Assembly: GCA_013359225.1 (NCBI GenBank) | Contig: JABWCG010000004.1 | Location: forward strand, 1,550-65,549 | Direction of reading: 5' to 3' | DNA: 64,000 nt | Source: Candidatus Buchananbacteria bacterium | GTDB lineage: Bacteria > Patescibacteriota > Patescibacteriia > Buchananbacterales > UBA6539 | Shown: one piece after another, positions 1 through 64,000 of the stretch | Layout of the letters: each line of letters opens with the position of its first letter | Numbering within the stretch: the first letter of the stretch is position 1 | The notes under the pieces: generated by a model | What the model saw: only the letters and a program-made list of their open reading frames with translations | Told to the model about the DNA's origin: nothing | Databases searched by the model: none | Program-made: the position numbers and the translations under genes

Positions 1-125
1 GCCATTTTTGATTCAAACCGGGTTTCTGAAACGCACACCCAAGGGCCGAATGGCAACCGAACTCGCCTATCGCCACCTTGGACTTGACGATACTAAAAAC
101 CGACACAAGCTGCTATAATTAAATT

Positions 126-371
126 ATGGAGATTTCACTTTCACTATTCTATTTCATCTACCTAATCTTTGTTGTCATCTTTTTATTTTTCACATTTGCT
201 AACGTTTATCACCTCCTGCGCTTTGGTTTTCTCAGCGTTAGTAATCTGGTACTGGTGGCATTTTATATTCTAGGATCAGTTGCAATTCTCGCCATCTCAT
301 GGGGCTATATCGGTCAAATTGACTGGACTCAAATGATTCCCATTATGACTCAGGTACAAGTATCATTATGA
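126..371 (+). CDS. small integral membrane protein (2-3 TM), unknown function; stop overlaps the next start (ATGA)
   Basis: ATG start, hydrophobic 81-aa product, 4-nt overlap with the downstream ORF suggests translational coupling. Confidence 0.4.
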   Translation: MEISLSLFYFIYLIFVVIFLFFTFANVYHLLRFGFLSVSNLVLVAFYILGSVAILAISWGYIGQIDWTQMIPIMTQVQVSL

Positions 372-934
372 TCAAATTTTTTATTCCTCACCGCAAAGAC
401 GGCGAAAAAATTATTTTTTTCCTGCGACGCCACCCATTTACGATTGCCATTAAAATCGTCTTTTGGGCGATTGTCGCTATAATGCCATTAGCATTTCATC
501 TTATCCTGGAAGACACCGTATCGTCGTTATTAACCAACCAGTATATCGCGCCGATTATTATTTTGTTCTTGAGCCTCTACTACCTCTACGTCTGGCTATT
601 CATGTTCCATAGTTTTGTCGACTACTACCTGGATGTTTGGATTGTTACTAATCACCGAGTTATTAATATTGAACAAAAAGGATTATTTTCTCGGACTGTC
701 TCCGAACAAAAAATGTACCGCATCCAGGACGTGACTTCGGAACTTAAAGGATTGTTTGGAACATTCCTGGATTTTGGAACGGTCTATATTCAAACCGCCG
801 GTGAACAAGCCAGGTTTATCTTTAAACAAATTCCCCAACCACAAGAAGTGGCCCGAAAAATTAACCAGCTAGTTGAAGAAAACAAAAAATATCACGAGCT
901 AGAGATACAAAAAAACGGCCGTGAGGCCGACTAA
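368..934 (+). CDS. membrane-anchored bacterial PH-domain protein (YdbS/bPH_2-like)
   Basis: N-terminal two TM helices followed by a soluble roughly 100-aa domain with the pattern seen in DUF304/bPH_2 proteins; ATG start. Confidence 0.45.
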   Translation: MIKFFIPHRKDGEKIIFFLRRHPFTIAIKIVFWAIVAIMPLAFHLILEDTVSSLLTNQYIAPIIILFLSLYYLYVWLFMFHSFVDYYLDVWIVTNHRVINIEQKGLFSRTVSEQKMYRIQDVTSELKGLFGTFLDFGTVYIQTAGEQARFIFKQIPQPQEVARKINQLVEENKKYHELEIQKNGREAD

Positions 935-946
935 CCAACGCTTAAT

Positions 947-985
947 AAAAATATGGCAAACATCGTGCCATATTTTTGTTTTTGT
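947..985 (+). terminator. Rho-independent terminator
   Basis: aaaatatggca / tgccatatttt stem followed by T-rich run. Confidence 0.5.
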
Positions 986-1074
986 TTTGGTTGTACGCTC
1001 GAAAAGAACAAATATATGATCGCCAATGATTTAAAGTATCGCCGGACCGGCGAACACGACTGGCGTTATTTGTA

Positions 1075-1353
1075 TTAAAATCGAAAATAACCCTGGCTAA
1101 GCTTTTCACTTACAAGCTGCCCCGGCAAATACGCTGCTGACTGTTCAATCAAAGGAGCCGCCTCAACAGTTGACTGGTTACTCAGCAAATTAGTCGACAA
1201 ACGCAGCAGCAAACCAACTGCTATAACAATAAAAAAAGCACTGATTAAACTCACCAGGAGCTGGCGCGAAATCAGGCTTTGAGGCAGGGCTTTATTATAC
1301 TGCACCATCCCAAACAGAGACAGCACATCATGACCGGATTGAATTTTTGACAT
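1075..1353 (-). CDS. hypothetical small membrane protein
   Basis: ORF with one TM segment; no recognisable RBS; weak. Confidence 0.2.
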   Translation of the reverse strand: MSKIQSGHDVLSLFGMVQYNKALPQSLISRQLLVSLISAFFIVIAVGLLLRLSTNLLSNQSTVEAAPLIEQSAAYLPGQLVSEKLSQGYFRF

Positions 1354-1519
1354 ACAATTTGCTTTTTATTTTTGTTTTTTGGCTTGAACCGGAAAATGCG
1401 GTTCAAAAAAGAGAGTCTGTCTTGAGCTCTCTAAAATCAGTATAGCACATCTAAAAAATTTTGTCAATAAAAACCCATAAAACTTTGTATATTTACCAAA
1501 ATTAAGATATTATCTTAAT

Positions 1520-2959
1520 ATGAGCGAAGTCCAAAAAATTGCCCATAACACGATTATTCAACTAATCGGCAAGGCGCTAACAATCGGTTTAGCGCTGATT
1601 ATTTTTGGTTTCATCGCCCGCTATTTAGGGCAAGGCGGTTTTGGTCACTACTCAACCATCTACGCCTATATGGCAATCTTCGGTATCCTGGTGGACCTCG
1701 GGCTGCAGATGACTACTACTAAAATGATTTCCGATCCGGCCGAAAATGAAAATACAATCATTAATAACGCGCTGGCAATCCGATTTATCAGCTCGTTTCT
1801 GTTTTTAACGCTCGCGGCGTTTATTGCCGTGCTCATGCCGTATGGAACGATTGTTAAACTGGGCATCATTATTGCCGTTGCCGGTTTTACTGCTTCGGCC
1901 CTCACCACGGTTTTAACAAGTCACTTCCAAAAAAACCTTACCACCCATCAAATGGTTATTGCCGAACTAGCCGGTAAAACCGCTACGCTGACGTTAGTCA
2001 TAATGGCAATCAAACTCAATGTTGGGTTACTGGGCGTAGTCAGCGCCACCATGCTTGACAGTGTCATCGTCTGTGCTGCTGCCTGGGGCTTTGCCAACAA
2101 AACACTCCGGCTTCGTTTAGCCTTTGACCCTGAAGTCTGGCAAAAAATTTTTTCAGCCACTTGGCCAATTGGCATAACTATTGCGTTAAACCTGATCTAT
2201 TTCAAGGGAGACATTTTTATTATGTCGCTGATTAAAACCCCAAACGATGTCGGGCTGTATGCTGCTCCCTACCGGGTGCTGGAAGTATTAATCAACTTTG
2301 TGTATCTAATTCTCGGCCTACTTTTGCCGCTTTTAGCGGCCGCTTGGGCAGTCAAAGACCTAGCTAAATTAAAACGGGTAATCCAGGGCGGATTTGACTT
2401 TCTAATCAGCATTAGTGTTCCCATGATCGTTGGCGGCTATTTTGCCGGCGAAAGCTTAATGACCCTTGTCGCTGGTAAAGATTTTATTATTTCCGGACAA
2501 ATCATCAAAATTTTACTGATCGCCACCGGACTGATTTTTATGGCGGGATTGTTTGGCTACGCTATCGTCGCTATTGGCGAACAAAAAAAGATGATCAAGT
2601 TCTATGCCGGCAACGCCATCTTTGCTATCGTCGGCTATATTTATTTTATCAATCGTTATTCCTATTGGGGTGCGGCCTGGATGACTGTGGCCACCGAACT
2701 GATTATGTTGCTCTCAACAATATATATCCTTAAAAAACAAATCAGTTTCTTACCACGGATTACTATTATTTATAAAGCGCTGGGGGCTAGTGTTGTTATG
2801 GCTTTATTCTTGGCGTACATACCATTAGCTAATTTCGTACTTTTAGTTCTGGCAGGCGCAACCATCTATGTAATTTGTCTATACATCTTTGGTGGATTTG
2901 ATAAAAAAATAATTCAAGAAATTATCAGCGTTAAAAAACATGAAGGCATTAGTCATTAA
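1520..2959 (+). CDS. polysaccharide biosynthesis protein / oligosaccharide flippase (MOP/Wzx-MurJ-like, 12-14 TM)
   Basis: 479-aa polytopic membrane protein with the typical Wzx/MurJ-like layout; adjacent to an O-antigen-ligase-like gene. Confidence 0.65.
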   Translation: MSEVQKIAHNTIIQLIGKALTIGLALIIFGFIARYLGQGGFGHYSTIYAYMAIFGILVDLGLQMTTTKMISDPAENENTIINNALAIRFISSFLFLTLAAFIAVLMPYGTIVKLGIIIAVAGFTASALTTVLTSHFQKNLTTHQMVIAELAGKTATLTLVIMAIKLNVGLLGVVSATMLDSVIVCAAAWGFANKTLRLRLAFDPEVWQKIFSATWPIGITIALNLIYFKGDIFIMSLIKTPNDVGLYAAPYRVLEVLINFVYLILGLLLPLLAAAWAVKDLAKLKRVIQGGFDFLISISVPMIVGGYFAGESLMTLVAGKDFIISGQIIKILLIATGLIFMAGLFGYAIVAIGEQKKMIKFYAGNAIFAIVGYIYFINRYSYWGAAWMTVATELIMLLSTIYILKKQISFLPRITIIYKALGASVVMALFLAYIPLANFVLLVLAGATIYVICLYIFGGFDKKIIQEIISVKKHEGISH

Positions 2960-3932
2960 TGACAAAATTTACGGCCGTTTTACTATCACTGAACCGGTGC
3001 TAATTGAGCTCATCACTTCCCCTTCCCTCCAACGTCTTAAAAAGATTGAGCAGCACGGAACCTGGCAGTTCCATAAAACGTATCGACACCAATTTAACCG
3101 TTATGAACATTCAGTTGGCGTCATGCTGCTATTACGGCACTTTCAGACCTCGCTTGATGAACAAGTCCACGGCTTACTGCACGACATTTCACATACCGCT
3201 TTTTCCCATGTTTCTGATTTTCTATTTGGGTCCGATTCGATGAAGCACGACTACCAAGATAACCGAATCGCCAAGGCTTATGAACTACAAGGCATTAATA
3301 AGATTCTAAAAAAACACGGAATTGATTCACAATATATTTTAAATGAAAAAAATTTTCCGCTGGCCGAAAACTTGCTGCCCGACCTTTGTGCTGACCGGAT
3401 TGATTATACCCTACGCGATCCCTGGGGCCGTGATCTAACCGCTGTTGATCCAAAACTGATTTTCAAAAATTTGCGCGTCGTTAACCAAAAATTTGCCTTT
3501 ACTTCAAAAACCTGGGCAAAAAAATTCGCCAAACTCAACTTTTTACTCAACCAAAATGTTTGGTGCCACCCAATGCAAGTATCAATCTATGTTTTGTCAG
3601 CCAACATGCTACGTGAGGCGCTAAACCAAAAAATTATCACCAAAAAAGATCTTTATTTGACCGACAAACAAGTAACTACCAAACTCAGACGAGCTAAAAA
3701 TCCAATGGTTACCTCCTACCTAAAACAGATCCAGGCCCTAAAAGTAAAGGAAGTTAGCCGACATCACGCCGATTTTGTTCGTTCATCAAAACCCCGGATT
3801 GTTAACCCCTTTTTCATTAATGGCCAAAAGCTAACCCGGCTCATGGATGTTGACGCTCAATACAAGAAACAGACCGCTACTTGGGTCAAAAAAGTCAAAA
3901 GAGGCTTTAATATAAAAATTATTAATTCGTAA
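2940..3932 (+). CDS. HD-domain phosphohydrolase
   Basis: H...HD motif (HGLLHDISHTAFSH), 330 aa; start overlaps upstream gene by 20 nt. Confidence 0.6.
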   Translation: MKALVINDKIYGRFTITEPVLIELITSPSLQRLKKIEQHGTWQFHKTYRHQFNRYEHSVGVMLLLRHFQTSLDEQVHGLLHDISHTAFSHVSDFLFGSDSMKHDYQDNRIAKAYELQGINKILKKHGIDSQYILNEKNFPLAENLLPDLCADRIDYTLRDPWGRDLTAVDPKLIFKNLRVVNQKFAFTSKTWAKKFAKLNFLLNQNVWCHPMQVSIYVLSANMLREALNQKIITKKDLYLTDKQVTTKLRRAKNPMVTSYLKQIQALKVKEVSRHHADFVRSSKPRIVNPFFINGQKLTRLMDVDAQYKKQTATWVKKVKRGFNIKIINS

Positions 3933-3934
3933 TT

Positions 3935-5218
3935 ATGTTTTGGTTTGATTTTGCCTGGGACATCCAACATGTTTTAAACCAGTGGTGGTGGCAGATTAAT
4001 TTTTTGCTATTAATCGTTTTTGTTCTACTAATCCGGCTCACCTGGAAAAAACCAATTAACGGTCTAGCATTAACCATTGTACTCTTACCCACCTACCTAA
4101 TACGGTCGCAGATTTGGTTTTTACCTTTTACTTACTTAGAAATTTGTATCTGGGCAGTGTTTCTGACTTGGTTCATTAAAAATCTGACCACTAAAAACAG
4201 CCTACAATATTTCAGTAATCCGTATCGGGCGCCAATCATCCTAATCATAATCGCGGCCACTATTTCACTATTTATCTCGCCAGAAGTTCGGCAAGCGGCC
4301 GGCCTATGGAAAGCGTACTTCATTGAACCAATCATGCTGTTTACCGTTGCGGCAAACACTATTAAAAATAAATCTGACAAAGAAACTATACTTTGGGCCC
4401 TGGGATTATCCACTCTCACCATCTCTTTGTTGGCAATCTACCAAAAATTCAGCGCCTTTGGCATTTTCCAACCAGCCTGGGTTGCAAGCGACCATCGCCG
4501 GGTTACCTCAATCTTTAGTTCGCCAAACGCCGTTGGACTGTATCTCGGGCCAATTATTATACTGTACAGCACTTGGATTATTAATGATTTTAAAAAAATT
4601 AAAGCCACTGTTTTAAAATTTATCATCATGTTGCCCGCTTTATTGGCCGTATGGTTTACCGTATCACAAGGTACTTGGCTTGGCTTGGCGGCCGCAACAG
4701 TTTTTTTGGCATTTTTTGGTTGGGATAAAAAGAAGACGATTTTGTTAGTTATCGCTGGCGGGCTTATTCTCTTTGCTACGCCCGTAATTCGCGAAAAGGC
4801 TTGGCCGATCCTAACTTTTGCCGACGCTTCGGGACAAAACCGTTTAATTCTAATTAGTATGAGCGCTGATTACCTTGGCACCAGCGCCAAAAATTTTCTG
4901 CTCGGCGCAGGTATCCTGGGATTTGCCGACATCCAAAATCAATTACGAGATCCGCTAAAACTTGAAGCGCTTCTCTACCCTCACAACATTGTTTTAAACT
5001 TTTGGCTGGAAATTGGCCTACTGGGGTTAATTGGCTTTGGCTGGATTATTGCGAAATTCTACTACAAAGGCTTAAAACAACTGCAAGCCAGCCCGGACTG
5101 GATTACCCTTGGCGTTTTAGCCGCCATGATCACTGTTCTAATCCACGGACTAATTGACGTTCCCTATTTTAAAAATGATCTGGCGGTTTTGTTTTGGTTA
5201 ATTGTGGCACTGCTTTAA
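3935..5218 (+). CDS. O-antigen ligase/polymerase-like membrane protein (Wzy_C family)
   Basis: 427 aa, about 10 TM with a large periplasmic loop; position next to the flippase. Confidence 0.5.
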   Translation: MFWFDFAWDIQHVLNQWWWQINFLLLIVFVLLIRLTWKKPINGLALTIVLLPTYLIRSQIWFLPFTYLEICIWAVFLTWFIKNLTTKNSLQYFSNPYRAPIILIIIAATISLFISPEVRQAAGLWKAYFIEPIMLFTVAANTIKNKSDKETILWALGLSTLTISLLAIYQKFSAFGIFQPAWVASDHRRVTSIFSSPNAVGLYLGPIIILYSTWIINDFKKIKATVLKFIIMLPALLAVWFTVSQGTWLGLAAATVFLAFFGWDKKKTILLVIAGGLILFATPVIREKAWPILTFADASGQNRLILISMSADYLGTSAKNFLLGAGILGFADIQNQLRDPLKLEALLYPHNIVLNFWLEIGLLGLIGFGWIIAKFYYKGLKQLQASPDWITLGVLAAMITVLIHGLIDVPYFKNDLAVLFWLIVALL

Positions 5219-5229
5219 AAAAGACAAAA

Positions 5230-5266
5230 CAAAAACCCGGTCGCCTAACACGACCGGGTTTTTTAC
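5230..5266. terminator. bidirectional Rho-independent terminator between convergent genes
   Basis: aacccggtcg ... cgaccgggtt stem, T-run after and A-run before. Confidence 0.6.
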
Positions 5267-5270
5267 ATTC

Positions 5271-5945
5271 TTATCGTCGGAAGAAACTGTCGACAATTTC
5301 TTTGGCTCGATCTTTGCCGCCGAGACCAAAGGCAATGCCTCCGGCCAAAGCAATCATGAAGACCAAGCCGGTAAACAATATCTGAATTAGTTCTGTAGCA
5401 ACGCGCAATTGAATCAGCGCGGCCATTGAGGTAAACACCAAAATAGCCCACTGGGCAATGTTAGCCAACACCTGTGCTTCTTCGATTTTAGCCGCCGTCG
5501 CCGTTTCACGAACCAGCGTGTGAACAAAATTTCCAACAATAATACCAACAATTAGTATGACAATGGAAATAATCACATGTGGAATGTACAGCACGACTGA
5601 CTGCAAAAACTGAGAAATTTGATTCAATCCCAGGATATCGGCCGCGGCCACCAAAGCAATTGCATACAGAAACCACGTCACCAATAGACCAAGCGCTTCA
5701 CTGACTGCCAGCTTAAAGCCGATCTTTTCCAAGATTTTTTTCAAGCCGGTGGTCTCCATGGCCCGATCAACATAAATTTTTTTCAAGCCGGTTGCAACTA
5801 ATTTGCCAAGCGATGAAGCGGCAAACAAAATAACAATAAAAACAATCGCCGCACCAATAATGCTTGGAATTAAATTAACAAACTTGAACCAAATTTCGAC
5901 AAAGGAAGCAGTCAACACTTCTCCCCAGTCGGTTAATGATGACAT
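5271..5945 (-). CDS. membrane protein with repeated conserved TM helices (MscS-associated TM_helix-like), function unknown
   Basis: Start trimmed to internal ATG (MSSLTDW...) preceded by AGGAGA RBS at 8-nt spacing; 4 TM plus Gly-rich helices. Confidence 0.45.
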   Translation of the reverse strand: MSSLTDWGEVLTASFVEIWFKFVNLIPSIIGAAIVFIVILFAASSLGKLVATGLKKIYVDRAMETTGLKKILEKIGFKLAVSEALGLLVTWFLYAIALVAAADILGLNQISQFLQSVVLYIPHVIISIVILIVGIIVGNFVHTLVRETATAAKIEEAQVLANIAQWAILVFTSMAALIQLRVATELIQILFTGLVFMIALAGGIAFGLGGKDRAKEIVDSFFRR

Positions 5946-6006
5946 AGGATATTCTCCTGTTTTTGCCTGATGGCAAAGCGTTAAATCTTTTAAGCACGCT
6001 CCTAGA

Positions 6007-6366
6007 TTACTGAGCGCCGGTGGCCACAATCAACTGAGTAATGACGAAGCTGGCGATGGCGTACGAAACGAAGATGATAACCAAACCGATAATACCGGCG
6101 GTAATAATCTTTTTAGCCTGACCAACTTTTTCTTCGTTACCGGCTGAAGTCAACCAGACGAAACCTCCATACAGAATAATAACGATTGCAATAATACCTA
6201 AGAATCCGAGCAAGACGTTGATGATAGCCATGATACCTTCGCGCAAGTCTTTTGTTCCAAGACCGGTGTAGGTGCCGTATTCCAAGCCGACATTTAATGC
6301 CAATGCTGGAGTAACTGTCAAAGCAAACATCAAAACTGTCAAAGCAATTAATAAAACTTTTTTCAT
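6007..6366 (-). CDS. TrbC/VirB2-like pilin-family small secreted protein (paralog A, inverted copy)
   Basis: Start at MKKVLL preceded by AAAGGGGGTGAGAA RBS; signal peptide; LLGFLGI...YGGFVWLTSAGNEEKVGQAKKII...AYAIASFV two-TM C-terminal module; about 78% identical to the copy at 18352..18711 including the upstream RBS region. Confidence 0.6.
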   Translation of the reverse strand: MKKVLLIALTVLMFALTVTPALALNVGLEYGTYTGLGTKDLREGIMAIINVLLGFLGIIAIVIILYGGFVWLTSAGNEEKVGQAKKIITAGIIGLVIIFVSYAIASFVITQLIVATGAQ

Positions 6367-6528
6367 ATTCTCACCCCCTTTCATGACTAATTTATTTAAA
6401 AATACCTTAGATATACTATACCATAAAACAACCTTAGACACCAAATTATTTACAAATGTCAACACTAAATGCTAAAATTAAACCACGAAAAACACTATTA
6501 ATAAAGATAAACGAAACCAAAAACAAAC

Positions 6529-8745
6529 ATGCGACATCATTATCCAACAACTATTCTAAAATTAAGCCTGGCCACCGTGGCTTTTTTCATCTTGGGCGGG
6601 GTTACAGCCCAAGCCAGGACGTTTGATCCAAGCAACATTATCACCGACGATGATTTGATTAACAAAAGTGCGCTGTCAAAAACTGCCATACAAAAATTTT
6701 TGGAGCGCGAAAATAGCGTTTTATCGCGCTACAGCCAAATTGTTAACGGTCAAACGCTTAAAGCGTCAGAAATCATCTGGCAAATCAGTCAAAATCACAC
6801 TATCAATCCAAAATTCCTTTTGACGACACTTGAAAAGGAACAAGCATTAGTCAGTAAAACACAGGCCACGGAAAAAGCGCTGGACTGGGCAACCGGTTAC
6901 AGCTGCTACGGCGGCGGGTGCAATGAAAAGCACCGGGGGTTTTACAACCAAGTTGATGCCGCGGCTGAAACTCAACAAATCTACTGGCAGAAAGCGGGGC
7001 AGTTTAATTTTAAAGTCGGACAAACCACTAAAAGTTTTGACGGCTACCCCGTTACGCCGGCCAATCAGGCAACGGCTAATTTGTATATCTACACTCCGTA
7101 TGTCGGCTATTCGCCGGAACTGGGTGTCACGGCGCCGTATGGTGGCAACCGGCTCTTCTGGCGAATTTGGAACCGTTACTTTACCGACCAAAAATTCTTA
7201 GACGGTCAAATTTTAACTGACGGTTCATCATATTGGTTAATTGAAAAAAATCAAAAACGAAAGTTTGCTTCAAAAGAAATTTTCTTCCAAGACCACACCA
7301 GTGACCAGGCAATCCGAGTTGGCTCGACGGATCTTGCGGCTTATCCTGATGGCCCGGCCGTTAGTTTTGCCAACAACACACTGGTAAAGTCAGATGCTTC
7401 GGGGCAAATTTATCTGCTGTCTGATGGCACTAAGCGGGCCATCGTCGACAATGCCGCCCTGGCTTTACTAAACGACTTTCGCATTGCTATAAGTGAAAAT
7501 GAAATTCCAACCGTTTCTGAGCGGCAGCTTGATAACTACCCACTAGGAAGTTTAATTTTTAGCACTTCGGTGTACCCACAGGGTAAATTGTTCAAGGACG
7601 AAACCGGAACAATTTGGCAGGTAAAAGATGGTTTAAAACACTTTGTTGACACACCGGTCTGGCAAAATCGTTTTGATTCCGAAGCCCCAGAAGACACTAC
7701 TGCTTCAACGCTAGAAAAATACCCGACTGGCGCACCAGTCAAACTTAAAGACGGCACGTTTACCCTCAGTACTAATACCGGCATCTACTACCTGATTTCA
7801 GACGGCGCGCGCATGAAAATTGAAGACTTAACAATTTTTGATCGTATTTTTGGGCCCGAAAAAAAGAACAGCGCCCTGCGCGTTTCAACCGAGCTACTTG
7901 AAGCTCACGACGCCGGTGAAGTAATCGACTATGTTGATGACACCGTTAAAGACACTGATGTACCAAACTCTGGGCCCACGCCCCCAGCCCCTGCCGGCGC
8001 TTATGCCGGAACGTTTGCCACCATGCTGCCCGAAGGGTTAATTATGATGACCGGACAAAAACAAACAGTTACGGTTACCTTCAAAAATACCGGTTCAACC
8101 CCCTGGCAACAAGGCAATGTGTGGCTTCAGGTTACTGATAAGGATAAAACCAGCTCAACGTTTGGTGTTGTCAACAAAATTGACTTTGCCGAAAACTCTG
8201 TTTCAACTAGTCAGCTAGCAACATTTACGTTTGAATTAGCTGCCCCGACTGAACAAAGCGGATTATTAAGCCAGGAATTTGGTATCTACTACAGCAAAAA
8301 TGGCGTGCCAACCAAAATTGCTTCTATTGGCAAATTCGTGATTGTAAAGCCGGGTGCGGCGGCGCAAATTGTTGAACATAACATCCCAGTTGCTGTCCGT
8401 AATACTTGGCGGCCGATTCAAATTACCATGAAAATCCAAAACAACAGCACCGACATCACTTGGTTAGCTAGAAAAACAGCTCTTGAAATTACCAACGACG
8501 ACGGTTCAACTAGTTATTTTCATGACCCTAATGACTGGATCAACAAAACTACCGCGGCAGCGGCCGTCAATAAAACATATATCAAACCTGGTGAAATCGG
8601 GGAATTTAAATTCACCCTTGACCCGCGCGGTATTAAGCGCGGAAACTATATCCTGAAATTCGGGCTCAAATTACTTGATCAAAATGGCAAAGAAATTTTC
8701 TTAAATGGCGAGCAAAACTGGAGACGAGAAATTAGAGTTGATTAA
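6529..8745 (+). CDS. large secreted protein (738 aa), unknown function; possible cell-wall/adhesion-related
   Basis: N-terminal signal peptide, no TM elsewhere, Gly/Thr-rich segments. Confidence 0.45.
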   Translation: MRHHYPTTILKLSLATVAFFILGGVTAQARTFDPSNIITDDDLINKSALSKTAIQKFLERENSVLSRYSQIVNGQTLKASEIIWQISQNHTINPKFLLTTLEKEQALVSKTQATEKALDWATGYSCYGGGCNEKHRGFYNQVDAAAETQQIYWQKAGQFNFKVGQTTKSFDGYPVTPANQATANLYIYTPYVGYSPELGVTAPYGGNRLFWRIWNRYFTDQKFLDGQILTDGSSYWLIEKNQKRKFASKEIFFQDHTSDQAIRVGSTDLAAYPDGPAVSFANNTLVKSDASGQIYLLSDGTKRAIVDNAALALLNDFRIAISENEIPTVSERQLDNYPLGSLIFSTSVYPQGKLFKDETGTIWQVKDGLKHFVDTPVWQNRFDSEAPEDTTASTLEKYPTGAPVKLKDGTFTLSTNTGIYYLISDGARMKIEDLTIFDRIFGPEKKNSALRVSTELLEAHDAGEVIDYVDDTVKDTDVPNSGPTPPAPAGAYAGTFATMLPEGLIMMTGQKQTVTVTFKNTGSTPWQQGNVWLQVTDKDKTSSTFGVVNKIDFAENSVSTSQLATFTFELAAPTEQSGLLSQEFGIYYSKNGVPTKIASIGKFVIVKPGAAAQIVEHNIPVAVRNTWRPIQITMKIQNNSTDITWLARKTALEITNDDGSTSYFHDPNDWINKTTAAAAVNKTYIKPGEIGEFKFTLDPRGIKRGNYILKFGLKLLDQNGKEIFLNGEQNWRREIRVD

Positions 8746-8800
8746 GCGTAGCTAAAATAAAAAATCGGCTTATCATGATGAGTCGATTTTTTTAATTATA

Positions 8801-9445
8801 TCAAACAAATTTTAAAAACGGTTTTTTCTTTCTAGCAATAACACACAAATCCTCCTTGATTCGATTATGCGTAAACGGTTCAACTGACAAGGGATCATCA
8901 ACTGCCAGTTGCCGAATGGCAACAAATTGTTTTGCTCTTTTAAGTTGGTACAAAAGACCTTCAAGATCATAACACCACTTATGTGCCTCATGGGGCAAGC
9001 TGTGTGCAAAAATGGAAAAATAAAAGCTGGCCGGAGCATCTTTAGGAATGCGATGATGCGCCCACCATGAAAAACCTTTGAGTTCAGAGTAGCTGTTAGC
9101 TAAATACTTTTGAATATGCACTCTTAAATCAGGAACGGTGATTAAAATATAGCCGCCAGGATTTAATAGCTTGGCACAATTTTCCAAGCAACGCTGACCT
9201 TCTTCCATGGATAAGTGTTCAAACACGTGCTGCAGACGAATAAAATCAAACGTCCCAAGAGCTGCAACAGTTTCATCAGACAAGTGAGCGATATCGGCCT
9301 GGGTGTAACGGTCTTTGAACTCCTCGGGAACCTCATGGATAGAAAATAAATCCAAATAATGAAATCCATCCTCAAAGCGATCACCACAACCAACATCAAG
9401 CCAGCGAATCTTTTTTGACACTAGTAATTGTTCTTTCAAATTCAC
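8801..9445 (-). CDS. class I SAM-dependent methyltransferase
   Basis: LDVGCGD SAM-binding motif I; GTG start preceded by AGGAGA RBS. Confidence 0.6.
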   Translation of the reverse strand: MNLKEQLLVSKKIRWLDVGCGDRFEDGFHYLDLFSIHEVPEEFKDRYTQADIAHLSDETVAALGTFDFIRLQHVFEHLSMEEGQRCLENCAKLLNPGGYILITVPDLRVHIQKYLANSYSELKGFSWWAHHRIPKDAPASFYFSIFAHSLPHEAHKWCYDLEGLLYQLKRAKQFVAIRQLAVDDPLSVEPFTHNRIKEDLCVIARKKKPFLKFV

Positions 9446-9449
9446 GTTT

Positions 9450-9680
9450 TTATTCTCCTAAATAAGTAAATCGCGGCACCGTCGCATGGTTAATTTCTAT
9501 TTGCCCTAAAAACATCTTAGCCGGCCGAACCCAAAGCCGTGACGTTTCATTGTTATATAACGCTTCATACACCACTAAATCTTCCAAGGTCTCGCTGTGC
9601 TTGGCCAAACCAATCACCCGGTACTCTTTTCCGGTGTTATGTTTTTTACGAGGTAAGAACGAAAACGCTGTAAACAGCAA
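9450..9680 (-). CDS. small DUF1653-like protein
   Basis: 76 aa with YRvIGLAKHSET...LVVYEALY...LWVRP pattern; TTG start, so the start is uncertain. Confidence 0.3.
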   Translation of the reverse strand: MLFTAFSFLPRKKHNTGKEYRVIGLAKHSETLEDLVVYEALYNNETSRLWVRPAKMFLGQIEINHATVPRFTYLGE

Positions 9681-10588
9681 TAAATCGGTATAGAAAGGCC
9701 ACTACTTCCAAATTATTGGAATGTGGTCTTTTTTTGATACTATAAGTTTATTTCAATGATGCTATATCAGTAAAACTACCTCTACAATATTTCTCGTCTT
9801 TTCATTTCCCCAAAATTGATTTTCCTCAACTTTGTAATATAAGACCACCATTAATTTACTTAGCAAGCAGTAAACTCTTGGTAACACAGTAACATTGTCT
9901 CAAAGTGTGACAAATCAATGTTTCCGTAAATAGTAAAATGTGACTAGTGAGACAGGACTACTGGACGATTTTCACTTTTGCATGTAAACGATATAATAAA
10001 AATGTAAATTTAAGGATTTATTAAATGACCGTTACTAGAGGATGGAAGCCATATATTGATTTTAATATATGTTTCTGTCTATTTTTTACTTAAAATATTC
10101 AGAATATAGCTACTATAGTAAATTGTACATAAAATTAATGTTGATGTAACTCTATTGTAACCGATATGACTTATGCTGATAGCATACTTATGCCTCCATT
10201 ATAGTAATTATCGAACGATTGTTCACTCTACTCTTCATTACAACTTATTTATTGTATTGGGAAATATTTGGGAAATATGAAACCTTTGGAACACTTTTAC
10301 AGTCTAATATTTCAGAGGACAATTTAAAGTCCTCCGATAAACATAAGAAAAGTAAAGGGAGGTGGGTGCCATGCTACATATTAGGTCGCCGGACAAACTC
10401 ATAGAACATGCTGGACAAAGAAAATAGGCTCTCGCATATCATAAAAATCTCAACACCTCGAAAGTCGGCGATTTAAGGATATTTAAGAGCCTATAGCCCT
10501 ATTATACATCAGCATTTTTGCTGAATGCAACAAAGTTTTATAAGTGTTATAAAGCGATTTGGCTACAAATGAAAGGAGTTGTTTTTCA

Positions 10589-12394
10589 ATGAAAAGAAAA
10601 GGACTTTCGATTTTATTGACATTTGCATTGGTATTCTTTATGTTTGGTAGTACTGTTAATGCAGATAATGTAAAAAAGCCGTTACCTGATTTCACAAAAG
10701 CAAGTACTGTGGAAAAGAAATCTGTATCTACCACTGGAGAAAATGAAAAAAGCATAGAGCTTAAACTTGAAGGTCCAGTTAAATCAATGGCATGGGAAAC
10801 CCAAAAAATCTATCCTGATTTGCAAAAGCATTTAGACAGCCTTAAACCTGATGAGACCATAAAAGTTGACGTGTGCTTGGATTATAATTCGGACGTAACA
10901 GTAGATACATTTGTAAACAAGATTGTGTCCCAAGAAAAAGGTACATTTGGTAATACTAAAATTGAAAAACGCACGGCATTCCATTTCCTTACGGATGTCA
11001 ATAAACAACAAATTGATGCCCTGTCTAAAATGAAAGAAGTAAAATATATCAAGCTACCAGCAGTAAAGCAACAAATTAGCACTCCTAAAAAGACGAATGG
11101 ATTATTAAGCGACAGTGGAATCATCCCAATGATTAATGCATCAACTGAGATGACCGGAGCCAAAAAAGCACGCCAGGATTATGGCGTCACAGGGAATCGT
11201 GATGGAAATGAAACAAGTTACAGCAGCAATGATGTAGTAGTAGCCATCATTGATACTGGGATTGACAATACCCACGTTGATTTAGACGGCGGAAAAGTTA
11301 TCGGCTGGAGAGACTTTGTAAATAATAATGCAACCCCCTATGACGATAATGGACATGGTACGATGGTATCAAGCATCGTGGCGGGAACGGGCGAAGGAGA
11401 TCCGGGCATTGAAGTCGGTTTTGCACCTGGTGCAGCATTGGTTGGAATAAAAGTTGCTGATAGCACGGGAGGTTGGACAATTGATGATCTGGTTGACGGT
11501 ATTGATTGGGCTGTCGCAAACAGAACTACTTTAGGGATAAGAGTCATTAATATAAGCTTGGGTGCATACGGCAACAGCTCTAGTGAAATTGACGCCGTCA
11601 ATACTGCAATTACGAATGCAAATAATGTAGGAATTGCAGTAGTAGTAGCAGCGGGAAATGATGGCCCAGAGTATGATAATATGAGCCAATTGGTTTCATG
11701 TGATGATCCAATAGTAGTTGGTAGTATGGCTGACCCATATGAGGGTGGCTGGTATCCTAGTCTTTTCTCTTCACGTGGGACAGGCACCACAGGTCCTCTC
11801 ATTATGGCTCCTGGAGAAAATATAAGGGCAGCTGAGGCTAATTCGACAAATGAGTATGTTACCGAAAGTGGAACATCTTTCTCAACTCCAGCAATATCAG
11901 GAATTATTGCATTAATGATGGATGCAAGTAACGGAAGCTCAACCCTGAACTTCTATATCGAAGACTTTGGTAAATCAGGCTTCGATCCTGTTTGTGGCAA
12001 TGGTGAGGTTTTGGCTTACGATTCCATCAAGGCAGCTGGAGGATACTCATCAGGCTCCTTTAATGATTATCGAGATCATATTCGCGCTTCTGACACCATG
12101 CAGCAAGGAGATATACATGCTTACGACATTAACGTTTATGCAACAAGTTCCAATTTATATTGGGCAACAACCCTTATTATGACTGATGAGGACAGTGATG
12201 ATTTTGACCTATATATTTGGAATCCAGGGAGTGATCCTTCTGTTGATCCTCCGGATTACTCAAGCACATCAGTCGATCCCCAGGAAGTTATAAGTTTTAA
12301 ACCTACTACTACCGGAGTTTACACTGTTGCTGTTCATGCATTCTCAGGCAATGGTAACTATGCTTTAGACTTTTCTGGCCAAATTCGTCCTTAA
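10589..12394 (+). CDS. secreted subtilisin-like serine protease (peptidase S8) with N-terminal propeptide and C-terminal pre-peptidase (PPC) domain
   Basis: Catalytic triad motifs DTGID, HGTMV, GTSFSTP in correct order; Firmicute-like signal peptide MKRKGLSILLTFALVFFMFGSTVNA; AAAGGAG RBS 12 nt upstream of ATG; PPC-like tail; about 35% GC. Confidence 0.85.
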   Translation: MKRKGLSILLTFALVFFMFGSTVNADNVKKPLPDFTKASTVEKKSVSTTGENEKSIELKLEGPVKSMAWETQKIYPDLQKHLDSLKPDETIKVDVCLDYNSDVTVDTFVNKIVSQEKGTFGNTKIEKRTAFHFLTDVNKQQIDALSKMKEVKYIKLPAVKQQISTPKKTNGLLSDSGIIPMINASTEMTGAKKARQDYGVTGNRDGNETSYSSNDVVVAIIDTGIDNTHVDLDGGKVIGWRDFVNNNATPYDDNGHGTMVSSIVAGTGEGDPGIEVGFAPGAALVGIKVADSTGGWTIDDLVDGIDWAVANRTTLGIRVINISLGAYGNSSSEIDAVNTAITNANNVGIAVVVAAGNDGPEYDNMSQLVSCDDPIVVGSMADPYEGGWYPSLFSSRGTGTTGPLIMAPGENIRAAEANSTNEYVTESGTSFSTPAISGIIALMMDASNGSSTLNFYIEDFGKSGFDPVCGNGEVLAYDSIKAAGGYSSGSFNDYRDHIRASDTMQQGDIHAYDINVYATSSNLYWATTLIMTDEDSDDFDLYIWNPGSDPSVDPPDYSSTSVDPQEVISFKPTTTGVYTVAVHAFSGNGNYALDFSGQIRP

Positions 12395-12449
12395 AAGCAT
12401 ACTTGCCAAGAATAAATCCAAGTCCAATCTTGGCTCCTTACCTACAGTT

Positions 12450-12490
12450 AAAAGGATTGGTGGATTTCTCCATCAATCCTTTTAATATAT
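12450..12490. terminator. strong bidirectional terminator between convergent protease and inhibitor-like genes
   Basis: 15-bp stem aaaaggattggtgga/tccatcaatcctttt (1 mismatch), 4-nt loop, flanked by A/T runs. Confidence 0.6.
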
Positions 12491-12599
12491 TCCATAAAAT
12501 CAAACCCATGCTTTTCTGTCCAAAGTGATGGATGGTTTTCATGGAGTATGTTCGGTAATGTTTACACATAGAAACTGGTCATATCGTCATTAAGATTAC

Positions 12600-13319
12600 T
12601 TATTTGACTTCAATATCCTTTACTGCCATTAATTCATCAGGGCTTATGTTTTTTCCATTTTTAAGCTTTGGAAGCAATTTCACTGTAATGGAGTATTTTC
12701 CCGGTGGAACTCTGTTACCATTATTGTCCGTGTAACCCCAGACTTCAGAAAATGAAAGTTTTTCATATTTTTTTAATTCGATTTCTATGATGGACATTAG
12801 AAAACCTTTGCCATGGGACCATCTATACACTTCATCTCCATTACTGTCTGTAATAAAAATATCAAACTTTTGACTTGAACGGAAATAAAGAGCCAGGTCT
12901 TTGTCAGAAATATTATGTAGGGAAAAGTCAAGCTTGACCCCGCTGTCTTCCTGTTTAATATCCATTTCTGTATCGAAGACCCCTGTTACAGACTTTTGAG
13001 ATTCCTCTTTTATCTGCTTTGTCCGTTCCATAAATTCAGGGTCTGTTTTTTTTATTGCCGGCAAAGAATTAGTTTCAACGGAAGCCGGTACAGGTTTTAT
13101 TTCAATCGTGCTGTTATCCTGTGGTGTGTCTCGTTGTGTTGGTGACATGCTGATTGGCATCATGCTATTTAATTGACTGACTGTATTTTTAGCGTTAAGC
13201 ATATTTTTGGTTTTGTAGTCAAATCCAAAAATATTCTTATTTAATGAACCCAATAATATTGCCGTACAGCATAAAACCAAAACAGCGATGACTTTCTTGG
13301 TTTTTTTTATAACCTTCAT
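12600..13319 (-). CDS. secreted/lipoprotein with C-terminal BsuPI-like (intracellular proteinase inhibitor) Ig-like domain
   Basis: Start trimmed to MKVIKKTKK (signal peptide, AAAGGA RBS). The C-terminal roughly 110 aa (SQKFDIFITDSNGDEVYRWSHGKGF...LSFSEVW...PPGKYSITVKL) follows the B. subtilis Ipi/BsuPI pattern as recalled from memory; AT-rich. Confidence 0.5.
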   Translation of the reverse strand: MKVIKKTKKVIAVLVLCCTAILLGSLNKNIFGFDYKTKNMLNAKNTVSQLNSMMPISMSPTQRDTPQDNSTIEIKPVPASVETNSLPAIKKTDPEFMERTKQIKEESQKSVTGVFDTEMDIKQEDSGVKLDFSLHNISDKDLALYFRSSQKFDIFITDSNGDEVYRWSHGKGFLMSIIEIELKKYEKLSFSEVWGYTDNNGNRVPPGKYSITVKLLPKLKNGKNISPDELMAVKDIEVK

Positions 13320-13472
13320 AATATTACCCATCCTTTCTTCAAATTCATTTTTCATTTTATTAGACGTAGAAGCTGTATCATTTGTTCTGTATAAGTTCAA
13401 TTTTCTACATCTCCTAAAACTTTTCGACCTGTGCAATAATAGCATAAACATATTTAAACTATCTAAACTAAC

Positions 13473-14453
13473 TTATATATTTTCCAGCCATACCCGAAAT
13501 TCCTCCAGCGTCATGTCCCCTTTTAGGCACAATTCCCGTTTTTTTCTTGCCTCCTCCGCCCATTCGTAAAAAGCTTCCTTCGTGATTTTTCCATACTTAA
13601 TCCATGCAAACCGTTTTTTGTAGGCTTTACTGTATGCTTTTAAAGCCGGTGTGTCGGCTTTCTTTTTCTCCCATAGGCGAAGCGCCCCCATTTCCTTACA
13701 GGTGCGTCCAGTGCTGTCAAAGGGCCTGTCGCAGTATTCCGTGTTGATATGTCCGGTCAGGGCAAAGAATTGATTACAGTGCTTGCAGACACGGAAGCGT
13801 ATCTCCCGTTTGATACATTCGCGCACAAAAAAATCAATGATATCGTAAATGCTTTTTGGGTATAGGACTTCGGTAAAGGTCATTGAATCAACCACTTCAA
13901 AGCTCATGCGCAGGGGTTGAAATTCAAATACTTCCGGGTCACTCAGCCTTCTATCCCTTTTGGGGTTATAGTAATCTGCCATTTTCTTTTGTATGGGTTC
14001 ATCGGGAGAGAGGATATCCAGCACATGGTTCCATAAAGCCATAAGCTGACGTTGCATGGTGGAAAGGTTCATGGGTAGGTGGGTTAGCTTCTTGCGGGGA
14101 AGCAAATCCAGAACATCTTTAAAGCCTTGTTTTTCAGCCTGTTCCAGCTTGTCCAGCCATTCCAGGCGAAGGAATTCAAAATAGACATGTACTTTTGAAA
14201 GCGTGTTTAAATCATCCTTAATCTCCTCCACCAGTTTCAAGTCTTTATCGGGATACAGGTTATAAAGGTTTTCCCCCATCCGATTAAATAACTCACTATA
14301 AGGCCAAATGTCAAGGTATAGAATATCCATCAGGCTTTGCGAAAATGCGAAGCTCTTTTTTGTTGTCTTCTGCCCGTCCCCATATTCAAAATATTCTTTT
14401 CCATCGGATATATACACTTTATAGCTACATGCCAGCTTAATCTCTAAAAGCAT
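13473..14453 (-). CDS. hypothetical protein with C-terminal Cys4 zinc-ribbon (CKHC...C..RPFDSTGRTC)
   Basis: 326 aa from internal ATG (the tool ORF starts at TTG); no family recognised. Confidence 0.4.
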   Translation of the reverse strand: MLLEIKLACSYKVYISDGKEYFEYGDGQKTTKKSFAFSQSLMDILYLDIWPYSELFNRMGENLYNLYPDKDLKLVEEIKDDLNTLSKVHVYFEFLRLEWLDKLEQAEKQGFKDVLDLLPRKKLTHLPMNLSTMQRQLMALWNHVLDILSPDEPIQKKMADYYNPKRDRRLSDPEVFEFQPLRMSFEVVDSMTFTEVLYPKSIYDIIDFFVRECIKREIRFRVCKHCNQFFALTGHINTEYCDRPFDSTGRTCKEMGALRLWEKKKADTPALKAYSKAYKKRFAWIKYGKITKEAFYEWAEEARKKRELCLKGDMTLEEFRVWLENI

Positions 14454-14457
14454 AGTT

Positions 14458-15195
14458 TTAACGACTACCAATAATTAACGCACCCGAAACCCCATTAACG
14501 GTAAAATCAATTTTTTTAAAATAAATTCGGCGTCCAGTTTCTCTAATCAACGCCCTAACTTTTGAGACAGCTGGCAACCTGACCGCCAAACTAACATACG
14601 GAGGTTTTTGCGACGAACCATACAGTTCGTTGCCGCGAATATCAGCAATGCGGCGCGGATAGGTATCCAGTGCCAACAAATTCTGGCCATACCGTGCCGG
14701 GCAATAGTTTCGAAAGGGTCGATAATACGGGGCTTCATATTTTTCCCACATTTTAATTAGCTGAGTCGGCGTATGCAAATTCCCTCGACAATTTAAAGCG
14801 CCGCAGCGACAAATGTGCTCCCGGCACTCCCCCGCCCGACATAACAAAACATCATACAAATAGTTAACGGTCAACTCTTCGCCCGGAAAAATTCGTCTCA
14901 GGGCAAAATAAATCACGTGACCCCGATACGAATGCATAGCGCAATTCGGGGCACACGCGTGATTAATTAAATGAATGCCAATTTGTTTTGGGTCGGGCAG
15001 CACAATCAATTTGTCGGTGCAGTGCATGGCGTAAAAACTTTTTTCGTTTTCTTGCCCTTCGCGCTGTTCAGAAATGACCGTGCCCAAATAATCACCGATC
15101 ACCGTACCGGGGTTAATTTCTTTTTTAGCAAAAACCCCACGGCCCTTACCTTTAATTTTTTTGACCTGCCAATAATCGGCAGAAAGTAAAAACAT
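14458..15195 (-). CDS. SET-domain protein-lysine methyltransferase with post-SET Cys cluster
   Basis: GRGVFA...GTVIGDY.G, NHACAPNC, ELTVNY and post-SET CRCGALNCRG motifs. The tool ORF extends 5' through the tRNA genes (AEWFKA/AEWSKAP are tRNA read-through), so trimmed to ATG at 15195. Confidence 0.6.
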   Translation of the reverse strand: MFLLSADYWQVKKIKGKGRGVFAKKEINPGTVIGDYLGTVISEQREGQENEKSFYAMHCTDKLIVLPDPKQIGIHLINHACAPNCAMHSYRGHVIYFALRRIFPGEELTVNYLYDVLLCRAGECREHICRCGALNCRGNLHTPTQLIKMWEKYEAPYYRPFRNYCPARYGQNLLALDTYPRRIADIRGNELYGSSQKPPYVSLAVRLPAVSKVRALIRETGRRIYFKKIDFTVNGVSGALIIGSR

Positions 15196-15207
15196 ATAGT
15201 TTAATGC

Positions 15208-15426
15208 TGGCGGAGAGGACAGGATTTGAACCTGCGAGGACTTGCGCCCATCCCGTCGTTCACGAACGACTGGACGAGATCCCACATTAATCGGAAGGGG
15301 CGAGATTCGAACTCGCGAGACCGTTGCCGGTCTACCGCTTTTCGAGAGCGGCGCTTTCGACCACTCAGCCACCCTTCCGATTAATGTGGGACAAGCCGTC
15401 GCCTTAAACCACTCGGCCACCTCTCC
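15208..15426 (-). tRNA. split tRNA-Ser-like gene: 5' half (acceptor GGAGAGG plus Ser-type D-arm, 15379..15426) and 3' half (variable hairpins plus T-arm plus CCTCTCC-G-CCA, 15208..15291) separated by the complete tRNA-Ser(CGA) and its perfect 14-bp inverted-repeat flanks
   Basis: Only two D-arms and two T-arms are present in 219 nt. The outer acceptor strands are perfectly complementary and CCA is encoded. No canonical anticodon arm could be folded for the outer molecule. Confidence 0.35.
15292..15378 (-). tRNA. tRNA-Ser (anticodon CGA), class II with long variable arm; no encoded CCA
   Basis: GGAAGGG acceptor/CCCTTCC, D-arm GCTGAGTGGTCGAAAGC, anticodon stem CCGCU/AGCGG with loop CUCGAAA, variable arm, T-arm GCGAGTTCGAATCTCGC, discriminator G; folded by hand. 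Confidence 0.7.
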
Positions 15427-15456
15427 ATTGCTTATTATTAACACATTTAATCAGTT

Positions 15457-15485
15457 TTTACAATTTAGCGTTTTTTTGTTATAAT
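15457..15485 (+). promoter_or_regulatory. sigma70-like promoter (TTTACA-17-TATAAT) for galU
   Basis: Hexamers with 17-nt spacer located 24 nt upstream of the galU ATG, in the divergent tRNA/galU intergenic region. Confidence 0.45.
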
Positions 15486-15508
15486 TTAAAACAGAATTGT
15501 TAAAAAAT

Positions 15509-16375
15509 ATGTCAAAAATTAGAAAAGTTGTTATCCCGGTTGCCGGCCTTGGCACTCGCTTCCTGCCCGCAACCAAAGCCCAGCCGAAAGAAATGTTACC
15601 GGTGGTTGATAAACCAATCATCCAATACATTGTCGAAGAGGCGGTCGCGGCCGGCATTACTGACGTAATTTTAGTAACCGGCTCAACCAAACGCGCGATT
15701 GAAGACCATTTTGATCGCAATGAAAACCTGGAAAACCATCTTAAAAAAAATGGCAAATCTAAATACTACCAGGCTGTCAAAGAGGTTGCTGAACTGGCAA
15801 ACTTTATTTTTATTCGACAAAAAGGGCCCTATGGCAACGGCACACCGGTACTTAATACTAAAGCAGTGATCGGCGATGAGCCATTTGCCGTCGTGTGGGG
15901 AGATGATATTTGGGATTGCCCAAGCCGGCCCCACATTAAACAGCTTATTGATGTTTATGAAAAATATGGCGACCCGGTAATCACCGCTTATAAGACCGAC
16001 GCCGAAGGCACATCAAAATACGGCATTATTGAGGGCACGGAAGTTGAACCAAACGTCTATCAGGTCAAATCAATCGCCGAAAAACCAGGTCCTCAAAAAG
16101 CTAAAAGCCGCATCGCTTCATTTGGCGGCTACATTTTTACGCCAGACATTTTTAATGAGCTGGAAAAAACCCCTCTGGGCAAAGGCGGCGAGCTGTGGCT
16201 GGTTGATGCAATTGCCCGACTACTCAAAAAACGCCCGATTTACGCGAAGATTATCGATGGCCAGCTCTACGACACCGGCTCAAAGCTTGGTTGGTTGAAA
16301 GCGAATGTTGAGTTTGGTCTCAAAGACAAAGAAATCAATAAAGAATTCAAAAACTTTTTGAAACATAAGCTATGA
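15509..16375 (+). CDS. galU: UTP--glucose-1-phosphate uridylyltransferase
   Basis: N-terminal KIRKVVIPVAGLGTRFLPATKAQPKEMLPVVDKP signature; start at ATG 15509 (the tool ORF starts at an upstream TTG). Confidence 0.8.
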   Translation: MSKIRKVVIPVAGLGTRFLPATKAQPKEMLPVVDKPIIQYIVEEAVAAGITDVILVTGSTKRAIEDHFDRNENLENHLKKNGKSKYYQAVKEVAELANFIFIRQKGPYGNGTPVLNTKAVIGDEPFAVVWGDDIWDCPSRPHIKQLIDVYEKYGDPVITAYKTDAEGTSKYGIIEGTEVEPNVYQVKSIAEKPGPQKAKSRIASFGGYIFTPDIFNELEKTPLGKGGELWLVDAIARLLKKRPIYAKIIDGQLYDTGSKLGWLKANVEFGLKDKEINKEFKNFLKHKL

Positions 16376-17754
16376 AAATAAAAACGAAACTTTATCTTTT
16401 AATTTTATTAGCCGTGGTGGCGGTTTCTTCCGGATTCAGCTGTAAATTTATTACGCCGTCGCAAAAGGAGTTGCTAGAACCGATTGAATTAACTTGGTGG
16501 GGTGTTACTGATGAGCCGGAAAATTTCTACGAGGTCATCGGCGATTACCAGGCCGCACACCCAAACATTAAAATTACTTACCGAAAATTACGCCTAGAAG
16601 AGTTCGAAAATGAGTTGCTGGAGGCCTTGGCCGAAGACCGCGGTCCGGATATTTTTTCCATTCATAACACCTGGGTAAATAAATATTTATCAAAAATTGA
16701 ACCCCTGCCGGCCAAAACCACCCTGGCATATCAAGTTACAAAAACCAGCCTCGGCATCAAACAAGAAACACTCATTGAAGTCCGAGACGTTCCGGCCATT
16801 ACCGCACCACAACTCAAAGAAACATTCTTAGACGTTGTCTATAATGATGTTGTGCGCGACAACAAAATTTACGGCCTGCCGCTGAGCGTTGATACGTTAG
16901 TCCTATTTTATAATCGTGACCTGCTCAATAATGCCGGCATTCCTCTGCCGCCCAAGACCTGGAATGAATTGCAAGAACAAGTTAAACGCTTGACCTTCCA
17001 AAATCAAAACGGCGACCTCATCCAATCCGGTGCTGCTCTGGGAACTGCCGAAAATATTGAGCGCAGTTCTGATATTGTTTCGCTGTTGATGATGCAAAAC
17101 GGTGCGGAAATGATTACCGGCCGAAACGTCACGTTTGGTGTTGTTCCATCCACATTCCCCGACCAAACCTATAATCCAGGTCCTGAGGCAGTCCGCTTTT
17201 ACACCGACTTTGCCAACAGTAGTAAAGAAGTATATTCATGGAATAAAACTTTTTCCAACTCCATTGACGCCTTTGCCGAAGGAAGAGTTGCCATGATCTT
17301 TGGTTATAACTATCACATCCCTATTTTAGAATCCAAACGCCAGGGCAAGCTAAACTATGGTATTAGTAATATGCCGCAAATTGAGGGCCGGACCGAAGTC
17401 AACTTTGCCAACTACTGGGTTAACACCGTTTCCAAAAAAAGCGCTCACATTAATGAAGCGTGGGATTTTATTCAATTCATAACAACTAAAAAAGCGGAAA
17501 CTGAAAAGTACCTAGCCAAAACCCTCCGGCCTACGGCACTACGAACACTGATTCAAGATCAAACCAACAACGATGCGTTAGCAGTATTTGCCAAGCAGCT
17601 TCTCACCGCTAAAAGCTGGTACCGCGGCGCTGACGCCGTGGCAGCGGAAAATGCTTTAAACGAAATGATTGAATCAATTTTAGCCGGTAACGATCTGCAA
17701 GAATCGGTAAATTTAGCCGCTCTAAAAATTCAACAAACACTTCAAACGCTATGA
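16372..17754 (+). CDS. extracellular solute-binding lipoprotein (ABC transporter substrate-binding protein, sugar family)
   Basis: Signal peptide with lipobox-like GFSC, 460 aa SBP-like; overlaps galU stop by 4 nt. Confidence 0.55.
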   Translation: MKIKTKLYLLILLAVVAVSSGFSCKFITPSQKELLEPIELTWWGVTDEPENFYEVIGDYQAAHPNIKITYRKLRLEEFENELLEALAEDRGPDIFSIHNTWVNKYLSKIEPLPAKTTLAYQVTKTSLGIKQETLIEVRDVPAITAPQLKETFLDVVYNDVVRDNKIYGLPLSVDTLVLFYNRDLLNNAGIPLPPKTWNELQEQVKRLTFQNQNGDLIQSGAALGTAENIERSSDIVSLLMMQNGAEMITGRNVTFGVVPSTFPDQTYNPGPEAVRFYTDFANSSKEVYSWNKTFSNSIDAFAEGRVAMIFGYNYHIPILESKRQGKLNYGISNMPQIEGRTEVNFANYWVNTVSKKSAHINEAWDFIQFITTKKAETEKYLAKTLRPTALRTLIQDQTNNDALAVFAKQLLTAKSWYRGADAVAAENALNEMIESILAGNDLQESVNLAALKIQQTLQTL

Positions 17755-18218
17755 AAAAAATTATTATAATATTTTTACTGGCTATCCTCGGATTGACCCT
17801 GGGCAGCCCTGCCTTAGCCCAAGAAAATAAAAAACCTTGGGTTGAAGAAATTTTAGGCGGTCCGCTGATTCCCTCCGGGTGCACCGAAAGCCAAGCTAAT
17901 GCCGGTTCTAGCCAAGTAACCAAATGCGGCCTTAATGAAATGCTGCAGGTTGGTATTAACTTTTCAAAAATCCTGCTCGCCCTAACCGGCAGCGCTGCTT
18001 TATTGATGTTTGTGTATGGCGGCGCGATGTTTATCATGGCGGCCGGCAAACAAGAAATGGTACAAAAAGGTAAAGCGGCGATGACTGCCGCCGTCATCGG
18101 CATTGTTATCATTTTAGGGGCCTATCTAATTGTCAACTTTACCATTCTTGCCCTGACTAAAGGCGAAGTCGGCGGCAATGCCACCATCTTTGGCCAACCT
18201 TTCAATCAAACTCCATAA
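17751..18218 (+). CDS. TrbC/VirB2-like pilin-family protein (paralog B, divergent; two Cys in mature N-region)
   Basis: Signal peptide, then INFSKILLALTGSAALLMFVYGGAMFIMAAGKQEMVQKGKAAMTAAVIGIVIILGAYLIV two-TM module; start overlaps SBP gene by 4 nt. Confidence 0.5.
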   Translation: MKKIIIIFLLAILGLTLGSPALAQENKKPWVEEILGGPLIPSGCTESQANAGSSQVTKCGLNEMLQVGINFSKILLALTGSAALLMFVYGGAMFIMAAGKQEMVQKGKAAMTAAVIGIVIILGAYLIVNFTILALTKGEVGGNATIFGQPFNQTP

Positions 18219-18351
18219 GATTGCCGCTAAAACATCTGGGGTTTTCATTGACACTAGCAACCAGTATTTATTATAATTTAGATAAGGTTATTTAAAATTA
18301 AGGCTGCAAGCGAAAGCAACACAGCTTCCAACCGTGAAAGGGGGTGAGAAA

Positions 18352-18711
18352 ATGAAAAAAATTGCGATTTTAACAACTTTAGGCGTAATCTTTGCCTTGA
18401 GTGCCATGCCAGTTTTGGCGATTGACACCGGCTTAAATTACGGCACTTACACTGGTTTGGGAACAAAGGACTTACGAGAAGGTATCATGAACGTCGTCAA
18501 CGTCTTGCTTGGATTCTTAGGCATTTTAGCAATCATTATTATCCTGTGGGGAGGTTTCCGCTGGCTTACTTCGGGCGGTAACGAAGAAAAAGTTGGTGAA
18601 GCTAAAAAGATTATCACCGCCGGTATTATCGGTTTGGTCATTATCTTTACGGCCTACGCCATCGCCAGCTTCGTCATCGTTCAGTTGATTCAGGCCACTG
18701 GCGCTCAATAA
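18352..18711 (+). CDS. TrbC/VirB2-like pilin-family protein (paralog C; near-identical to inverted copy A)
   Basis: AAAGGGGGTGAGAAAATG RBS-start; LLGFLGILAIIIILWGGFRWLTSGGNEEKVGEAKKIITAGIIGLVIIF...ATGAQ. Confidence 0.6.
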   Translation: MKKIAILTTLGVIFALSAMPVLAIDTGLNYGTYTGLGTKDLREGIMNVVNVLLGFLGILAIIIILWGGFRWLTSGGNEEKVGEAKKIITAGIIGLVIIFTAYAIASFVIVQLIQATGAQ

Positions 18712-18790
18712 TAACTAGTTTGAGTTTCAACGGTTATTAGATACATTCAAGCTGGGGAGACCTTCATAACTTTGGGGGTCTCCCCAATTG

Positions 18791-19207
18791 ATGAAAATTT
18801 ATAAAACCATGAAAATTTTAATTACCACAATCGTTATATTTTCAATCTTATTTTTGGTAGTCGCGCCAGATATACTACTAGCCGCCTGCCAAGGAACTGA
18901 CTGCGTCACCGCCGGACTGGAAGTAACTACCGAAAAAGCCGGGCTTGACACCGGTGCCAACGCCACCAACCTGCCCCGAATCATTGGTCGCGCCATCAAT
19001 GCTCTATTTGGCATTATCGGCGTTATTTTTCTAACCGTCGTCTTAATTGGCGGCTACGAATGGATGACATCCGGCGGCAGTGAAGAAAAAATCGCCAAGG
19101 GCAAAAAATTTATCATCAACGGCATCAACGGCATGATCGTTATTTTTTTGGCCTACGCCTTAGTCTACGTCATAATGTTTTCTCTAAGTCGCGCTACGGG
19201 CAGTTAA
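18791..19207 (+). CDS. TrbC/VirB2-like pilin-family protein (paralog D)
   Basis: Signal/TM, Cys pair in variable region, GGYEWMTSGGSEEKIAKGKKFIINGINGMIVIFLAYAL module. Confidence 0.55.
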   Translation: MKIYKTMKILITTIVIFSILFLVVAPDILLAACQGTDCVTAGLEVTTEKAGLDTGANATNLPRIIGRAINALFGIIGVIFLTVVLIGGYEWMTSGGSEEKIAKGKKFIINGINGMIVIFLAYALVYVIMFSLSRATGS

Positions 19208-19208
19208 C

Positions 19209-19622
19209 ATGAAATTTACTTTTTTACAAAAAAATTTTTTGGTTGTCAGCTTATTGATACTGACGACGTTTTTAATGACAACTCATTTTGTCGCCGCCAG
19301 CACCATGGACCAGGTTAACAGCGGTTTTGCCCAGACTGGTGAAGAAGCAGGCTTTCCAACTCAAGGTGGCAAACCAAAAGTGGAATTTAGTCAGGCTTTT
19401 ATCAACTACGTCAACAGCATGATTGGCCTCATGGGTTTACTGTTTATGGTTTTAGTCATCTACGGCGGTTGGCTTTGGATGTCTGCGCGCGGCAGCGAAG
19501 AACAGGTTACTAAAGCCAAAAAACTTATTATTAACGCGGTCATTGGCTTAGCGGCGGTCATTGGCGCGCGCCTGGTGGTAGAATTAGTTATTATTTATTT
19601 GAGCCGAACTTTTGTCAGTTAA
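19209..19622 (+). CDS. TrbC/VirB2-like pilin-family protein (paralog E)
   Basis: YGGWLWMSARGSEEQVTKAKKLIINAVIGLAAVIGARL module; 1-nt gap after D. Confidence 0.55.
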   Translation: MKFTFLQKNFLVVSLLILTTFLMTTHFVAASTMDQVNSGFAQTGEEAGFPTQGGKPKVEFSQAFINYVNSMIGLMGLLFMVLVIYGGWLWMSARGSEEQVTKAKKLIINAVIGLAAVIGARLVVELVIIYLSRTFVS

Positions 19623-19623
19623 C

Positions 19624-20025
19624 ATGAGTATGTTACAAAAAACTTTTTTTATTGCCCTGGTTCTGACGCTTGTTTTTCACGGTGTCGGGGTATTAGCTGC
19701 CGGCACACCTATTGGCGAACAAATGGGCGGCGGCCTGAACACCGCCATTGACGAAGTTTATGGCAGAGACGTTACGGTTGATCAAACCACATTTAACAGC
19801 GGTTTAATTACAATTATTAACACCCTGCTAACGTTTACCGGCATCATTTTTTTGCTACTGATCATTTATGCCGGGTACTTATGGATGACCGCACGCGGCA
19901 ACGAAGAACAGGTTGACCGGGCAAAAAAAATTACCCGCGAGGTAGTAATTGGTTTACTGCTAATACTGCTGGCCCGAATTATTACTGAATATATTTTGAT
20001 TCAAATTGGCAAAGCCACTAACTAA
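19624..20025 (+). CDS. TrbC/VirB2-like pilin-family protein (paralog F)
   Basis: Start moved to first ATG (MSMLQK) just after E stop; YAGYLWMTARGNEEQVDRAKKITREVVIGLLLILLARII module. Confidence 0.55.
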   Translation: MSMLQKTFFIALVLTLVFHGVGVLAAGTPIGEQMGGGLNTAIDEVYGRDVTVDQTTFNSGLITIINTLLTFTGIIFLLLIIYAGYLWMTARGNEEQVDRAKKITREVVIGLLLILLARIITEYILIQIGKATN

Positions 20026-20030
20026 AAAGT

Positions 20031-20426
20031 ATGAAAACTATTTACACACTCTTATTACTCAGCATCATTACTGCCGCCCTAGCAACACTAACGCCGGTAC
20101 TGGTCCTGGCACAGGGCGGTGATATTACTCAACAAATGCAAAACAGCCTAGCAAACGTCAGCTTGCCAAGCACTAACAAAGACGAGGGTCGGGTTGAAGT
20201 CATTGTCGGGAAAGTAATCGGCGCATTTTTGAGTATTTTTGGTATTATTTTCATGGTATTAATTATTTTTGGCGGCTATAAATGGATGATGGCTTCCGGC
20301 CGTGAAGAAGAAATTTCCAAGGCCAAAGCTACGATTCGCTCAGCGGTTATCGGCTTAATTATTGTTTTAGCGGCCTACGCTATCACCTTCTTTATTACTA
20401 ATGCTCTACAACAAGCCGTTGGCTAA
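20031..20426 (+). CDS. TrbC/VirB2-like pilin-family protein (paralog G)
   Basis: FGGYKWMMASGREEEISKAKATIRSAVIGLIIVLAAYAITFF module. Confidence 0.55.
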   Translation: MKTIYTLLLLSIITAALATLTPVLVLAQGGDITQQMQNSLANVSLPSTNKDEGRVEVIVGKVIGAFLSIFGIIFMVLIIFGGYKWMMASGREEEISKAKATIRSAVIGLIIVLAAYAITFFITNALQQAVG

Positions 20427-20431
20427 AATGT

Positions 20432-20848
20432 ATGAATGACACACTTAAAAAAGCGACAATTTTTTTCACCGTTATTGCGCTGCTTCTGGCCTTAAACATT
20501 GGATCGGTTTTAGCCCAAGGCACGCTTGACTTGACCGGTAAACTGAAAAACGTCGGCGGTAACGCTGGCTATTCCGCCGAGGTAACTGAAAACACGCTTC
20601 CTAACACCGTCGGAAATATTATCAAGGCCCTGCTATCCCTTTTGGGTATTATTTTTATGTCTTACATTGTGTACGCAGGATATCTCTGGATGACCGCGGC
20701 TGGCAACGATGAAAAAATCACCAAAGCTAAAGCGATTCTTCGCGGCAGCATTATCGGCTTAATTATTGTTTTAGCGGCCTACGCTATCACTCAATTTGTG
20801 CTCGTTTCAATAACTGAGGCAACCGGGTATAGCTCCGCAGGAAGCTAA
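20432..20848 (+). CDS. TrbC/VirB2-like pilin-family protein (paralog H)
   Basis: YAGYLWMTAAGNDEKITKAKAILRGSIIGLIIVLAAYAITQF module. Confidence 0.55.
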   Translation: MNDTLKKATIFFTVIALLLALNIGSVLAQGTLDLTGKLKNVGGNAGYSAEVTENTLPNTVGNIIKALLSLLGIIFMSYIVYAGYLWMTAAGNDEKITKAKAILRGSIIGLIIVLAAYAITQFVLVSITEATGYSSAGS

Positions 20849-20862
20849 TAAACTTCAACTTT

Positions 20863-21303
20863 ATGTTTAGTAAACTTTACCGCTCAATTATTCTGACCCT
20901 TTTGCTACTAGCCGTCGTTGGCATCACGTTCTCATTTGGTGCTATAGACACCAATGCCCAGGAAGGGTTAAGTCTTGATGAAATGACCAAACAAGCGGCC
21001 GGCGCTGCGGGCTACAGCGAAGAAACCAACGAAACCACGTTTGCCAAAATTGTTGGTACGGTAGTTCGGGTATTTCTTTCGTTGCTCGGTGTCATTTTTA
21101 TCTCTTACACTGTATATGGCGGGTTCTTATGGATGACCGCGGCTGGCAACGATGAAAAAATCACCAAAGCAAAGCACATTATCCGCGACGGCATTATCGG
21201 CTTAATCGTCATTCTGTCAGCAGCCGGCATCTACTACTTTATAGCCGAGTTTTTAATTGACACCTCTGGCACTTCCGGCGGCACTATTCCTGGCGGAGGT
21301 TAA
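20863..21303 (+). CDS. TrbC/VirB2-like pilin-family protein (paralog I, Gly-rich C-terminal tail)
   Basis: YGGFLWMTAAGNDEKITKAKHIIRDGIIGLIVILSAAGIYYF module; ends GTSGGTIPGGG. Confidence 0.55.
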   Translation: MFSKLYRSIILTLLLLAVVGITFSFGAIDTNAQEGLSLDEMTKQAAGAAGYSEETNETTFAKIVGTVVRVFLSLLGVIFISYTVYGGFLWMTAAGNDEKITKAKHIIRDGIIGLIVILSAAGIYYFIAEFLIDTSGTSGGTIPGGG

Positions 21304-21314
21304 AAGACAAATCT

Positions 21315-21734
21315 ATGAATAAAAAAATAAAATTTTTACTGACCTTTCTGCTGCTACTAGGCATTTTAACCCTGAACGTGACGCCGGTTTTGGCGCAAGG
21401 CCTCCAGGACCCGGCTAAACAAAAACTTGATGCTCAAAACGAAGCTTTTTTGGCTGAAACCGGACTTGGAACTCAGACGAGTTTGTCACTGATGGTAAGC
21501 GCCATCATCCGAGTATTTCTGTCTTTTCTGGGAGTAATCTTTGTTGTTTTAATTATCTACGCCGGTTTTATGTGGATGACGTCAGCCGGCAATGAAGATA
21601 AAATCAGCAAGGCCAAAAAAATTATGGCTTCCGCCATTATTGGTTTAGCAATCGTACTGGCGGCATACGCCATCACCTACTTTGTACTTGATCAGCTACT
21701 TGAAGCAACTAAGGGCGGCCAAGGACTCGACTAA
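21315..21734 (+). CDS. TrbC/VirB2-like pilin-family protein (paralog J)
   Basis: YAGFMWMTSAGNEDKISKAKKIMASAIIGLAIVLAAYAITYF module. Confidence 0.55.
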   Translation: MNKKIKFLLTFLLLLGILTLNVTPVLAQGLQDPAKQKLDAQNEAFLAETGLGTQTSLSLMVSAIIRVFLSFLGVIFVVLIIYAGFMWMTSAGNEDKISKAKKIMASAIIGLAIVLAAYAITYFVLDQLLEATKGGQGLD

Positions 21735-21755
21735 TCAATCTTGATAAAATAAATA

Positions 21756-21805
21756 GAGGGTGCACTATTTTTTCCGTTCTGGAAAAGTGCACCCTCTTTG
21801 AAAAA
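21756..21805. terminator. bidirectional terminator hairpin (agagggtgcact ... agtgcaccctct)
   Basis: 12-bp perfect inverted repeat with internal sub-hairpin, flanked by A/T runs, between convergent pilin J and the GC-rich lipoprotein gene. Confidence 0.5.
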
Positions 21806-21825
21806 ACAAAGGCTCGCTAGGCTCG

Positions 21826-22404
21826 CTAGGGAGCGACGATTGACCAGTCGCAGGTAAAACCCTCAACTTGGTTATCCGCTTCCACGGTGTCGATATCGCG
21901 CCAACCTCGCAGATAAGCGCTGCTTGATCCGGCGCGATAGAGTTGCACGTAGTACCGATCAGCCGGCAAAAACGTCCACTCTTTAGCACCAGGACCAATG
22001 GTTCGAACCAGCGCGAACTGGCCATAACTGACCTCAAACCGTACTGGCCGGCTTGAAGCGTTATAAAGGACCCCCCGATAGAACTTAAAGGGTCCTCGCG
22101 GCAATGTCGCTGACGGATCAGCATTCAAATCTGGCAAAGCCTTCCAGTAGCTTTCGCCCTGAAGCTCCCAGAATTGCCGCACCGCTTCGTCGCGGTTGGC
22201 GCGCGCCTTCATCCAAGCCTCGACGAAATTCTGGTTGGAGTCGGTATAATGCTCTACTCCTCCCACGTGCAGCTCAGCAGCCTGATAGCCGACCCAATAC
22301 TTGCTGTCTGCGTTCTGCTTTGCCACCAAGGCCGCTCGACCAGTTGGCGTCACGGTACTGCAACCAACCGCCAGCAGCAACACTATTGCACAAATCTGTT
22401 TCAT
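21826..22404 (-). CDS. lipoprotein of unknown function, GC-rich (about 58% GC), probably horizontally acquired
   Basis: Lipobox LLLAVGC; strong AGGAG RBS at 10-nt spacing; composition contrasts with flanking pilin genes; 2x9-bp tandem repeat ggctcgcta at the 3' end. Confidence 0.5.
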   Translation of the reverse strand: MKQICAIVLLLAVGCSTVTPTGRAALVAKQNADSKYWVGYQAAELHVGGVEHYTDSNQNFVEAWMKARANRDEAVRQFWELQGESYWKALPDLNADPSATLPRGPFKFYRGVLYNASSRPVRFEVSYGQFALVRTIGPGAKEWTFLPADRYYVQLYRAGSSSAYLRGWRDIDTVEADNQVEGFTCDWSIVAP

Positions 22405-22570
22405 CGTAAAACCGCTCCTCTTGGTTATCGGCCGCTAGGCCTAATTTTTCAATTCAAAGGGCACTAAAGAACTTTGAATATTAACATAAATTAGCAAATT
22501 TGTCAATAAATATTCCCCTAAAAACAGATAAAATGGTATAATTACCTTACTTAACTTTTAAAATACCTGT

Positions 22571-22990
22571 ATGACCAAAACAGCTTACCTATTTTTACAT
22601 GCCCTAATGGTTTTTACGCTCTTGCTCAGCCTAGTACCGGTTAATGCTCTGGCAGTTAGTGGCGACATTACTGATTTAATGAAAGATCAGCTCGAACCAA
22701 TTGAAGAAGTCTATGATCCGCGCGACGACGTTACCCCATCAACTTTTTCTAAAAACGTTGCTCAAATGATTAATGTCGTGCTTGGATTTCTAGGAATTGT
22801 TTTCCTCATTTTAATCCTCTACGCTGGCTGGATGTGGATGACGTCAGCCGGCAATGAAGATAAAATCAGCAAAGCCAAAAAAACAATGGTTGCCGCCATT
22901 ATCGGAGTGGCGATCATTTTAGCAGCGTACGCCATCTCCTACTTTGTTATTAATCAATTATTGATTGCTACCAAGGGCGAAGGATTATAA
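22571..22990 (+). CDS. TrbC/VirB2-like pilin-family protein (paralog K; closest to J)
   Basis: YAGWMWMTSAGNEDKISKAKKTMVAAIIGVAIILAAYAISYF module. Confidence 0.55.
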   Translation: MTKTAYLFLHALMVFTLLLSLVPVNALAVSGDITDLMKDQLEPIEEVYDPRDDVTPSTFSKNVAQMINVVLGFLGIVFLILILYAGWMWMTSAGNEDKISKAKKTMVAAIIGVAIILAAYAISYFVINQLLIATKGEGL

Positions 22991-23002
22991 ATGGTCTCTA
23001 AA

Positions 23003-23040
23003 AACAACCCGGCGCCATACGGCTTTCGGGTTGTTTTTTA
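23003..23040 (+). terminator. Rho-independent terminator ending the pilin array
   Basis: aacaacccg ... cgggttgtt stem followed by TTTTTAT. Confidence 0.55.
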
Positions 23041-23065
23041 TTAACTAAAAAACTACAATAAGTAC

Positions 23066-24997
23066 ATGAAGCCGTCTGTAATCCAATCATGGATCACCAC
23101 CCACAACCGGCAAATTCTTTTTGCGGCAATCGCGCTATATAGCGGATTATTTTCGCTAATCGCTATCTGGAAATACCACAACTTCTACTATACTGCCATT
23201 GATCTGGCAATTTTTAATCAAACTTTTTTCAACTCGCTTTTGGGAAACTGGTTTGGGCTAACCATTCATCCGCCAAGCTACCTAGGCGATCATTTTTCAC
23301 CATTACTCATACTATTACTACCGTTTTATGCCCTGACCAAAAATCCGGAAAGTTTGCTGATACTGCTGGCAACAATCAACGGCCTAAGTGCTTGGCCACT
23401 ATATCTGATTGCCAAAAAAGCGCTGGGTGCTAAACTGGCGCTGCCAGTTGCCCTGGCCTGGTTGCTAAACCCGGTAGTACAAAACACCACGCTGTTTGAA
23501 TTTAATTTTTTGTCGTTTGCCGTGTTCTTTTTGTTCTGGGCGTTTTATAGCTACCAAAGAAAAAAATTCCTGCCGGCAGTCCTCTTTTTACTATTGGCGA
23601 TGCTTGCCCGCGAAGACGTTAGTCTAGTAGTCTTAATGTTTGGCATTGTTGCTTTAGGTCAAAAAAAATCATGGCGTTGGGTTGTTACGCCGTTGATTAT
23701 GGGTTTGGTCTATTTTAGCGCCGCAGTTTTTGTAATAAAAGTCTTCGCCCCGGCCGATGAATATAAATTTTTTATCTACTACCCCTGGATTAATCACCTA
23801 ACAACCCAGCCATGGCTACCGATTATTTATCTGCTACGACCCAATAACATTATCTACCTTATCGGTCTTGGGTTAACGGTAGTTTTTTTACCATTAATAA
23901 GCCCGCTCTTTTTATTACTTGGTGCCATTATAGCGCTACAACTCCTGCTTGGCGGGTCGGGTGGCGGACAACTCCTGCTGGAAACCCACTACTCCAGCCT
24001 GTTATTGCCAGCACTATTTATCGCCTCAATTTATGGCTTAAAAAAAATTTTTGACCCAAACCAGAAACCAACCATTATTAAGCTTGTCAACCAACACCGT
24101 GCACTACTTACTACACTCTTAGTCTTTGGCGTTTTCTATGCTAGCGTAACACTGGGCCCGGCCTCCGGCATTTGGCAGCACCGACACCGAACCGACAACA
24201 GTAAAGCGCGCGCCACCATGCTTCGGCAAATTCCCGACGACCAAGCCGTTGCTAGTAGCTACCAATTTTTACCGACGCTATCCTCGCGAAAAAATATTTA
24301 CTCTTTTAATTATGCCTTTTTAGGCAAGCAGCAATTTTTACGTAGCGACTACAAACTGCCCGAAGACACTACCTGGATCGCTTTAGATTTTTCCGATCTA
24401 ATCACCTACCAAATCCAATACGGCTTCAATCCTTATTACCAAAATCAATACCAGGCCGCGCTTAAAACGTGGCCAAAACTGCTTGATGATTTTGGGCTGG
24501 TGGCCATTACTGATAGCTACGCCCTATACCAACGCAATGCAACTGCAGCCTTTGAACTAGTAAAAATTTTAGACACGCCACCAATTAATGCCAATGCTGT
24601 TTCCCTAACCAACGGGGTGATATTTTTAGGTTACCAAAAAGAAGCCGGACAATATCAACTACTTTGGCAACTCATGCTGCCGCAAGAAATACCTTATCGC
24701 ATACGCCTAGAATTGATTAAAGACGGTAAAACCGTATACCAAAAACTGTATCCCTTTGGATATGATTTATTACTAAACGCACCAGCGGGGCCAGCAAATG
24801 TCCAAACTAATTATTGGTTTAACCCCGACCATCGCGTAGCTCCCGGAACATATGACCTAAAGCTGACGCTGGTCAAGATAATTGATGGCGGTATTGAGGT
24901 TGATGAAATTCGGTCCACTAAAAATGTGATTGATCAGGAAGAAATTATAGGCGAAATATTAAAAACAAAATTTATTGTACCACTTGATACACTGTAA
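23066..24997 (+). CDS. large polytopic membrane protein with C-terminal extracytoplasmic domain (GT-C-fold glycosyltransferase-like)
   Basis: 643 aa, N-terminal roughly 330 aa multi-TM, C-terminal soluble domain; context of GT2/GT-C cluster. Confidence 0.35.
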   Translation: MKPSVIQSWITTHNRQILFAAIALYSGLFSLIAIWKYHNFYYTAIDLAIFNQTFFNSLLGNWFGLTIHPPSYLGDHFSPLLILLLPFYALTKNPESLLILLATINGLSAWPLYLIAKKALGAKLALPVALAWLLNPVVQNTTLFEFNFLSFAVFFLFWAFYSYQRKKFLPAVLFLLLAMLAREDVSLVVLMFGIVALGQKKSWRWVVTPLIMGLVYFSAAVFVIKVFAPADEYKFFIYYPWINHLTTQPWLPIIYLLRPNNIIYLIGLGLTVVFLPLISPLFLLLGAIIALQLLLGGSGGGQLLLETHYSSLLLPALFIASIYGLKKIFDPNQKPTIIKLVNQHRALLTTLLVFGVFYASVTLGPASGIWQHRHRTDNSKARATMLRQIPDDQAVASSYQFLPTLSSRKNIYSFNYAFLGKQQFLRSDYKLPEDTTWIALDFSDLITYQIQYGFNPYYQNQYQAALKTWPKLLDDFGLVAITDSYALYQRNATAAFELVKILDTPPINANAVSLTNGVIFLGYQKEAGQYQLLWQLMLPQEIPYRIRLELIKDGKTVYQKLYPFGYDLLLNAPAGPANVQTNYWFNPDHRVAPGTYDLKLTLVKIIDGGIEVDEIRSTKNVIDQEEIIGEILKTKFIVPLDTL

Positions 24998-26639
24998 CGC
25001 CCTGAGACGAAAACACTTCGTGCAAATACTTATGAAGGGCCGGGTTAAAGCTACCCAGCTCTTTTTCGTAATCACTGTATATGAGGTATGAGATATTATT
25101 AGCCAACAAAAACTCATGCTTTTTATCGGCATAGTCGTTGTCTAAGAAAAACCACTGAATATAGGCTGCCTTGGAGCCAAAAAATAGCGTTTCGTGAGCA
25201 TGGGCCGCATATACCGCATGCCCGGAAAATCCTGGCGCAAATTTAAGCGGAATATCAGCGCCAAACACCACTCCGGCCCGAGACTGCTGGGTCGCCAGCC
25301 AAGCATAGGCGTCAAATAAACCATTGGGCAAAAACAGTTTGGTGGTAATAGCAGGACTGTTGCTGAAAATAAAATAAAAATCGCGGCCAACACTATACAA
25401 ATTTGACGGCATCAGCCAAATCACAAACAACAAAATCAGTAGCACGCTATTATTAATCCAGAAATCATACGTTGCCGGCTTGAGCCGAGTTCGCAGATAT
25501 GCCCCCAATTCGCTTAGACCAATAACCGTAAAAATCACTAAAATAATATGTAGACCCTGCGTATAGCGGCTATGGAAAGGAAACGGCGAATAAATCAAAA
25601 CAATATCAACAATAAACCACGAAAGCAACAACCAGTGACGGCGATCAAACTTTTTTTGGTGCCACAAAAACCATAAGCCCAAAATAAACCCCAGCCACAA
25701 CAGACCGTAACCTAATACCACAAAAATAAAAGGTGAGATATTAGTGACATTTTGAATCGCCCGCTGACCAATCACCGGACTAGCGCCAATCAGCCAAAAA
25801 TGATAAATCACCGACGGTAATGATATTAAAAATACCACTATTAAATAGCCGGCTTCACGCCATAAAAATCGATTAGCCCGCAGCATTAAACCAAACAAAT
25901 AAAGCCCTAAAACACCAAAAATAACCGGAAAATAATATGGGTGAAAATTAAAATAACACAAAGCCAAAACACCACTTACAGCCGCATATACCATTTTTCT
26001 CCTACTTTCAAACGCTAGCGCCATCAGTAAAAAAATAAGAATCATCAGCGTAATTGAGGCGATAAAATGCGACGTTTGATAAAGCGTGTTAAAAGTATTT
26101 GCCTCAGTTAACCATAAATCAATTGGCCAGCGGTAGGGGTCGGGTCCTTCAATGCCCAGCGCGTCAATTGGTGCGGCAACATAAAAACCAAGGCCGCTAG
26201 AAAAAAGTAAAAAGATAAGTGCGGTTAGTCGCACCGCGCGGTCGGAAAAAAAGTAAGCGATAAAAATATAAGCTACTGTTAAAAAAACAGGAATCATAAT
26301 CAGCCGCGAAAGTTGAAACGCTAAAATAACCGGCAGATTAAATATGCCCGCCAACTGCCCAATCCAAGCCCACCATATATTCAAGGTTCCGAATGCTTGC
26401 GGTTCAGGAGTTAATAAGTTTTTTACGAATATTTCGCCGCTACGGGCCTGATTGATATATGAATAATAAACAGGAATATCTCCGGGACTTAACGCGTGCA
26501 AACCATTATAGGTAAAACCATTAGGTGCAAAAAAATACCCCGCCAAATATGGCAGGCCGGTAATAATAATCATCACTAGCGCCAACAACCAAACCAAGCG
26601 CCATTCTTGTTGACTGATAGTGGCTAAAATTTTTTTCAT
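24972..26639 (-). CDS. GT-C-like polytopic membrane protein (tandem paralog 1 of 2)
   Basis: 555 aa, more than 12 TM, shares N-terminal EWRLV...YYSYINQA(R/K)SG(E/K)I motif with the next gene. Confidence 0.4.
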   Translation of the reverse strand: MKKILATISQQEWRLVWLLALVMIIITGLPYLAGYFFAPNGFTYNGLHALSPGDIPVYYSYINQARSGEIFVKNLLTPEPQAFGTLNIWWAWIGQLAGIFNLPVILAFQLSRLIMIPVFLTVAYIFIAYFFSDRAVRLTALIFLLFSSGLGFYVAAPIDALGIEGPDPYRWPIDLWLTEANTFNTLYQTSHFIASITLMILIFLLMALAFESRRKMVYAAVSGVLALCYFNFHPYYFPVIFGVLGLYLFGLMLRANRFLWREAGYLIVVFLISLPSVIYHFWLIGASPVIGQRAIQNVTNISPFIFVVLGYGLLWLGFILGLWFLWHQKKFDRRHWLLLSWFIVDIVLIYSPFPFHSRYTQGLHIILVIFTVIGLSELGAYLRTRLKPATYDFWINNSVLLILLFVIWLMPSNLYSVGRDFYFIFSNSPAITTKLFLPNGLFDAYAWLATQQSRAGVVFGADIPLKFAPGFSGHAVYAAHAHETLFFGSKAAYIQWFFLDNDYADKKHEFLLANNISYLIYSDYEKELGSFNPALHKYLHEVFSSQGVTVYQVVQ

Positions 26640-28282
26640 AAAACTTGATAAATTATTACTTCGCTGTTGCGATACACCTCCTGTAAATACGTTTTAGAAG
26701 ATGGATCATAATCCCCCAAAGCCCGTTCGTCCGGACCGTAATAAATCAAGGTAATGCCGCGCTGGGTTAAAAATGATTTTTCCGTTTCGTCGGGCCGGTT
26801 AGTTTCAAAAAACCAGTTTACTTCTCCCTGCTTAAAATTAAAAAACGGAGTTTCGACTCCGTGTCCGACATAGACACGCTGATTAGCGAAAGCTGGTAAA
26901 ACATTAATGATGTTTGCCGCTGTGTTTAAAACAACGCCCTCTGGCACCTGCTCCAGCCAGCGGGCCGCTACCACCTTTGACTGTTCCAAATATGACAAGT
27001 TCAGATGATTGGTGTACATATAGTAATTAACGGCAATGTGAAAAACGTTTGAAGTAATCAGTAAAAACCCTAAAGTGAATGAGAGCCCGTACCGCTTTTG
27101 GTATAACATCCTGGCCACTGGATGACGGCTGGTCGTCATCCAAACAGACAGCTGTATTAATGCCACAGTCGCCAAAAGTGCCAACGGAACGTGTAACCCT
27201 TGGGTCATGCGGCGCTGCCATGGCACCGGAGCAAAAATCAACAGTCCCTGAAACACCAACCAGGTTATTAAAAAAATCTCAGTGGTTGATTGCTTGCCTC
27301 TCTTGATATACCACCCCACCGCTCCCGCGGCTAAAATAAGCAACAAACCATAGCTAACCAAAACAATCCACCACGGTGGCGTTAGGGTCAAATTCTGCAA
27401 TGTTTTTTGACTAATAACCGGATCAATCTTGATTAATAACAAATAATAAAACACTGACGGGAAAGCCAGCACGCTAAAAATAAAATAGTACCAAAATAAC
27501 GGCCAATGCCAAGCCCGATCGCGCACTACCAGCACTAGAAAAAAAATCAAGATAAAACCATAGATGGTTAAAACGTGAAAAGGATGAAAAGAAAAAAGCG
27601 CTAACCCGATTAGTCCGGCGACAACAGGATACCAATAATTAGCCTGAAGCGTAAACAAAAGCGTTAACCAGAAAATAAGTAAAATCAGAATTGATGAAGC
27701 AATAAAATGCGGCGAATAGTGCAAAGTCAGATAGGTAAAGGCTTCCGGCACCCATAAATCAAGCGGCCAATTGAATTGCCCGTTGGAAAAATTATTCGGA
27801 TATCGAATAAGGCGGTCAATTAAAAGCAACCCCAGCCCAGAACTGAAGCTCAACATAATAATGCTCAGCTTCCTTTTAACTAAATCCGAAAAAATAGTTG
27901 CAATCAATAGATACGCCGTCGCCATAAAAACCGGAATCAACATAATACGAGCGGCCTGAAACGCCACAAATGCCGATAGATCAAAAATTCGAGCCAGCCA
28001 GCCGACCGCTAACCAACAGATATTCAAGGTTGGCAGCTGATGGTCGGCTGAAAACAAATTATCAAACAAAATTTTACCGCTTTTAGCCTGATTGATGTAT
28101 GAATAATATACAAACCAGTCATTAGGGGCCGAAAAATGCACCCCCATAAAAACCTTGTCGGAAGGCGTAATTAAAAAACCATAGACCAACGGTGCGGTAG
28201 TAATCACAATCAAAAATAAACTTAAAAGAATGACCAGGCGCCATTCCTTTTTACTAATTGATCGAAAAATTTGCTTAATCAT
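26636..28282 (-). CDS. GT-C-like polytopic membrane protein (tandem paralog 2 of 2)
   Basis: Start set at internal ATG (MIKQIFRSISKKEWRL) matching the paralog N-terminus; 4-nt overlap with downstream gene. Confidence 0.4.
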   Translation of the reverse strand: MIKQIFRSISKKEWRLVILLSLFLIVITTAPLVYGFLITPSDKVFMGVHFSAPNDWFVYYSYINQAKSGKILFDNLFSADHQLPTLNICWLAVGWLARIFDLSAFVAFQAARIMLIPVFMATAYLLIATIFSDLVKRKLSIIMLSFSSGLGLLLIDRLIRYPNNFSNGQFNWPLDLWVPEAFTYLTLHYSPHFIASSILILLIFWLTLLFTLQANYWYPVVAGLIGLALFSFHPFHVLTIYGFILIFFLVLVVRDRAWHWPLFWYYFIFSVLAFPSVFYYLLLIKIDPVISQKTLQNLTLTPPWWIVLVSYGLLLILAAGAVGWYIKRGKQSTTEIFLITWLVFQGLLIFAPVPWQRRMTQGLHVPLALLATVALIQLSVWMTTSRHPVARMLYQKRYGLSFTLGFLLITSNVFHIAVNYYMYTNHLNLSYLEQSKVVAARWLEQVPEGVVLNTAANIINVLPAFANQRVYVGHGVETPFFNFKQGEVNWFFETNRPDETEKSFLTQRGITLIYYGPDERALGDYDPSSKTYLQEVYRNSEVIIYQVL

Positions 28283-28970
28283 GGTAATTAAAACGATAAA
28301 CAATCAACAACCATAATGCCTTACATCCATCAATCCAGCTGATTTTTTTACCTTCATTAAATTGTCGTGGCCGGTAGCTGATTGGCAGCTCTAAAATCTT
28401 AATTCCCTGCCTTAGAACTTTTGCCGTTACCTCAACCTCAAATCCAAAATCATTTTGTCGTAACGACAGCTGACGTAACAATGGGCCGCTAAAAACCTTA
28501 TAACACGTTTCAACGTCCGTAATCTGCGCCCGATATAAAACCTGAGCCAGCCACGAAATTAGCTTATTGCCCAAATAATAACTCAAATGCCCGACCGGAT
28601 TTTTGCTAATCATCCGCGAACCGTACGCCACCTTTGCCTGCCCCCGAACTATCGCCTGAACCAATGGTTCAAGATCAGGGGGGCTATATTCCAAATCAGC
28701 ATCCTGAATCGCCACAATATCACCGGTAGTGTGTTTAAATCCCTGCCGCAAGGCCGCACCCTTACCCTGATTGTGTTCGCTGAAAATAACACGCCAGTTT
28801 GGTCGGTTGATCATTTTTAACAAATCAATCGTGCCGTCAGTTGAACCGTCATCGACAATTACCACCTCTTTATCCAAGCCGGTAATCTCCAGCCGGTCCA
28901 CCTTGTTTAAAATTTCCGCAATGTACTTTTTCTCATTATAAACCGGGATAACAATAGAAAGCGTTGGCAT
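28275..28970 (-). CDS. family-2 glycosyltransferase (polyprenyl-phosphate sugar synthase, Dpm1/GtrB-like)
   Basis: LSIVIPVYNE ... VVIVDDGSTDGT ... DADL motifs. Confidence 0.7.
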   Translation of the reverse strand: MPTLSIVIPVYNEKKYIAEILNKVDRLEITGLDKEVVIVDDGSTDGTIDLLKMINRPNWRVIFSEHNQGKGAALRQGFKHTTGDIVAIQDADLEYSPPDLEPLVQAIVRGQAKVAYGSRMISKNPVGHLSYYLGNKLISWLAQVLYRAQITDVETCYKVFSGPLLRQLSLRQNDFGFEVEVTAKVLRQGIKILELPISYRPRQFNEGKKISWIDGCKALWLLIVYRFNYHD

Positions 28971-28974
28971 ACCC

Positions 28975-29685
28975 TTAACGAGATTTTTGATTCCTTAGTT
29001 TTAAAACTTTCCAAAAACTTTCGATGATAATTTTGATGCTAAATTTAGACTTGCCTTCGGCTCGTTCCGTAAAAATAATAGGAATCTCAACAATTTTATA
29101 CCCGGCTAAATGAACCTTATACGTGGTTTCAATTTGAAAGTTGTACCCCACCGAACTAAAATCAGCTAAACCAATTTTCTCTAAAACGGTCCGGCGATAA
29201 CACTTAAATCCTCCCGTCAAATCGTGATATGGTAGCCCTAAAACAGCTCGGGCATACAAATTACCAAAACGGCTAATCAACCGACGGCTCCAATTCCAGT
29301 TAGTTACTCCGCCGCCGGCAATATAGCGAGAACCAAGCACTAAATCGGCCGATTCAATCGCACGTAAAAAGTCTGGGATATATTTAGGATCATGGGAAAA
29401 GTCAGCATCCATCTCAAAAATATACTCCGCACCAGCCCGTAATGCATGCTCAAATCCGGCCAGATAAGCCCGCCCAAGCCCGTCTTTGGTCTGACGGCTC
29501 AGCAGCTCCAGATTGGCAAAGCGAGACTGAAGCGACGTAACCAGTTCACCGGTCCGGTCCGGAGAATTGTCGTCAACAATCAAAACATGCACATCATTAA
29601 TCCCTAAGGCAAAAATTGTTTCAAGTAGCCTTTGGACGTTTCCTCGCTCATTATATGTTGGAATAACTAAGTATGTTTTAGCCAT
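28975..29685 (-). CDS. family-2 glycosyltransferase (dolichyl/polyprenyl-phosphate mannose synthase-like)
   Basis: YLVIPTYNERGNV...VLIVDDNSPDRT...DADFSH motifs typical of Dpm1-like enzymes. Confidence 0.75.
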   Translation of the reverse strand: MAKTYLVIPTYNERGNVQRLLETIFALGINDVHVLIVDDNSPDRTGELVTSLQSRFANLELLSRQTKDGLGRAYLAGFEHALRAGAEYIFEMDADFSHDPKYIPDFLRAIESADLVLGSRYIAGGGVTNWNWSRRLISRFGNLYARAVLGLPYHDLTGGFKCYRRTVLEKIGLADFSSVGYNFQIETTYKVHLAGYKIVEIPIIFTERAEGKSKFSIKIIIESFWKVLKLRNQKSR

Positions 29686-29687
29686 AT

Positions 29688-30398
29688 TTACATAAGTCTT
29701 TTTCGCAACTCCAAAACGTGTTTAAGATACGCCAGTGCCAGTGACCACGGCTTAACGCGACTTTTATCTGACCCTTCGCGCGGATCTTGCCAAATCACCG
29801 GTATTTCTTTAATGCGATAGCCCTGATGGGCGGCCAAAATTAAGAGCTCCGAATCAAAAAACCACTGGTCATTTTGCACGTGGGGTAATAAATTTTCTTT
29901 AATTTTACTATTAATTGCCTTAAACCCACAAGGCGCGTCTTTAACTCGCAGACCAACCAATAATCGCAAAGCCAAGCGATAGCCCAAAGAAAATACCCGG
30001 CGCGTTAACGATCTTTTCACCAGCGAATCAGGGTGGTACCGGCTGCCGACCGCTAAATCATACCCGCTGGCCAAGCCGTCGATTAAAGCGGGCAAAGCAG
30101 CTAAATCGGTAGCCAAATCGGCGTCCATAAAACAATATACGTCGGCTGAAAAATTATTCCAGCCCGCTCGAATAGCCGCACCCTTGCCCCTCACTGGAAC
30201 CATTAAATATTTAACCTGAAAAAATTTTGCCGCCAACGATTGAACAATCAAAGCGGTCTGATCTGTTGATTGGTTGTCAGCGACGACTACCTCCCAATCG
30301 ACTGTTAGATTTTTTGAAGCAAAGCTAACCACACGCTCAACCGTTGACTGAATGAGCGTTTCCTCATTATAAGCAGGAATAACGATTAAAACTTTCAT
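29688..30398 (-). CDS. family-2 glycosyltransferase (Dpm1/GtrB-like), third tandem copy
   Basis: VLIVIPAYNEE...VVVADNQSTD...DADL motifs. Confidence 0.7.
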   Translation of the reverse strand: MKVLIVIPAYNEETLIQSTVERVVSFASKNLTVDWEVVVADNQSTDQTALIVQSLAAKFFQVKYLMVPVRGKGAAIRAGWNNFSADVYCFMDADLATDLAALPALIDGLASGYDLAVGSRYHPDSLVKRSLTRRVFSLGYRLALRLLVGLRVKDAPCGFKAINSKIKENLLPHVQNDQWFFDSELLILAAHQGYRIKEIPVIWQDPREGSDKSRVKPWSLALAYLKHVLELRKRLM

Positions 30399-31759
30399 AT
30401 GATTTTAAACTTGTTTTCCCGACGGACGAAATAATAAAAGCCAAAAACCAATGTTGGGATAATCATTGCCACTGGCATTAAAACCGACGAATATGGCGAG
30501 ATGATAACAAAGCCGGTCAAAAAAACCGCGGGCAAATAAAAAAATTTTTTTGATAAAAACATTAACGGTATCAACCAAATCAAATATTTCGGATAAAACC
30601 AAAACTTGGCCAGCAGCAAAAACCAGCTTAAAATGATCACGCTGCTGTACACCATGGTTGACGCCGTCATCTCCATAACGCGCCAAAACCGATACAAAGT
30701 CAACGCATAAATGGCGACAAAAAATAATTCAAAAATCACCTTCAAAGAATACCATTCCAAAGTCGGACTGACAAAATAAAATATAATGCTAACTAACCCC
30801 GGAAATGAATTAACATCAAAAAATCGCCCGACCCAAACTACCCCATCTAGCGTGCCGGCCCCCTGCCAAAACGGGGCAAAAAATCCAAGCGTCATCAAGA
30901 CCAGGGTTGCTGTTTGATATGCAGCCACTTTTAACTTAGCTCCTGTAGTCGACTGACGACGCCAAAAATATATCAAAAAAATTGGTACTAATAAAATAGT
31001 GACATACTTAATCAAAACCGACAAACCAAGAGCAGCAATCGCTAAAACGGGTCTTTCTTTAATCGCCAAATACACCGCCGCCAGCAGCCAAAACACCAAT
31101 AAGATATCAGTGCCACCTCCGGCAAACGTACCAAACAGTATTAACGGATTCCACGCACACAGCAAATAAATAAAAATAGCCTTGGCAGGATCAAACTGCC
31201 GGGCAATCTGATATGCCAGCCAAGCTGACAGCGCCGTAAATACGGCAAATATAACTTTGTATAAAAAAATCCCAATAACAATGCTCCCCTGGCTTAACCA
31301 GGCTGCCGGTACTGTCAATAAAAACCGTGCTGGGCCGTGCTGGGCCGGTAAAAACTGCCAGCCACTCAAGACTGCCAGCGGCTCGTGCGGCACATTAAGT
31401 GGGGCAACAAAATACGGATTTTGCTGGTACTTAACAATCACGATATCTTCAAAAAAATAATGGTAAAAATCATTGTATTCCCCCGGCACCATCAACACCA
31501 TGATCAGTATAAAAACAGCTCCAAAAAATAAAATGGTTTGAAGCTCGTCACGTTTCCAAGAATGATTTTGATAAAATTGAAACAACAAAAAATAAACTAC
31601 ATACAACCCCAATAAGGCCATTGAGGTTATGACATATGCTGAATCTAAATAATCAAACCGATTAATAATCAGAGCGAGGACGAAATAAAAAAAGGCCGAA
31701 ATCAGCCCCCACATCACCAATGGCTTGTTAAATAAAAAATTTTTAAACATGTTATTCAT
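30395..31759 (-). CDS. polytopic membrane protein, GT-C/DUF2029-like glycosyltransferase
   Basis: 454 aa, more than 10 TM; 4-nt overlap with GT2. Confidence 0.35.
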   Translation of the reverse strand: MNNMFKNFLFNKPLVMWGLISAFFYFVLALIINRFDYLDSAYVITSMALLGLYVVYFLLFQFYQNHSWKRDELQTILFFGAVFILIMVLMVPGEYNDFYHYFFEDIVIVKYQQNPYFVAPLNVPHEPLAVLSGWQFLPAQHGPARFLLTVPAAWLSQGSIVIGIFLYKVIFAVFTALSAWLAYQIARQFDPAKAIFIYLLCAWNPLILFGTFAGGGTDILLVFWLLAAVYLAIKERPVLAIAALGLSVLIKYVTILLVPIFLIYFWRRQSTTGAKLKVAAYQTATLVLMTLGFFAPFWQGAGTLDGVVWVGRFFDVNSFPGLVSIIFYFVSPTLEWYSLKVIFELFFVAIYALTLYRFWRVMEMTASTMVYSSVIILSWFLLLAKFWFYPKYLIWLIPLMFLSKKFFYLPAVFLTGFVIISPYSSVLMPVAMIIPTLVFGFYYFVRRENKFKII

Positions 31760-33314
31760 TCAACCGATATATCTTTGCCTCTTGATTACTAAACACTTCC
31801 TCAAACAACGGCTCGTCCGCCAAATGGTTGGCAAAAGATTCATTTTGCTTAATGTCAACAAAAACATACCGAGCATTATACAAATTCTTGATTTTAACAT
31901 ACAAATCCTGATCATCGTGTCCCGTTACAATGTCAACCCAGCGCTGATGTAGCCCCGGATCATATTCATACATAAACGTCGGGTCTAAGCCGACCAAATA
32001 ATAATTTTGGTCGTTATGATAAAACAAAATCGGAAATTCATCCCAATCACTGTGAAATACCACGTCACCAGGCTGACTATTTTCCTTCAACCAGCGCGCC
32101 GGCTCTTCAAATTTATTAAAAGCAAAACCGCGGCGGTAAAAATCCTTGACCGATGCTAAGTCGCGGGCCGCCACCGGTATTAACCCAATCACGATAACGG
32201 CAAAAAGCAGCCAAAGATATTTGCGCGAAATCAGGCGAACAATTTCTCCTTCAAATTGACGCACCAATACGTTAAGGCTCAGTGCCGAAAAAATTAAAGC
32301 CAGGGGGATAAAATACTCAACATAACGACGCGATTTTAAGGTGAGGGCAAAAAACAAAAAACTGACCACTAGAAAAAACCAAGAGTTCATCGGCTGCTTG
32401 TCATAAAAAATAATGAACGCTAGCAAGGCAATCAACACTAGGGCAAAAAAAGGAATTGCACTAGCCAATAAATCTAGCGGGCTGTATGGGTACCACTCAG
32501 CGCCAACATCAATAATATACTGATAATTAACCACAGCGATCTTAAATGACTGCTGCCAATAAAAATTAAGGTTGGTTGGAAAATAGGGGCTAAAGAATAA
32601 CCCGGCAGCAAGCCCGATTACAATACTTAAAAGCAGCCAGGCGTTCTGCCAATGCAATTTTAACCGGTCAAGCTTGAACTTGAACCAGCCGCGCTGTGAT
32701 ATATTCCAAAACCAGTTAACTGCCGCGTATAAAAATCCCAATAATAGCAATAAAGGCCAACCAGCATACGACCAAACGTACACACAGGAAACCAAAATCA
32801 GCCCGATATAATTACGTCGCAACAAGAAAAATAAAAATAAAAACAGCAGCAGCAGCACAACCTGCTGGGCTTTTGCCAGGCTCAAGCGAAATACAAACGG
32901 GTTAACAGTAATTAGAAACAAAGCATACCAAAATGCTCCCCTAACCTGCAGGCTGCGTAAAAACCAAAATAGTGCCAAAATAGTCAGGCTAGAAAAAATA
33001 ACCGTAAACACCTTAAGCCCAATCAAAGGTGTTAACAACAAAACAAACGGCACCAAAAGAATATGGTATAAAAAGTGATGGTCAATAAATCCACGCGCCA
33101 AGGTTGTCACCGAAAGCCATGGAAATTCGGTAATTGCTCCCTTGGTAATTAAAAACTCGGTTAGCTTAGCATGATAAAAAGAATCCGGATCAGCAAATGT
33201 CTGATCAAAATGCAGATAACCAAAAATACCAAGGCCAATGATAAATAAAAGGCAATATAAAATATACGGCCGATGATTCAAAAAAGTAACTATACTATTG
33301 ATGGCTCGTCCCAT
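31752..33314 (-). CDS. polytopic membrane protein, GT-C-like glycosyltransferase with C-terminal extracytoplasmic domain
   Basis: 520 aa, roughly 12 TM then soluble domain; overlapping starts and stops within the cluster. Confidence 0.35.
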   Translation of the reverse strand: MGRAINSIVTFLNHRPYILYCLLFIIGLGIFGYLHFDQTFADPDSFYHAKLTEFLITKGAITEFPWLSVTTLARGFIDHHFLYHILLVPFVLLLTPLIGLKVFTVIFSSLTILALFWFLRSLQVRGAFWYALFLITVNPFVFRLSLAKAQQVVLLLLFLFLFFLLRRNYIGLILVSCVYVWSYAGWPLLLLLGFLYAAVNWFWNISQRGWFKFKLDRLKLHWQNAWLLLSIVIGLAAGLFFSPYFPTNLNFYWQQSFKIAVVNYQYIIDVGAEWYPYSPLDLLASAIPFFALVLIALLAFIIFYDKQPMNSWFFLVVSFLFFALTLKSRRYVEYFIPLALIFSALSLNVLVRQFEGEIVRLISRKYLWLLFAVIVIGLIPVAARDLASVKDFYRRGFAFNKFEEPARWLKENSQPGDVVFHSDWDEFPILFYHNDQNYYLVGLDPTFMYEYDPGLHQRWVDIVTGHDDQDLYVKIKNLYNARYVFVDIKQNESFANHLADEPLFEEVFSNQEAKIYRLNE

Positions 33315-33316
33315 AC

Positions 33317-34396
33317 TTAACGCTGTCTATCAAGCTGACGTTTAAAGTAATCAACCCACGGAATAAGGTTTGGATTAATATTATTAAGCAATGCTAAATA
33401 AAAAGTGGCATAACTGCCAAGCGATAAAATCTCTAACGCCTGACCCAACCGATCTTGCGCAGTGACAGTATACGACAGCTGTTTAATGGCATTCTTACGG
33501 ACTACCTGTTTAGTCACTGAGAATCGCAACTGGTTTTTGGGGTAGTAAAGCTTTGACTCAAAAAACATAAACAGCAGACTGGTCCGATTCGTTTTTGGAT
33601 TTTTTAAACTTTCTAGTAGATGGTGGTTAAGTTCGGGAATGGCATAATAGGTTGAAAACGTTTTACCGGTTTCATTAGTTTGATTGGCAAAAATATGGGC
33701 GGTGCCAACCAGATGTTCCGACGCCACTATCACCGCCGCATTGCCGGCCAAAGCTAGCGCCATCTTTTTTGCCGGATTCTTAGACTGGGTGACAGAAAAA
33801 CCAAAGCGCTGGTTACATTTTTTCAGTAAAGCTAATTGCTGCTTGATATCAAAGTCGGTTATTCGTAAGAGCCCTAGTTTATTAAACAGTGCTAGCTGAG
33901 CCGTCAGCGAATAGCCCAACCCTAATCGCGGCTGACCGGACGGATTAGCAACCGGGTCAAAAACAAAACCAGGGATTTTACCGGAAGTAATCAGCTGCCC
34001 AAGCTTGCCCCCGGCGGCAATGCCAAAAATTTTAGCACCACGACGCCTGGCTTCGGCGATTGTCGCCAACGGTTCTTCTGTATTACCCGAATAACTTGAA
34101 ACGATATATAGGGTTTTATTATCTATATAGCCTGGCAACTCATAGCTGTTCACAATCACAAACGGCTTTTGTAGCTCTTTGAAATAAACCGAGGACAATA
34201 AATGCGCCCCTAATTGAGAGCCTCCCATCCCATTAAGCACAATTTTATTAATCTGCCGATATGATTTTGGCACACTCACTTTCTTAAAATCGCGCCAGGC
34301 AGAGGCCACTTGTTCTCCCAGCTGCGCTACCGCCTCAAGCGCGTGCCCCGGGTCCAGTTTGGCAACTATTTTTTCATCATCTAAACGACTAGTCAT
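33317..34396 (-). CDS. bifunctional phosphoglucose/phosphomannose isomerase (SIS-domain PGI/PMI family)
   Basis: SIS-domain pattern (YIVSSYSGNTEE, GGKLGQL) and bifunctional PGI/PMI C-terminal region. Confidence 0.55.
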   Translation of the reverse strand: MTSRLDDEKIVAKLDPGHALEAVAQLGEQVASAWRDFKKVSVPKSYRQINKIVLNGMGGSQLGAHLLSSVYFKELQKPFVIVNSYELPGYIDNKTLYIVSSYSGNTEEPLATIAEARRRGAKIFGIAAGGKLGQLITSGKIPGFVFDPVANPSGQPRLGLGYSLTAQLALFNKLGLLRITDFDIKQQLALLKKCNQRFGFSVTQSKNPAKKMALALAGNAAVIVASEHLVGTAHIFANQTNETGKTFSTYYAIPELNHHLLESLKNPKTNRTSLLFMFFESKLYYPKNQLRFSVTKQVVRKNAIKQLSYTVTAQDRLGQALEILSLGSYATFYLALLNNINPNLIPWVDYFKRQLDRQR

Positions 34397-34524
34397 AATA
34401 ATAATTTATTTTTTATCGTTACTAAATTATACCACAAAAACTAAATAATCGCCATTGAAAAAAGGTTAAAAAATTGTTATAGTTACTAACGTAATTAATA
34501 AAAAATAACCAAAAAAGTCTTTGT

Positions 34525-35238
34525 ATGTCTGGACACAGTAAATGGCACCAAATCCATCGACAAAAAGGTGTCGCCGACGCTAAACGTGGGGCAATCTTCA
34601 CTAAACTAGGCAATAACATTACCGTTGCCGCCAAGCTTGGCGGCGGTGACCCTGATAGCAATTTTCGCTTACGCCTAGCTATTGACCAAGCCAAGGCCGC
34701 CAATATGCCCAAAGACAACATTGAGCGGGCAATTAAGCGGGGTACTGGTGAGCTAAACGACGGCAAAAAAATTGAAACTGTTAACTACGAGGGATATGGG
34801 CCGGATGCCACGGCTTTCATCATTGAAGCGCTAACCGACAATCGCAATCGCACGAGTTCAAATATTAAACACATCTTAAACAAAGCAGGTGGTCTCTTAG
34901 CCGGACCAAACAGTGTAGCCTGGATGTTCGAACAAAAAGGAGTAATTCGGATCAAAAACCTTGCCGAAGACCTTGAACTCCCCCTAATTGATGCTGGGGC
35001 ACAAGACATTGTTAAAGAAGATGGCGGCGTCACCATTTATACCGACCCAAGTAGTCTAAAAAAAGTAAAGGAGTTATTAGAACAACATGGCGTTGAAATT
35101 GATTATGCTGAAACCGAGCAAGTAGCTAAAGACAAAAAGGCGGTCAGCGAGGAGCAAAAAGAAAAAATCCAAAAACTTTTTGATGATCTTGATAACGACG
35201 AAGACGTCAGCAATTATTACACGAATGCCGAAATCTAG
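34525..35238 (+). CDS. yebC: YebC/PmpR-family probable transcriptional regulator
   Basis: MSGHSKWHQIHRQKGVADAKRG N-terminus, 237 aa. Confidence 0.85.
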   Translation: MSGHSKWHQIHRQKGVADAKRGAIFTKLGNNITVAAKLGGGDPDSNFRLRLAIDQAKAANMPKDNIERAIKRGTGELNDGKKIETVNYEGYGPDATAFIIEALTDNRNRTSSNIKHILNKAGGLLAGPNSVAWMFEQKGVIRIKNLAEDLELPLIDAGAQDIVKEDGGVTIYTDPSSLKKVKELLEQHGVEIDYAETEQVAKDKKAVSEEQKEKIQKLFDDLDNDEDVSNYYTNAEI

Positions 35239-35728
35239 TACAACGCCATTAGTCATTCTGGGCATTGACCCGGGCCTAGCCGACACTGGTTTTGGGGTTG
35301 TTCACCAAAGTGGTAATAAACTGAAAATGGTTGATTACGGTTCAATTAAAACTAAAGCTGGATTACCACTTGAAAAACGACTGCTAGAAATCCACGAATC
35401 GCTAGTGACATTAATTAAGGCTCACCGGCCAAGCGCCATTTCAATTGAGAAGCTGTTTTTTTGTAAAAACTTAAAAACGGCAATTGACGTGGGGCAGGCC
35501 CGAGGCGTGGTCTTACTGACCGCCGGACAATACCAGTTACAAATTAGCGAATTTACCCCTCTGGAAATAAAACTAGCACTAACCAGCTATGGCAAAGCCA
35601 GCAAAAATCAAATAAAACAAATGGTTAAAAATATCTTGCAACTGGAGAAACTGCCTAAATCCGATGACGCAGCCGATGCATTAGCTTCCGCCATTTGCTG
35701 TGCCCACTCATTAACAAAAATAAAATAA
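35225..35728 (+). CDS. ruvC: crossover junction endodeoxyribonuclease RuvC
   Basis: ILGIDPGLADTGFGVV N-terminus, conserved Asp/Glu residues; start at ATG 35225 overlapping yebC by 14 nt. Confidence 0.8.
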   Translation: MPKSSTTPLVILGIDPGLADTGFGVVHQSGNKLKMVDYGSIKTKAGLPLEKRLLEIHESLVTLIKAHRPSAISIEKLFFCKNLKTAIDVGQARGVVLLTAGQYQLQISEFTPLEIKLALTSYGKASKNQIKQMVKNILQLEKLPKSDDAADALASAICCAHSLTKIK

Positions 35729-35734
35729 CCTTTT

Positions 35735-36670
35735 ATGAACAAATCTGAAATTCGCAAAGATTATATTCAAGATAAATATGTTATTATTGCGCCGCGACGC
35801 AACAATCGCCCGCACGACATTGAAAAACCAGTCCGACAGCCAGTCCCTAAAAAGGATTGCGTATTTTGTCCGAAAGCAGTCGATAAAAACAACACCGTTT
35901 TAGCCACCACTAAAAAAACAGCTGGGGCAAAAGAGCCCTGGGCCGTTAAGGTTATTGCTAATAAATTTCCGTCAGTAACTACTGACAACCCCAAAGCATA
36001 CGGCCGGCAAGAAGTTATTGTGGAAACCCCTAATCACCAGCATGAAACCGAAGAACTTTCCGACAGCCGGGTGGTTGAGATTTTAAAAACCTACGCCGAT
36101 CGGACCAAAAAAATATCTGAGGACAAAAAAATCGACTACATCTTGATTTTTAAAAATAACGGCGGCGCCGCCGGGGCATCGCTTCAACACGCCCACTCCC
36201 AAATTTTTGCCACCGAATTTTTGCCACCGAATTTACGGGATAAATCCGACAAAATCCATGATTACAAAATCAGAACCGGCCGGTGCGTCTTTTGCGATGT
36301 AATTAAAAAAGAAAAGACCGGGCCGCGGCTGATATTTCAGGACAAACATATGATTGCATTTTGCCCATATGCTTCGCGACACAACTATGAGGTTTGGCTC
36401 ATGCCTAAAAGACATCTGGATAACATTACTTTAATTAACGAACAAGAATTAAAAAGCTTCGCCCGATTTCTTAAAAAAATTCTTAAAAAAATTAATAAAT
36501 TAGGTTTGCCGTACAACTATTACTTTCATCAAGTAATCAAAGACGAAGACCAGCATTTTTACATGAAAATTACCCCGCGAGGTTCTGTTTGGGCTGGAGT
36601 GGAAATTGCCGCCGGACTCATTATCAATCCCATTGCTCCGGAAGAGGCGGCGAAATTTTATCGCCAATAA
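35735..36670 (+). CDS. galactose-1-phosphate uridylyltransferase-like HIT-superfamily protein
   Basis: CxxC Zn site (CVFCP) and HAHSQ (HxHxQ) active-site motif. Confidence 0.5.
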   Translation: MNKSEIRKDYIQDKYVIIAPRRNNRPHDIEKPVRQPVPKKDCVFCPKAVDKNNTVLATTKKTAGAKEPWAVKVIANKFPSVTTDNPKAYGRQEVIVETPNHQHETEELSDSRVVEILKTYADRTKKISEDKKIDYILIFKNNGGAAGASLQHAHSQIFATEFLPPNLRDKSDKIHDYKIRTGRCVFCDVIKKEKTGPRLIFQDKHMIAFCPYASRHNYEVWLMPKRHLDNITLINEQELKSFARFLKKILKKINKLGLPYNYYFHQVIKDEDQHFYMKITPRGSVWAGVEIAAGLIINPIAPEEAAKFYRQ

Positions 36671-36697
36671 AAATTTTAATCTTTTAACTACACCACC

Positions 36698-39619
36698 ATG
36701 CCAATCCCCGGCCTTTCAACTAAAACCACCTCCCCGCAAAACTGGAGGAAACCAAGCCGACGACTGCGGCAGCTTGGCGGCAGCGGCTTTAAAAAATTTC
36801 CCATTTACACCGGACGAAGCCGCGGACCAAAAAAACTGCCGGAAAATTTCACCAAACTATTGCTCACTTTTGGCGGCATTTTTCTTGCCGGGCTAGGAAT
36901 TTTTAGCATTATCTTATTGGCCTGGATTGCCAAAGATCTGCCAAACCCCAACCGAATTATTGATCGCTCCATTGCTTTGAGCACAAAAATTTACGACCGC
37001 ACCGGCGAAACCTTACTGTATGATGTGCACGGCGAAGAAAAAAGAACGTTTATTAAACTGGAAGAGATCCCGGCCAATTTAAAAAATGCCACCTTGACTG
37101 CCGAGGATCGAAAATTTTACGAACATAAAGGCATTAGTGTGACTGGTATTATACGGTCGTTTATAAAAAACATTACTACCGGTTCAAAAGTTGGCGGTTC
37201 AACACTAACTCAACAGTTGGTTAAAAATGCCATCTTAAGTCCGGAAAAAAAATACACTCGCAAAATTAAAGAGATTATTTTATCCTACCAAATTGAAAGG
37301 AAATTCTCTAAAGATGACATTCTGCAAATGTACTTTAATGAAATTCCGTACGGTTCTGTTGCGTACGGGGCAGAAGCCGCCTCGCAAACATATTTTGGCA
37401 AAAGCGTTAAAGACCTAACTTTAGCAGAGTCAGCGGTGCTCGCAGCTTTACCACAGGCGCCAACCTACTACTCACCATACGGCAGCCACACTGACGCTTT
37501 ATTCTCTCGGCAACACTGGATTTTAGACAGCATGGCAGAGCTTGGATATATTACTCAAGAAGACGCCAACAAAGCCAAGGAAGAAAAAATTGAATTTAAA
37601 AAACGTGACGAAAATATTACTGCCCCTCATTTTGTCATGTACGTTCGGGAGTATTTAACTGAAAAATACGGCGAGTTGGCGGTTGAACAAGAAGGGTTAA
37701 CCGTTATTACTACGCTTGATTTATATAAACAGAAAATTGCTGAAGAGGCCGTAAAAGAGGTCGCTCCCAAAAACGCCGAACAATACAACGCCCACAATGC
37801 AGCACTAGTCGCACTCGACGCCAAAACCGGCGAAGTCTTAGCTATGGTCGGTTCAAAAGACTTCTTTGCCGACCCCTATCCCGAAAATTGTACTCCGGGC
37901 AAAGATTGCTTATTTGATCCTCAGGTTAACGCTGTGTTGCGGCTGCGGCAGCCCGGATCATCATTTAAGCCAATTGTCTATACGGCCGCCTTTAAAAAGG
38001 GCTACACTCCGGAAACAGTTTTATATGATGTTAACACCAAATTCCTCAACTATGACGGCCGCGATTATGAACCAAAAAATTACGACCTTGGTGAACGAGG
38101 CCCCCTTACTATCAGAAAAGCACTCCAGGGCTCACTCAACATCCCGGCAGTTAAGGCAATTTATCTAACGGGGGTGGACAACGTTATTGATTTGGCCGAA
38201 GATCTTGGCTACACCAGCTTTAGTGATCGCAGCCGTTTTGGCCTGTCGCTTGTATTAGGCGGCGGCGAAGTAAAAATGCTTGAACACGTCAGCGCCTTTG
38301 CAACACTAGCTCGCGAAGGCGAATGGCACGCGCCGGCCCTTATTCTCGAGGTGCGCGATAAAGACGGAAATGTCTTGGAAAAATTTGAGAAAAAAGAAAA
38401 AAAAGTTCTAGAAACCCAAATCGCCCGCCAAATCAATAACGTTCTTTCTGACAATGCGTCACGAGCCTATATTTTTGGCGAAAGTAATTACCTCACTCTT
38501 GGTGCGCGGCCAGTGGCGGCCAAAACCGGCACAACTAACGATTACCGCGATGCCTGGACCATCGGCTATACTCCGTCGCTGGCGGCCGGCGTATGGGTTG
38601 GTAATAATAACAACGGTGAAATGAAGCGTGGCGCTGACGGTAGTATTGTGGCAGCACCAATCTGGAATAAATTTATGAGCCGCGTCCTCGGCGACACTCC
38701 AGCCGAAGGCTTTAAAGAACCAGATCCGATTGATACTGATAAGCCGGTACTTAACGGCTCCATTGCCGAAGGCATTAAGGTTAAAATCGACAAAACATCC
38801 GGCAAGCTAGCAACGGAATTTACTCCTGAAAGCCAAATTGAAGAAAAAACATTCCGACAAATTCATTCCATTCTTTACTATATCAACAAAGATGACCCGC
38901 GTGGCGATACTCCGCCTGATCTAAACAGCGAACAATACAAGCGCTGGGAAGAGGCGGTCCAGGCGTGGGCACAAAAAAACAATTTTGTTTCCGAAGATCC
39001 ACCAACTGAATTAGACGATGTCCACACTCCTCAGGATCAACCCAGCATTTCTATCACCAGCCCAAGCAGCAACCAATTAATTACTAGTCGGAATTTCAGC
39101 GCCTCCGTGAACGTCAGCGCACCCCGAGGCGTCAGACGAGTTGAATACTATCTTAATAATAAATTAATCAAAGAGGTTACAGTGTCTCCATTCAACCTTG
39201 AGGTTTTTATTGAAGATCCCTCCATTAAAACTGGCTTTTACACCCTTAAAGCCGTGGCATATGATGATATTGATAACAATAAGAGCGACGAGGTTGAGCT
39301 CAGTTTTAAACTCCCGGCAGCACCAGCAACCCTTACTTGGATTAACCCGACTGCCAGCGCGACGGTTAAAACGTCAGCCTTTCCTCTAACTATCAAAGCA
39401 ACGCTGAGTAGTTTGACCGCTATTGATAAAATTGACCTGTTTTATACCCATAACGGCCAAACAAACTACATCAATACCGCTAGGCAATTTCCCAGCAACC
39501 AGCTAAGCCTTCAATGGCTCCAGACACCCGAACCGGGTTCGTATCAAATTTTTGCCTCAATCACCAACCAAGACGGTTTTACCTACCAAAGCGGGTCGCT
39601 TGATATAGCTATTGAGTAA
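36698..39619 (+). CDS. bifunctional class A penicillin-binding protein (transglycosylase/transpeptidase, PBP1A) with long C-terminal extension
   Basis: GT51 motifs (EDRKFYEHKGIS, GGSTLTQQLVKN), transpeptidase SxxK/SxN/KTG(T), single N-terminal TM. Confidence 0.8.
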   Translation: MPIPGLSTKTTSPQNWRKPSRRLRQLGGSGFKKFPIYTGRSRGPKKLPENFTKLLLTFGGIFLAGLGIFSIILLAWIAKDLPNPNRIIDRSIALSTKIYDRTGETLLYDVHGEEKRTFIKLEEIPANLKNATLTAEDRKFYEHKGISVTGIIRSFIKNITTGSKVGGSTLTQQLVKNAILSPEKKYTRKIKEIILSYQIERKFSKDDILQMYFNEIPYGSVAYGAEAASQTYFGKSVKDLTLAESAVLAALPQAPTYYSPYGSHTDALFSRQHWILDSMAELGYITQEDANKAKEEKIEFKKRDENITAPHFVMYVREYLTEKYGELAVEQEGLTVITTLDLYKQKIAEEAVKEVAPKNAEQYNAHNAALVALDAKTGEVLAMVGSKDFFADPYPENCTPGKDCLFDPQVNAVLRLRQPGSSFKPIVYTAAFKKGYTPETVLYDVNTKFLNYDGRDYEPKNYDLGERGPLTIRKALQGSLNIPAVKAIYLTGVDNVIDLAEDLGYTSFSDRSRFGLSLVLGGGEVKMLEHVSAFATLAREGEWHAPALILEVRDKDGNVLEKFEKKEKKVLETQIARQINNVLSDNASRAYIFGESNYLTLGARPVAAKTGTTNDYRDAWTIGYTPSLAAGVWVGNNNNGEMKRGADGSIVAAPIWNKFMSRVLGDTPAEGFKEPDPIDTDKPVLNGSIAEGIKVKIDKTSGKLATEFTPESQIEEKTFRQIHSILYYINKDDPRGDTPPDLNSEQYKRWEEAVQAWAQKNNFVSEDPPTELDDVHTPQDQPSISITSPSSNQLITSRNFSASVNVSAPRGVRRVEYYLNNKLIKEVTVSPFNLEVFIEDPSIKTGFYTLKAVAYDDIDNNKSDEVELSFKLPAAPATLTWINPTASATVKTSAFPLTIKATLSSLTAIDKIDLFYTHNGQTNYINTARQFPSNQLSLQWLQTPEPGSYQIFASITNQDGFTYQSGSLDIAIE

Positions 39620-39635
39620 TAATTAACTTTTCCGA

Positions 39636-40652
39636 GTGAAAAAATTTTTTCTCATTTTGCTGCTGAGTAGTGTTATCGTTACAGTTTTTTTATTATGGTC
39701 AAACAACACCAAACTCACACCCCAAAGCGGTGAACAAACACTGCTGCATAACGGTATTACACGAACCTACGTTGTTCATCTGCCAAAAGACAATGAGAAA
39801 AAACAAAACCTGCCGCTAGTGATTGTTTTACATGGTGGTGGCGGAGACATTGAATCAATACAAACCATTACCTCCTTTAATCAGGCGGCAGACAACAACG
39901 TCTTTGTCGCGGCATATCCACAGGGCACAGGTGTTACCTACTTAGGCAAAACGTTTGGTACCTGGAATGCCGGCACCTGTTGTCCCCCCGCCACCACTAA
40001 TGATAGTGACGACGTTGGTTTTATTAAAGATCTAATCAGTGAGCTGCATAAAAAGTATGCAATTGATTTACGCCGCGTCTATGTTACCGGCCTATCCAAC
40101 GGCGCCCAGCTTAGTTACCGTCTTGCCTGTGAACTTTCCGACCACATTACCGCCATTGCACCCGTTAGCGGGATTGCTCCTTTTGATGGATTAAAAAAGT
40201 GCCAGCCCCAAAAGCCGGTGCCTATTTTTCATATCCACGGCACTAATGACCCCTGCGTCTTTGTTGCCGGTGGCAACTGTGGCGGCTGTTTTGCCAGCCT
40301 TACCAGCGCACTCGGTTTAGAGTCTCAACCACACATTTGGCTCTGTTCCGACCTTGATAGTTACCTAAAAGCCTGGGCCACAATTTATGACTTAGATATT
40401 AATCAAACCAAAACATACCACACTGATTCTCTAGATTGTCTAACATACACCGACGCAACCAATAACCACCCCATAACAAAATGCTTGGTGTCTAATAACG
40501 GTCACACCTGGGCCGGTGGCAATTATGGCCCGGCCTGCAAACAGCCTGATTCAAAAATTTGTACTGTAACTAAAGAGGTGCTCGGACCACTAAACTCAAC
40601 CGTCAACACTACTCAATTGATTTGGGATTTTTTTTCACAATACCAAAAATAA
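39636..40652 (+). CDS. secreted alpha/beta-hydrolase esterase (PHB-depolymerase/LpqC-like)
   Basis: Signal peptide, LHGGGG, GLSNGA nucleophile elbow; GTG start. Confidence 0.5.
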   Translation: MKKFFLILLLSSVIVTVFLLWSNNTKLTPQSGEQTLLHNGITRTYVVHLPKDNEKKQNLPLVIVLHGGGGDIESIQTITSFNQAADNNVFVAAYPQGTGVTYLGKTFGTWNAGTCCPPATTNDSDDVGFIKDLISELHKKYAIDLRRVYVTGLSNGAQLSYRLACELSDHITAIAPVSGIAPFDGLKKCQPQKPVPIFHIHGTNDPCVFVAGGNCGGCFASLTSALGLESQPHIWLCSDLDSYLKAWATIYDLDINQTKTYHTDSLDCLTYTDATNNHPITKCLVSNNGHTWAGGNYGPACKQPDSKICTVTKEVLGPLNSTVNTTQLIWDFFSQYQK

Positions 40653-40697
40653 AGTAATAAAAAAGACGGTTACATTTTGCAACCGTCTTTTTTATTA

Positions 40698-41837
40698 CTA
40701 CTGCTTAATCGGCATAATAATATACAAGTAGTCTTTATTTTTTCCGCCCGGCCGCAACACACAAGGGCTGCTCCCATCTATTATCTCAACAGCAACTTGT
40801 TCATCACCAATGTTTTGCAGGCCGTCTAAAAGATACCGATAATTTACGACAATTTTATTATTACTGCCGCTAATTTCCCCGGATAATCGTGAAAAATTTT
40901 CTCCCAGCTGATTATTAGCCGACGAAACCACAATTTCTTTTTTGTTAGGTAAAAACTCCAAGCTCACATCATAAATTCCGCTTCTGGTAAAAAGACTAGT
41001 TGTTTTGGTTGCTTTAATAAATTCCGAACTAACAAGGTTTGTTGTGGTATTAAATTGGTTTGGTATTATTTGCTGATAGTCGGGGTATTGTCCTTCAACT
41101 AGACGAGAGATCAACTCAATATTACCAAGAACAAATAAAATTTGATTTTCCGCCAAATAAATTTCTACATCCTCAAGATCAGAAATAGCGGCCGGATCCT
41201 TAAAACTTCCTAAAATTCTTTGTAACTCCTGTAAGGTTCGGGTGGGAATAATTATTTTTTGCGGAACACTGCTTGATTTTTTATTTAATATCACCGTTTT
41301 TTCCGCCAAACGATAACTATCAGTAGCGGCTAAAATCAGCTTATCACCCACAAAGTTAAAAAGTACCCCATTAATTTCAGGTCTGGTTTCACTAATAGAA
41401 ACCGCAAAAGTCACCTGACTAAGGGCTTGCCGTAAACTTTGACTATTTAAAATATAAGGGTTTTTTCGGTCGATTTGAGGAATTAAAGGAAAATCAGCAG
41501 CACTCTGGCCTTTAATTTTTGTTGAGTTATTTTTACACGCAACCTGTAAAACAGTTTCATTCTCAACTGTTTCTAAATCAACTCGATCACGTGGTAAAAG
41601 GCCAACATAATCAGCCAATAACCTTGATTGAACCGTAAAATCTCCTTCAGCTTCAACCTTGCCGCGAATAACACAACTAACTCCAATTTCTAAATTAGTT
41701 GAAGATAATGTAATTGAGCTTTCTGCCGCCTTAATTAAAATATTATTTAAAATTGGTAGCGCGGTATTTTTAGAAGCAATGTGACTAACAACGAACAAAC
41801 CCTGATTTAAATTTTCTTGAGTGCAGGAAATCTTCAT
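40698..41837 (-). CDS. dnaN: DNA polymerase III beta sliding clamp
   Basis: 379 aa, three-domain clamp pattern, located immediately downstream of dnaA. Confidence 0.85.
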   Translation of the reverse strand: MKISCTQENLNQGLFVVSHIASKNTALPILNNILIKAAESSITLSSTNLEIGVSCVIRGKVEAEGDFTVQSRLLADYVGLLPRDRVDLETVENETVLQVACKNNSTKIKGQSAADFPLIPQIDRKNPYILNSQSLRQALSQVTFAVSISETRPEINGVLFNFVGDKLILAATDSYRLAEKTVILNKKSSSVPQKIIIPTRTLQELQRILGSFKDPAAISDLEDVEIYLAENQILFVLGNIELISRLVEGQYPDYQQIIPNQFNTTTNLVSSEFIKATKTTSLFTRSGIYDVSLEFLPNKKEIVVSSANNQLGENFSRLSGEISGSNNKIVVNYRYLLDGLQNIGDEQVAVEIIDGSSPCVLRPGGKNKDYLYIIMPIKQ

Positions 41838-42121
41838 ACGTGTTATTTTATTTCTTAATTTATATATTAATAGTAATAATAAGGGATGAGGATAAGTAGA
41901 ATAAGTCGTATAAATGTTTTTATTAAGCGACTTTTTAACATCGGTGCTGGGTAAAAGATATACAGTAAACTGTTGAAAACTTCTTGATAATTATTCCTCA
42001 ACTATTTTGGGGTAAAAGATATACAGGTTTGATCACAAGTTTTTCCCAATACTTATCCAAAATAGTTTCCCCACCACCTCTAGTAATTGTAAACAACTTA
42101 TCCGGTGTACGTCTGTAAAAA
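41838..42121. repeat. dnaA-dnaN intergenic AT-rich region with two 17-bp direct repeats (GGGTAAAAGATATACAG) and DnaA-box-like TTATCCAAA; candidate DUE/oriC half
   Basis: Direct repeats at about 41950 and 42015; AT-rich; position between dnaA and dnaN. Confidence 0.35.
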
Positions 42122-43483
42122 TTAATTGTACAATTTTTCTTTGATTAATCTGATGTCCTGATTTATTTTTTCATCCTCATCTATTAATTGAGCAATCTTT
42201 AAGTGAGCGTGCATGGCAGTAGTATGATCGCGATTACCGATCTCCTGGCCGATTGATGGAAAAGAATTTTTAAGTTCCTCGCGCATTAAATACATCACAA
42301 TTTGTCTAGGAACAGCAAGGTTTTTTTTCCGCGAAGCACCTAAAATTTCATCTAGCTTAATGTCGTAAAACTCGCAAACAATATTAATAATTTGTTTAGG
42401 GGTTACCGAACGTTTTCTTTGAGTTGAAGAAATCGTTGAAAGAATTTTTTTAACATTATCAATCTCTGGTTCAACGCCGTGCAGCTGGTGGTGAGCAATA
42501 ATTTTATTTAAAGCCCCCTCAAGCTCACGAATATTGTCTTGAATGTTGGTTACAATGTAGTTAATGACTTCATCTTTAAGCTGGTAGTTTTTTTCTTTGC
42601 ATTTATATCGTAGAATTGCTGAACGTGTTTCCATGTCGGGAGTTGAGATGTCGGCAATCATCCCCCATTCAAACCGCGATACAAGCCTGCTTTCTAGAGC
42701 TGGGATGGCTTTAGGTGGACGATCGGAAGTTAACACCACTTGTTTATTCGCTTGATGGAGATCGTTGAAAGTGTGAAAGAAAGCCTCTTGGGTTCCTTCC
42801 TTGCCGGCCAGAAATTGGATGTCGTCAATTAGCAACACATCAACACCGCGGTAGGTTTCTTTAAATTTTTCTGCCCGATTACTAGAAATTGATTTAATAA
42901 AATCGTTGGTAAATTTTTCGCACGAAACGTATAAGATCCGTTTGTTGGGAGCGGTTTGTTTAATTTGGTTGCCAATCGCCTGCATTAGGTGAGTTTTACC
43001 AAGACCGACGCCGCCGTAGATAAACAGCGGGTTGTACACTTCCCCGGGTTTTTGAGCCACCGCGGCGCTCGCCGCTTGGGCTAGTTCATTTGCTTTACCA
43101 ACGACGAAACTGTTGAAGTTATATTTTGGATTTAACCCAAACTCATTCAGGCCAGGCGTTTCTACAACCTCTTGCATCACCACCACTGTTTCTGGCTCAG
43201 CTTGGGCTTCGTTAACTTCGCTGCCGGCCTTTACTTTAGCCTCTACGCGGTAAATAAGAGTTTTAACCCGATTACCAGTGATTTTTTGCAGCGCCTTTAG
43301 GATGGCGGAATGGTATTTTTTTTCCAGCCAGGCTTTAGTAAAGGTATTGGGTACCCCAACCGTGATTGCATCTTCGTTGTATTGAGAGATAAAGGTATTT
43401 TTAAACCAGGTGGTAAAATTAGCCCGGCTAAGGGTTAATTCGAGTTCTCCAAGGGCAGCTTGCCAGATTTTTTCCTCTTCCAT
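42122..43483 (-). CDS. dnaA: chromosomal replication initiator DnaA
   Basis: Walker A GLGKTHL, AAA+ and C-terminal DNA-binding domain; 453 aa. Confidence 0.9.
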   Translation of the reverse strand: MEEEKIWQAALGELELTLSRANFTTWFKNTFISQYNEDAITVGVPNTFTKAWLEKKYHSAILKALQKITGNRVKTLIYRVEAKVKAGSEVNEAQAEPETVVVMQEVVETPGLNEFGLNPKYNFNSFVVGKANELAQAASAAVAQKPGEVYNPLFIYGGVGLGKTHLMQAIGNQIKQTAPNKRILYVSCEKFTNDFIKSISSNRAEKFKETYRGVDVLLIDDIQFLAGKEGTQEAFFHTFNDLHQANKQVVLTSDRPPKAIPALESRLVSRFEWGMIADISTPDMETRSAILRYKCKEKNYQLKDEVINYIVTNIQDNIRELEGALNKIIAHHQLHGVEPEIDNVKKILSTISSTQRKRSVTPKQIINIVCEFYDIKLDEILGASRKKNLAVPRQIVMYLMREELKNSFPSIGQEIGNRDHTTAMHAHLKIAQLIDEDEKINQDIRLIKEKLYN

Positions 43484-43701
43484 GTTGGCAATATATTATA
43501 ATTTTTAATTAAATTGGGTAAATTGTGGCGATTTTCATTATAGCATAATCGAGTTATCCACAAAACCGTTCTAGCCAGCCCTAAATGTTTTTAAGCTGTT
43601 AATTACATGTGTATAACACCTTAATTCCCCTTGCTGCTGGGTAGGCCCTTTGACTAAGTCGTAAAGTTCTGATATTATAGTTGAGTAATTATAAGTAGAA
43701 T
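43484..43701. promoter_or_regulatory. dnaA/rpmH divergent intergenic region with consensus DnaA box TTATCCACA (43554..43562) and 1-mismatch box TGTGTATAA; candidate oriC
   Basis: Perfect 9-mer DnaA box plus degenerate box in the classic rpmH-dnaA intergenic position. Confidence 0.5.
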
Positions 43702-43839
43702 ATGCCAAAAAGAACCTATCAACCAAAAAATCGAAAGGCTAAGAAGAAGCACGGTTTTCGATCCAGGATGAGCAGTCCGGGTGGTAAGAATGTGCTAAAA
43801 AGCCGACGAGACAAAAAGAGAAAAAGAATTTCTCTTTAG
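43702..43839 (+). CDS. rpmH: 50S ribosomal protein L34
   Basis: [23 protein letters not shown]...; 45 aa, below the cut-off of the supplied ORF track. Confidence 0.85.
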
Positions 43840-43843
43840 GTTT

Positions 43844-44182
43844 ATGTTGCCGACAAGCTATCGATTAACCCAAGAAAAAGACTTTCGAAGAATTACTGTT
43901 TCAGGCAAGTCTTTTTTTTCACACTTTTTTAGGCTTCGTTTAGCTAAAAATAACCTTAAAATTAGTCGATTTGCCGTGGTAATTTCCAGCCGTGTCAGTA
44001 AAAAAGCCGTGATGCGAAATCGCCTCAAACGTCAACTGCGCGAGATAATTAGGCTTAATTTAGCCAAAATTAAAGGAGGTTTTGATGTGGTGGTATCTAG
44101 CAACAGTAAAGCTTTGGACGCAAATTACCAAGAATTAGAGCAACAATTATTACAATTGCTACGTAAATCCCATTTACTATGA
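43844..44182 (+). CDS. rnpA: ribonuclease P protein component
   Basis: Basic 112-aa protein in rpmH-rnpA-yidD-yidC order. Confidence 0.8.
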
Positions 44183-44433
44183 ACGTTGTTAGCATGGCGG
44201 CTCGAGTGACCGCGCTTAAGCTTATTAGAATTTACCAGAAAAGCCTGTCGTTTGATCATGGTATATTCAGCCGGCTGTTTCCTTATGGGTATTGTCGGTT
44301 TCACCCCACCTGTTCTGAATACGGCTACCAAGCGATTGAAAAGTGGGGTATTGTTAAAGGGGGTTATATGACCATCGGCAGAGTTTTTCGTTGCAATCCC
44401 TGGAGCAAGGGTGGGTATGACCCGGTTAAATAA
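44179..44433 (+). CDS. yidD: membrane protein insertion efficiency factor YidD
   Basis: [22 protein letters not shown] motif. Confidence 0.8.
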
Positions 44434-44447
44434 ATAATTTAATATTC

Positions 44448-45197
44448 ATGATTGAACTATTTAATACCATATTATTTCAGCCGCTGTTTAATTTGTTGGT
44501 ATTTTTTTATAACTTAGTGCCCGGTAATGACTTGGGCGTAGCGATTATTTTACTGACGGTTTTAATTAAGGTAGTGCTGTATCCCCTTTCGTTGCAGTCA
44601 ATCCGATCACAAAAGGCGTTGCAAGAGCTGCAGCCGAAGATGGATGCGATTAAAAAGCAGTATAAAGACAATAAAGAGGCCCAGGCTAAGGCGTTGATGG
44701 ATCTATATAAACAGGAAAAGATTAACCCGTTATCATCCTGTTTGCCGTTGCTGGTCCAGCTGCCATTTTTAATCGCCGTGTTTCATGTTTTCAGTCGTGG
44801 GTTGAGCTCCGAAAGTTTAGATTTGTTGTATCCATTTATTCAAAATCCAGGCCACTTAAATCCAATCTCGCTTGGATTCTTTGATTTATCAAAACCAAAC
44901 ATTATTTTGGCGGTATTAACCGGTTTAGCACAATTTTTCCAGAGCAAAATGCTGGTGAGCACTAAACAGCCAAAAGTGCCCGGCGCGAAGGACGAAGACA
45001 TGATGGCGGCGATGAATAAGCAGATGCTATATTTTATGCCGTTAATGACAGTGGTAATTGGTGCTTCTTTGCCAGCCGGTCTTTTGGTGTACTGGTTTGT
45101 AACAACGGTATTAACTGTATTGCAACAGCAACTAATTTTTGGCCGTAAGAAAATAAAGCCGGCCGAAACTACAAACAACGATGAAAATCTCAAGTAA
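44448..45197 (+). CDS. yidC: membrane protein insertase YidC (short, 249 aa form)
   Basis: 5-TM core with conserved LYP/LLVQLPF region; operon position. Confidence 0.8.
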   Translation: MIELFNTILFQPLFNLLVFFYNLVPGNDLGVAIILLTVLIKVVLYPLSLQSIRSQKALQELQPKMDAIKKQYKDNKEAQAKALMDLYKQEKINPLSSCLPLLVQLPFLIAVFHVFSRGLSSESLDLLYPFIQNPGHLNPISLGFFDLSKPNIILAVLTGLAQFFQSKMLVSTKQPKVPGAKDEDMMAAMNKQMLYFMPLMTVVIGASLPAGLLVYWFVTTVLTVLQQQLIFGRKKIKPAETTNNDENLK

Positions 45198-45462
45198 TGA
45201 TTTAATCAATCTACCGGTGTACACTGAGGCCGGACAACATTTGGGCCGCATTATTTCTTTTGATATTAACATTGATAACTATCTGATTGAGAAATTTTAT
45301 GTGAAAACCGGACTGATTCAGGGGCTGTGGCATGAGCAGTTGATTATTAATCCATCTCAAGTAGTCTCAATTACGAAAGAAAAAATGGTGGTAGATAATT
45401 CGGTGGAGGCTGGCGAAACAGAAGGATTAAAGAAGGTAAGCCTGTCTCCGGCCACTAAGTAG
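45181..45462 (+). CDS. PRC-barrel-like small protein (YlmC/YmxH-like)
   Basis: 93 aa; overlaps yidC end; weak fold-level call. Confidence 0.3.
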   Translation: MKISSNDLINLPVYTEAGQHLGRIISFDINIDNYLIEKFYVKTGLIQGLWHEQLIINPSQVVSITKEKMVVDNSVEAGETEGLKKVSLSPATK

Positions 45463-45477
45463 TTGGTTAGATAATCC

Positions 45478-45508
45478 AAAAACAAGGGTGTTTTCACCCT
45501 TGTTTTAA
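45478..45508 (+). terminator. Rho-independent terminator after the yidC operon
   Basis: aaacaagggtg tttt cacccttgtttt. Confidence 0.6.
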
Positions 45509-45603
45509 TTAGGGATGCAGGAGTAAAATTACAATAGCCAGTATTTAGAGTTAGCATATATTTTTGGCCAAGGAACATTGACAACCAAGAGGAGGGCAAG
45601 ACG

Positions 45604-46113
45604 GTGAGCCAGAACAAAGACCGTAGCCGCTTGAAACCAATGCAGCTAACCGATCATCATATGATTCCTCGGTCCCGACTTGGACCGGAACGAAGGAACA
45701 CGCTTGGTCGGCGTAACATTAAGCGGGTGCAATGGCAATACCATGATGCCTGGCACTGCTTATTCTTGAACATGACGCCCTATGAAGCGGTAATCTGTAT
45801 CATTGAGCGCCTAGCTCCCCCAGACTATTTTTCGAACGTCAGGTTGAAAGCCGTTTGGGGCGGTGCCGAGTATGAGTACAGTCTTCGGGCAGAGCGTGAG
45901 CCGATTTTGATGATCGATCACTACCGCACCAAGAAGGATTGTGATCGATTTTTGAAGACGTTGTTTGCCGGTAAGGATTGGCCGGCGATAATTTCGGAAG
46001 TGGTGACCAGCTGGTCGCCAGAAGGATATTGGCAAACCGCCGTAGTGCGGACGCACCAACGCGGACGCAGGAGCTCTTTTATGTATCAAAACCAAGAGGC
46101 CGTTTCTGCCTAG
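45604..46113 (+). CDS. hypothetical protein with HNH-endonuclease-like motif
   Basis: GTG start with AGGAGG RBS at 9 nt; DHHMIPRSRLG...N...N...H..WH resembles the HNH core but lacks Cys ligands. Confidence 0.3.
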   Translation: MSQNKDRSRLKPMQLTDHHMIPRSRLGPERRNTLGRRNIKRVQWQYHDAWHCLFLNMTPYEAVICIIERLAPPDYFSNVRLKAVWGGAEYEYSLRAEREPILMIDHYRTKKDCDRFLKTLFAGKDWPAIISEVVTSWSPEGYWQTAVVRTHQRGRRSSFMYQNQEAVSA

Positions 46114-46134
46114 AGAGGAACGGGCCTTATTTTT

Positions 46135-46899
46135 TTAGAACAAGCGATTTTTGCCGACGATGATCTGGAGTTTTTTGGGGACGATTTCAATTTGGACGGG
46201 AGTTTTTAAAACCTTTTGGCCGTCGGTGAAAATGGGCACCGACTGGGAGCTACGGATGAATATTTTTTTAAACGGGATAATGCTACTGTTTAATGAGGTG
46301 GTTTTTTTGAAAAAATTAAAAAATCCCGAAGCAATTGGCTGTACTAAAATTTCTAGCAAGCCATCTTTTGGGTTGAAATAGTTGGTTTGTCCGAGATTGG
46401 AAGCTAATAACGGTTTAAAATTGCAGATACTAACTTGATCCTGGGCTTGGGTAGTCAAGCGGTATTGATCTTCGCATTCAATCGTGACTCCCTCGCTAGA
46501 TAATGTGATGCTGGACAGAAAAAAAGTATCGTTAGCCTTACCTAGGTCGATACGTTCAACAATTCGGCCAGCTAAAATATTGCACGCTTCTTCCGGGGAC
46601 GGGATGCCAAGCATTTGAGCAATTTTGTTGTCCGGTCCGACGGGAATAATTCCCATGGTGATATTGAATCTCGCCGCCACATTAATAACCTGGCTGACGG
46701 TTTTGTCATTACCAACCGCCACAACGGTTTTAATGCCGTTTTTTACCTCATCGCGGAGCAGCTCCTCAATGTTACGCAGCGGGGACAGACGAAAAATTTT
46801 TCCCCCGACACCTAAATCGGTTAACCGGGTTTCGATTTTTGCCACCAGTGAGCCGTACCGCTTCTCATTCAAAAAAGAATCGTATAAATACAAATACAT
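46135..46899 (-). CDS. DAGK-family lipid kinase (diacylglycerol kinase catalytic domain protein, YegS-like)
   Basis: VVAVGNDKTVSQVIN and IIPVGPDN motifs. Confidence 0.5.
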   Translation of the reverse strand: MYLYLYDSFLNEKRYGSLVAKIETRLTDLGVGGKIFRLSPLRNIEELLRDEVKNGIKTVVAVGNDKTVSQVINVAARFNITMGIIPVGPDNKIAQMLGIPSPEEACNILAGRIVERIDLGKANDTFFLSSITLSSEGVTIECEDQYRLTTQAQDQVSICNFKPLLASNLGQTNYFNPKDGLLEILVQPIASGFFNFFKKTTSLNSSIIPFKKIFIRSSQSVPIFTDGQKVLKTPVQIEIVPKKLQIIVGKNRLF

Positions 46900-46903
46900 A
46901 AAA

Positions 46904-47344
46904 CTATTTTACCTTTTCAACCAGCGGGGTGAGTGGCTTTTCTTTTGGTTTGATATTTTTATCTACTTTTTTATAATCTTCAACTTTTTCAAAACGCGAT
47001 TTTTTTTCTTCACCAGCGCTGCACTTGCCGTGCAGGACCGCGCCTGAACCAATGGTTAAAACGGTGGCTCGGACATCGCCAAAAACTTTAGCCGTGCCGG
47101 TTAATTCTAGGCTGCCGTCAACCCGGACATTGCCCTGCACCTCGCCGGCAATTAAAGCATTGGCGGCTGAAATGTTGGCAAAGATTTTAGCCTGTTCGCC
47201 GACCCGTAAATTTTTTTCCGTTTGGATATTTCCGGAAACCACCCCTTCAATAATAATGTCGCCGTTAGCAATAAAATTTCCTTCAACTTGTACGGACGGA
47301 CCAATAATGGTTTCGATCTCGCCGCTTTCTTCTTTTCTAAACAT
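46904..47344 (-). CDS. bactofilin (polymer-forming cytoskeletal protein)
   Basis: Repetitive beta-helical G.V.G...V pattern (IEGVVSGNIQTEKNLRVGEQAKIFANISAANALIAGEVQGNVRVDGSLELTGTAKVFGDV), lysine-rich tail. Confidence 0.65.
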   Translation of the reverse strand: MFRKEESGEIETIIGPSVQVEGNFIANGDIIIEGVVSGNIQTEKNLRVGEQAKIFANISAANALIAGEVQGNVRVDGSLELTGTAKVFGDVRATVLTIGSGAVLHGKCSAGEEKKSRFEKVEDYKKVDKNIKPKEKPLTPLVEKVK

Positions 47345-47479
47345 AATATTAAGAGGGTTAGTGAGTTATTTTACTTTTTTATTCTAGGCCGTTTTGGCGT
47401 TACTGTCAATTTGAAATTATCTCTTGATTTATTTAGTTGGTTGTGTTATGGTAAGGTCTGTTACTATTTATTTTAACTT

Positions 47480-47749
47480 ATGCCAGTAAAGAAAGCAGCT
47501 TTTAAAGCGCTACGACAAAGCAAGCGTAAGGCTAATATCAATCTTAAAGTTAAAAGCGACATTATCGCTTTAACTCGCCGAATTAATAAGGCGATTTTGG
47601 CGAAAGACGAAGCTAAAGCCAAAGATTGGTTAAAACAGCTCATCAAGAAAGTCGATAAAGCGACTCAGAATAAGGTGATGAAAAAAAATACTGCCGGCCG
47701 CAAGAAATCTCGCTTAACCAAAGCAGTCAACGCGCTTAGTAAAAAATAG
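47480..47749 (+). CDS. rpsT: 30S ribosomal protein S20
   Basis: MPVKKAAFKALRQSKRKANINLKVKS...; 89 aa. Confidence 0.85.
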   Translation: MPVKKAAFKALRQSKRKANINLKVKSDIIALTRRINKAILAKDEAKAKDWLKQLIKKVDKATQNKVMKKNTAGRKKSRLTKAVNALSKK

Positions 47750-47751
47750 AT

Positions 47752-48741
47752 TCAATTTTTAATTACTAACAAGTCAAACAACAGCTCGGCGCTCGTTTGG
47801 CTTGTTTTTAATTGGTAATCAATTACCAGCAGGTGGCGGTAGATTTTTTTCAAGTTCTCAAGCTGATAGTGCCGGCAGGCCTCGGCGGTTTTTTTAATCA
47901 CAAACGGGTGAAGTCCGATTTGGTAGCTGAGGCGTGCAGGCGGGTAACTCGCGCCGTGGCGTTCCATAAAGTCTTTGACGAGCAGCAGATTTTTGAATTG
48001 CCAGGTAATTTTAGCCAGTAGTTCGGTTGGCGCGGTTCCGGACTGTAATTGGTCGGCGATTAATTTTAAAGCTAATGATTTACGGCGTTGGCCAAGCGCA
48101 TCGGTGAGTTTAAAAATATCATCGTCAAGCCTGGTTTTAACCAATAGCTCAACGTCGTTGGTGGTGATTACTCTTGCTTTGGCGTAGTTGATTAATTTAT
48201 CAACCTCGCCGTTTAGCTGCCACAAATCGTTTCCGGTGAGGTCAACAAGCAAGCGTAACGCACCCGGTTCAATTTGAGCACCCCGCCGCTTAATTTCATC
48301 GGCCGCAAAGCGAACGACGTCTGATGTGTTTAGCAGTTCAAACTCCTGCGCATATTTTTCTTTTTTCAACTTAGCCAATAGGTTTTGTTCTCGGCTGGTG
48401 GTGGACTTGGTTTTTTTGGCCTTCGCGGGTCCGATTTCGCTTTCCCAAAATACTAAAATAGTGTCGGTGATTATTTTATTATTTAAAATATCAAGAATTT
48501 CTTTTTGGATTTTAGGGCTTTTATTTTTAGAGATTAAATCCTCGATAATCACCAGTCTTTTTTTAGCCAGAAATGCTGGCGCAAAGACCGCATTTTCAAA
48601 CTCGGCCGGGTCCAGCTTGGCACCAGATAGCGTTTGCACATTAAGCCCTGATTTATCGATTTCACGGATAAATTTATCTTTGATTTGTGACAGTTTTTGG
48701 CGAGACCGAAACGTGTCTGGCCCGTATAAGAAGATAATCAT
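47752..48741 (-). CDS. holA: DNA polymerase III delta subunit
   Basis: MIIFLYGPDTFRSRQKL N-terminus, 329 aa. Confidence 0.7.
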   Translation of the reverse strand: MIIFLYGPDTFRSRQKLSQIKDKFIREIDKSGLNVQTLSGAKLDPAEFENAVFAPAFLAKKRLVIIEDLISKNKSPKIQKEILDILNNKIITDTILVFWESEIGPAKAKKTKSTTSREQNLLAKLKKEKYAQEFELLNTSDVVRFAADEIKRRGAQIEPGALRLLVDLTGNDLWQLNGEVDKLINYAKARVITTNDVELLVKTRLDDDIFKLTDALGQRRKSLALKLIADQLQSGTAPTELLAKITWQFKNLLLVKDFMERHGASYPPARLSYQIGLHPFVIKKTAEACRHYQLENLKKIYRHLLVIDYQLKTSQTSAELLFDLLVIKN

Positions 48742-48807
48742 AGGCGAGGTTTATTGTAGCAAAAAACCTCGTTGGTTTAAAGCCTGGCAAAATGCTACAA
48801 TAATTTT

Positions 48808-50214
48808 ATGTCAAAAACCTCAGTTGATTACTATTTATTAGAACAGGAGCGCTTGGCCGAATATCGGCGCACCCAGCCGGAGCTGGTAACGCCCAGGCGT
48901 AAACACACCTATGAAGAAATTTTAAAACACATTGGTATTGAGTTTGATTTTGGTTATTTACCCCAAGGTTATTTGAACTTATACCCCCAAGATTTTATTG
49001 TGGAAGAGCTCGATTTGGCCGGCGGTGTTAGTACTATTGAACCAAATCAACAGGAAACCGTTCCGGCTAAGCCGTCCGGGAGGTCGACGCTTTATGCCGA
49101 CTTGGTGAAAGTCGGCTTTTCTAGTATTGAGGCGGTTCAGACGCTCGCCGCCGGCCTTGGTGTTGACGTCAAAGAAATTGGCTATGCTGGAATTAAAGAC
49201 AAGGTAGCGATTACGAGCCAAAGAATCTCGATACGAAATTTTGAGATTGAAAAATTAAAGCAGTTCCATGGAGAGGGGGTTTTTCTTAAGAACTACACTT
49301 GGGGTAAGGGTGTTGTTGGGCGTGGCGCTATTTCGGGAAATCGTTTTACGATTACCGTGCGAACGCCGGTGACGCTGGGTCAGGGATGGCTAGACACATC
49401 CCTTAAAAAGTTAGAAAACGGCTTTTATAATTTTTATTTTTTGCAGCGGTTTGGCTCCCCTCGCCTACTAAGTCACGCTTTAGGCCGAATCATTCTACAA
49501 CAAGATTATGAACAGGCCGTTAGAGTGTTTTTGTCGGATCAAGGAGTGCAAGATGTTGGGCTACTTAATCGCGTTCGCGAACAGGCCGCGCGCGATTTTG
49601 GCAAATGGGCAGAACTGGAACAGGCGTTTTCGCTACTCCCCTACACTTTTCGGTTAGAACTTGCGTTGGTACGATATCTTAAAAATCATCCCGCCGACTT
49701 TCGGGGGGCGTTAAAACAAATTGACGACCAAGTAACACTTTGGGTGTATGCGTATGCAAGCTATTTGTTTAATAAACACCTGTCCAGTTTGATTGCGCGA
49801 GCCGAAAATTTGCCGGCTGAGCTGCCCTTGTTGTTAAACCCCGCTTATAAAACGGTTGATACGTATGTTGCAAACCTTGAACGTGACGGCATTACTGACT
49901 TGGGAAAAAGCGTGATTAAAATTTTTGGTCATAATGTGTTGCAATCTAAAAATAGTACTGCCACAGTTCATCCCGCCAAGATCAATGTGGTTAAGATTAT
50001 TGAGGGTGCGGTAGTGATTAATTTTGATTTGCCGAAAGCGGCTTACGCCACAACATTTTTAACCCATATGTTTTCGCTTTTTCGGGGCCTGCCCTTGCCG
50101 GAATGGCTGAATAAAGAAAAGGTGGATGGTAAAAAAATTCTGGGTCTTGGCTCGGTTGAGGATTGTGAGCAAGTTTTGGGGGACTATATTTTTACACCTC
50201 ATCTAGAAGAGTAA
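48808..50214 (+). CDS. truD: tRNA pseudouridine(13) synthase TruD-like
   Basis: GYAGIKDKVAITSQRIS (GxKD) catalytic motif; 468 aa. Confidence 0.55.
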   Translation: MSKTSVDYYLLEQERLAEYRRTQPELVTPRRKHTYEEILKHIGIEFDFGYLPQGYLNLYPQDFIVEELDLAGGVSTIEPNQQETVPAKPSGRSTLYADLVKVGFSSIEAVQTLAAGLGVDVKEIGYAGIKDKVAITSQRISIRNFEIEKLKQFHGEGVFLKNYTWGKGVVGRGAISGNRFTITVRTPVTLGQGWLDTSLKKLENGFYNFYFLQRFGSPRLLSHALGRIILQQDYEQAVRVFLSDQGVQDVGLLNRVREQAARDFGKWAELEQAFSLLPYTFRLELALVRYLKNHPADFRGALKQIDDQVTLWVYAYASYLFNKHLSSLIARAENLPAELPLLLNPAYKTVDTYVANLERDGITDLGKSVIKIFGHNVLQSKNSTATVHPAKINVVKIIEGAVVINFDLPKAAYATTFLTHMFSLFRGLPLPEWLNKEKVDGKKILGLGSVEDCEQVLGDYIFTPHLEE

Positions 50215-50225
50215 AATTATTGAAA

Positions 50226-50276
50226 CAAAAGGAAAGAGGCTCGACACAGACTGTTAGGTCTTGGTCGAGCCTCTTG
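50226..50276. terminator. bidirectional terminator (11-bp GC-rich stem agaggctcgac/gtcgagcctct)
   Basis: Perfect inverted repeat between convergent truD and the GC-rich gene; U-run on the minus-strand side. Confidence 0.55.
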
Positions 50277-50297
50277 TTGTGCGTGCAGGTTGGACCG

Positions 50298-50918
50298 CTA
50301 CTCGTCGACTTCGTCGACGTGAGCGGTCACGGGGACTGCGCACAGTTCGTGGTTACGCACCACGAGAGCGTTTTCGGGGTCGCGATACTTGCCGGCTCCG
50401 TCATCCCACTGGCGTCCGACGAGGTTGATTGTCGCCGTCTTGTCCGGATTGCTCCAGACATGGGCATACTGCCAGGTGGTGTTGGCGAGTTCGCGCAGGG
50501 CGCGGGTGGTTCCTTCCGGCAGGTCGGCCGACGTCGTCGCTTCGCGGTCAAACGTGAGGCACACCATGTGCTTGGGTTTGTGGCCGCGCTGCGCCGGGGG
50601 TTTGGTGAAGTAGTGGGCGTCGGTGAGACGATACCCGTTATTCACCAGTCCGCGCCGGATCATCGCCGTCTGGACCATGCCCAGGTTCTGGATCACCGGC
50701 GTGCCGGTGTCCACCCTGCCTTCGCGGTGGCGTCCGATTTGGGCCTCTTCCGTTTGCCCAGACTGGACCGCCGAAACCATGTGAGTGGCATCTACCACGT
50801 GGTCGGCTTCCCGCTTCTTTACGGGGATTCCGTTCGGGATATGTTTGTCGTTGGTGAACGCGAATTTCACGATCACTCGCGACGGACCGTTCCCATTCAA
50901 ACTCAAACATTGCTGCAT
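50298..50918 (-). CDS. hypothetical protein, GC-rich (about 62% GC) foreign-looking cassette
   Basis: Start trimmed to ATG (MQQCLSL) with GAGGAG RBS at 8 nt; own terminator; no family recognised; overlapping both-strand ORFs are a GC-rich artefact. Confidence 0.45.
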   Translation of the reverse strand: MQQCLSLNGNGPSRVIVKFAFTNDKHIPNGIPVKKREADHVVDATHMVSAVQSGQTEEAQIGRHREGRVDTGTPVIQNLGMVQTAMIRRGLVNNGYRLTDAHYFTKPPAQRGHKPKHMVCLTFDREATTSADLPEGTTRALRELANTTWQYAHVWSNPDKTATINLVGRQWDDGAGKYRDPENALVVRNHELCAVPVTAHVDEVDE

Positions 50919-51095
50919 GGCCGTTTCTCCTCTATTGTTGGCCCTATAAACCCGTTGTTTATCGCCCCATTCCCGTGAAAAGAGCAATAAATTATCATAG
51001 CATATTTGGCTTAAAAAGTCAATATATTAAACAAAAAATGGCCTTATTCAGGCCATTTTTGATAATCTTAGTTTAAATTTAGCTCAGTTTAGTAA

Positions 51096-53825
51096 TTAAT
51101 CAAAACTGGCAAGCTCGCCCCAGTTCTCCCCGGCTTTCAGGTGGGTTTCCACTGGTGCGCGGAGCTTATAAATTCCTTCCATGGCAGTTTTAACAAACAC
51201 TGCTACTTGTTTAAGGTCAGCCTCGGGTACCTCAAAGACTAATTCGTCGTGGACTTGTAAAAGCATGCGGGCATCAGGACAGATGTTAGGCAGACCCTGA
51301 TGGATCTCAATCATCGCGAGTTTCATTAAGTCGGCGGCGGTGCCTTGGATAGGGTGATTAATTGCCGCGCGTTCGGCAGCGGCACGAATTTGTTGGATGT
51401 TGGAGTTAATTTCCGGAAAATACCGACGGCGGCCAAACCAGGTTTCAACGTATCCTTTGTCAGACGCAAGTTCTTTGGTTTTGTCTAAGAAATCTTTAAT
51501 GGAGTGGTGAATTTCAAAATAGCGGTCAATAAAATCCATAGCGCGTTGACGACTAATACCGGTGCCGGCGGCTAGACCCCACGCTCCCTGGCCATAAATA
51601 ATACCAAAGTTAACGGCTTTGGCGGCGTAGCGCATTTCTTTAGTAACTTTTTCCAGCGGCACCTCGTTGATTTCGGCAGCGGTGCGAGCGTGAATGTCCT
51701 CTCCCTTTTTGAATGAAGCAATCATTTTTTCATCATTAGCGAGTGACGCGATAATACGTAGTTCAATTTGGGAATAGTCAGCCGACAACAGTCGGTAGCC
51801 CTTAGGCGCCACAAAGGCTTTACGAATTTGATTGCCTAGTTCGGTGCGAATGGGAATGTTTTGGAGGTTTGGTTCGGACGAACTCAAGCGACCGGTAGCC
51901 GCTACCGTTTGATTAAAACTGGTATGTAGTCGAGCGGAATTATCAACTAGTTTAGGTAAGGCATCAAGATAGGTTGATTTTAATTTAGTCAGCTCGCGAT
52001 ATTTAATAATATGATCAATAATTTTGTGAGACCCCTGGAGTTTTTCGAGTTCAGCCGCGGCGGTTGAAACACCAGTCTTGGTATGAGCCAGGCCTTGCGT
52101 TGAAATATTTAATTTCTCAAATAAAATTTCTTTCAGCTGCAAGGGTGAAGCAATGTTAAACGTTGTGCCGGCCAGTTTGTAAATTGTGTCTTCAAGCGTT
52201 TTAATGTCTTTGGTCACCGCTTTGCTCATTTGATTTAGAAACTTAGTATCAAGTAATACGCCATTTTTTTCCATATTGGCTAACACCGGCACCAAGGGCA
52301 TTTCAATTTTTTCAAACAAGCCGAGATTATTTTTAGTTTCTAATTCCACGCGCAGTGGTTCAACCAGCCGCCAAGTAAAATCGGCGTCTTCACAAGCATA
52401 GTCAGATACTTGATCAAGCGGCACGTCTTTAAGGGTAATCTGTCCCTTGCCCTTGCCAATTAGGTCGGTAATCGGCTGCATTTGATAGCCTAATTCCGTA
52501 AACACCAGTCCGTCTAAATTGTGTTGACGACTGCCGGGGTTAACAAGATAGGAGGCAATCATGGTGTCAAAGTGGACACCCCTAACATTAATGCCGGCGT
52601 GATCCAGGCTTTCTAAGTCAAACTTGATATTGTGTCCGGCTTTTTTGATGGTAGCGTCTTCAAGAATCGGTTTGATTTGGTTCAGCCATTCAGGTTTAGC
52701 AACCAGATAATAGGCTTTGCCGGCTTGCCAAGCGACACTAATACCAAGTAGTTCGCTTTGAAACGGGTCAAGGCCGGAAGTTTCAGTGTCCAGCGCAAAT
52801 ATTTTTTGGGCAGTAAGTTCTTTAAAGAATTTTTTAAAGTCGATGTCGGTGTTGACTAAGCGATAATCGAATTTTTTTGATTTGGTTTTAGCCGACGATT
52901 CAAACCTAAAGCTGTCTTGGCCCTTGGGTGTGCCTTTGGCTAACTCTTTTGGTAGTTTGGCAATTAGTGATTTAAATTCCAGTTCCTGAAATATGTCTAA
53001 TACCCGGTTGATATCGTAACCTTCAACTTTGGAATCGGTAAGCGAAAAGTTAATCGGTACGGTATCGACCAACTGAGACAATTCTTTTGACATGAAGGCT
53101 TCTTTTTTTTGTTCAGATAACAGCTTACGGTAGCGTTCGGTAATTTTTGGTGAGCCCAAATTATTATAGAGGTTTTCTAATGTCTTAAATTGTTGTAGCA
53201 AGCTGATCGCGCCTTTTTCGCCGATGCCGCGAACACCCGGAATATTGTCGGATGGGTCACCGCGCAATGCTTTATAATCAACGATTTGTTCCGGGGTGAG
53301 GCCATCAAAGCGTCGACGGACTTCATCGGGCGTGTAAATCAAGGTATCAGAAATGCCTTTATGCATGGTTAAAACTTCCGTGTTATCATCAACAAGCTGC
53401 AGCGTGTCCATGTCACCGGTAACAATAACGGATTTAATTTTTTCAACGTCAGGGTGGCGCGTCAGGGTGGCAATCACGTCGTCGGCCTCAAACCCTTCCT
53501 GCTCATAGATTGGGATATTAAAAGCCCGAACTATTTCTTTAATCCGGGGGAACTGTTGATAGAGCTCATCAACCTGCTTGGTGCGGGTAGCTTTGTACTC
53601 GGTGTATTGTTTATGGCGAAATGTCGGCGCGGCCAAATCAAAAGTAACAGCCAGGTAATCTGGTTTAAGATCTTTTAGGACTTTTAACAGCGTCATGGTA
53701 AAGCCGTAAACCGCGTTAACAATCTCGCCGTTTTTAGTAGTCATGGTCGGCGGCAGAGCGTGAAAGGCGCGGTGGACTAGGGCGTTACCGTCAATGATGA
53801 CGAATTTTTCTTGTTTTTTAGCCAT
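51096..53825 (-). CDS. polA: DNA polymerase I (5'-3' exonuclease, 3'-5' exonuclease-like and polymerase domains)
   Basis: 5'-nuclease N-terminus (VIIDGNALVHRAFHALP), polymerase motifs A/B/C (DYSQIELR, RYAAKAVNFGIIYG, VHDELVFE); start set to MAKKQE. Confidence 0.9.
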   Translation of the reverse strand: MAKKQEKFVIIDGNALVHRAFHALPPTMTTKNGEIVNAVYGFTMTLLKVLKDLKPDYLAVTFDLAAPTFRHKQYTEYKATRTKQVDELYQQFPRIKEIVRAFNIPIYEQEGFEADDVIATLTRHPDVEKIKSVIVTGDMDTLQLVDDNTEVLTMHKGISDTLIYTPDEVRRRFDGLTPEQIVDYKALRGDPSDNIPGVRGIGEKGAISLLQQFKTLENLYNNLGSPKITERYRKLLSEQKKEAFMSKELSQLVDTVPINFSLTDSKVEGYDINRVLDIFQELEFKSLIAKLPKELAKGTPKGQDSFRFESSAKTKSKKFDYRLVNTDIDFKKFFKELTAQKIFALDTETSGLDPFQSELLGISVAWQAGKAYYLVAKPEWLNQIKPILEDATIKKAGHNIKFDLESLDHAGINVRGVHFDTMIASYLVNPGSRQHNLDGLVFTELGYQMQPITDLIGKGKGQITLKDVPLDQVSDYACEDADFTWRLVEPLRVELETKNNLGLFEKIEMPLVPVLANMEKNGVLLDTKFLNQMSKAVTKDIKTLEDTIYKLAGTTFNIASPLQLKEILFEKLNISTQGLAHTKTGVSTAAAELEKLQGSHKIIDHIIKYRELTKLKSTYLDALPKLVDNSARLHTSFNQTVAATGRLSSSEPNLQNIPIRTELGNQIRKAFVAPKGYRLLSADYSQIELRIIASLANDEKMIASFKKGEDIHARTAAEINEVPLEKVTKEMRYAAKAVNFGIIYGQGAWGLAAGTGISRQRAMDFIDRYFEIHHSIKDFLDKTKELASDKGYVETWFGRRRYFPEINSNIQQIRAAAERAAINHPIQGTAADLMKLAMIEIHQGLPNICPDARMLLQVHDELVFEVPEADLKQVAVFVKTAMEGIYKLRAPVETHLKAGENWGELASFD

Positions 53826-53908
53826 AGAAGCATTATAACATCTTTGTTTTAGATAAAGAAAAAGCGCACCAATATTTCTAATAGGTGCGCGTGACAATAA
53901 AGATCGGA

Positions 53909-54325
53909 TTAGCTTTGCGCCAAAATTGTGGCGCGGCGGTCTGGGTGTTGTCCGCTGACAAAACCCTTGCCGTCGGCGGCCAGGAGTAGGCCTCTCACGA
54001 ATACCGGTTGGGTAAAAACGTTGTTGGCGCCAGCGGCAATGCAGCGTTCGGCTAATTGCCTGTAGAGTTCCTCGGTTGCCGTCAGGGCGACAACCGTTTC
54101 AGCCGTTCGCAATTTTCGCGTCCGGCTGATTAGTTCCACGTCGTCGGCGTTTTCTAACCGGATAATCAACGGCTTGAGGCCGTGTTGAGCTGTCCAGTCG
54201 GCCAAGTGATCAACATCCGAAAAGACTTGAACGCGGATGTTAAAATCGCTGATTTGGACTGCCAGGGCGTGCAAGGCATCATTGAGGTTACCTAGCAGGC
54301 AAATCGTTTGATGGTTAGTAACCAA
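53909..54325 (-). CDS. hypothetical protein (GC-rich), TTG start
   Basis: 138 aa; composition matches adjacent dapA block. Confidence 0.25.
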   Translation of the reverse strand: MVTNHQTICLLGNLNDALHALAVQISDFNIRVQVFSDVDHLADWTAQHGLKPLIIRLENADDVELISRTRKLRTAETVVALTATEELYRQLAERCIAAGANNVFTQPVFVRGLLLAADGKGFVSGQHPDRRATILAQS

Positions 54326-54337
54326 TCAGTTACTCCT

Positions 54338-55396
54338 TTAGCCAAGCTGTTGTCGGACATTGATTCCGTAAAACGCTTCCAACCGGGAAAACGTTTCCGG
54401 GGCGTTATGATGAACTTCATCCAAAGCTTGCCGGCAGGCAGCCTCGGCTGAATCATCAACCGGTCCAAGCGGCGGCCGCATGGTACCGGTATCAAGACCA
54501 AGGATGCGCATCATGGTTTTGATGGCGCAGGGGTTGGGCCACTTGTCGGTGACGTGGCTTTGGGGATCGTGGTTAGTTCGCGGTCCGGCTGAACTGACGC
54601 CAACTTTACCAAACAGCGGGTTGAGTTGTTGGTTAAGTTGGCGGCCAAGCGCACAGTTGCGACGAAGAATGGCCTTAACCATCCGGTCAATCGGGTTTGG
54701 GATGATGTTACTCATCACCGAAATCACACCGTCGCCGGCAATGCCGTCGGCAATCATCATGTCAGCAGTGATGGCGTCATCGCCGCTGAAAATCTTGAAA
54801 TGCTCAAGGATCCCAATTTCGTTTTGGACCAAGAAGCGCGTCCGGCGCATGTTTTCAAGATCGCCTGTTGCCTCTTTGACCGCACGAACGTTGGGGCACT
54901 CTTGCGCCAAGATCGCCAGGTCAAGCGGCTCAAGCTTGCAGCAGGTGCGTCCCGGGATGATGTAGGGCACGACCAGACATTTGGGGTTGGCGTGGTAGAC
55001 GGCTCGCGCAATCGGTTGGTGGTAGTGTTGGCGCAATTGAGCCGAAGCTGGCTTGTTGTAATAAGGCTCAACCAGCAAAACCCCGTCCGCGCCATCTTCG
55101 GCCGCCTCAATGGAGGCTTTGAGGGCTTCGGCGGTGTTATTGCTGCCAGTGCCGGCCAGAACAAAGACTCGACCCTTGGTCCAAGAGATCACGCGCCTGA
55201 TTAGGCGGTAGTGTTCTTCCCAGGTTAGGGTTGGGCTTTCGCCGGTGGTGCCGCAAGGCAGTACGCCAGCCACGCCTTGGCTGATTTGAAATTCCAGGTT
55301 GCGCTGCAGGCGCTCCCAATCAATTTCGCCGTTTTCGGTGAACGGCGTCACCAGGGCGGTGGTTACGCCCACCAGTCGCGACTGTGGTTTTTCCAT
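54338..55396 (-). CDS. dapA: 4-hydroxy-tetrahydrodipicolinate synthase (DapA/NAL aldolase family) with roughly 50-aa C-terminal extension
   Basis: GTTGES, AGTGSNNT, EPYYNKP, Schiff-base Lys in VKEATGD, SGDD, GVISV motifs collinear with E. coli DapA; about 56% GC. Confidence 0.65.
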   Translation of the reverse strand: MEKPQSRLVGVTTALVTPFTENGEIDWERLQRNLEFQISQGVAGVLPCGTTGESPTLTWEEHYRLIRRVISWTKGRVFVLAGTGSNNTAEALKASIEAAEDGADGVLLVEPYYNKPASAQLRQHYHQPIARAVYHANPKCLVVPYIIPGRTCCKLEPLDLAILAQECPNVRAVKEATGDLENMRRTRFLVQNEIGILEHFKIFSGDDAITADMMIADGIAGDGVISVMSNIIPNPIDRMVKAILRRNCALGRQLNQQLNPLFGKVGVSSAGPRTNHDPQSHVTDKWPNPCAIKTMMRILGLDTGTMRPPLGPVDDSAEAACRQALDEVHHNAPETFSRLEAFYGINVRQQLG

Positions 55397-55526
55397 GACT
55401 TAACCTCTGGTTGTGTTTGGCCAAATTTTACAGGGCAAAAACTTGAAGCAGAAAAAAACTACTTCTGCTAAACATAGTAAAAATGTTGTTTTTTGTCAAT
55501 TATTTTGGTAAAATAATTCTAAGTTT

Positions 55527-57896
55527 ATGTATCTTCATAAGATTGAAATTCAGGGCTTCAAGTCATTTGCCCAAAAAACCGTCATCGAATTTCCACGACC
55601 CGGCTCCGGGTCTCCTTTAATTAAAAACGGTTTGACTCATAAAAATGAACCGCAACTCCCCCAAGGGGTTTGTGGGATTGCTTGTATTGTGGGCCCAAAT
55701 GGTTCGGGTAAGTCTAATATTGTGGACGCCATCCGTTGGGTACTAGGTGAACAAAGCCTGAAAAGTTTACGGGGCAAAAAGTCACAGGATGTTATTTTTG
55801 CTGGTTCAGAGCAAAAGAATAAATTGAGCTTAGCCCAAGTATCGTTGCACGTTAATAATGAAGACGGCGCGATGCCGGTTGATTATCAAGAAGTCGTGGT
55901 GTCACGAAAGATTTTTCGAAATGGCGAAAGTGAATATCGAATTAACAACAGTAAGGTTCGGTTACAAGATGTTTTATTGTTACTTGCCCGGGCCAATTTT
56001 GGGCAAAAGAGCTATAGTATTGTATCGCAGGGTTCCATTGATCAAGTAATCATGGCTAGCCCCAATGAACGCAAAGATTATTTTGATGAAGCGGTCGGCG
56101 TTAAACAGTTTCAGCTTAAGCGTGATCAGTCGTTAAATAAATTGGAGAATGCCTGGAATAATTTACGCCAGGTGGACGCCCTCTTAACTGAAATTACTCC
56201 CCGCCTTAACTCTTTGACGCGTCAGGTCAAGCGGTTGGAGCGCCGGGAAAAAATTGAACATGAATTGCGCGAGATGCAGCAGCAGTATTATGGTTGGATG
56301 CATACGAATCTGGAAAATCAGATCAACGAGTTAAAACCAAAATTACAAACAATTGAACAAGGTCTTAAGAATAAAGAATCAGAACTACGAGAATTACAGC
56401 AGCAGTTGCGTACTTTAGAAAAGCAAGAATCGCGCACTAGCGTTTTTAGCGAACTGCAGCAGAAGTATCAGCAAGCGTTGGAGCAAAAGAACAAGCTTCG
56501 CGAAGAACAGTTGATGCTGCAAAATAAAATTGAAATTGCCAAAAATCGCATTGTTGATAAAGCCGTGGCTATGCCAACCTCCGAAATTATTAGCCGACTA
56601 AAAGAAATTGAAAAGTTGCAGGAAAGTATCGCGACTAATGTGGCGTCAGCCGAGCCGGCCGCCATGGCCCAGGCGCGCGAAGATATCCGAGAGTTGGCTC
56701 GGTTGATTAAAGAATTGGTTAGTCAGCTGGAAAATCCACGCAGCAAAGAGCAGACCAAGGCCGAAGTTGATCCGCAGCTACTTGAAGATTTGCGGGATGT
56801 TGAGAAAGATTTGCAGGCAATTGAGTCCCGAGTGGGTGCCGCACAAAAAGATATTGAGAATTTTAATCAGCAAGAAGAAAAACAGAAAGGGAAATTCTTT
56901 GATCTGCAGCGGCAGATTACCAAATATCAAGACGAATATAACCGCTTTAGCAATGAGGTGTCAGGTCTACGGGTGGAAATGGCTCGGCTAGAAACCAGGC
57001 AGCAAGACCTGCGCTCAGAAATCAAGGAAGAAATGCACGGACTTGATTGGCTAAAAGAATATACTGCTCGTCGGATTGATGAAGCTGAATTGCGGTCGGA
57101 GATGCTTAAACTAAAACGCCAGCTGGAGTTGATTGGCGGCGTGGACCCCGAGACCGTAAAAGAATACGAAGAGACAAAGGAGCGGTTTGATTTTCTAAAT
57201 ACCCAGGCGGAAGATTTGCGTTCGTCCATTAATAGTTTGGAGCAAGTGATTAACGATTTGGATGATAAAATCCAGATTCAGTTTGACCATGCATTCAAGA
57301 GTATTAATCGAGAATTCACTCACTTTTTTAATATACTGTTTGGTGGCGGTAAGGCGGAACTGGTTTTGATTAAGGAAGATGAGGCCGAAAAAGAAAAAAC
57401 CAAGACAGCCGCTTCGGTCGCCGAGAGTGAAAATAGCGAAGATGGTGGTCAGCCAGTTAGCATTTTACAAACTTTAACTGAAGCGGAAGAAAACTTAAGC
57501 CCAAAACGATTTTTGAAGAAGAAGACCGGTAAAGTTATTACCGGCATTGATATTGTTGCCACTCCTCCCGGTAAAAAAGTTTCCTCAATCAATATGCTGT
57601 CTGGCGGCGAGCGCTCGCTTGCCTCAATTGCTTTAATTTGCGCAGTGATTGCCAACAATCCTTCACCGTTTGTAATTTTAGACGAAGTTGACGCGGCATT
57701 AGACGAAGCTAACTCTCAGCGTTTTGCTAAAATTATTTCTGAACTTGAGCATAAGACTCAATTTATCGTGATTACTCACAACCGTGCGACCATGCATCAG
57801 GCCGATATTTTGTATGGTGTGACTATGGGCGAGGATGGCATTTCCAAACTAATCAGCTTGAAACTGGAACAGGCCGAAAAGATTGTTCGACAATAA
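55527..57896 (+). CDS. SMC-family chromosome-segregation ATPase (short, 789 aa)
   Basis: N-terminal MYLHKIEIQGFKSF plus Walker A GPNGSGKSN, long coiled-coil, C-terminal LSGGERSLASIAL signature and Walker B ILDEVDAALD. Confidence 0.7.
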   Translation: MYLHKIEIQGFKSFAQKTVIEFPRPGSGSPLIKNGLTHKNEPQLPQGVCGIACIVGPNGSGKSNIVDAIRWVLGEQSLKSLRGKKSQDVIFAGSEQKNKLSLAQVSLHVNNEDGAMPVDYQEVVVSRKIFRNGESEYRINNSKVRLQDVLLLLARANFGQKSYSIVSQGSIDQVIMASPNERKDYFDEAVGVKQFQLKRDQSLNKLENAWNNLRQVDALLTEITPRLNSLTRQVKRLERREKIEHELREMQQQYYGWMHTNLENQINELKPKLQTIEQGLKNKESELRELQQQLRTLEKQESRTSVFSELQQKYQQALEQKNKLREEQLMLQNKIEIAKNRIVDKAVAMPTSEIISRLKEIEKLQESIATNVASAEPAAMAQAREDIRELARLIKELVSQLENPRSKEQTKAEVDPQLLEDLRDVEKDLQAIESRVGAAQKDIENFNQQEEKQKGKFFDLQRQITKYQDEYNRFSNEVSGLRVEMARLETRQQDLRSEIKEEMHGLDWLKEYTARRIDEAELRSEMLKLKRQLELIGGVDPETVKEYEETKERFDFLNTQAEDLRSSINSLEQVINDLDDKIQIQFDHAFKSINREFTHFFNILFGGGKAELVLIKEDEAEKEKTKTAASVAESENSEDGGQPVSILQTLTEAEENLSPKRFLKKKTGKVITGIDIVATPPGKKVSSINMLSGGERSLASIALICAVIANNPSPFVILDEVDAALDEANSQRFAKIISELEHKTQFIVITHNRATMHQADILYGVTMGEDGISKLISLKLEQAEKIVRQ

Positions 57897-57949
57897 GCGT
57901 TTTAGCATAACCAGTGATCCGTCGCGATGGCTGGTTCATTTTTTTAAAA

Positions 57950-59953
57950 ATGAAACTAAAGAAAAAATTAAAAATTATTGCCGTTATTCCGGCTCGCTAT
58001 CAGTCATCCCGATTGCCTGGCAAGCCGTTGGCGTTGATTGATGGCAAGCCAATGATTCAGTGGGTCTATGAACGAACCAAGGCTTTTATAGATTTTGAAG
58101 ATGTGATTGTCGCCACTGATGATCGGCGGATATTTGATACAGTGTCGGCTTTCGGTGGCAAAGTTGAAATGACCAGCCCGGGCCACCTAACTGGTACGGA
58201 CCGGGTGGCTGAAGTGGCCGCCAGACATCCGGATGCTGATGTGGTTGTTAATGTGCAGGGTGATCATCCGTTTGTGGACAACAGCTTGTTTGAAAGACTG
58301 ATTGCGCCTTATTTTATGTATAACCCACCGGCGGTAGTAACGCTTGCCAGCCCTTTGGTGCTTAGTGATTTTACCAACGACAATGTGGTAAAAATTGTTT
58401 GTGATAACCGCGGTAGAGCGATTTCATTAACCAGAACATTAATATCCACTGACCAGTATCGGGCTAGTCGGCATATCGGGCTGTATGCCTTTAGGGCTAA
58501 GTCTTTACGTATTTATACAACATTAAAACAAAAACCGTTGGAGCTTGAACGGCACATTGAGATTTTAAGATTTTTAGAATATGGCTACCCCGTTTTGGCT
58601 ATCAGGGTTGAGGATGCCGGGTTAGCGGTCGACACCCCCCATGATTTAATTGCCGCCAATGATTTTGCCAAACAGGTAAAAACTAAAACGATAAAAAGAA
58701 TTATTTGTTGTCAGAGTACTCATGGTTTGTTAGCAGCGTTAGCCGCAGCTAAATTTATTGAATCTAAAACCACCGATCGGGTGGAATATGTAAATTATTT
58801 GGTGGTGTATGGATTAACCTGGCGACTAGACTTAGACGCACGAGACCAGGAAGTATTTTTGATGATTAAGCAGATGGCACAGGCAGTAATGCCGTGGGCA
58901 GCTGTGGCATATCTTTCAAATCGGACGTTTACTGAAGCATTAACTAAAGATTCAACTGTTAATTTAACGCAGCTGATATATAGTATTGTGGGAACCGAAA
59001 GTGCAAACGAAGTTTATCTGTGTCGTAATCGGGATTTTTTTGGTAGCCGGTTGTTACAGGCATACAATTCGGCAACAAAAGTATGTTACGGCGACGGGCT
59101 TGGTATTTACCACGATCAAGATGTTGTGACACACGAGTATTACCGAGAAAGCATTATGCAAAGTCTGGTTACCTTCCGTTGGTGGCGGCTGCTTAAATTG
59201 CTGATTCGCTGGGTTGACGTGTCATTAATCGATCGTGAACGCTTCCAAAATTTAACTTCCGGTTATCCGATTTTAAACAAAGCAAAGATTCGGCCGTATT
59301 ATCGCTATGCGTTTGATTTTGGGTGCTATCTTTTCCCCGATGGCATGGGGTTTGGTTCCGGGGACACTATTAGAAAATATCAATTGTCGCCAGATATCTT
59401 TGTGAAACTTATTGATATGATAGCCCAGTCATTTGATTATAGTTTTTTGGCGGATCTAAAAAATAAAATGATTGGCCGCAATGTGGTAGTATTCTTGTTG
59501 ACTGATTTTTCGCCCGGCCGAGAGCTTCAGCTGGCAGACGAAATCGCTGCTTATGGGGAATTTCTAGATAAAAAAGTTGATAAAAAGTCTTTGGTGCTGC
59601 TTAAGGTTCACCCAAAGACTGAGCAGTATAAAATTGATAAGCTAAAAACGTTTTTTATGCAAAAACACCCGGATGTTATGATGATTGATTACCGGCAATT
59701 TTTATATATGCCGTTTGAAATAGTATTTCAGGCCTTGTTTGCAGATTTGTTGGCTCAAAAAAAATGTAGAGTGCAGCTAGTTGCTTTCCGTACTTCAACG
59801 TTGGGAGTAGCAAAAATTTTTGGTGTTTCTTCGGCCATCGGCTTTGGCTCACAATTGGTGTTAAAATATTTTAACAAATCAAATATTTTGCATCGTCTGT
59901 GGGAAGAACACCTTACGAAAAAAGCCCTCCAAAAGATTATGGAGTCACGGTAA
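57950..59953 (+). CDS. fusion protein: N-terminal CMP-Kdo/CMP-nonulosonate synthetase-like cytidylyltransferase (about 240 aa) plus C-terminal roughly 430-aa uncharacterised domain (possible glycosyltransferase)
   Basis: KIIAVIPARYQSSRLPGKPL...VQGDHP motifs of KdsB/NeuA family; start at ATG 57950 (the tool ORF starts at GTG 57914). Confidence 0.5.
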   Translation: MKLKKKLKIIAVIPARYQSSRLPGKPLALIDGKPMIQWVYERTKAFIDFEDVIVATDDRRIFDTVSAFGGKVEMTSPGHLTGTDRVAEVAARHPDADVVVNVQGDHPFVDNSLFERLIAPYFMYNPPAVVTLASPLVLSDFTNDNVVKIVCDNRGRAISLTRTLISTDQYRASRHIGLYAFRAKSLRIYTTLKQKPLELERHIEILRFLEYGYPVLAIRVEDAGLAVDTPHDLIAANDFAKQVKTKTIKRIICCQSTHGLLAALAAAKFIESKTTDRVEYVNYLVVYGLTWRLDLDARDQEVFLMIKQMAQAVMPWAAVAYLSNRTFTEALTKDSTVNLTQLIYSIVGTESANEVYLCRNRDFFGSRLLQAYNSATKVCYGDGLGIYHDQDVVTHEYYRESIMQSLVTFRWWRLLKLLIRWVDVSLIDRERFQNLTSGYPILNKAKIRPYYRYAFDFGCYLFPDGMGFGSGDTIRKYQLSPDIFVKLIDMIAQSFDYSFLADLKNKMIGRNVVVFLLTDFSPGRELQLADEIAAYGEFLDKKVDKKSLVLLKVHPKTEQYKIDKLKTFFMQKHPDVMMIDYRQFLYMPFEIVFQALFADLLAQKKCRVQLVAFRTSTLGVAKIFGVSSAIGFGSQLVLKYFNKSNILHRLWEEHLTKKALQKIMESR

Positions 59954-59970
59954 ATTGGCCCACTTTTAAG

Positions 59971-61197
59971 CTAAAGGGTAAATATGCCGTCTTTGTAGAT
60001 GGTTTTTTGTTTGCCATTTTTGAGAGTGGCAATTACCTCTCGCTTGGCTGTTGAGATAATGTCGGTGTGGACAGTGCTGTCATTAAAGCCTAAACGTTTC
60101 CAGCCGGCTTTAGTGACTTTAGCCGCCGCACCGTCGTACGCATCGTGGTACGACGCCCCGAGCGCAATGTGAGTGTTGCCGTGCGGGCCGCCGATGTTTT
60201 CATCAAACAAAGTTTCGGCCATAAATTTAGTGATATGAGAAAATCGTTTGTCGGTTAGTGAAAACTCCCCCACCTTATCGGCATTGGGAGTGGCGATCAT
60301 GTTTTTTAAGAGTAACTCATTTTTTTTCGCCTTGCTTTTAATGACGTGGCCGTTTTTGAATTCCAGTTCAATGCCCGTAATTAAGTTGCCGTAGCGGTAG
60401 AGCGGTTGGTTAAATTTAATCCAGCCATTAGTTCCTCGCCAATCCGGCGAGGTAAAAATTTCAAAACTTGGAATGTTGTTTCCACGTCCTCCGAGGAAGC
60501 GGCGTTGGTCACCGATTGTGATATGTAAATCCGTATCCGGACCGACAACATGAACTTTTTTGATTTGTAATTTGTTTAGTTTATTGATGGTAACTTGAAT
60601 TTGTCCGGCGACGGCCTGCCATTTTTTGACTGGTGCGCCGTCGGTCAAAAAGCAGGCCTTGATAATTTGCTGCCAGTATTCTTCTAGGCTTAATCCGGCT
60701 TCGTCCGCCATCGCCTGGGTACCATAGAGCCCAAGCGTCCATGAAAACTTACCTTCGTTTTCTTTTCGTCGTCGCCAGTCTAGGTATGGCTTAAACGCCA
60801 GACCGCGCTGCATAATTTTTTGTGGATCAACTCCTTTAAGAGCGTGTTTGTCCGTTTCGGCGATAATGTAGATCATGTGATCAACCTGGTTGATGAGTCC
60901 GCGCATGTATTGTTTGGGGAAAAACGTCAACTGTTGATCGTTGGCCAGAACATAAAATTCCTTTTCAAATGGATAATCTTTGTCGGAATCAGGCCGGTAA
61001 TCGGTAATCACATGCCCGCCGGATTTCAACACCGCGCGGCGAATTGCCATGAGCAGTGGCTTGGCGGCTTCGCTGATCGTTAAATAGGCTGTCTCGTTTG
61101 GCCTAATCCCCTGGCCTTGATTGAGGGCAAAATTCACCAAGACGTCAGCGTAATTTTCTAAAATTTTGTTTGATGGTGTGTAGATCGTGTGTTTCAT
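59971..61197 (-). CDS. aminopeptidase (M29/AmpS-PepS-like)
   Basis: 408 aa with the M29 aminopeptidase-like layout; weak call. Confidence 0.4.
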   Translation of the reverse strand: MKHTIYTPSNKILENYADVLVNFALNQGQGIRPNETAYLTISEAAKPLLMAIRRAVLKSGGHVITDYRPDSDKDYPFEKEFYVLANDQQLTFFPKQYMRGLINQVDHMIYIIAETDKHALKGVDPQKIMQRGLAFKPYLDWRRRKENEGKFSWTLGLYGTQAMADEAGLSLEEYWQQIIKACFLTDGAPVKKWQAVAGQIQVTINKLNKLQIKKVHVVGPDTDLHITIGDQRRFLGGRGNNIPSFEIFTSPDWRGTNGWIKFNQPLYRYGNLITGIELEFKNGHVIKSKAKKNELLLKNMIATPNADKVGEFSLTDKRFSHITKFMAETLFDENIGGPHGNTHIALGASYHDAYDGAAAKVTKAGWKRLGFNDSTVHTDIISTAKREVIATLKNGKQKTIYKDGIFTL

Positions 61198-61376
61198 AGT
61201 ATTGGTATTATAGCAGTAGATTATCGGCTTGACTATTGGGTTAAAATATGCAAGAATAAAGCAACCTTACCTATCTATTGATAAATAAGGAATAGTCGAC
61301 GCTCGCGGCTCCGGCGATAAAATGGAGCCATTATTAATTCACTAGGTATTTTTTTATACCCTAAAAATATTACCCT

Positions 61377-61751
61377 ATGCTAAAAATTAGATTAGCCCGC
61401 GTGGGCAAGAAGAAACGACCGGCCTATCGATTTATCGTTTCAGAAAGCGCCCGCGACACCTACGGCAAAGCTTTGGAAATTCTTGGGCACTATAACCCCT
61501 TTACCAAAGTAACCGAGGTTAAAAAGGACCGCATTCTCCACTGGATCAGTAAAGGTGCTCAGCTTTCGCCAACGGTTCACAATATGTTGATTGATCAGAA
61601 CGTGATCAAGGCCGAAAAAGTTAAGGCGTCAAAATCAAAGAAGAAAGGCGCTGACGCAGAAAGCACTGCCGCCCCGGCGGCAGCTGAAAAACCGGCTGAG
61701 ACGCCCGCGGCAACTGAAGAAAAAAAGGAAGAAACTCCGGCCGCCTCATAA
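61377..61751 (+). CDS. rpsP: 30S ribosomal protein S16 with Ala/Glu/Lys-rich C-terminal extension
   Basis: MLKIRLARVGKKKRPAYRFIV... Confidence 0.85.
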   Translation: MLKIRLARVGKKKRPAYRFIVSESARDTYGKALEILGHYNPFTKVTEVKKDRILHWISKGAQLSPTVHNMLIDQNVIKAEKVKASKSKKKGADAESTAAPAAAEKPAETPAATEEKKEETPAAS

Positions 61752-61776
61752 AAACATAGTTTACGAATATAGTGTT

Positions 61777-61817
61777 AAGCACCTCCGACCAGTAATCGTC
61801 GGAGGTGCTTTGATTTG
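61777..61817 (+). terminator. Rho-independent terminator after rpsP
   Basis: aagcacctccgac ... gtcggaggtgctt 13-bp stem. Confidence 0.6.
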
Positions 61818-62058
61818 GCGGTGAATTTGACATTTGTCGGTACTTTGCTACGATAGTGATATGAAATTCAACCTATTAATGAAATCTTGTCAGTCATCAT
61901 CATTGTCATCAGGCCTCTCAAATTCTGGGGGAAGGTTGGTTTTTACCTAAATATAAAAGCAATTTAGTTAGCAATCAGCCTTTCACCTGTTGAGAGGCTG
62001 ATTTTTTAGCGTCAGAAGCTCTTTTCACTTGTTATCTAACGTTAAGGAGGGTGGTTTG

Positions 62059-63264
62059 ATGAAAGCGTTATTGCTGGATGGTCTTGACGGTGTTGCCGCC
62101 AACATTTTTGAAGCCGCGGGCATTGAAGTGACGCTGGCCAAAACAATTGACCGGCCGGATTTGCTTCGGCAGGTCGGCGCTTACCATTTTTTGGGAGTTC
62201 GCGGTGCGACGAAAATTGACCGTGAATTGCTGGATGCGGCCACCACCTTAGTGGCGGTTGGTCGTGGCGGTGCCGGTATGAACGGCATTGATGTTGACTA
62301 CGCGACGCAGCGGGGTGTAGTGGCGTTTAATACGCCCGGCGCCAACGCTGAGTCGGTGGCTGAATGTGTAATTGGGGTAATACTTGACGCCTTACACCGG
62401 TTGCACAAGGGGTCAACCGGCATGGCGCAGCACACTTGGCTCAAGAAACAGTGCAATGGCAATTCGCTTCGTGGCCGAACCGTCGGCGTTGTCGGTTTCG
62501 GCTATGTCGGCAAGTGGCTGGCCCGGTTGTTGGAACCGTTTGGCGTTCGGGTTTTGTCTTATGACATCAATCCGACAGCTGAACTGCCTTGGGTACCGTT
62601 TGTGCCGCTGCCGGCACTGCTGGCTGAGTCTGATGTCGTCAGTTTGCATTTGCCGCTGACTTCATCAACCCGCGGCCTGGTCAATGCCGACTTTCTAAAT
62701 CAGCTTAAACCCGGCGCGTTACTGGTGAATTTCGCCCGCGGTGAGCTGATTGACGAAGCAGCTGTGGTGGCGGCACTGGCCACTAATCAACTGTTTGGCT
62801 ACGCCACCGACGTATACCCTCAGGAACCGCCAACTGCTGAATACTATGCGGCTAGTCCGTTGTTTAGCCGGCCCGAGCTTTTTACCGATGGTCGACTGAT
62901 TATGACGCCGCATCTCGCAGCCAGTAGCGAAGAAGCACAGCAAACAGTTTCAGAAGCATTGGCCAAGCGCGCCGTCGCCTACCTGAAGGAAGGCAAAATC
63001 CCCTGGGGTGCTAATTTCCCGATTTTCTACCTAGCGAGCGTGGCTGATGCGCGGCTGATTGTTTTTCATCCCGACGAGCAAGGGATGGAAGCAGCGGTCC
63101 TGGGAGAGGTTAAGGGGTTTGCCAACATCGCCGCCAGCATTAATCAGCGCGTCGCACCGGGCGGCGTTGCCTATACCGTGATTGATGTTGACGGTGCACT
63201 TTCTCGTGAACTGATTAATCGGGTCAAGCATCTTCCCGGCGTTATTGCTGTTCATTGTGCTTAA
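62059..63264 (+). CDS. D-3-phosphoglycerate dehydrogenase-like 2-hydroxyacid dehydrogenase with C-terminal ACT-like domain; GC-rich (about 60%)
   Basis: NAD-binding GxGxxG (VGVVGFGYVG), catalytic region, AAGGAGG RBS 8 nt upstream of ATG (the tool ORF starts at upstream TTG). Confidence 0.6.
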   Translation: MKALLLDGLDGVAANIFEAAGIEVTLAKTIDRPDLLRQVGAYHFLGVRGATKIDRELLDAATTLVAVGRGGAGMNGIDVDYATQRGVVAFNTPGANAESVAECVIGVILDALHRLHKGSTGMAQHTWLKKQCNGNSLRGRTVGVVGFGYVGKWLARLLEPFGVRVLSYDINPTAELPWVPFVPLPALLAESDVVSLHLPLTSSTRGLVNADFLNQLKPGALLVNFARGELIDEAAVVAALATNQLFGYATDVYPQEPPTAEYYAASPLFSRPELFTDGRLIMTPHLAASSEEAQQTVSEALAKRAVAYLKEGKIPWGANFPIFYLASVADARLIVFHPDEQGMEAAVLGEVKGFANIAASINQRVAPGGVAYTVIDVDGALSRELINRVKHLPGVIAVHCA

Positions 63265-63271
63265 GGGCATT

Positions 63272-63306
63272 ACGGCTTGTTAATTTGATTAGCAAGCCGT
63301 TTTTAT
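63272..63306 (+). terminator. Rho-independent terminator after the serA-like gene
   Basis: acggcttg ... caagccgt stem plus TTTTTAT. Confidence 0.55.
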
Positions 63307-63322
63307 ATTGTTACTAATCACG

Positions 63323-63350
63323 TTGACAAATCAAATATTTATGCTATAAT
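63323..63350 (+). promoter_or_regulatory. consensus sigma70 promoter TTGACA-16-TATAAT upstream of the KH-domain gene
   Basis: Both hexamers perfect; about 150-nt leader to ATG 63500. Confidence 0.5.
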
Positions 63351-63499
63351 AGGTATGTTCCTTTCTTAATCCAAGGAACTTTACCAGACTGTTTTTCGAC
63401 AACCATCTTGGTTGTTTGTAAGGTCGGCAGTACTGGTTGCTATCGAAGTAATCGTTTTGTTGGTTAATGCTAATAAAACGAGGAACGAAATCTTGATAT

Positions 63500-63817
63500 A
63501 TGGCTGAAAAGTATTCCGATCAAGAGTTTGTCGAATACGTTGTTAGAGCGATTGTCGCTAATCCTAACGACGTCAAGACAGAGCGCAGCGTTGATGAGAT
63601 GGGTGTGTTAATCACCCTTCATCTTAACCCAGCTGATATGGGTTATGTTATTGGCCGACAGGGCCAAACAGCTCGTGCTATTCGAACCCTGCTTAAAATT
63701 GTAGGTGCTAAGAATAACGCCCGAGTTAACCTAAAGATCCATGAACCAGAAGGTTCACGACGATCTTCAAGATCTGCTGACGCTGACACTTCAGTTGTCG
63801 ACGATCTCAAAATCTAA
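63500..63817 (+). CDS. khpA: KH-domain RNA-binding protein (KhpA/YlqC, UPF0109)
   Basis: VVRAIVANPNDVKTERSVDEMGVLITLHLNPADMGYVIGRQGQTARAIRTLL KH core; usual neighbour of rpsP. Confidence 0.7.
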   Translation: MAEKYSDQEFVEYVVRAIVANPNDVKTERSVDEMGVLITLHLNPADMGYVIGRQGQTARAIRTLLKIVGAKNNARVNLKIHEPEGSRRSSRSADADTSVVDDLKI

Positions 63818-63834
63818 CCTATTAGATTTTTAAC

Positions 63835-63868
63835 AAAACCCCGCCTTTGGGCGGGGTTTTGTTTTAGT
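63835..63868 (+). terminator. Rho-independent terminator
   Basis: aaaaccccgcc tttg ggcggggtttt plus T-run. Confidence 0.7.
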
Positions 63869-63883
63869 TTTATAAAATGATAA

Positions 63884-64000
63884 GATAAATAAATGACTCA
63901 GCTAACCGAAAATCAACTTGAAACTCCAGTCGCCTTTTTTATCTATCGCCGAGCGAGCCTGACGGCTAAGTCGTTTGCCGCCATCAGTGAGGTTCGACCA
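63884..64000 (+). CDS. 5'-partial CDS running off the window (unknown; rimM would be expected here by synteny)
   Basis: ATG at 63884, open to the window end; only 39 codons visible. Confidence 0.25.

What the first reader, a model, noticed from the sequence alone, without database searches (positions are those of the whole stretch)
9690..13472. AT-rich (about 33% GC) island encoding a secreted S8 subtilase convergent with a secreted BsuPI-like protease-inhibitor protein
Composition, codon usage and the Firmicute-style signal peptide and RBS differ sharply from the roughly 45% GC background. The protease (propeptide, S8, PPC tail) and a lipoprotein whose C-terminal domain matches the Bacillus intracellular proteinase inhibitor (Ipi/BsuPI) pattern share a strong bidirectional terminator. 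A secreted protease plus cognate inhibitor pair next to a tRNA and a SET-domain gene looks like a horizontally acquired module. Possible roles are surface-protein maturation, host-surface degradation, nutrition for an auxotrophic episymbiont, or pilin/prepeptide processing. It is preceded by a 900-nt AT-rich non-coding leader containing inverted repeats (e.g. CAGCATTTTTGCTG at about 10517 and AGGCTCT...AGAGCCT at 10427..10493). These may be regulatory RNA structures.
Basis: partly seen in the sequence, partly recalled or inferred. Interest (0 to 1): 0.65.

Follow-up and report, generated by a model that had tools for sequence, protein, structure and literature searches.

The report
Clostridial protease-inhibitor DNA fragment inside CPR genome
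A 4.8-kb piece of DNA almost identical to that of a cellulose-degrading Clostridium relative (Pseudobacteroides), carrying a secreted subtilisin-type protease and a BsuPI-type putative inhibitor, has very recently been spliced into a small gene of an ultra-small 'Candidatus Buchananbacteria' bacterium; the genes are ordinary, but the transfer between phyla is unusually well resolved and may hint at who this bacterium lives with.

Summary
The genes are real. There is a pre-pro-subtilase (S8, catalytic residues intact, C-terminal beta-jelly-roll). Convergent with it is an N-terminally anchored BsuPI-domain protein. The two share an 18-bp hairpin. The window is a contig of a Candidatus Buchananbacteria MAG (CPR).

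The foreign segment is window 9631-14434, not 9690-13472, and it also includes a DUF6076 gene. It differs by one base in 4,804 from contigs of other metagenomes. There it lies between an RHS gene and the relaxase/recombinase backbone of a clostridial integrative mobilizable element. Exact flank proteins carry the label Pseudobacteroides sp.

A related Buchananbacteria contig (L108) shows the empty site, with DUF1653 directly behind the SET gene. In the window DUF1653 is split by the insert, about 20 nt are lost, and the joints show only 2-7 nt of microhomology. This is a recent inter-phylum transfer by illegitimate recombination. It is not a tRNA-targeted island: there is no integrase and no att repeats, and SET and tRNA-Ser are native.

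GC is 36.7% against a 43.5% background, not 33% against 45%. The protein has no lipobox. The 'leader' is donor intergenic DNA with no recognisable RNA family. The protease-inhibitor pairing is inferred, and the adjacency is rare among homologues.

The parts
9450..9629 (-). 3' remnant of the native DUF1653 gene (codons about 17-74). The annotated ORF 9450..9680 borrows an island-derived N-terminus with a TTG start and no RBS.
   Evidence: Pfam PF07866, E 7e-22. It is 76.5% nt identical to L108 1559-1735, and the homology stops at 9626. Junction alignment.
9630..9631 (.). Left junction between recipient and donor DNA, with a CC microhomology.
   Evidence: Three-way alignment of window, relative L108 and donor L111. 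The same junction appears in the independent Logan contig L010 from SRR25608322.
9631..9693 (+). Last 63 nt (18 codons plus stop) of the donor's RHS/YD-repeat gene, carried along as a fragment.
   Evidence: In L001, L109 and L111 this stretch is continuous with a 908-916 aa RHS ORF ending ...NLYTYCHNEPVLCFLRGKNENAVNSNKSV*.
9692..9736 (+). Donor terminator of the RHS gene: a hairpin followed by a run of seven T.
   Evidence: Fold -18.7 kcal/mol, z -5.8. It starts at the RHS stop codon.
9744..10558 (+). It includes inverted repeats at 10424-10494 and 10510-10523 and a promoter-like site at 9969-9997.
   Evidence: Identical in donor contigs. No Rfam family matches. Fold z is -2.9 and -1.3. Promoter scan. 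One donor variant has an IS inserted at 10499/10500.
10589..12394 (+). Pre-pro-subtilase (601 aa). It has a signal peptide ending VNA|DN, an I9/Tk-SP-like propeptide (about 70-160), an S8 catalytic domain (D222, H256, N357, S430) and a C-terminal beta-jelly-roll/PPC domain (about 495-598). The RBS AAAGGAG lies at 10572-10578.
   Evidence: NCBI NUM25897.1. There is one substitution against the donors, 11114 A/G, giving S176/G176.
12447..12486 (.). Shared hairpin between the convergent genes. Its shape fits a bidirectional intrinsic terminator.
   Evidence: Inverted repeat I18. An 18-bp stem forms on both strands.
12600..13319 (-). BsuPI-domain protein (239 aa from ATG 13319, which has an RBS; NCBI aa from 13355). 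It has an N-terminal hydrophobic anchor or signal without a lipobox, a disordered linker of about 70 aa, and a C-terminal Ig-like BsuPI domain.
   Evidence: NUM25898.1.
13473..14434 (-). DUF6076 gene, the first gene on the cargo side of a clostridial integrative mobilizable element. Its ATG is lost at the junction (CTG at 14435).
   Evidence: PF19553, E 3e-16. Homologues are from Clostridia. 94% nt identity to L019/L020 over 13483-14438. 100% identity to donor L111. NUM25899.1.
14434..14438 (.). Right junction between donor and recipient DNA, with a GCCA.CTT microhomology.
   Evidence: Three-way alignment and the sequences printed.
14435..14453 (-). Native start and first 6-7 codons of DUF1653 (ATG 14453, MLLEIKL), now fused in frame to DUF6076, 4 nt after the SET stop codon.
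   Evidence: Homologous to L108 1760-1787. Frame check.
14458..15195 (-). Native SET-domain gene. It is not part of the island.
   Evidence: PF00856, E 8.5e-19. An orthologue at 76% nt identity sits in L108 directly upstream of an intact DUF1653.
15291..15379 (-). Native tRNA-Ser(CGA). It is not the integration site.
   Evidence: It is conserved in L108 and lies 857 nt from the junction, with SET in between.

Best explanation
Window 9631-14434 is a 4.8-kb fragment of clostridial DNA. The donor lineage is labelled Pseudobacteroides sp. (Oscillospiraceae, Bacillota). The fragment was taken up by a Candidatus Buchananbacteria (CPR/Patescibacteria) cell and joined into its chromosome by illegitimate, microhomology-mediated recombination. 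It sits inside the small gene DUF1653, with loss of about 20 nt.

It is not a self-mobile element. It is an arbitrary cut-out of the donor. One end lies in the last 63 nt of an RHS gene. The other end lies at the start codon of DUF6076, the gene that borders the cargo side of a serine-recombinase/relaxase integrative mobilizable element. The event is very recent, with one substitution in 4,804 nt.

The cargo is a secreted pre-pro-subtilase with a C-terminal beta-jelly-roll. Convergent with it is a membrane-anchored or secreted BsuPI-domain protein, and the two share a hairpin terminator.

Inferred, not shown:
- In the donor the BsuPI protein acts at the cell surface as a tight but reversible blocker of the neighbouring protease, protecting the producer.
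- In the recipient, DUF6076 (fused in frame to the first codons of DUF1653, just behind SET) and the downstream BsuPI gene can be transcribed from the native SET promoter. The protease depends on donor signals.
- DUF1653 is inactivated.
- Whether the acquisition benefits the CPR cell is unknown. It may be a neutral, transient passenger.
For: Host identity: window proteins are NUM25894-25949 of a Ca. Buchananbacteria MAG.

Donor identity:
- At least 15 contigs from other samples carry the segment at 99.9-100% identity, with different flanks.
- L111 matches 9631-14438 with a single internal mismatch. It continues into DUF6075, a NikA/MobC-like gene and a relaxase.
- Exact flank proteins are HOV26957.1 and HOV26953.1, labelled [Pseudobacteroides sp.]. 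The element's backbone proteins cluster at 90% identity or more with R. herbifermentans and A. thermocellus proteins.
- DUF6076 sits in the same backbone, with different cargo, in L019/L020.

Empty site: relative L108 has DUF1653 intact, 4 nt after SET.

Junctions: three-way alignments show switches at CC and at GCCA.CTT. The left junction recurs in the independent contig L010.

Composition: GC is 38.0% against 43.5%. Tetranucleotide z is 6.7. The island is nearer to the donor flank (0.018) than to the backbone (0.029).

Protein identities.

No integrase or att repeats.

Background: Saccharibacteria are naturally competent (PMC10633639). HGT into Patescibacteria from other phyla is documented (bioRxiv 10.1101/2022.10.05.510940).
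Against: - The recipient context rests on one MAG contig plus one 1-kb Logan contig.
- The right junction was not found in any independent assembly. An exact 40-mer is absent from the JGI metagenome contigs, and several SET and DUF1653 start variants are not on record.
- L010 itself ends in a 30-nt chimeric tip from a 65% GC organism. Such contigs are therefore not artefact-free.
- Near-100% identity to an abundant community member is also what contamination would give.
- The donor's taxon name is a submitter's label on a third-party MAG.
- Protease-inhibitor coupling is inferred from adjacency alone, and adjacency is rare.
- The inhibitor status of the BsuPI family is itself disputed (PMC3901451).
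- There are no expression data.
Confidence: 0.8

Rival explanations
1. Assembly or binning artefact. The clostridial segment was never in the Buchananbacteria chromosome, and the contig is a chimera of two community members.
For: - The segment is essentially identical to DNA that is common in many metagenomes.
- The recipient context is known from one MAG.
- L010 shows that chimeric tips occur.
- The right junction was not seen independently.
Against: - Graph chimeras need a shared k-mer. Here donor and recipient share only 2 nt and 4+3 nt at the joints.
- The contig leaves and re-enters the same CPR gene within about 20 nt of its native sequence. A relative shows the two flanks are contiguous.
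- The left joint recurs at the same base in a different data set and assembler.
- The fusion is in frame and annotated in the NCBI record (NUM25899.1).
Confidence: 0.08
2. A complete genomic island or integrative element that integrated site-specifically next to tRNA-Ser.
For: - A tRNA-Ser lies 857 nt from the right border.
- The donor element does encode a recombinase and a relaxase elsewhere.
Against: - No integrase, recombinase or relaxase lies within 9631-14434.
- No convincing direct repeats flank it. The best are 70-74% identical over 27-35 nt.
- SET and the tRNA are native.
- The insertion point is inside DUF1653.
- The segment ends in the middle of a donor RHS gene and at a donor start codon.
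Confidence: 0.02
3. The module is an adaptive, expressed acquisition. The CPR cell secretes the protease to feed on, or remodel, the surface of its partner, and uses the BsuPI protein for self-protection.
For: - All three ORFs are intact.
- The protease has a Sec-type signal and a strong RBS.
- BsuPI and DUF6076 are placed behind a native promoter.
- CPR bacteria are auxotrophic epibionts (PMC10633639).
Against: - One substitution since transfer means intactness says nothing about selection.
- The fragment also carries obvious junk (an RHS tail, a donor terminator and DUF6076).
- The relative lacks it.
- There is no evidence that clostridial promoters work in this host.
Confidence: 0.15
4. Transfer in the opposite direction, or vertical inheritance. 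The genes are native to Buchananbacteria and were passed to Clostridia.
For: None beyond the shared sequence.
Against: - All homologues of S8, BsuPI and DUF6076 with names are from Bacillota.
- The donor context continues on both sides in clostridial DNA.
- The relative's empty site.
- Composition matches the donor flank.
Confidence: 0.01

Closest known systems
Bacillus subtilis IPI (BsuPI, PF12690; PDB 3ISY) and the subtilase Isp1
   Same: The partner protein has the same Ig-like domain (Pfam 76.6 bits; 3ISY E 2.6e-9; model TM 0.76). It lies beside an S8 subtilase, the enzyme class that IPI inhibits with a Ki of about 1e-9 M (PMC3901451).
   Different: - Here the domain follows an N-terminal hydrophobic anchor and a disordered linker of about 70 aa, so it is extracytoplasmic. 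The protease is secreted and carries a propeptide and a jelly-roll domain.
- The two genes are adjacent and convergent. Rigden et al. found no IPI homologue next to a subtilase gene in any complete genome (PMC3901451).
- Inhibition by this protein is untested, and the family's inhibitor status is disputed.
Tk-SP, subtilisin-like protease of Thermococcus kodakarensis (PDB 3AFG, 9UES)
   Same: It is the best sequence and structure match over the propeptide, catalytic domain and C-terminal beta-jelly-roll (phmmer E 1e-55 over residues 210-595; Foldseek E 4e-41 over 568 columns).
   Different: Identity is only 26-32%. The window protein belongs to a Bacillota clade (40-61% identical to Paenibacillus, Syntrophomonadaceae and Carbobacillus proteins). 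It has an extra N-terminal beta-hairpin segment (residues 39-59).
Horizontally acquired regions in Patescibacteria genomes (Gios et al., bioRxiv 10.1101/2022.10.05.510940)
   Same: It is foreign DNA from another phylum in a streamlined CPR genome, detected by composition and by a donor match. Donor-recipient pairs were used there to propose hosts.
   Different: - Here the donor DNA is near-identical (1 difference in 4,804 nt).
- Both the donor context and the empty site are available, and the joints can be read to the base.
- They show illegitimate recombination of a non-mobile fragment rather than an island with mobility genes.
Clostridial integrative mobilizable elements with a large serine recombinase, MobC/NikA-like protein, PF03432 relaxase, DUF6075 and DUF6076 (as in L019/L020 and L111; backbone proteins at 90% identity or more in Ruminiclostridium herbifermentans and Acetivibrio thermocellus)
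   Same: DUF6076 and the genes downstream of it occupy the position where other copies carry different cargo (HEPN plus GmrSD in L019).
   Different: The window holds only DUF6076 and the cargo-side DNA. The recombinase, relaxase, candidate oriT hairpin (L111 7211-7253) and DUF6075 are absent. What sits in the CPR genome cannot move by itself. I found no paper naming DUF6075 or DUF6076.

Membership tests
Peptidase S8 (subtilase) | Match to PF00082 above the gathering score | tested here: met
   132 bits against a cut-off of 21.8, E 3e-38.
Peptidase S8 (subtilase) | Catalytic Asp-His-Ser in subtilase order, plus the oxyanion-hole Asn | tested here: met
   D222 (DTGID), H256 (HGT), N357 (AAGN) and S430 (GTS) are invariant in 16 aligned homologues.
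Peptidase S8 (subtilase) | Subtilisin alpha/beta fold | tested here: met
   AlphaFold model with pLDDT 81. Top PDB hits are 3AFG (E 4e-41) and subtilisins at TM about 0.8.
Peptidase S8 (subtilase) | Proteolytic activity and secretion | not testable with these tools
   Only the sequence pattern is available: MKRKGLSILLTFALVFFMFGSTVNA|DN. No signal-peptide predictor was available.
PPC / beta-jelly-roll C-terminal domain | Match to PF04151 above the gathering score | tested here: not met
   18 bits against a cut-off of 25.9. However, 10 of 16 aligned homologues match (best E 1e-12). The 3AFG alignment and the model show a beta-sandwich at 496-597.
Inhibitor I9 / Tk-SP N-propeptide | Profile match or beta-alpha-beta-beta-alpha-beta fold before the catalytic domain | tested here: inconclusive
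   This protein has no Pfam hit. Two homologues hit PF05922 and one hits PF18237. The model shows beta/alpha elements at 76-155, and the alignment to ProN-Tk-SP spans 568 columns.
BsuPI (PF12690, IPI family) | Profile match above the gathering score | tested here: met
   76.6 bits against a cut-off of 22.9, over residues 161-259 of the 283-aa ORF.
BsuPI (PF12690, IPI family) | Ig-like fold of IPI (3ISY) | tested here: met
   The C-terminal domain has pLDDT of 80-94 over most of its length. The top PDB match is 3ISY, E 1e-8, TM 0.76 normalised to the target.
BsuPI (PF12690, IPI family) | Inhibition of a subtilase | not testable with these tools
   Needs enzyme kinetics. The family's status as inhibitor versus competing substrate is unresolved (PMC3901451).
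Bacterial lipoprotein | Lipobox [LVI][ASTVI][GAS]-C after a signal sequence | tested here: not met
   No lipobox lies in the first 80 residues. Cys61 and Cys62 are preceded by L and C.
tRNA-targeted genomic island / integrative element | Integrase or recombinase gene inside the element | tested here: not met
   The ORFs in 9631-14434 are S8, BsuPI and DUF6076 only. The recombinase and relaxase exist only in donor contigs.
tRNA-targeted genomic island / integrative element | Flanking direct repeats (att) and insertion at the tRNA | tested here: not met
   The best border repeats are 70-74% identical. The joints lie inside DUF1653, 857 nt from the tRNA, with the native SET gene in between.
Recent horizontal transfer | Absent from the same site in a relative (empty site) | tested here: met
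   In L108, DUF1653 is intact and 4 nt downstream of SET.
Recent horizontal transfer | Identifiable donor-type sequence with a different context | tested here: met
   One mismatch in 4,804 nt against L111, L109 and L001. The flanks carry the label Pseudobacteroides sp..
Recent horizontal transfer | Junctions supported by independent data | tested here: inconclusive
   The left junction is in L010 from SRR25608322. The right junction was not found elsewhere. Reads were not available.
Intrinsic (bidirectional) terminator | Stable hairpin flanked by A and U tracts between convergent genes | tested here: met
   An 18-bp stem at 12447-12486 with TTAAAA...TTTTAA arms. z is -6.9 on the + strand and -4.7 on the - strand. 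Function was not tested.
Cis-regulatory RNA in the 5' leader | Match to a described RNA family, or a clearly non-random conserved structure | tested here: not met
   No Rfam match exists other than a chance miRNA hit at E 0.097. Fold z is -2.9 and -1.3. No diverged homologues were available to test covariation.

The most novel reading that the evidence does not exclude
The Buchananbacterium lives in physical association with the Pseudobacteroides population and took this DNA directly from its partner. The route could be competence-type uptake of host DNA. It could also be abortive, Hfr-like mobilisation from the unexcised element, because the fragment begins about 1.2 kb from a candidate oriT hairpin and runs away from the relaxase genes. 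In either case the insert would be a sequence-level host link for a Parcubacteria-group lineage with no known host. It would also be a natural example of how CPR genomes fix host DNA by microhomology joining.
Probability: 0.2. Interest if true: 0.75.

Novelty: new member of a known kind. Interest (0 to 1): 0.5.

Why it matters
Hosts of almost all CPR lineages outside Saccharibacteria are unknown, and gene transfer is one of the few clues used to guess them. Here a transfer from Clostridia into a Buchananbacteria genome can be read at single-base resolution. The donor context, the empty site, both joints and the age (one substitution) are all visible.

- This gives a concrete, testable pairing between Buchananbacteria and Pseudobacteroides.
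- It shows that such genomes can fix non-mobile foreign fragments by illegitimate recombination.
- It is a caution for annotators. A 'secreted protease of an episymbiont' may be a days-old passenger rather than part of its biology.

Separately, the donor's adjacent subtilase and BsuPI genes are a rare natural pair. They could be used to test whether BsuPI proteins are true subtilase inhibitors, which has been an open point since the family was withdrawn from MEROPS.

Tried and rejected
- **att sites and direct repeats at the borders**. Only weak matches of 70-74% identity turned up, so this was rejected.
- **Rfam on the whole window and, permissively, on 9600-10650**. Nothing relevant was found.
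- **Close relatives of the protease in species-representative genomes**. None were found, so neither the MAG nor the donor is a GTDB representative.
- **Conserved S8-BsuPI synteny.** I tested 80 genomic loci of S8 relatives with phmmer and a purpose-built BsuPI HMM, and only L060 has the pair. The nearest S8 homologue and the three nearest BsuPI homologues are unpaired.
- **Defence-system reading**, prompted by the fact that other copies of the element carry HEPN/GmrSD. PADLOC and NCBIfam give only generic S8 hits far below their cut-offs.
- **L010's divergence at 9743/9744 as an alternative structure.** I first read it this way. The 30 divergent bases are an exact match to a 65% GC organism's transporter gene, so it is a chimeric tip.
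- **9631 as the defined end of a mobile element.** I first thought so because the RHS ORF seemed truncated there. The simpler reading is that the donor is continuous and 9631 is just the break point of the transferred piece.
- **The low-GC block at 41-42 kb as a second island.** It is the dnaN-dnaA origin region.
- **Exact look-ups of SET, DUF1653 and DUF6076 start variants to find the right junction elsewhere.** None are on record.
- **The right-junction 40-mer in JGI metagenome contigs**. No match.
- **The island against PLSDB plasmids**. No match.
- **Papers on the accessions, on DUF6075/6076, or on Buchananbacteria together with Pseudobacteroides**. None.

Full report
**What is in the sequence**

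The first, 10589-12394 (+), is a subtilase:
- It matches Pfam Peptidase_S8 at E 3e-38.
- D222, H256, N357 and S430 are invariant in an alignment with 15 homologues.
- The best solved relative is Tk-SP (3AFG). It matches by sequence over residues 210-595. It matches by structure over 568 columns of an AlphaFold model with pLDDT 81.
- The architecture is therefore signal peptide, I9/Tk-SP-like propeptide, catalytic domain and C-terminal beta-jelly-roll.
- The PPC call is below Pfam's cut-off in this protein (18 against 25.9 bits). It holds only by homology, since 10 of 16 aligned homologues match.

The second ORF, 12600-13319/13355 (-), ends in a BsuPI domain:
- Pfam scores 76.6 bits against a cut-off of 22.9.
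- PDB 3ISY matches at E 2.6e-9, and the model's top PDB match is 3ISY at TM 0.76.
- The domain follows a hydrophobic N-terminal segment and a linker predicted to be disordered.
- There is no lipobox, so 'lipoprotein' is not supported.

Between the two genes, an 18-bp hairpin at 12447-12486 with A/U-rich flanks folds far better than shuffles on both strands. The quoted inverted repeats in the upstream region exist. The larger folds only modestly better than chance (z -2.9) and the smaller not at all (z -1.3). No Rfam family matches.

The deviation is nevertheless real, with tetranucleotide z = 6.7.

**Whose genome this is**

Exact look-ups place the window on a 65.6-kb contig of a MAG named Candidatus Buchananbacteria bacterium (proteins NUM25894-NUM25949). 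The backbone carries PolA, SMC, PBP1A, GalU, dnaA/dnaN and several T4SS-pilin paralogues. The protease is NUM25897.1, the BsuPI protein is NUM25898.1 and DUF6076 is NUM25899.1.

**The segment is foreign, and the donor can be named**

The protease's named homologues are all from Bacillota, at 40-61% identity. The few BsuPI relatives and all named DUF6076 relatives are from Clostridia.

More telling, at least 15 contigs from other sequencing projects carry the same DNA at 99.9-100% identity, but with other neighbours. In these contigs the segment follows a transposase fragment and a 908-916 aa RHS protein on contigs of 45-57 kb with 31-39% GC.

One 11-kb contig (L111) runs through the whole segment and on into DUF6075, a NikA/MobC-like gene, a PF03432 relaxase and a further partial ORF. 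L111 matches window 9631-14438 with a single internal mismatch: 11114 A in the window against G in the donors, giving S176/G176 in the protease linker.

Proteins of the donor flank are sequence-identical to HOV26957.1 and HOV26953.1, labelled Pseudobacteroides sp. The backbone proteins of the mobile element cluster at 90% identity or more with proteins of Ruminiclostridium herbifermentans and Acetivibrio thermocellus. Pseudobacteroides is a genus of Clostridia.

DUF6076 occurs in another metagenome (L019/L020) in the same backbone: serine recombinase, relaxase, NikA-like, DUF6075, then DUF6076. There it is followed by different cargo, HEPN and GmrSD. Homology to the window ends 10 nt before the DUF6076 stop codon. 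The DUF6075-DUF6076 intergenic region is 96% conserved between the two element copies.

**The empty site and the joints**

An 8.4-kb contig of a related organism (L108) has GalU in the same 90%-identity protein cluster as the window's and a backbone 72-76% identical in DNA. Its gene order is large EccB-like gene, DUF1653, SET..., tRNA-Ser, GalU. There DUF1653 is intact and lies 4 nt downstream of SET.

In the window the same gene is split:
- Its start and first 6-7 codons (ATG 14453, MLLEIKL) sit just after the SET stop. They are fused in frame to DUF6076, whose own ATG reads CTG at 14435.
- Its codons from about 17 onward sit at 9450-9629.
- About 20 nt of DUF1653 (encoding roughly RYQHYKG) are missing.

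Three-way alignments show the window switching from recipient-like to donor sequence at CC (9629-9630). It switches back at GCCA.CTT (14431-14438).

There is no recombinase in the segment and there are no flanking repeats. SET and tRNA-Ser are native. The donor-side ends are arbitrary: one is 63 nt before the end of the RHS ORF and the other is at a start codon. This is the signature of illegitimate, microhomology-mediated integration of a DNA fragment, not of an integrative element.

**Is it an artefact?**

This was the main worry, because near-identity to an abundant community member is what contamination looks like. Four points argue against it:
- Assembly-graph chimeras need a shared k-mer, and the joints share 2 nt and 4+3 nt.
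- The contig leaves and re-enters the same 225-nt CPR gene, and the flanks are contiguous in a relative.
- The left joint occurs at the same base in an independent Logan contig (L010, SRR25608322). That contig is 100% identical to window 8735-9743.
- The last 30 nt of L010 diverge and at first looked like an alternative structure. They are an exact match to a transporter gene of an unrelated 65% GC organism, so they are a chimeric tip.

What remains open is the right joint. It was not found in any other assembly, and reads could not be examined. I put the artefact explanation at about 0.08.

**How it most likely works**

*Shown.* The structure, origin and recency of the insert are shown. So are the identities of the three genes, and the inactivation of DUF1653 by loss of its conserved N-terminal motif.

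*Inferred for the donor.* The protease is secreted and autoprocessed like other pre-pro-subtilases. The adjacent BsuPI protein, tethered outside the membrane, binds it reversibly and shields the producer. B. subtilis IPI inhibits subtilases with a Ki of about 1e-9 M. Many IPI homologues carry signal peptides or a membrane anchor (PMC3901451).

*Caveats on that inference.* The same paper found no IPI gene adjacent to a subtilase gene in complete genomes, and it notes that the family was removed from MEROPS because inhibitor and competing substrate could not be told apart. My own tests agree that adjacency is rare:
- The closest S8 homologue is unpaired.
- The three closest BsuPI homologues are unpaired.
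- Only 1 of 80 genomic loci (L060) has both genes.

*Inferred for the recipient.* DUF6076 and BsuPI lie downstream of SET in the same orientation, with the native DUF1653 start fused to DUF6076, so they can be transcribed from native signals up to the hairpin. The protease must rely on clostridial signals: the RBS AAAGGAG 10 nt before the ATG, and a promoter-like site at 9969-9997. With one substitution since transfer, intact ORFs say nothing about selection.

*Route of entry.* This is unknown. Competence-type uptake is the simplest, since Saccharibacteria are naturally transformable (PMC10633639). Patescibacteria also carry a monoderm-type T4SS of unknown function, and some carry relaxases taken as evidence that mobile elements reached them by conjugation (PMC12102498). 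A candidate oriT hairpin lies about 1.2 kb beyond the fragment's end in the donor (L111 7211-7253). An abortive mobilisation is therefore conceivable but unsupported.

**Comparison with what is known, and novelty**

Horizontally acquired regions are documented in Patescibacteria, including transfers from other phyla that have been used to propose hosts (bioRxiv 10.1101/2022.10.05.510940). S8 and BsuPI are well-known families. The finding is therefore a new member of known kinds.

Several things are unusual:
- The resolution, since the donor context, empty site and joints are all readable to the base.
- The recency of the event.
- The inter-phylum distance between Clostridia and CPR.
- The non-mobile nature of the fragment.

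No paper links Buchananbacteria with Pseudobacteroides. I found none that mentions DUF6075 or DUF6076.

**Verdict**

The genes and their foreign, Firmicute origin are right. The borders, the tRNA/att picture, the lipoprotein call, the GC figures and the regulatory-leader idea are not.

Interest is 0.5. The cargo is ordinary. However, the event gives a testable host hypothesis for a CPR lineage, and a natural protease-BsuPI pair for biochemistry.

Noticed in passing
window 40698-44400: This is the replication-origin region. dnaN (40698..41837, -) and dnaA (42122..43483, -) lie here, with YidC at 44448..45197. The 1-kb GC minimum (33.6%) and the minimum of cumulative GC skew both fall at about 41 kb. 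The island lies about 27-30 kb from the origin.
   Followed up: partly
window 8801-9445: A class I SAM methyltransferase gene sits between the EccB-like gene and DUF1653. It is absent from the related contig L108, so it is a second indel right next to the insertion site. It is present in the independent contig L010.
   Followed up: partly
L108 2535-3651, compared with window 15196-15290: The relative has an HD-domain gene (195 aa) and a 139-aa ORF between SET and tRNA-Ser. The window lacks both, so this neighbourhood is a hot spot of gene-content change.
   Followed up: no
window 15280-15391: A perfect 20-nt inverted repeat (15280-15299 / 15372-15391) embraces tRNA-Ser(CGA). It extends the acceptor stem by about 12 bp into the flanks (fold -68 kcal/mol, z -6.9). 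This is an unusual precursor structure, possibly a processing signal.
   Followed up: partly
window 6007-6465 and 17751-18218 (more copies suggested by L108 6106-8379): There are multiple T4SS-pilin (PF18895/TrbC) paralogues on both sides of the locus. This fits the published observation that Patescibacteria keep a monoderm-type T4SS with several pilin copies, often near dnaA (PMC12102498).
   Followed up: no
L013/L112 3395-5250 (window-equivalent position 10499/10500): In one donor-type contig (JGI 3300023203) an IS with a DDE_Tnp_1 transposase replaces everything upstream of window-equivalent 10500. Only 89 nt remain before the protease ATG, so most of the 'leader' is dispensable or the IS supplies a promoter.
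   Followed up: partly
L015 1150-2955: In one donor-type contig the protease is called as two ORFs (318 + 265 aa). This is a frameshifted or error-containing copy in that sample.
   Followed up: no
L010 1-30; L113 1834-1863; L114 1848-1877: The Logan contig that confirms the left junction ends in 30 nt identical to a transporter gene of a 65% GC organism (JADKLW010000390.1; ERZ1673962 NODE-2). This is a chimeric tip, and a reminder that such contigs need checking base by base.
   Followed up: yes
window 11114: This is the only internal difference between the island and all donor contigs compared. The window has A and the donors have G, changing Gly176 to Ser in the low-confidence linker between the propeptide and the catalytic domain.
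   Followed up: yes
window 50001-51000, 54001-55000, 62001-63000: Three 1-kb blocks have 54-55% GC in a 43.5% genome. They cover an ORF without a Pfam match at 50220..50978, a DHDPS-family gene at 54338..55396 and a phosphoglycerate-dehydrogenase-like gene at 62029..63264. They may be other acquisitions.
   Followed up: no
L060 6001-7739: This is the only other locus found with an S8 gene directly followed by a BsuPI-like ORF ('Firmicutes bacterium ZCTH02-B6', in tandem rather than convergent). It is a possible second natural pair for testing inhibition.
   Followed up: partly

Follow-up and report, generated by a model that had tools for sequence, protein, structure and literature searches.

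A tRNA-Ser(CGA) gene nested between the halves of a resident tRNA-Ser in Candidatus Buchananbacteria: a probable DNA-level replacement cassette

Organization of the locus

The window (the whole stretch of DNA analysed, 64 kb) carries on its minus strand, from 15426 to 15208, one detectable tRNA-Ser(CGA) at 15378..15292, located between the two halves of a second tRNA-Ser (Table 1). All of the elements listed for this arrangement in the original prediction are present. The strands of the outer acceptor stem, GGAGAGG (15426-15420) and CCTCTCC (15218-15212), are paired at 7/7 positions and are followed by G and CCA (15211-15208). The outer 5' fragment, GGAGAGGTGGCCGAGTGGTTTAAGGCGACGG, runs from the acceptor strand through a D arm of Ser type into the anticodon stem, of which it keeps the first 4 nt; it now belongs to the leader upstream of the inner tRNA.

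ARAGORN and Rfam covariance models were used to call tRNAs. Both reported exactly one, the inner tRNA-Ser(CGA) (60 bits against a threshold of 29), and not two tandem tRNAs; for the outer molecule nothing tRNA-like was reported even at E ≤ 10, the inner tRNA being the sole match. The inner tRNA has the long variable arm and G73 that are serine identity elements, its CCA is not encoded, and in the covariance-model alignment it shows a 16-nt variable-arm insert with the discriminator G at 15292. It is presumably the functional tRNA of the locus.

The inner tRNA is flanked by a 14-nt inverted repeat, CCCACATTAATCGG / CCGATTAATGTGGG (15390-15377 and 15294-15281), which occurs once in 64 kb, the expected number of matches being 0.5 even with two mismatches allowed. 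The repeat is exact, as had been claimed, although with its last two bases it enters the inner acceptor stem, forming the first two base pairs there. It does extend the inner acceptor helix, to 20-21 bp rather than the predicted length of about 19 bp. When the 219 nt were folded using RNAfold (-111 kcal/mol; z = -6.7 against shuffled sequences), the structure showed the outer acceptor stem and an uninterrupted helix of 21 bp, with two hairpins downstream. In this helix the 7 bp of the inner acceptor stem are extended by 13 bp of flank and a single G-U pair. The left arm shows three fully compensatory differences from the corresponding arm of related locus L023, TCCCGCATAAAAC.

Table 1. Features of the nested tRNA-Ser locus (positions in the window)
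Feature	Position	Strand	Remarks
Promoter-like site TTGTAA, 18 nt, AATAAT	15434..15463	-	8 nt upstream of outer 5' end; sole one for whole nest
Outer 5' fragment, resident tRNA-Ser(CGA) relic	15396..15426	-	31/31 identical to L272 intact tRNA
Left junction tetranucleotide CTTG	15392..15395	-	Intact allele has TCTCG here
Left cassette arm TCCCACATTAATC	15379..15391	-	Pairs with G73 and right arm; extends inner acceptor stem
Inner tRNA-Ser(CGA), 87 nt	15292..15378	-	ARAGORN; Rfam RF00005, 60 bits over full model
Right cassette arm ATTAATGTGGGA	15280..15291	-	Fold, repeat search, covariation
TCTCG	15275..15279	-	Equals positions 31-35 of resident anticodon arm (L272: ACGGTCTCGAAC)
Second hairpin unit TCC-A-GTCGTT-CGTG-AACGAC-G-GGA	15251..15274	-	RNAfold; TCC...GGA ends typical of cassette family
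Outer 3' fragment, relic: variable arm, T arm, acceptor strand, G73, CCA	15208..15250	-	42/43 identical to L272
SET-domain gene	14458..15195	-	Begins 13 nt after outer CCA; L272 spacing also 13 nt

No promoter-like site was found between the outer and inner 5' ends, leaving the inner tRNA without one of its own. The promoter motif AAATTGTAAAAA...TAATAAT also precedes the tRNA in L002, L004, L272, L269 and L023. Since no terminator-like site lies between the outer CCA and the SET gene, the tRNA nest and the SET gene are probably co-transcribed. The gene rnpA is present in the 64-kb window. The origin region lies at about 42-44 kb, and judging by the skew the strand bearing CTTG is probably the template for lagging-strand synthesis. 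An adjacent AT-rich island had been linked to integration; the neighbouring genes, however, encode a subtilase, a BsuPI-domain protein, a DUF6076 protein and the SET-domain protein, and a scan of 50 of the 60 window ORFs of at least 90 aa detected no recombinase-family domain, which does not bear out that link.

The resident gene

A related contig, L272, carries the same promoter, one intact tRNA-Ser(CGA), 13 nt and the SET gene, and represents the empty site. Because its intact tRNA matches both outer parts (Table 1), the outer molecule of the window is identified as the resident gene, now dead. The sole mismatch in the 3' part (GUCC in place of GCCC, variable arm) is absent from L001 (43/43), an independent assembly of the window locus (Logan SRR20608312) with the same arrangement and one substitution; its agreement disfavours an artefact of one data set. 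Single intact tRNAs of the outer type also adjoin galU in L002 and L004, and in L004 a gene for a large serine recombinase adjoins the intact tRNA. Other filled states of the galU-linked locus, with different inner tRNAs, were found in L269/L270, L005/L006 and L023. Relatives with a single intact tRNA-Ser therefore exist, as one of the proposed checks had envisaged, but the flanks of the inner tRNA are not unrelated degraded sequence, since the intact tRNA-Ser of the relatives matches them.

The window allele has lost the 3' strand of the anticodon stem together with three loop nucleotides, the nine bases AACACCGTT expected before the outer 3' fragment. In none of four defined excision constructs of the locus was a tRNA-Ser called by ARAGORN, which did call the L272 control. 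The outer molecule had been suspected to be a pseudogene, and rightly so: it is not a tRNA, either directly or after removal of the insert. An exhaustive series of in silico joins of the outer 5' and 3' parts was dropped in favour of the four constructs, as ARAGORN was too permissive on these joins and called tRNAs of arbitrary anticodon.

The inner tRNA is identical to the resident allele at 61/87 positions (70%) and is 85-86% identical to the inner tRNAs of L154 and L010. Judged by these identities, it is foreign to the locus. A separate lineage of cassette-borne tRNAs was considered and rejected, inner tRNAs and outer 5' parts being drawn from one pool (identity 0.78, 0.77 and 0.77).

The insert measures 145 nt (15395-15251) and lies in the anticodon arm of the resident tRNA-Ser(CGA). 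The cassette within it has the terminal repeats TCCCA.../...TGGGA, and the cassette sequence is present in one copy in 64 kb. The junctions are unclean. On the left ACGG-CTTG stands in place of ACGGTCTCG, the TCTCG behind the cassette duplicates the 5' part of the anticodon loop, and nine nucleotides have been lost. The event must therefore have lacked precision, unless the allele was taken in complete; the cassette may have arrived through homologous recombination with an already nested allele.

Related loci

Public genomes and metagenomes were scanned without bias for pairs of Ser-type D arms separated by 15-45 nt. This yielded 56 genome and 114 metagenome stretches representing 108 distinct loci. 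The leader-trailer pairing energy was bimodal, with a strong helix in 27 loci; those bearing taxonomic labels were mostly Patescibacteria. These 27 loci share the anatomy of the window locus, with an insert of about 115-200 nt in every one, and the typical ends of the family are TCCCG...CGGGA. As a source of the TCCCGC/GCGGGA ends, the tRNA variable arm (TCCCGCAAGGGATC in L004, L005 and L023) was considered and rejected: other lineages have the same ends with unrelated arms.

In all 27 loci a covarying helix continues the inner acceptor stem, which it always abuts. In these loci, which were chosen on pairing energy, the 20-bp helix was paired at 92.8% against 35-49% with the partners slid, and changes on both sides were seen in 17/20 of its pairs. 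Such covariation of an inverted repeat can also arise without selection, by templated correction of quasi-palindromes. The helix is absent from 9 of the 11 non-nested type II tRNAs of the same loci, including the three intact alleles of the locus studied here.

Local rearrangement or duplication without a mobile element, or an artefact of assembly, is the least probable of the explanations weighed. A few of the D-arm matches (L015, L048, L058) are plain tandem duplications that include the upstream flank. With only 70% identity to the outer one, however, the inner tRNA of the window is too divergent for a local copy, and the same type of junction recurs in 27 loci. Collapse of two tRNA-Ser genes by mis-assembly is unlikely, given two independent assemblies and the 27 analogous loci.

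The window is uninformative with regard to target duplication because its junction is imprecise. Six loci have the layout stem - CTYG/TC...GGGA/AAA - stem (a slash marks the junction), the stems being complementary at 5/5 positions; removal of the insert restores the exact 7-nt loop (G35/A36, tRNA-Ser(YGA)) with no duplication and no loss. In about 15 loci the insert follows CTYG, after G35; CTTG, CTCG or TTTG stands before about 15/16 of the TCCCG-type cassettes, and GTTC precedes all five T-loop hairpins (5/5), which lie in dead tRNA copies. CTTG, CTCG and GTTC, however, are simply tRNA loop sequences, and exceptions exist: hairpins follow GAG/ and AGAG/ in L269 and GGCG/ in L049.

Units resembling the second hairpin were also found elsewhere. 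The order hairpin, NCTCG, hairpin recurs in L176, L080 and L040, and tandem units TCCCGnC-loop-GnCGGGA, comparable to the second hairpin, are present in L024, L012, L010, L067 and L005. Similar hairpins in L005, L010 and L023 are located inside the tRNA relic region, and L012 and L024 carry a repeated palindrome containing CTTGTCCCGCC. A generic scan for GC-rich hairpins was dominated by noise, and a regular-expression search for target-plus-hairpin units gave matches that were mostly due to chance and outside tRNA relics; both were abandoned. In L143 there are three layers of nesting, of which the innermost tRNA alone passes Rfam, and new cassettes can be laid over old ones in this manner.

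At least 60 mainly proteobacterial loci were also noted in which a complete tRNA-Ser is immediately preceded by a 5' tRNA-Ser fragment, and restriction-modification genes lay downstream in the two that were checked.

Fate of the outer parts

In most of the related loci the outer parts contain deletions or D- or T-loop hairpin insertions, or are non-matching halves. Only 11 of 36 still have an outer 3' acceptor strand that matches and adjoins a perfect T arm; in the rest this strand was decayed, mismatched or not found in the available sequence. These observations bear on two readings in which the outer parts remain in use.

According to the first, the 145 nt would be an intervening sequence cut from the transcript by RNase P/Z, RNase III or another endonuclease, with ligation of the outer halves (...GACGGCUUG joined to UGGGCGCAAG...). 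In the window nothing is missing from the outer acceptor, D, variable and T arms, and precise excision in L055 and L067 would rebuild a complete outer tRNA. The splice products of the window, however, are not tRNAs, because the 3' strand of the anticodon stem and the three loop nucleotides are gone, and the outer 3' parts are seldom preserved in relatives. No intron or ribozyme family was detected with Rfam at E ≤ 10 on 14900-15800 or at gathering thresholds in 20 related loci, tRNA being the only match. The base at position -1 of the 5' junction is G, and group I introns require U; by inspection, the fold has no bulge-helix-bulge motif. Removal at the RNA level is accordingly very improbable, and the earlier suggestion of a spliceable intervening sequence finds no support, as the exons cannot rejoin into a tRNA.

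The second reading, equally improbable, is that of a two-piece, anticodon-less tRNA-like molecule, the outer pieces of which would stay paired through their arms and acceptor stem. SerRS does not read the anticodon; because it reads the variable arm and the acceptor end, it could charge such a molecule. The window retains an undamaged outer acceptor stem, D, variable and T arms, G73 and CCA, and the sole polymorphism between the window and L001 turns a G-U into a G-C pair in the outer variable arm. This intactness is attributable to the recency of the event, since the outer parts have the sequence of a functional allele, and the decay or mismatch of the outer parts in most related loci gives no sign of long-term selection on them.

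Search for an enzyme or carrier

Among 146 ORFs flanking 37 related loci no recurrent enrichment of transposases or integrases was detected. No HUH (Y1 or Y2) transposase was found in the scanned ORFs of the window or in the neighbouring ORFs of related loci; such an enzyme may act in trans from elsewhere in the genome. In viral contigs the D-arm pattern was matched by one phage tRNA array with an unrelated fragment (L007), and the cassette pattern gave 91 matches, 0 of them with the flanking helix. Literature searches on nested tRNAs, on Patescibacteria bulge-helix-bulge introns and on mobile tRNA-Ser elements returned no description of the present layout.

The locus might alternatively be the scar of an integrase-borne island or prophage that entered the anticodon loop of the tRNA-Ser together with a copy of a tRNA and was afterwards stripped by deletion of almost its whole cargo. 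Integration at tRNA genes is standard, and displaced fragments are frequently seen (PMC4383910, PMC9897764); the serine recombinase beside the intact tRNA of L004 and the proteobacterial fragment loci with their restriction-modification genes fit this account. The junctions CTYG/TCCCG and CGGGA/AAA, however, have no common core sequence, and we infer that neither the 2-nt overlap of a serine recombinase nor the 6-8-nt overlap of a tyrosine recombinase can yield CTCG/TCCCG together with CGGGA/AAA. The insert is uniformly compact rather than variably deleted, its termini are conserved with the helix always against the acceptor stem, and no recombinase recurs among the neighbouring ORFs. Such a scar is considered unlikely. 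Of the three readings offered in the original prediction, integration at a tRNA nevertheless comes closest: the outer halves are those of a resident gene interrupted at the DNA level, although a classical integrase scar is disfavoured.

A probable replacement cassette

The locus is probably best explained by a DNA-level replacement cassette, in which the resident tRNA-Ser was split by the 145 nt and the inner tRNA takes over its function. Interruption in the anticodon arm would have killed the chromosomal tRNA-Ser(CGA). The core of the insert would be a palindrome, with a complete foreign tRNA-Ser(CGA) between a 13-nt arm and its complement, followed by TCTCG and the small hairpin. The old promoter presumably drives the inner tRNA, with the former 5' half as leader; the 5' end of the tRNA would be cut by RNase P, and its CCA-less 3' end would be finished by an RNase Z-type enzyme and the CCA-adding enzyme. 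The 20-bp leader-trailer helix may constitute a putative processing cassette, acting in the RNA as a stem for processing or insulation, or it could be a hairpin of single-stranded DNA during insertion. Because insertion destroys the resident gene and supplies a substitute, the cassette would make itself indispensable.

A further-reaching proposal is put forward tentatively, as possible rather than probable: self-propagating tRNA genes (a 'gene drive'), with a tRNA-Ser in the loop of a mobile hairpin that is put precisely into the resident anticodon loop. The hairpin would be inserted by an enzyme leaving no target duplication (HUH-like or new), the resident would be killed and the newcomer become indispensable, and repeated rounds would give rise to Russian-doll tRNA genes across Patescibacteria.

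Mobile DNA that targets tRNA genes normally brings a partial tRNA copy and an integrase. The cassette would shrink this transaction to about 115-200 nt, a complete hairpin-borne tRNA replacing the gene that is destroyed. If truly mobile, the cassettes would be the smallest known elements to secure their own retention through gene replacement and would account for the accumulation of tRNA-Ser fragments in Patescibacteria genomes. A further implication would be an unrecognised duplication-free insertion activity in a phylum with very few known mobile-element enzymes. Annotation pipelines detect the innermost tRNA only and may call spurious ORFs across the relics, e.g. the 328-aa ORF at 14458-15444. 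The relic layers record past tRNA alleles and could serve for strain-level history.

Comparison with known systems

About 20-bp flanking helices with compensatory changes are shared with rRNA leader-trailer stems and with rRNA intervening sequences excised by RNase III; we know of no leader-trailer stem around a tRNA nested in another tRNA. Archaeal tRNA halves are spliced or ligated into a working tRNA through the splicing endonuclease. The bulge-helix-bulge at the exon-intron junctions has two 3-nt bulges with a 4-bp helix between them, and some of the introns encode C/D box RNAs. The present locus resembles the split, permuted and intron-containing tRNAs of archaea (Nanoarchaeum) in that the halves are parted at the anticodon region and held by complementary flanks, and in having an RNA gene within a tRNA gene. 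It differs in its bacterial host, in that the outer halves are relics and the inserted gene is the presumed functional product, and, by inspection only, in a predicted fold with an uninterrupted 21-bp helix from the junction in place of a bulge-helix-bulge.

Group I introns occur at position 35/36 of Patescibacteria tRNA genes (Nakagawa et al. 2026, PMC13011429), and thus in the same phylum and at the same unusual anticodon site as the cassettes. The cassette, in contrast, has no group I match (Rfam Intron_gpI), a G at position -1, an insert that is mostly tRNA, and decayed exons.

For islands and prophages that integrate into tDNA by means of tyrosine integrases, the anticodon loop is a classical sublocation, and dead tRNA fragments pile up (PMC4383910, PMC9897764). 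As with Islander-type islands, the target is a tRNA gene whose function is preserved by tRNA sequence brought in with the new DNA. The cassette, however, brings a whole tRNA and not a partial copy, its insert is 145 nt with no integrase, no cargo and no core repeat at the junctions, and the relic halves immediately flank the new gene rather than standing at the ends of a kilobase-sized island.

MITEs and REPINs, which were also compared, have terminal inverted repeats and several copies per genome; the cassette has terminal repeats, and one copy was seen in the 64 kb examined. Members of the IS91 family make no target duplication, use the targets CTTG, GTTC and, as a minor target, CTCG, and have subterminal palindromes (PMC13181058). 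The cassettes follow CTTG/CTCG in anticodon loops and GTTC in T loops, a possible parallel, and they share with IS91/HUH elements (IS200/IS605, REP/RAYT) the lack of target-site duplication (six exact loci), hairpin ends and tandem units. They differ in that their ends form one hairpin with the arms as termini, not separate ori and ter ends, in the HUH transposase that was not found, in a target that is not strict (GAG/, GGCG/), and in a cargo that is a tRNA in the hairpin loop. By analogy with these elements, a duplication-free, hairpin-dependent single-strand mechanism (HUH / IS91 / IS200-like) appears to be the best lead.

Structure of the nested locus

The nested layout of the original prediction was borne out by the segments of the locus (see table), by its predicted fold and by a second assembly. 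In the fold predicted for the 219 nt (-111 kcal/mol, z = -6.7), the outer acceptor stem forms, a 21-bp helix runs without a break into the inner acceptor stem, and two more hairpins are present. In the second, independent assembly (L001, Logan SRR20608312) the arrangement was identical, save that one G-U pair of the outer variable arm was G-C. The predicted 14-nt inverted repeat was exact and was found only once within the window. ARAGORN and Rfam called a single tRNA at the locus, the inner tRNA-Ser(CGA) (60 bits), not two ordinary tandem tRNAs, and the outer molecule gave no tRNA-like match even in a permissive Rfam search.

Segments of the nested tRNA-Ser(CGA) locus
Segment	Position	Strand	Sequence or length
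Outer 5' fragment	First segment of 15426..15208	minus	GGAGAGGTGGCCGAGTGGTTTAAGGCGACGG, 31 nt
Left junction tetranucleotide	Directly 3' of outer 5' fragment	minus	CTTG
Left cassette arm	Between CTTG and inner tRNA	minus	TCCCACATTAATC
Inner tRNA-Ser(CGA)	Between the two cassette arms	minus	87 nt
Right cassette arm	Directly 3' of inner tRNA	minus	ATTAATGTGGGA
TCTCG segment	Between right arm and second hairpin	minus	
Second hairpin	Between TCTCG and outer 3' fragment	minus	TCCAGTCGTTCGTGAACGACGGGA
Outer 3' fragment	Last segment of 15426..15208	minus	TGGGCGCAAGTCCTCGCAGGTTCAAATCCTGTCCTCTCCGCCA, 43 nt

Resident gene and replacement

In the related contig L272 (SET protein 72% identical) the same promoter motif was followed by a single intact tRNA-Ser(CGA) and, 13 nt further on, by the SET gene. 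The outer 5' fragment was identical to this tRNA at 31/31 positions and the outer 3' fragment at 42/43, L001 having the L272 base at the differing position. In L002 (GalU 92%) and L004 (GalU 86%) galU was adjoined by one intact tRNA of the outer type. Because they match the intact tRNA at the same locus in relatives, the outer halves are identified by sequence as the resident tRNA-Ser gene. The single intact tRNA-Ser anticipated in relatives, had the nesting been misread, was indeed present, but the flanks matched that tRNA and were not unrelated sequence.

Where L272 has TCTCGAACACCGTT, the window has CTTG, the cassette (both arms and the inner tRNA), TCTCG and the hairpin instead, and nine bases (AACACCGTT) of the outer gene are lost. 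None of four defined excision products was called as tRNA-Ser by ARAGORN, which recognised the L272 control. The outer gene is a relic, as had been suspected. Removal of the insert as an RNA-level intron is very unlikely: in the window the outer halves cannot be rebuilt into a tRNA, a perfect T arm with a matching outer 3' acceptor strand beside it was seen in only 11 of 36 related loci, and no intron family was detected. An equally small chance was assigned to a two-piece, anticodon-less seryl-acceptor formed from the outer parts in this young copy; related loci gave no sign of selection on these parts.

The inner tRNA is a standard type II tRNA-Ser(CGA) with G73 and without an encoded CCA. 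It matched the resident allele at only 61 of 87 positions but shared 85-86% identity with inner tRNAs from nested loci in other Patescibacteria (L154 and the Kerfeldbacteria locus L010); on this comparison it is not a local duplicate. Local duplication or an assembly artefact is scarcely credible, as inner and outer tRNAs are 70% identical and independent assemblies agree. The resident gene was split in the DNA itself, its relic is dead, and the substitute is foreign and complete.

Other filled states were seen at the galU-linked locus. In L269/L270 (GalU 87%) the inner tRNA differed, the outer 3' relic was the same, and the relic acceptor and D loop contained GC-rich hairpins. At L269:1270-1345 (minus) the dead outer 5' fragment carries hairpins CCTGCCTGCCGGCAGGCAGG and TCCCGCCAGAGGCGGG, inserted into its acceptor strand and D loop; the hairpin target is not strict, since these follow GAG, not CTYG. 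L005/L006 (GalU 82%) and L023 (79%) had an inner tRNA with GGAGGGG between arms homologous to those of the window (TCCCGCTCAAAAC, TCCCGCATAAAAC), followed by several 3' relics, some of which carried inserts of two hairpins in the anticodon or T loop. Window and L023 arms had three differences, each with a complementary change in the opposite arm.

Genomic setting

The window is core chromosome, with dnaA, dnaN, rnpA, yidC, polA, an SMC-family ATPase, ruvC and cell-envelope genes. The SET-domain protein downstream of the locus was 100% identical to an NCBI protein from a Candidatus Buchananbacteria MAG, and the nearest homologues of GalU bear Patescibacteria names. Because dnaN, dnaA and rnpA cluster at 40701-44179 and the cumulative GC skew is minimal near 40-42 kb, the window probably includes the replication origin, at a distance of about 27 kb from the tRNA locus.

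The AT-rich island had been offered as support for integration, but its genes are ordinary, and a scan of 50 of the 60 window ORFs of at least 90 aa detected no recombinase-family domain. A scar left by an integrase is the nearest conventional reading, though an improbable one: the core repeat is missing, the inserts are uniformly compact, and recombinases were not found in the ORFs scanned. In L004 the intact tRNA-Ser(CGA) is directly followed by a large serine recombinase gene (78-1589; Resolvase, Recombinase, Zn_ribbon_recom), which suggests that conventional integrating elements also use the locus. The closest relative, L002, has just downstream of its intact tRNA an ORF of 139 aa (1850-2300) that lacks a Pfam match and is bracketed by the 10-nt direct repeat GACCCACATG; this ORF and the adjacent HD-domain gene are absent from the window.

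The sole promoter-like site of the nest lay 8 nt before the outer 5' end; the inner tRNA was preceded by none, and no terminator-like site was found between CCA and the SET start codon 13 nt downstream. Mechanical ORFs cross the nested tRNA at 14458-15444 (minus, 328 aa) and 15242-15484 (plus, 80 aa). Gene callers are prone to spurious proteins at this locus, and in L002 the 139-aa gene is likewise called beside the tRNA. About ten small paralogous ORFs (125-155 aa) form an array at 17751-22987 and 6010-6465, and all five scanned matched T4SS_pilin/TrbC; upstream of the array are galU and a gene for a solute-binding protein, an order conserved in L002, L003 and L005. Two adjoining 555-aa ORFs without a Pfam match (24975-28303) neighbour three tandem family-2 glycosyltransferase paralogues (28278-30398).

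Recurrence in other genomes

Scanning for two Ser-type D arms 15-45 nt apart, with nothing else required, yielded 56 stretches in GTDB representative genomes and a further 114 in metagenomes, together 108 distinct loci. These were split into two classes by the pairing energy of leader and trailer, the sequences 5' and 3' of the inner tRNA. The larger class, mostly from Proteobacteria, had a 5' fragment through the anticodon loop, a short spacer and a complete tRNA-Ser(UGA), with no helix. In at least 60 mainly proteobacterial loci (L008-L063, L064-L177) the fragment stopped within the anticodon loop or shortly after it, 8-20 nt before tRNA-Ser(UGA). Many larger-class loci had a conserved ...AAAAACAAGCACTTA... 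just 3' of CCA, and restriction-modification genes were directly downstream in both loci checked (L022:1602-1760, L034:1950-2110). These look like ordinary island biology, the islands apparently bringing a whole replacement tRNA.

The smaller class (27 loci at -15 kcal/mol or below, plus weaker cases) had the anatomy of the window and was labelled Kerfeldbacteria, Saccharibacteria, Peribacteria, Parcubacteria or Patescibacteria. In about 15 loci the 5' part of the relic ended CTTG, CTCG or TTTG and the insert then started TCCCG (or TCACCG, TCCTA). Six loci (L010, L012, L019, L055, L067, L169) read stem-CTYG/TC...GGGA/AAA-stem with perfectly complementary stems, the insert lying precisely between G35 and A36 with no duplication and no loss; the design recurs with exact junctions. 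A tandem second unit, TCCCGnC-loop-GnCGGGA, often followed the insert, and dead-copy T loops had similar hairpins after GTTC. Anticodons of inner and outer tRNAs agreed in 13 of the 15 loci scorable by eye, as expected if only cassettes replacing lost function survive.

L143 was a three-deep nest in which the innermost tRNA alone passed Rfam. At L143:8100-8560 (minus) two successive dead outer genes, each hairpin-split, surround that tRNA (8392..8306), with hairpins after GTTC in both relic T loops. A palindrome with arms of about 23 bp (GTAGGGGCGGGCTTGTCCCGCCC...GGGCGGGACAAGCCCGCCCCTAC) occurs in L012 (1080, 2342, 5581, 5620, 6877) and L024 (2133, 7640), at several copies per 8 kb, and includes the CTTG/TCCCGCC junction of the tRNA inserts; L012 is labelled Gammaproteobacteria, yet palindrome and cassette arms are common to it and the Patescibacteria contig L024. 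In the phage tRNA array of a 152-kb IMG/VR contig (L007:4380-4480), a Ser-type 5' fragment is followed 20 nt on by a second Ser-like 5' part that stops after CTTGA. It may be a phage tRNA-Ser that is fragmented or interrupted by an intron, and it appears unrelated to the cassette family.

Leader-trailer helix

The 16-nt leader plus acceptor strand, and the acceptor strand plus 16-nt trailer, were each aligned without gaps across loci. In the 27 loci, chosen on pairing energy, the 20-bp helix was 92.8% paired, against 35-49% with partners slid. Both-side changes occurred at 17 of 20 pairs, although complementarity of inverted repeats can persist by templated correction, without selection; the C(-1):G73 pair was invariant. 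A comparable helix was absent from 9 of 11 non-nested type II tRNAs of the same loci, the three intact alleles included.

Proposed mechanism and comparison with known systems

The old promoter would drive transcription of the inner tRNA, and maturation may proceed by RNase P (rnpA is present in the window), 3' cleavage of the RNase Z type and addition of CCA. Since it would take the place of the gene that it disrupts, the cassette would ensure its own retention. The junctions share no core, which would argue against tyrosine and serine recombinases. The window junction is untidy (T31 missing, C34 changed to T, a second TCTCG, 9 nt lost), while the remaining 74 relic nt have one difference from the living allele. 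This fits an imprecise insertion and, equally well, homologous recombination that brought in an older nested allele, with crossovers inside the tRNA halves.

Single-strand insertion of the IS91-family or other HUH type may be suggested by likeness: the lack of duplication, the hairpin ends and the flanking CTTG/CTCG/GTTC together recall such transposons (PMC13181058). With the tRNA as a hairpin loop, the acceptor stem would close the loop into a single uninterrupted stem. Three points tell against an IS91-like enzyme: no transposase was detected in the window ORFs scanned or in ORFs neighbouring related loci, the tetranucleotides are plain tRNA loop sequences, and hairpins also follow GAG and GGCG.

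No description of nested replacement tRNA cassettes was found in the literature searched. Group I introns at the 35/36 site in Patescibacteria were reported in 2026 (PMC13011429); site and phylum are common to both, but the cassette is not a group I intron. Islands that target a tRNA and restore it are known (PMC4383910, PMC9897764) and resemble the cassette in their mode of working. The cassette differs in supplying a whole tRNA, in size and in being nested, and it has neither core repeat nor integrase but a helix that continues the acceptor stem.

Follow-up and report, generated by a model that had tools for sequence, protein, structure and literature searches.

The ten tandem genes described here, together with one extra copy, form a Patescibacteria "VirB2 array", a kind of array already described in 2025, and the ten are ancient paralogues whose order is fixed across Buchananbacteria-like genomes. 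With somewhat more confidence than doubt, we favor the explanation that they encode VirB2-array pilins, with slot 2 as the major subunit, and that these would be assembled by a VirB4-type T4SS encoded elsewhere in the genome. The array lies about 20 kb from dnaA on the chromosome of an uncultured member of the Patescibacteria, in a window (the whole stretch of DNA analyzed) of 64 kb. The slot 9 protein is 100% identical to NCBI HUU49_04865 from Candidatus Buchananbacteria, a group that the published dataset places in class ABY1 of the Patescibacteria. Ten small pilin-like ORFs (119-155 aa) on the + strand and an 11th copy were found as listed in a first-pass annotation, the 11th on the - strand:

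17751..18218, + strand: pilin slot 1, 155 aa, PF18895 29.4 bits
18352..18711, + strand: pilin slot 2, 119 aa, PF18895 48.5 bits, TrbC 29.4 bits
18788..19207, + strand: pilin slot 3, 139 or 138 aa (start TTG 18788 or ATG 18791), PF18895 41.4 bits
19209..19622, + strand: pilin slot 4, 137 aa, PF18895 30.4 bits
19624..20025, + strand: pilin slot 5, 133 aa from ATG 19624, PF18895 34.6 bits
20031..20426, + strand: pilin slot 6, 131 aa, PF18895 38.6 bits, NF045849 41.4 bits (above cutoff)
20432..20848, + strand: pilin slot 7, 138 aa, PF18895 41.1 bits
20863..21303, + strand: pilin slot 8, 146 aa, PF18895 37.0 bits
21315..21734, + strand: pilin slot 9, 139 aa, PF18895 32.0 bits
22571..22990, + strand: pilin slot 10, 139 aa, PF18895 30.2 bits, NF045849 43.2 bits (above cutoff)
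6007..6366, - strand: extra slot-2-type copy, 119 aa, PF18895 34.9 bits

Spacers of 1-14 nt, originally ascribed to the whole array, hold for slots 3-9 but not for the gaps between slots 1 and 2 (133 nt), 2 and 3 (76 nt) and 9 and 10 (836 nt). Because of these gaps, the last of which holds a lipoprotein gene on the opposite strand, the array is probably not the single polycistron that had been proposed. Predicted signals split it into four transcription units: galU-SBP-slot 1, slot 2 alone, slots 3-9, and slot 10, which is apparently monocistronic. The start of slot 5 is likely ATG 19624, where a TAACATG junction is found as in slots 3/4, a repeated DNA family within the array; the ORF list gives an alternative start at TTG 19612 (137 aa). 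The extra copy sits between an MscS-like gene and the gene for a 738-aa secreted protein, shares 74% amino acid and 77% DNA identity with slot 2, and has the same strong Shine-Dalgarno sequence. Signals and neighboring genes are as follows:

15457..15485, + strand: promoter-like site 5' of galU, TTTACA-17-TATAAT with TG, 11/12 consensus positions (prediction only)
15497..16375, + strand: galU, UTP-glucose-1-phosphate uridylyltransferase, TIGR01099 327.5 bits (cutoff 326.8), Pfam NTP_transferase match
16372..17754, + strand: carbohydrate-type extracellular solute-binding lipoprotein (SBP_bac_1; SBP), Pfam and NCBIfam matches
18248..18277, + strand: consensus sigma-70 promoter for slot 2, TTGACA-18-TATAAT, 12/12 positions matching
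18753..18786, + strand: GC-rich stem-loop directly 3' of slot 2, -29.5 kcal/mol, z = -6.2, no T-run
21755..21797, no strand assigned: stem-loop at the convergent junction of slot 9 and the lipoprotein gene, -26 kcal/mol, z = -6.6
21826..22404, - strand: embedded lipoprotein gene in the slot 9/slot 10 gap, 192 aa, LAVGC lipobox
22534..22542, + strand: extended -10 element (TGGTATAAT) 5' of slot 10, read directly from the sequence (prediction only)
23000..23044, + strand: intrinsic-terminator-like hairpin with T-run 3' of slot 10, -21.1 kcal/mol, z = -5.2
23066..24997, + strand: DUF2079 polytopic membrane protein, Pfam 183 bits, ending the cassette in many related loci

Every copy has the arrangement originally proposed, a signal peptide and a divergent N-region before a conserved two-TM module. 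The three hydrophobic segments are the signal peptide and two TM helices, in the order signal peptide, acidic segment of 17-40 residues, TM1, a loop whose last residues are basic (KAKK) and TM2, and alignment places a common module (L.GxxGIIF...YGG..WMT.AGNEEK..KAKK...IIGL.IVLAAYAI) in all copies. On profile evidence, all 11 belong to PF18895 (T4SS_pilin), the Patescibacteria branch of TrbC/VirB2-type pilins; the suggested HMM check was significant for every copy, each scoring above the gathering score (29-48 bits against 26.6). The earlier family assignment is upheld. With the TrbC/VirB2 profile, slot 2 alone exceeds the cutoff (29.4 bits; cutoff 27.9), while another five copies score below it. 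Among 94 aligned homologues, PF18895 matched all 94 and TrbC matched 19 at E < 1e-3. In a scan of the ten array copies with NF045849, a pilin-like conjugal transfer family, slots 6 and 10 passed the cutoff and the other eight scored 18-38 bits. A PDB sequence search and tblastn against plasmids returned no match to the pilin copies, and with the TrbC cutoff passed by 1/11 the relation to canonical conjugative pilins is weak. The AF2 model of slot 2 is a helical hairpin (pLDDT 81, with helices 41-72 and 78-116 above 90).

Positional 1:1 orthologues of every slot, slot 1 included, occur in Buchananbacteria-like genomes (L001, L002, L004 and L010-L015), although GalU is only 74-80% identical between genomes with this slot-by-slot orthology. 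Slot orthologues share 42-90% identity against 22-52% for in-genome paralogue pairs, and the extra copy is likewise closer to its orthologue L001_x (82%) than to slot 2 of its own genome (74%); there is therefore no concerted evolution or gene conversion. Given the 1:1 positional orthology, the ten slots make up a paralogue set that has stayed stable, rather than a cassette that generates variation by recombining. The contrast drawn at first pass between variable N- and conserved C-regions holds among paralogues, whose N-regions are 13% identical, but these regions are not hypervariable, since they are inherited slot by slot (19-74% identity between orthologues). At the DNA level, the strongest repeat shared by slots reaches 77% over 193 nt and the others 61-63%, and no signals of inversion or recombination turned up at the array. 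Outside the Buchananbacteria clade the array tail is made up of slot-7/9-type copies that expanded lineage by lineage, with copy numbers of 2-13, and the copies have therefore undergone long-term birth and death.

Slot 2 is the shortest array copy, by far the best conserved (orthologues 75-90% identical) and the sole type duplicated. Its strong Shine-Dalgarno sequence (AAAGGGGGTGA) and promoter are conserved in related loci: both promoter hexamers are kept in L001, and also in L002 bar one mismatch in the first hexamer, and L004 retains the second hexamer only. The stem-loop that follows is likely an attenuator or mRNA stabilizer; a hairpin stands 3' of slot 2 in four genomes, those of L001, L002 and L004 being analogous but different in sequence. 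From these features, slot 2 looks like a candidate major subunit. Slot 1 diverges most from the other copies; its mature N-region carries two Cys and its C-tail is long. The embedded lipoprotein gene has homologues at the equivalent position in six loci (L001, L004, L010, L012, L014 and L062), so that its place in the array is kept while its protein sequence evolves fast. Its GC content is 0.553 (GC3 0.59) against 0.431 for the window, its product matched nothing in Pfam or NCBIfam, and the stem-loop at its junction with slot 9 is likely a bidirectional terminator.

The gene galU is the first of a conserved cassette. ATGA overlaps are found at galU/SBP and SBP/slot 1, and slot 1 is, judged by these overlaps, translationally coupled to the SBP gene and galU, in agreement with the first-pass annotation. 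Among 54 informative loci (related loci with enough upstream sequence), an SBP homologue lies immediately 5' of the first pilin in 41 and a galU homologue precedes it in 36. DUF2079 adjoins the array in L001, L002, L004, L008 and L009, with homologues in 14/79 related loci, and is followed here by minus-strand glycosyltransferase genes of the GT2 and PMT_2 types. The conserved association of the array is with sugar-handling genes and not with a secretion machine. The conserved neighbors are galU, SBP, DUF2079 and GT2/GT-C glycosyltransferases with no T4SS gene among them, an observation that runs against our preferred explanation.

As had been noted, a Pfam scan of the window's 47 large ORFs revealed no VirB4, VirB11, VirD4 or other T4SS gene. 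Nine individually examined loci and 79 species-level loci likewise showed no T4SS ATPase (VirB4 included) or other T4SS gene up to 10 kb from the array; UvrA, SMC, an ABC exporter and FtsK are the only large Walker-A ORFs within that distance. Of nine Buchananbacteria assemblies taken from the published Table S1, seven are VirB4-positive. The same survey reports 441 VirB2 arrays of 2-11 genes across 383 Patescibacteria assemblies, and counts 1,948 assemblies in which VirB2-like pilins occur together with VirB4 (PMC12102498). In Southlakia epibionticum, the pilin series within the T4SS cluster is essential (PMC10633639; PMC12857230). The cited literature reports no T4SS pilus for any Patescibacterium.

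Under our preferred explanation, the products of the eleven genes would be exported by Sec, processed by signal peptidase and shaped as a two-helix membrane hairpin. After cleavage each hairpin would span the cytoplasmic membrane, its basic loop on the inner side and its N- and C-termini on the outer. Slot 2 would be the abundant major subunit, and the other slots may supply lower-abundance accessory subunits with their slot-specific N-segments exposed. A monoderm-like VirB4-type T4SS, encoded elsewhere, would extract and polymerize the hairpins into a pilus-like fiber or conduit, which an epibiotic cell would use at the interface with its host cell. A heteropolymeric filament is a plausible product, and the array would be a fixed toolkit of distinct parts rather than a set of interchangeable variants.

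The array could instead be a T4SS-independent envelope or uptake module of ABY1 Patescibacteria with no need of VirB4, a reading we consider unlikely. The hairpins would then act together with GalU, the carbohydrate-binding lipoprotein co-transcribed with them and flanking polyprenyl-phosphate-sugar glycosyltransferases, either as a glycosylated surface fiber or sheath or as a membrane assembly docking the orphan SBP for host-derived sugars. The widespread galU-SBP-pilin order, the overlap of SBP and slot 1, and the lack of VirB4 within 10 kb at every locus all point this way, as do the DUF2079, GT2, PMT_2 or MptA_B genes flanking the array here and in related loci, the resemblance of the GT2 genes to polyprenyl-phosphate hexose transferases (profile match), and an SBP for which the window holds no ABC permease or ATPase partner. 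However, family membership indicates T4SS pilins, the homologous Saccharibacteria genes are essential and lie inside the T4SS cluster, most of the nine Buchananbacteria assemblies have VirB4 elsewhere, and a conserved gene order so close to oriC may carry no functional meaning where genomes are small and syntenic.

That the copies are non-filament small membrane proteins (holin-like, scaffold or channel-forming hairpins), with the PF18895 name overstated, seems to us quite improbable. In its favor, the TM hairpin is a generic fold whose best PDB matches in fold searches are coiled-coil hairpins and subunit c of ATP synthase, weak sub-threshold profile matches include the small transporter subunits DctQ and FixQ, and no polymer has been observed. 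Yet a PHROGs profile search matched no holin family, which speaks against the holin-like alternative raised at first pass; several copies match the TrbC and NF045849 profiles, and the locus is chromosomal with no phage context among window ORFs compared with Pfam. VirB2/TrbC propilins have a cleavable signal peptide, two TM helices and a basic loop, the same arrangement as here. Very improbable, and already disfavored, is the proposal that the array is a reservoir in which versions of a single pilin stand in for one another, so that recombination or alternate expression could switch antigenicity or receptor specificity, as has been suggested for the paralogues of Bartonella trwL and Anaplasma virB2. 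The strongly divergent paralogue N-regions and the tail expansions beyond the Buchananbacteria clade would suit it, and adaptation to different host strains was suggested in the 2025 paper (PMC12102498). It is at odds with the positional orthology despite diverged GalU, the extra copy that is nearest its orthologue, the lack of homogenization or recombination signals, and slots that are unlike in length, Cys content and expression signals.

Several known systems invite comparison. Type IV pili offer a functional analogy only, with a conserved main subunit that has its own promoter and a hairpin after it, and divergent accessory subunits co-transcribed beside it (high slot 2 expression being presumed); their fold and machinery are unrelated, the copies here lack a prepilin peptidase motif, and no homology is meant. 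The Mbov_0395 family of Mycoplasma ICEs (NF045849) is likewise a small two-TM pilin-like protein of a wall-less or monoderm lineage, but this equivalog model describes a single-copy ICE gene, in contrast to 11 copies with no ICE context. TrbC/VirB2 pilins (PF04956; A. tumefaciens VirB2, RP4 TrbC) share the signal peptide, two hydrophobic helices and short basic loop. The W-M motif ending TM1 aligns with VirB2 ISWMF in an hhalign comparison that was not significant (E = 0.048, probability 1%), and a profile comparison with F TraA gave nothing. Slot 2 passes the Pfam TrbC cutoff, unlike the other 10/11 copies. The copies here also differ from these pilins in a longer polar loop (GNEEKxxKAKK) and in lacking adjacent virB genes, in a monoderm host. 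Bartonella trwL and Anaplasma virB2-type arrays, which lie in or beside T4SS operons and are interpreted as supplying pilus variants that alter host range or antigenicity, resemble ours as several divergent tandem pilin paralogues in a host-contact-dependent organism; the copies here are instead stable, ordered orthologous slots distant from T4SS genes.

Closest are the published Patescibacteria VirB2 arrays (Quinonero-Coronel et al. 2025, PMC12102498), which share PF18895 and tandem genes with one gap occupied by a single non-pilin gene, and have a within-array identity of mean 25% and maximum 54% against mean 34% and maximum 50% here. The essential six-pilin cluster of Southlakia epibionticum ML1 (Wang et al. 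2023, PMC10633639) is also PF18895. Unlike the published arrays, the one here lies outside a T4SS cluster, in a conserved galU-SBP-pilins-DUF2079 cassette. That survey emphasizes Microgenomatia and Saccharimonadia and gives a range of 2-11 copies (PMC12102498), whereas this genome is ABY1 and related loci reach 12-13. The cited array literature describes neither orthology at the level of single slots nor a candidate for the major subunit nor a lipoprotein gene embedded in the array.

The ORF list bears out the set of ten paralogous pilin-like genes and an eleventh copy described in the first-pass annotation, each where it had been placed and all encoding products of 119-155 aa:

6007-6366, minus strand: extra copy, a pilin-like gene of the slot 2 type
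17751-22990, plus strand: array of ten small pilin-like genes, numbered in order as slots 1-10
21826-22404, minus strand: embedded gene for a 192-aa lipoprotein, between slots 9 and 10

The spacing of 1-14 nt claimed for the array holds from slot 3 to slot 9, with gaps of 1, 1, 5, 5, 14 and 11 nt given a slot 5 start at ATG 19624, which lies in a TAACATG junction identical to that of slots 3/4. It does not hold between slots 1 and 2 (133 nt), slots 2 and 3 (76 nt) or slots 9 and 10, where the 836-nt gap contains the lipoprotein gene on the opposite strand. ATGA overlaps are present both at the junction of galU with the solute-binding lipoprotein gene (SBP) and at that of SBP with slot 1, in keeping with the proposed coupling of the first copy to galU and a sugar-binding lipoprotein. 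The slot 9 product is 100% identical to NCBI protein HUU49_04865, encoded on a 65.6-kb contig of a Candidatus Buchananbacteria MAG.

MAFFT alignment of the window copies reproduced the proposed division into a divergent N-region and a conserved C-module: the first half of the proteins is poorly conserved, and the second half has the consensus LGIIF...YGG..WMTAAGNEEKI.KAKK...IIGL.I.LAAYAI, with five invariant columns in the alignment. Hydropathy analysis identified three hydrophobic segments in every copy, matching the expected signal peptide and two-TM module. The N-terminal segment is signal-like with K/R at its start, and the other two are TM helices linked via a short polar loop with basic residues at its end. 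Predicted signal peptidase I sites are of the (V/A)LA|Q type, and the mature N-segments are predicted to be acidic (net charge -1 to -7) and 17-40 residues in length. The AF2 model is a hairpin of helices 41-72 and 78-116.

All 11 copies match the Pfam T4SS_pilin model (PF18895) at 29.4-48.5 bits, above its gathering score of 26.6 bits; the model also matches 94 of 94 homologues in a wider alignment. The signal sequence and two-helix hydrophobic hairpin of this family were both found, by hydropathy and in the AF2 model. The TrbC/VirB2 model (PF04956, gathering score 27.9 bits) is passed by slot 2 (29.4 bits), while five other copies fall short of it at 17.8-22.4 bits and five more have no match; 19 of the 94 homologues match it at E < 1e-3. 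All ten array copies have a match to NCBIfam NF045849 (Mbov_0395), a Mycoplasma ICE family of pilin-like conjugal transfer proteins; slot 6 at 41.4 bits and slot 10 at 43.2 bits clear the 40-bit cutoff, and the remaining eight score 18-38 bits. We conclude that the array is real and was rightly classified by the first-pass annotation as encoding TrbC/VirB2-like pilins.

Beyond the Pfam and NCBIfam profiles, the evidence tying the copies to solved or canonical conjugative pilins is weak. PDB sequence searches with profiles of the window copies and of the 94 homologues returned zero matches, and tblastn of slot 2 against 72,556 plasmids gave nothing at E <= 0.01. Comparison of the 94-homologue alignment with the single sequence of A. 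tumefaciens VirB2 (hhalign; query 100% identical to plasmid records) was not significant (E = 0.048, probability 1%), with a sensible register of TM1, W-M, loop and TM2. The same comparison with the single sequence of F TraA gave nothing.

Pfam searches of the 64-kb window found no T4SS genes, VirB4, VirB3 and VirB6 included, in agreement with the reported absence of VirB4/VirB11/VirD4. Likewise, neither nine looked-up loci nor 79 related species-level loci yielded a T4SS gene within 10 kb of the array. The 79 were collected by a pilin-profile search of genome contigs and belong to Buchanan-, Magasanik-, Uhr-, Kerfeld-, Kuenen- and Falkowbacteria-type MAGs. The VirB4 screen of these 79 loci applied a Walker-A and size filter to all ORFs, followed by Pfam, and a truncated or atypical VirB4 could escape it; the large Walker-A ORFs were only UvrA, SMC, an ABC exporter and FtsK. 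Many of the MAG records carrying such loci (L015, L017, L018, L024 and others) are titled "uncultured Gammaproteobacteria bacterium", and further ones bear the names Binatia, Nanoarchaeia or Acutalibacteraceae; such titles seem to be placeholders or mislabels.

At least two same-strand pilin genes are present in 75 of the 79 loci. An SBP homologue lies directly 5' of the first pilin gene in 41 of the 54 loci with enough upstream sequence, and galU precedes it in 36 of those 41; three loci are of a dnaA/dnaN-adjacent type. We found no description of this galU-SBP-pilin cassette in the literature. The window galU scores above its equivalog cutoff, and the window SBP is of the MalE/GanS carbohydrate type. 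Downstream neighbours comprise DUF2079, paralogous 555-aa membrane proteins without a Pfam match, GT2 enzymes akin to polyprenyl-phosphate hexose transferases, GT-C enzymes of the PMT_2/MptA_B type, and PGI. Other features of the window are:

5271-8745: extra slot 2-type pilin gene with its flanking genes, for an MscS-like channel and a 738-aa secreted protein with weak EccB-like and Ig-like matches
10559-13451: subtilase gene (611 aa) adjoining a gene with a BsuPI proteinase-inhibitor domain
14458-15444, minus strand: SET-domain protein gene (Pfam SET, 68 bits)
15291-15379, minus strand: tRNA-Ser(CGA), adjoining the SET gene
24972-28303, minus strand: two adjoining paralogous 555-aa polytopic membrane proteins, without Pfam or NCBIfam match
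31752-33314, minus strand: 520-aa polytopic membrane protein, without Pfam or NCBIfam match
40698-45197: dnaN and dnaA (minus strand), rnpA and yidC (plus strand)
57914-59953: 679-aa protein with a CMP-sugar cytidylyltransferase domain (CTP_transf_3) and an alpha-2,8-polysialyltransferase-like domain

The 555-aa and 520-aa proteins are encoded amid GT2 and PMT_2 genes, are kept beside arrays in many related loci, and may be GT-C-type enzymes yet to be characterised. Several related loci (L001 1-3112, L014, L016, L018) combine MscS-like with EccB-like homologues. The domains of the 679-aa protein hint at a sialic-acid-like or Kdo-like surface polymer. The mechanically called SET ORF crosses the tRNA gene, so its true start must be downstream of it; an Rfam scan of the window returned tRNA-Ser alone. 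GC content is about 0.50 at 50001-52000, 54001-56000 and 62001-64000, against a window mean of 0.43, and the ORFs that these segments overlap are one of 252 aa with no family match, a DHDPS-family gene and a gene for a 2-hydroxyacid dehydrogenase.

The dnaA, dnaN, rnpA and yidC genes at 40.7-45.2 kb, together with a cumulative GC-skew minimum near 40-42 kb, place the array on the chromosome, roughly 20 kb from the replication origin. Since it lies 19-25 kb to the left of the origin region on the plus strand, it would be transcribed head-on to the leftward fork.

Three syntenic contigs from other genomes (L001, L002/L003 and L004) have a common gene order of NTP_transferase, SBP_bac_1, 8-10 pilins, a minus-strand ORF without a Pfam match, 1-2 pilins and DUF2079. 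In all-against-all BLASTP, each window slot paired with its same-numbered counterpart in L001 and L002 and with the equivalent one in L004, where slot 2 has a tandem duplicate; positional correspondence among the four is perfect. Orthologues share 42-86% identity, and in-genome paralogues have best local matches of 27-52%. Between the window and these genomes, GalU is 74-80%, SBP 63-69% and DUF2079 43-49% identical. The order 1 to 10 also occurs in six more species-level genomes (L010-L015), some of which are without slots 7/8 or slot 6. The extra copy shares 82% identity with its positional orthologue in L001 and only 74% with slot 2 of its own genome, which indicates an old duplication whose copies are not undergoing homogenisation. 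At the DNA level, repeats shared by different slots have only 61-77% identity. Because orthologues of most slots are 42-65% identical and synonymous sites are saturated, divergence was measured as region-wise amino-acid identity in place of dN/dS.

Region-wise amino-acid identity of the pilin copies
N-segment: orthologues 19-74% (slot 2, 74%); paralogues 13%
C-module: orthologues 53-82%; paralogues 39%

The slot-wise identities of orthologues and paralogues speak against a variation cassette that recombines and in favour of distinct roles being retained; by sequence, the paralogues look like stable, ordered, distinct parts, not interchangeable variants. Beyond the Buchananbacteria-like clade, only a slot 1-like gene (the first after SBP) and a slot 2-like gene are recognisable. 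Other pilins there are lineage-specific expansions akin to slots 7 and 9, with copy numbers of 2-13, and over long times the array tail is under birth-and-death evolution. In Veblenbacteria-type and GW2011_GWD2_43_10-type loci, one gene consists of two tandem-fused pilin modules (227-229 aa), and the last pilin has a Cys-rich C-terminal extension:

L006: tandem-fused pilin gene 9202-9891; last pilin gene 10461-10913
L007: tandem-fused pilin gene 9188-9871; last pilin gene 10389-10922

Slot 2 is the shortest copy and also the best conserved, at 75-90% identity between genomes; no other type is duplicated. A perfect TTGACA-18-TATAAT promoter is predicted upstream of slot 2 at 18248-18277, and is kept in L001, with one mismatch in L002 and only the -10 element in L004. 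Slot 2 has a strong Shine-Dalgarno sequence, AAAGGGGGTGA, in common with the extra copy; other slots have no obvious one. A GC-rich hairpin is predicted 3' of its stop codon (-29.5 kcal/mol, z = -6.2), and hairpins of unrelated sequence occur at the matching place in L001, L002 and L004. Slot 2 is thus likely to encode the major subunit. Further predictions are that a hairpin follows slot 9 (z = -6.6) and that slot 10 is preceded by an extended -10 element and followed by a terminator (z = -5.2). Taken together, the signals at slots 2, 9 and 10 predict at least four transcription units in the array region.

The embedded lipoprotein gene is conserved in place and fast-evolving as a protein. It is also present in L010, L012, L013, L014 and L062, and at these positions:

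L001: 10476-10922
L002: 8858-9550
L004: 10897-11499

In every genome it is a compositional outlier, with a GC content of 0.45-0.58 against 0.32-0.51 for the surrounding locus. Its GC3 is 0.57-0.66 in five of six genes checked and 0.45 in L062, compared with 0.18-0.29 (L001), 0.30-0.42 (L002) and 0.43-0.52 (window) for adjoining genes. RNA folding of the gene, with z-scores of only about -2, does not account for this GC-richness.

Much of uncultured bacterial diversity consists of Patescibacteria, which seem to live on other cells. There is, in our judgement, a slightly better than even case that the copies are VirB2-type pilin subunits of a Patescibacteria T4SS, whose fibre or conduit would be built by a VirB4 machine encoded elsewhere. 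What was read or predicted from sequence comprises family membership, topology, orthology and expression signals; assembly and function we infer from the family and the Saccharibacteria literature. The pilins would be exported by Sec, cleaved at the (V/A)LA|Q-type sites and kept in the membrane, their basic loop facing inward. The VirB4 machine would then assemble them into a pilus-like fibre or conduit, with slot 2 as the major subunit and the other slots as fixed accessory parts.

The main rival, which we consider unlikely, is a T4SS-independent envelope or uptake module tied to SBP and the glycosylation genes. Less probable again is the proposal that the ABY1 paralogue set forms the core of a distinct conserved envelope module, whose surface fibre or membrane conduit, heteromeric and perhaps glycosylated, would act with the binding protein to take host sugars independently of VirB4. 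Its parts could be galU, the orphan carbohydrate-binding lipoprotein, the ordered pilin slots, the embedded lipoprotein and the DUF2079/GT-C/GT2 glycosyltransferases. That the copies are non-filament membrane proteins is very improbable: no PHROG holin family was matched, and the context is one of chromosomal envelope genes, not a lysis cassette. Harder still to credit is the reservoir for antigenic or receptor-specificity variation suggested in the first pass, against which stand the stable 1:1 orthology of the slots, the lack of homogenisation and the lack of adjoining T4SS genes.

The locus adds no new kind of system but brings the questions into sharper focus. The one Patescibacteria species tested cannot do without its T4SS and pilin series; in Southlakia epibionticum, the essential series of predicted pilins belongs to the T4SS cluster (Wang et al., 2023; PMC10633639). 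A monoderm with a T4SS pilus would be without precedent; a 2025 review describes Patescibacteria systems as unique among monoderms in their potential for conjugative-type pili, and speculates on a conduit for uptake from the host (PMC12857230). New here are the stable ordered slots, one likely major subunit, and the conserved galU-SBP linkage away from VirB4 in class ABY1, where the paralogues are accompanied by genes for a sugar-binding lipoprotein, GalU and envelope glycosyltransferases rather than by VirB4. For cultivated or enriched members, the locus suggests concrete hypotheses that can be tested, concerning composition, glycosylation and a role in uptake.

This kind of feature has been published as the "VirB2 arrays" of Patescibacteria, surveyed with PF04956 and PF18895 (Quinonero-Coronel et al., 2025; PMC12102498). 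The survey reports 441 arrays of 2-11 pilin genes in 383 assemblies, with the genes in tandem or with one non-pilin gene between, and proposes that they give versatility toward host strains. It notes that Patescibacteria T4SS genes are often near dnaA, and the neighbourhoods it analysed were those of virB4, not of arrays far from virB4. Its dataset places Buchananbacteria in GTDB class ABY1, and of the nine Buchananbacteria assemblies considered here from its Table S1, seven are VirB4-positive (PMC12102498). Two of our species-level representative genomes exceed the published range, L030 with 13 pilins and L075 (complete chromosome OZ246405.1) with 12.

The present array conforms to the published type in gene arrangement, with nine tandem genes and a tenth beyond one lipoprotein gene in a Patescibacteria genome. 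Its within-array identity by global alignment (mean 34%, range 22-50%) compares with a published mean of 25% and maximum of 54% (PMC12102498). TrbC/VirB2 conjugative pilins are encoded with T4SS mating-pair-formation genes (VirB3, VirB4, VirB6 and others), whereas the window around this array has none. Bartonella trwL-type arrays are interpreted as interchangeable, rapidly diversifying variants beside T4SS genes; here, in contrast, the slots are stable orthologues with no adjoining T4SS genes.
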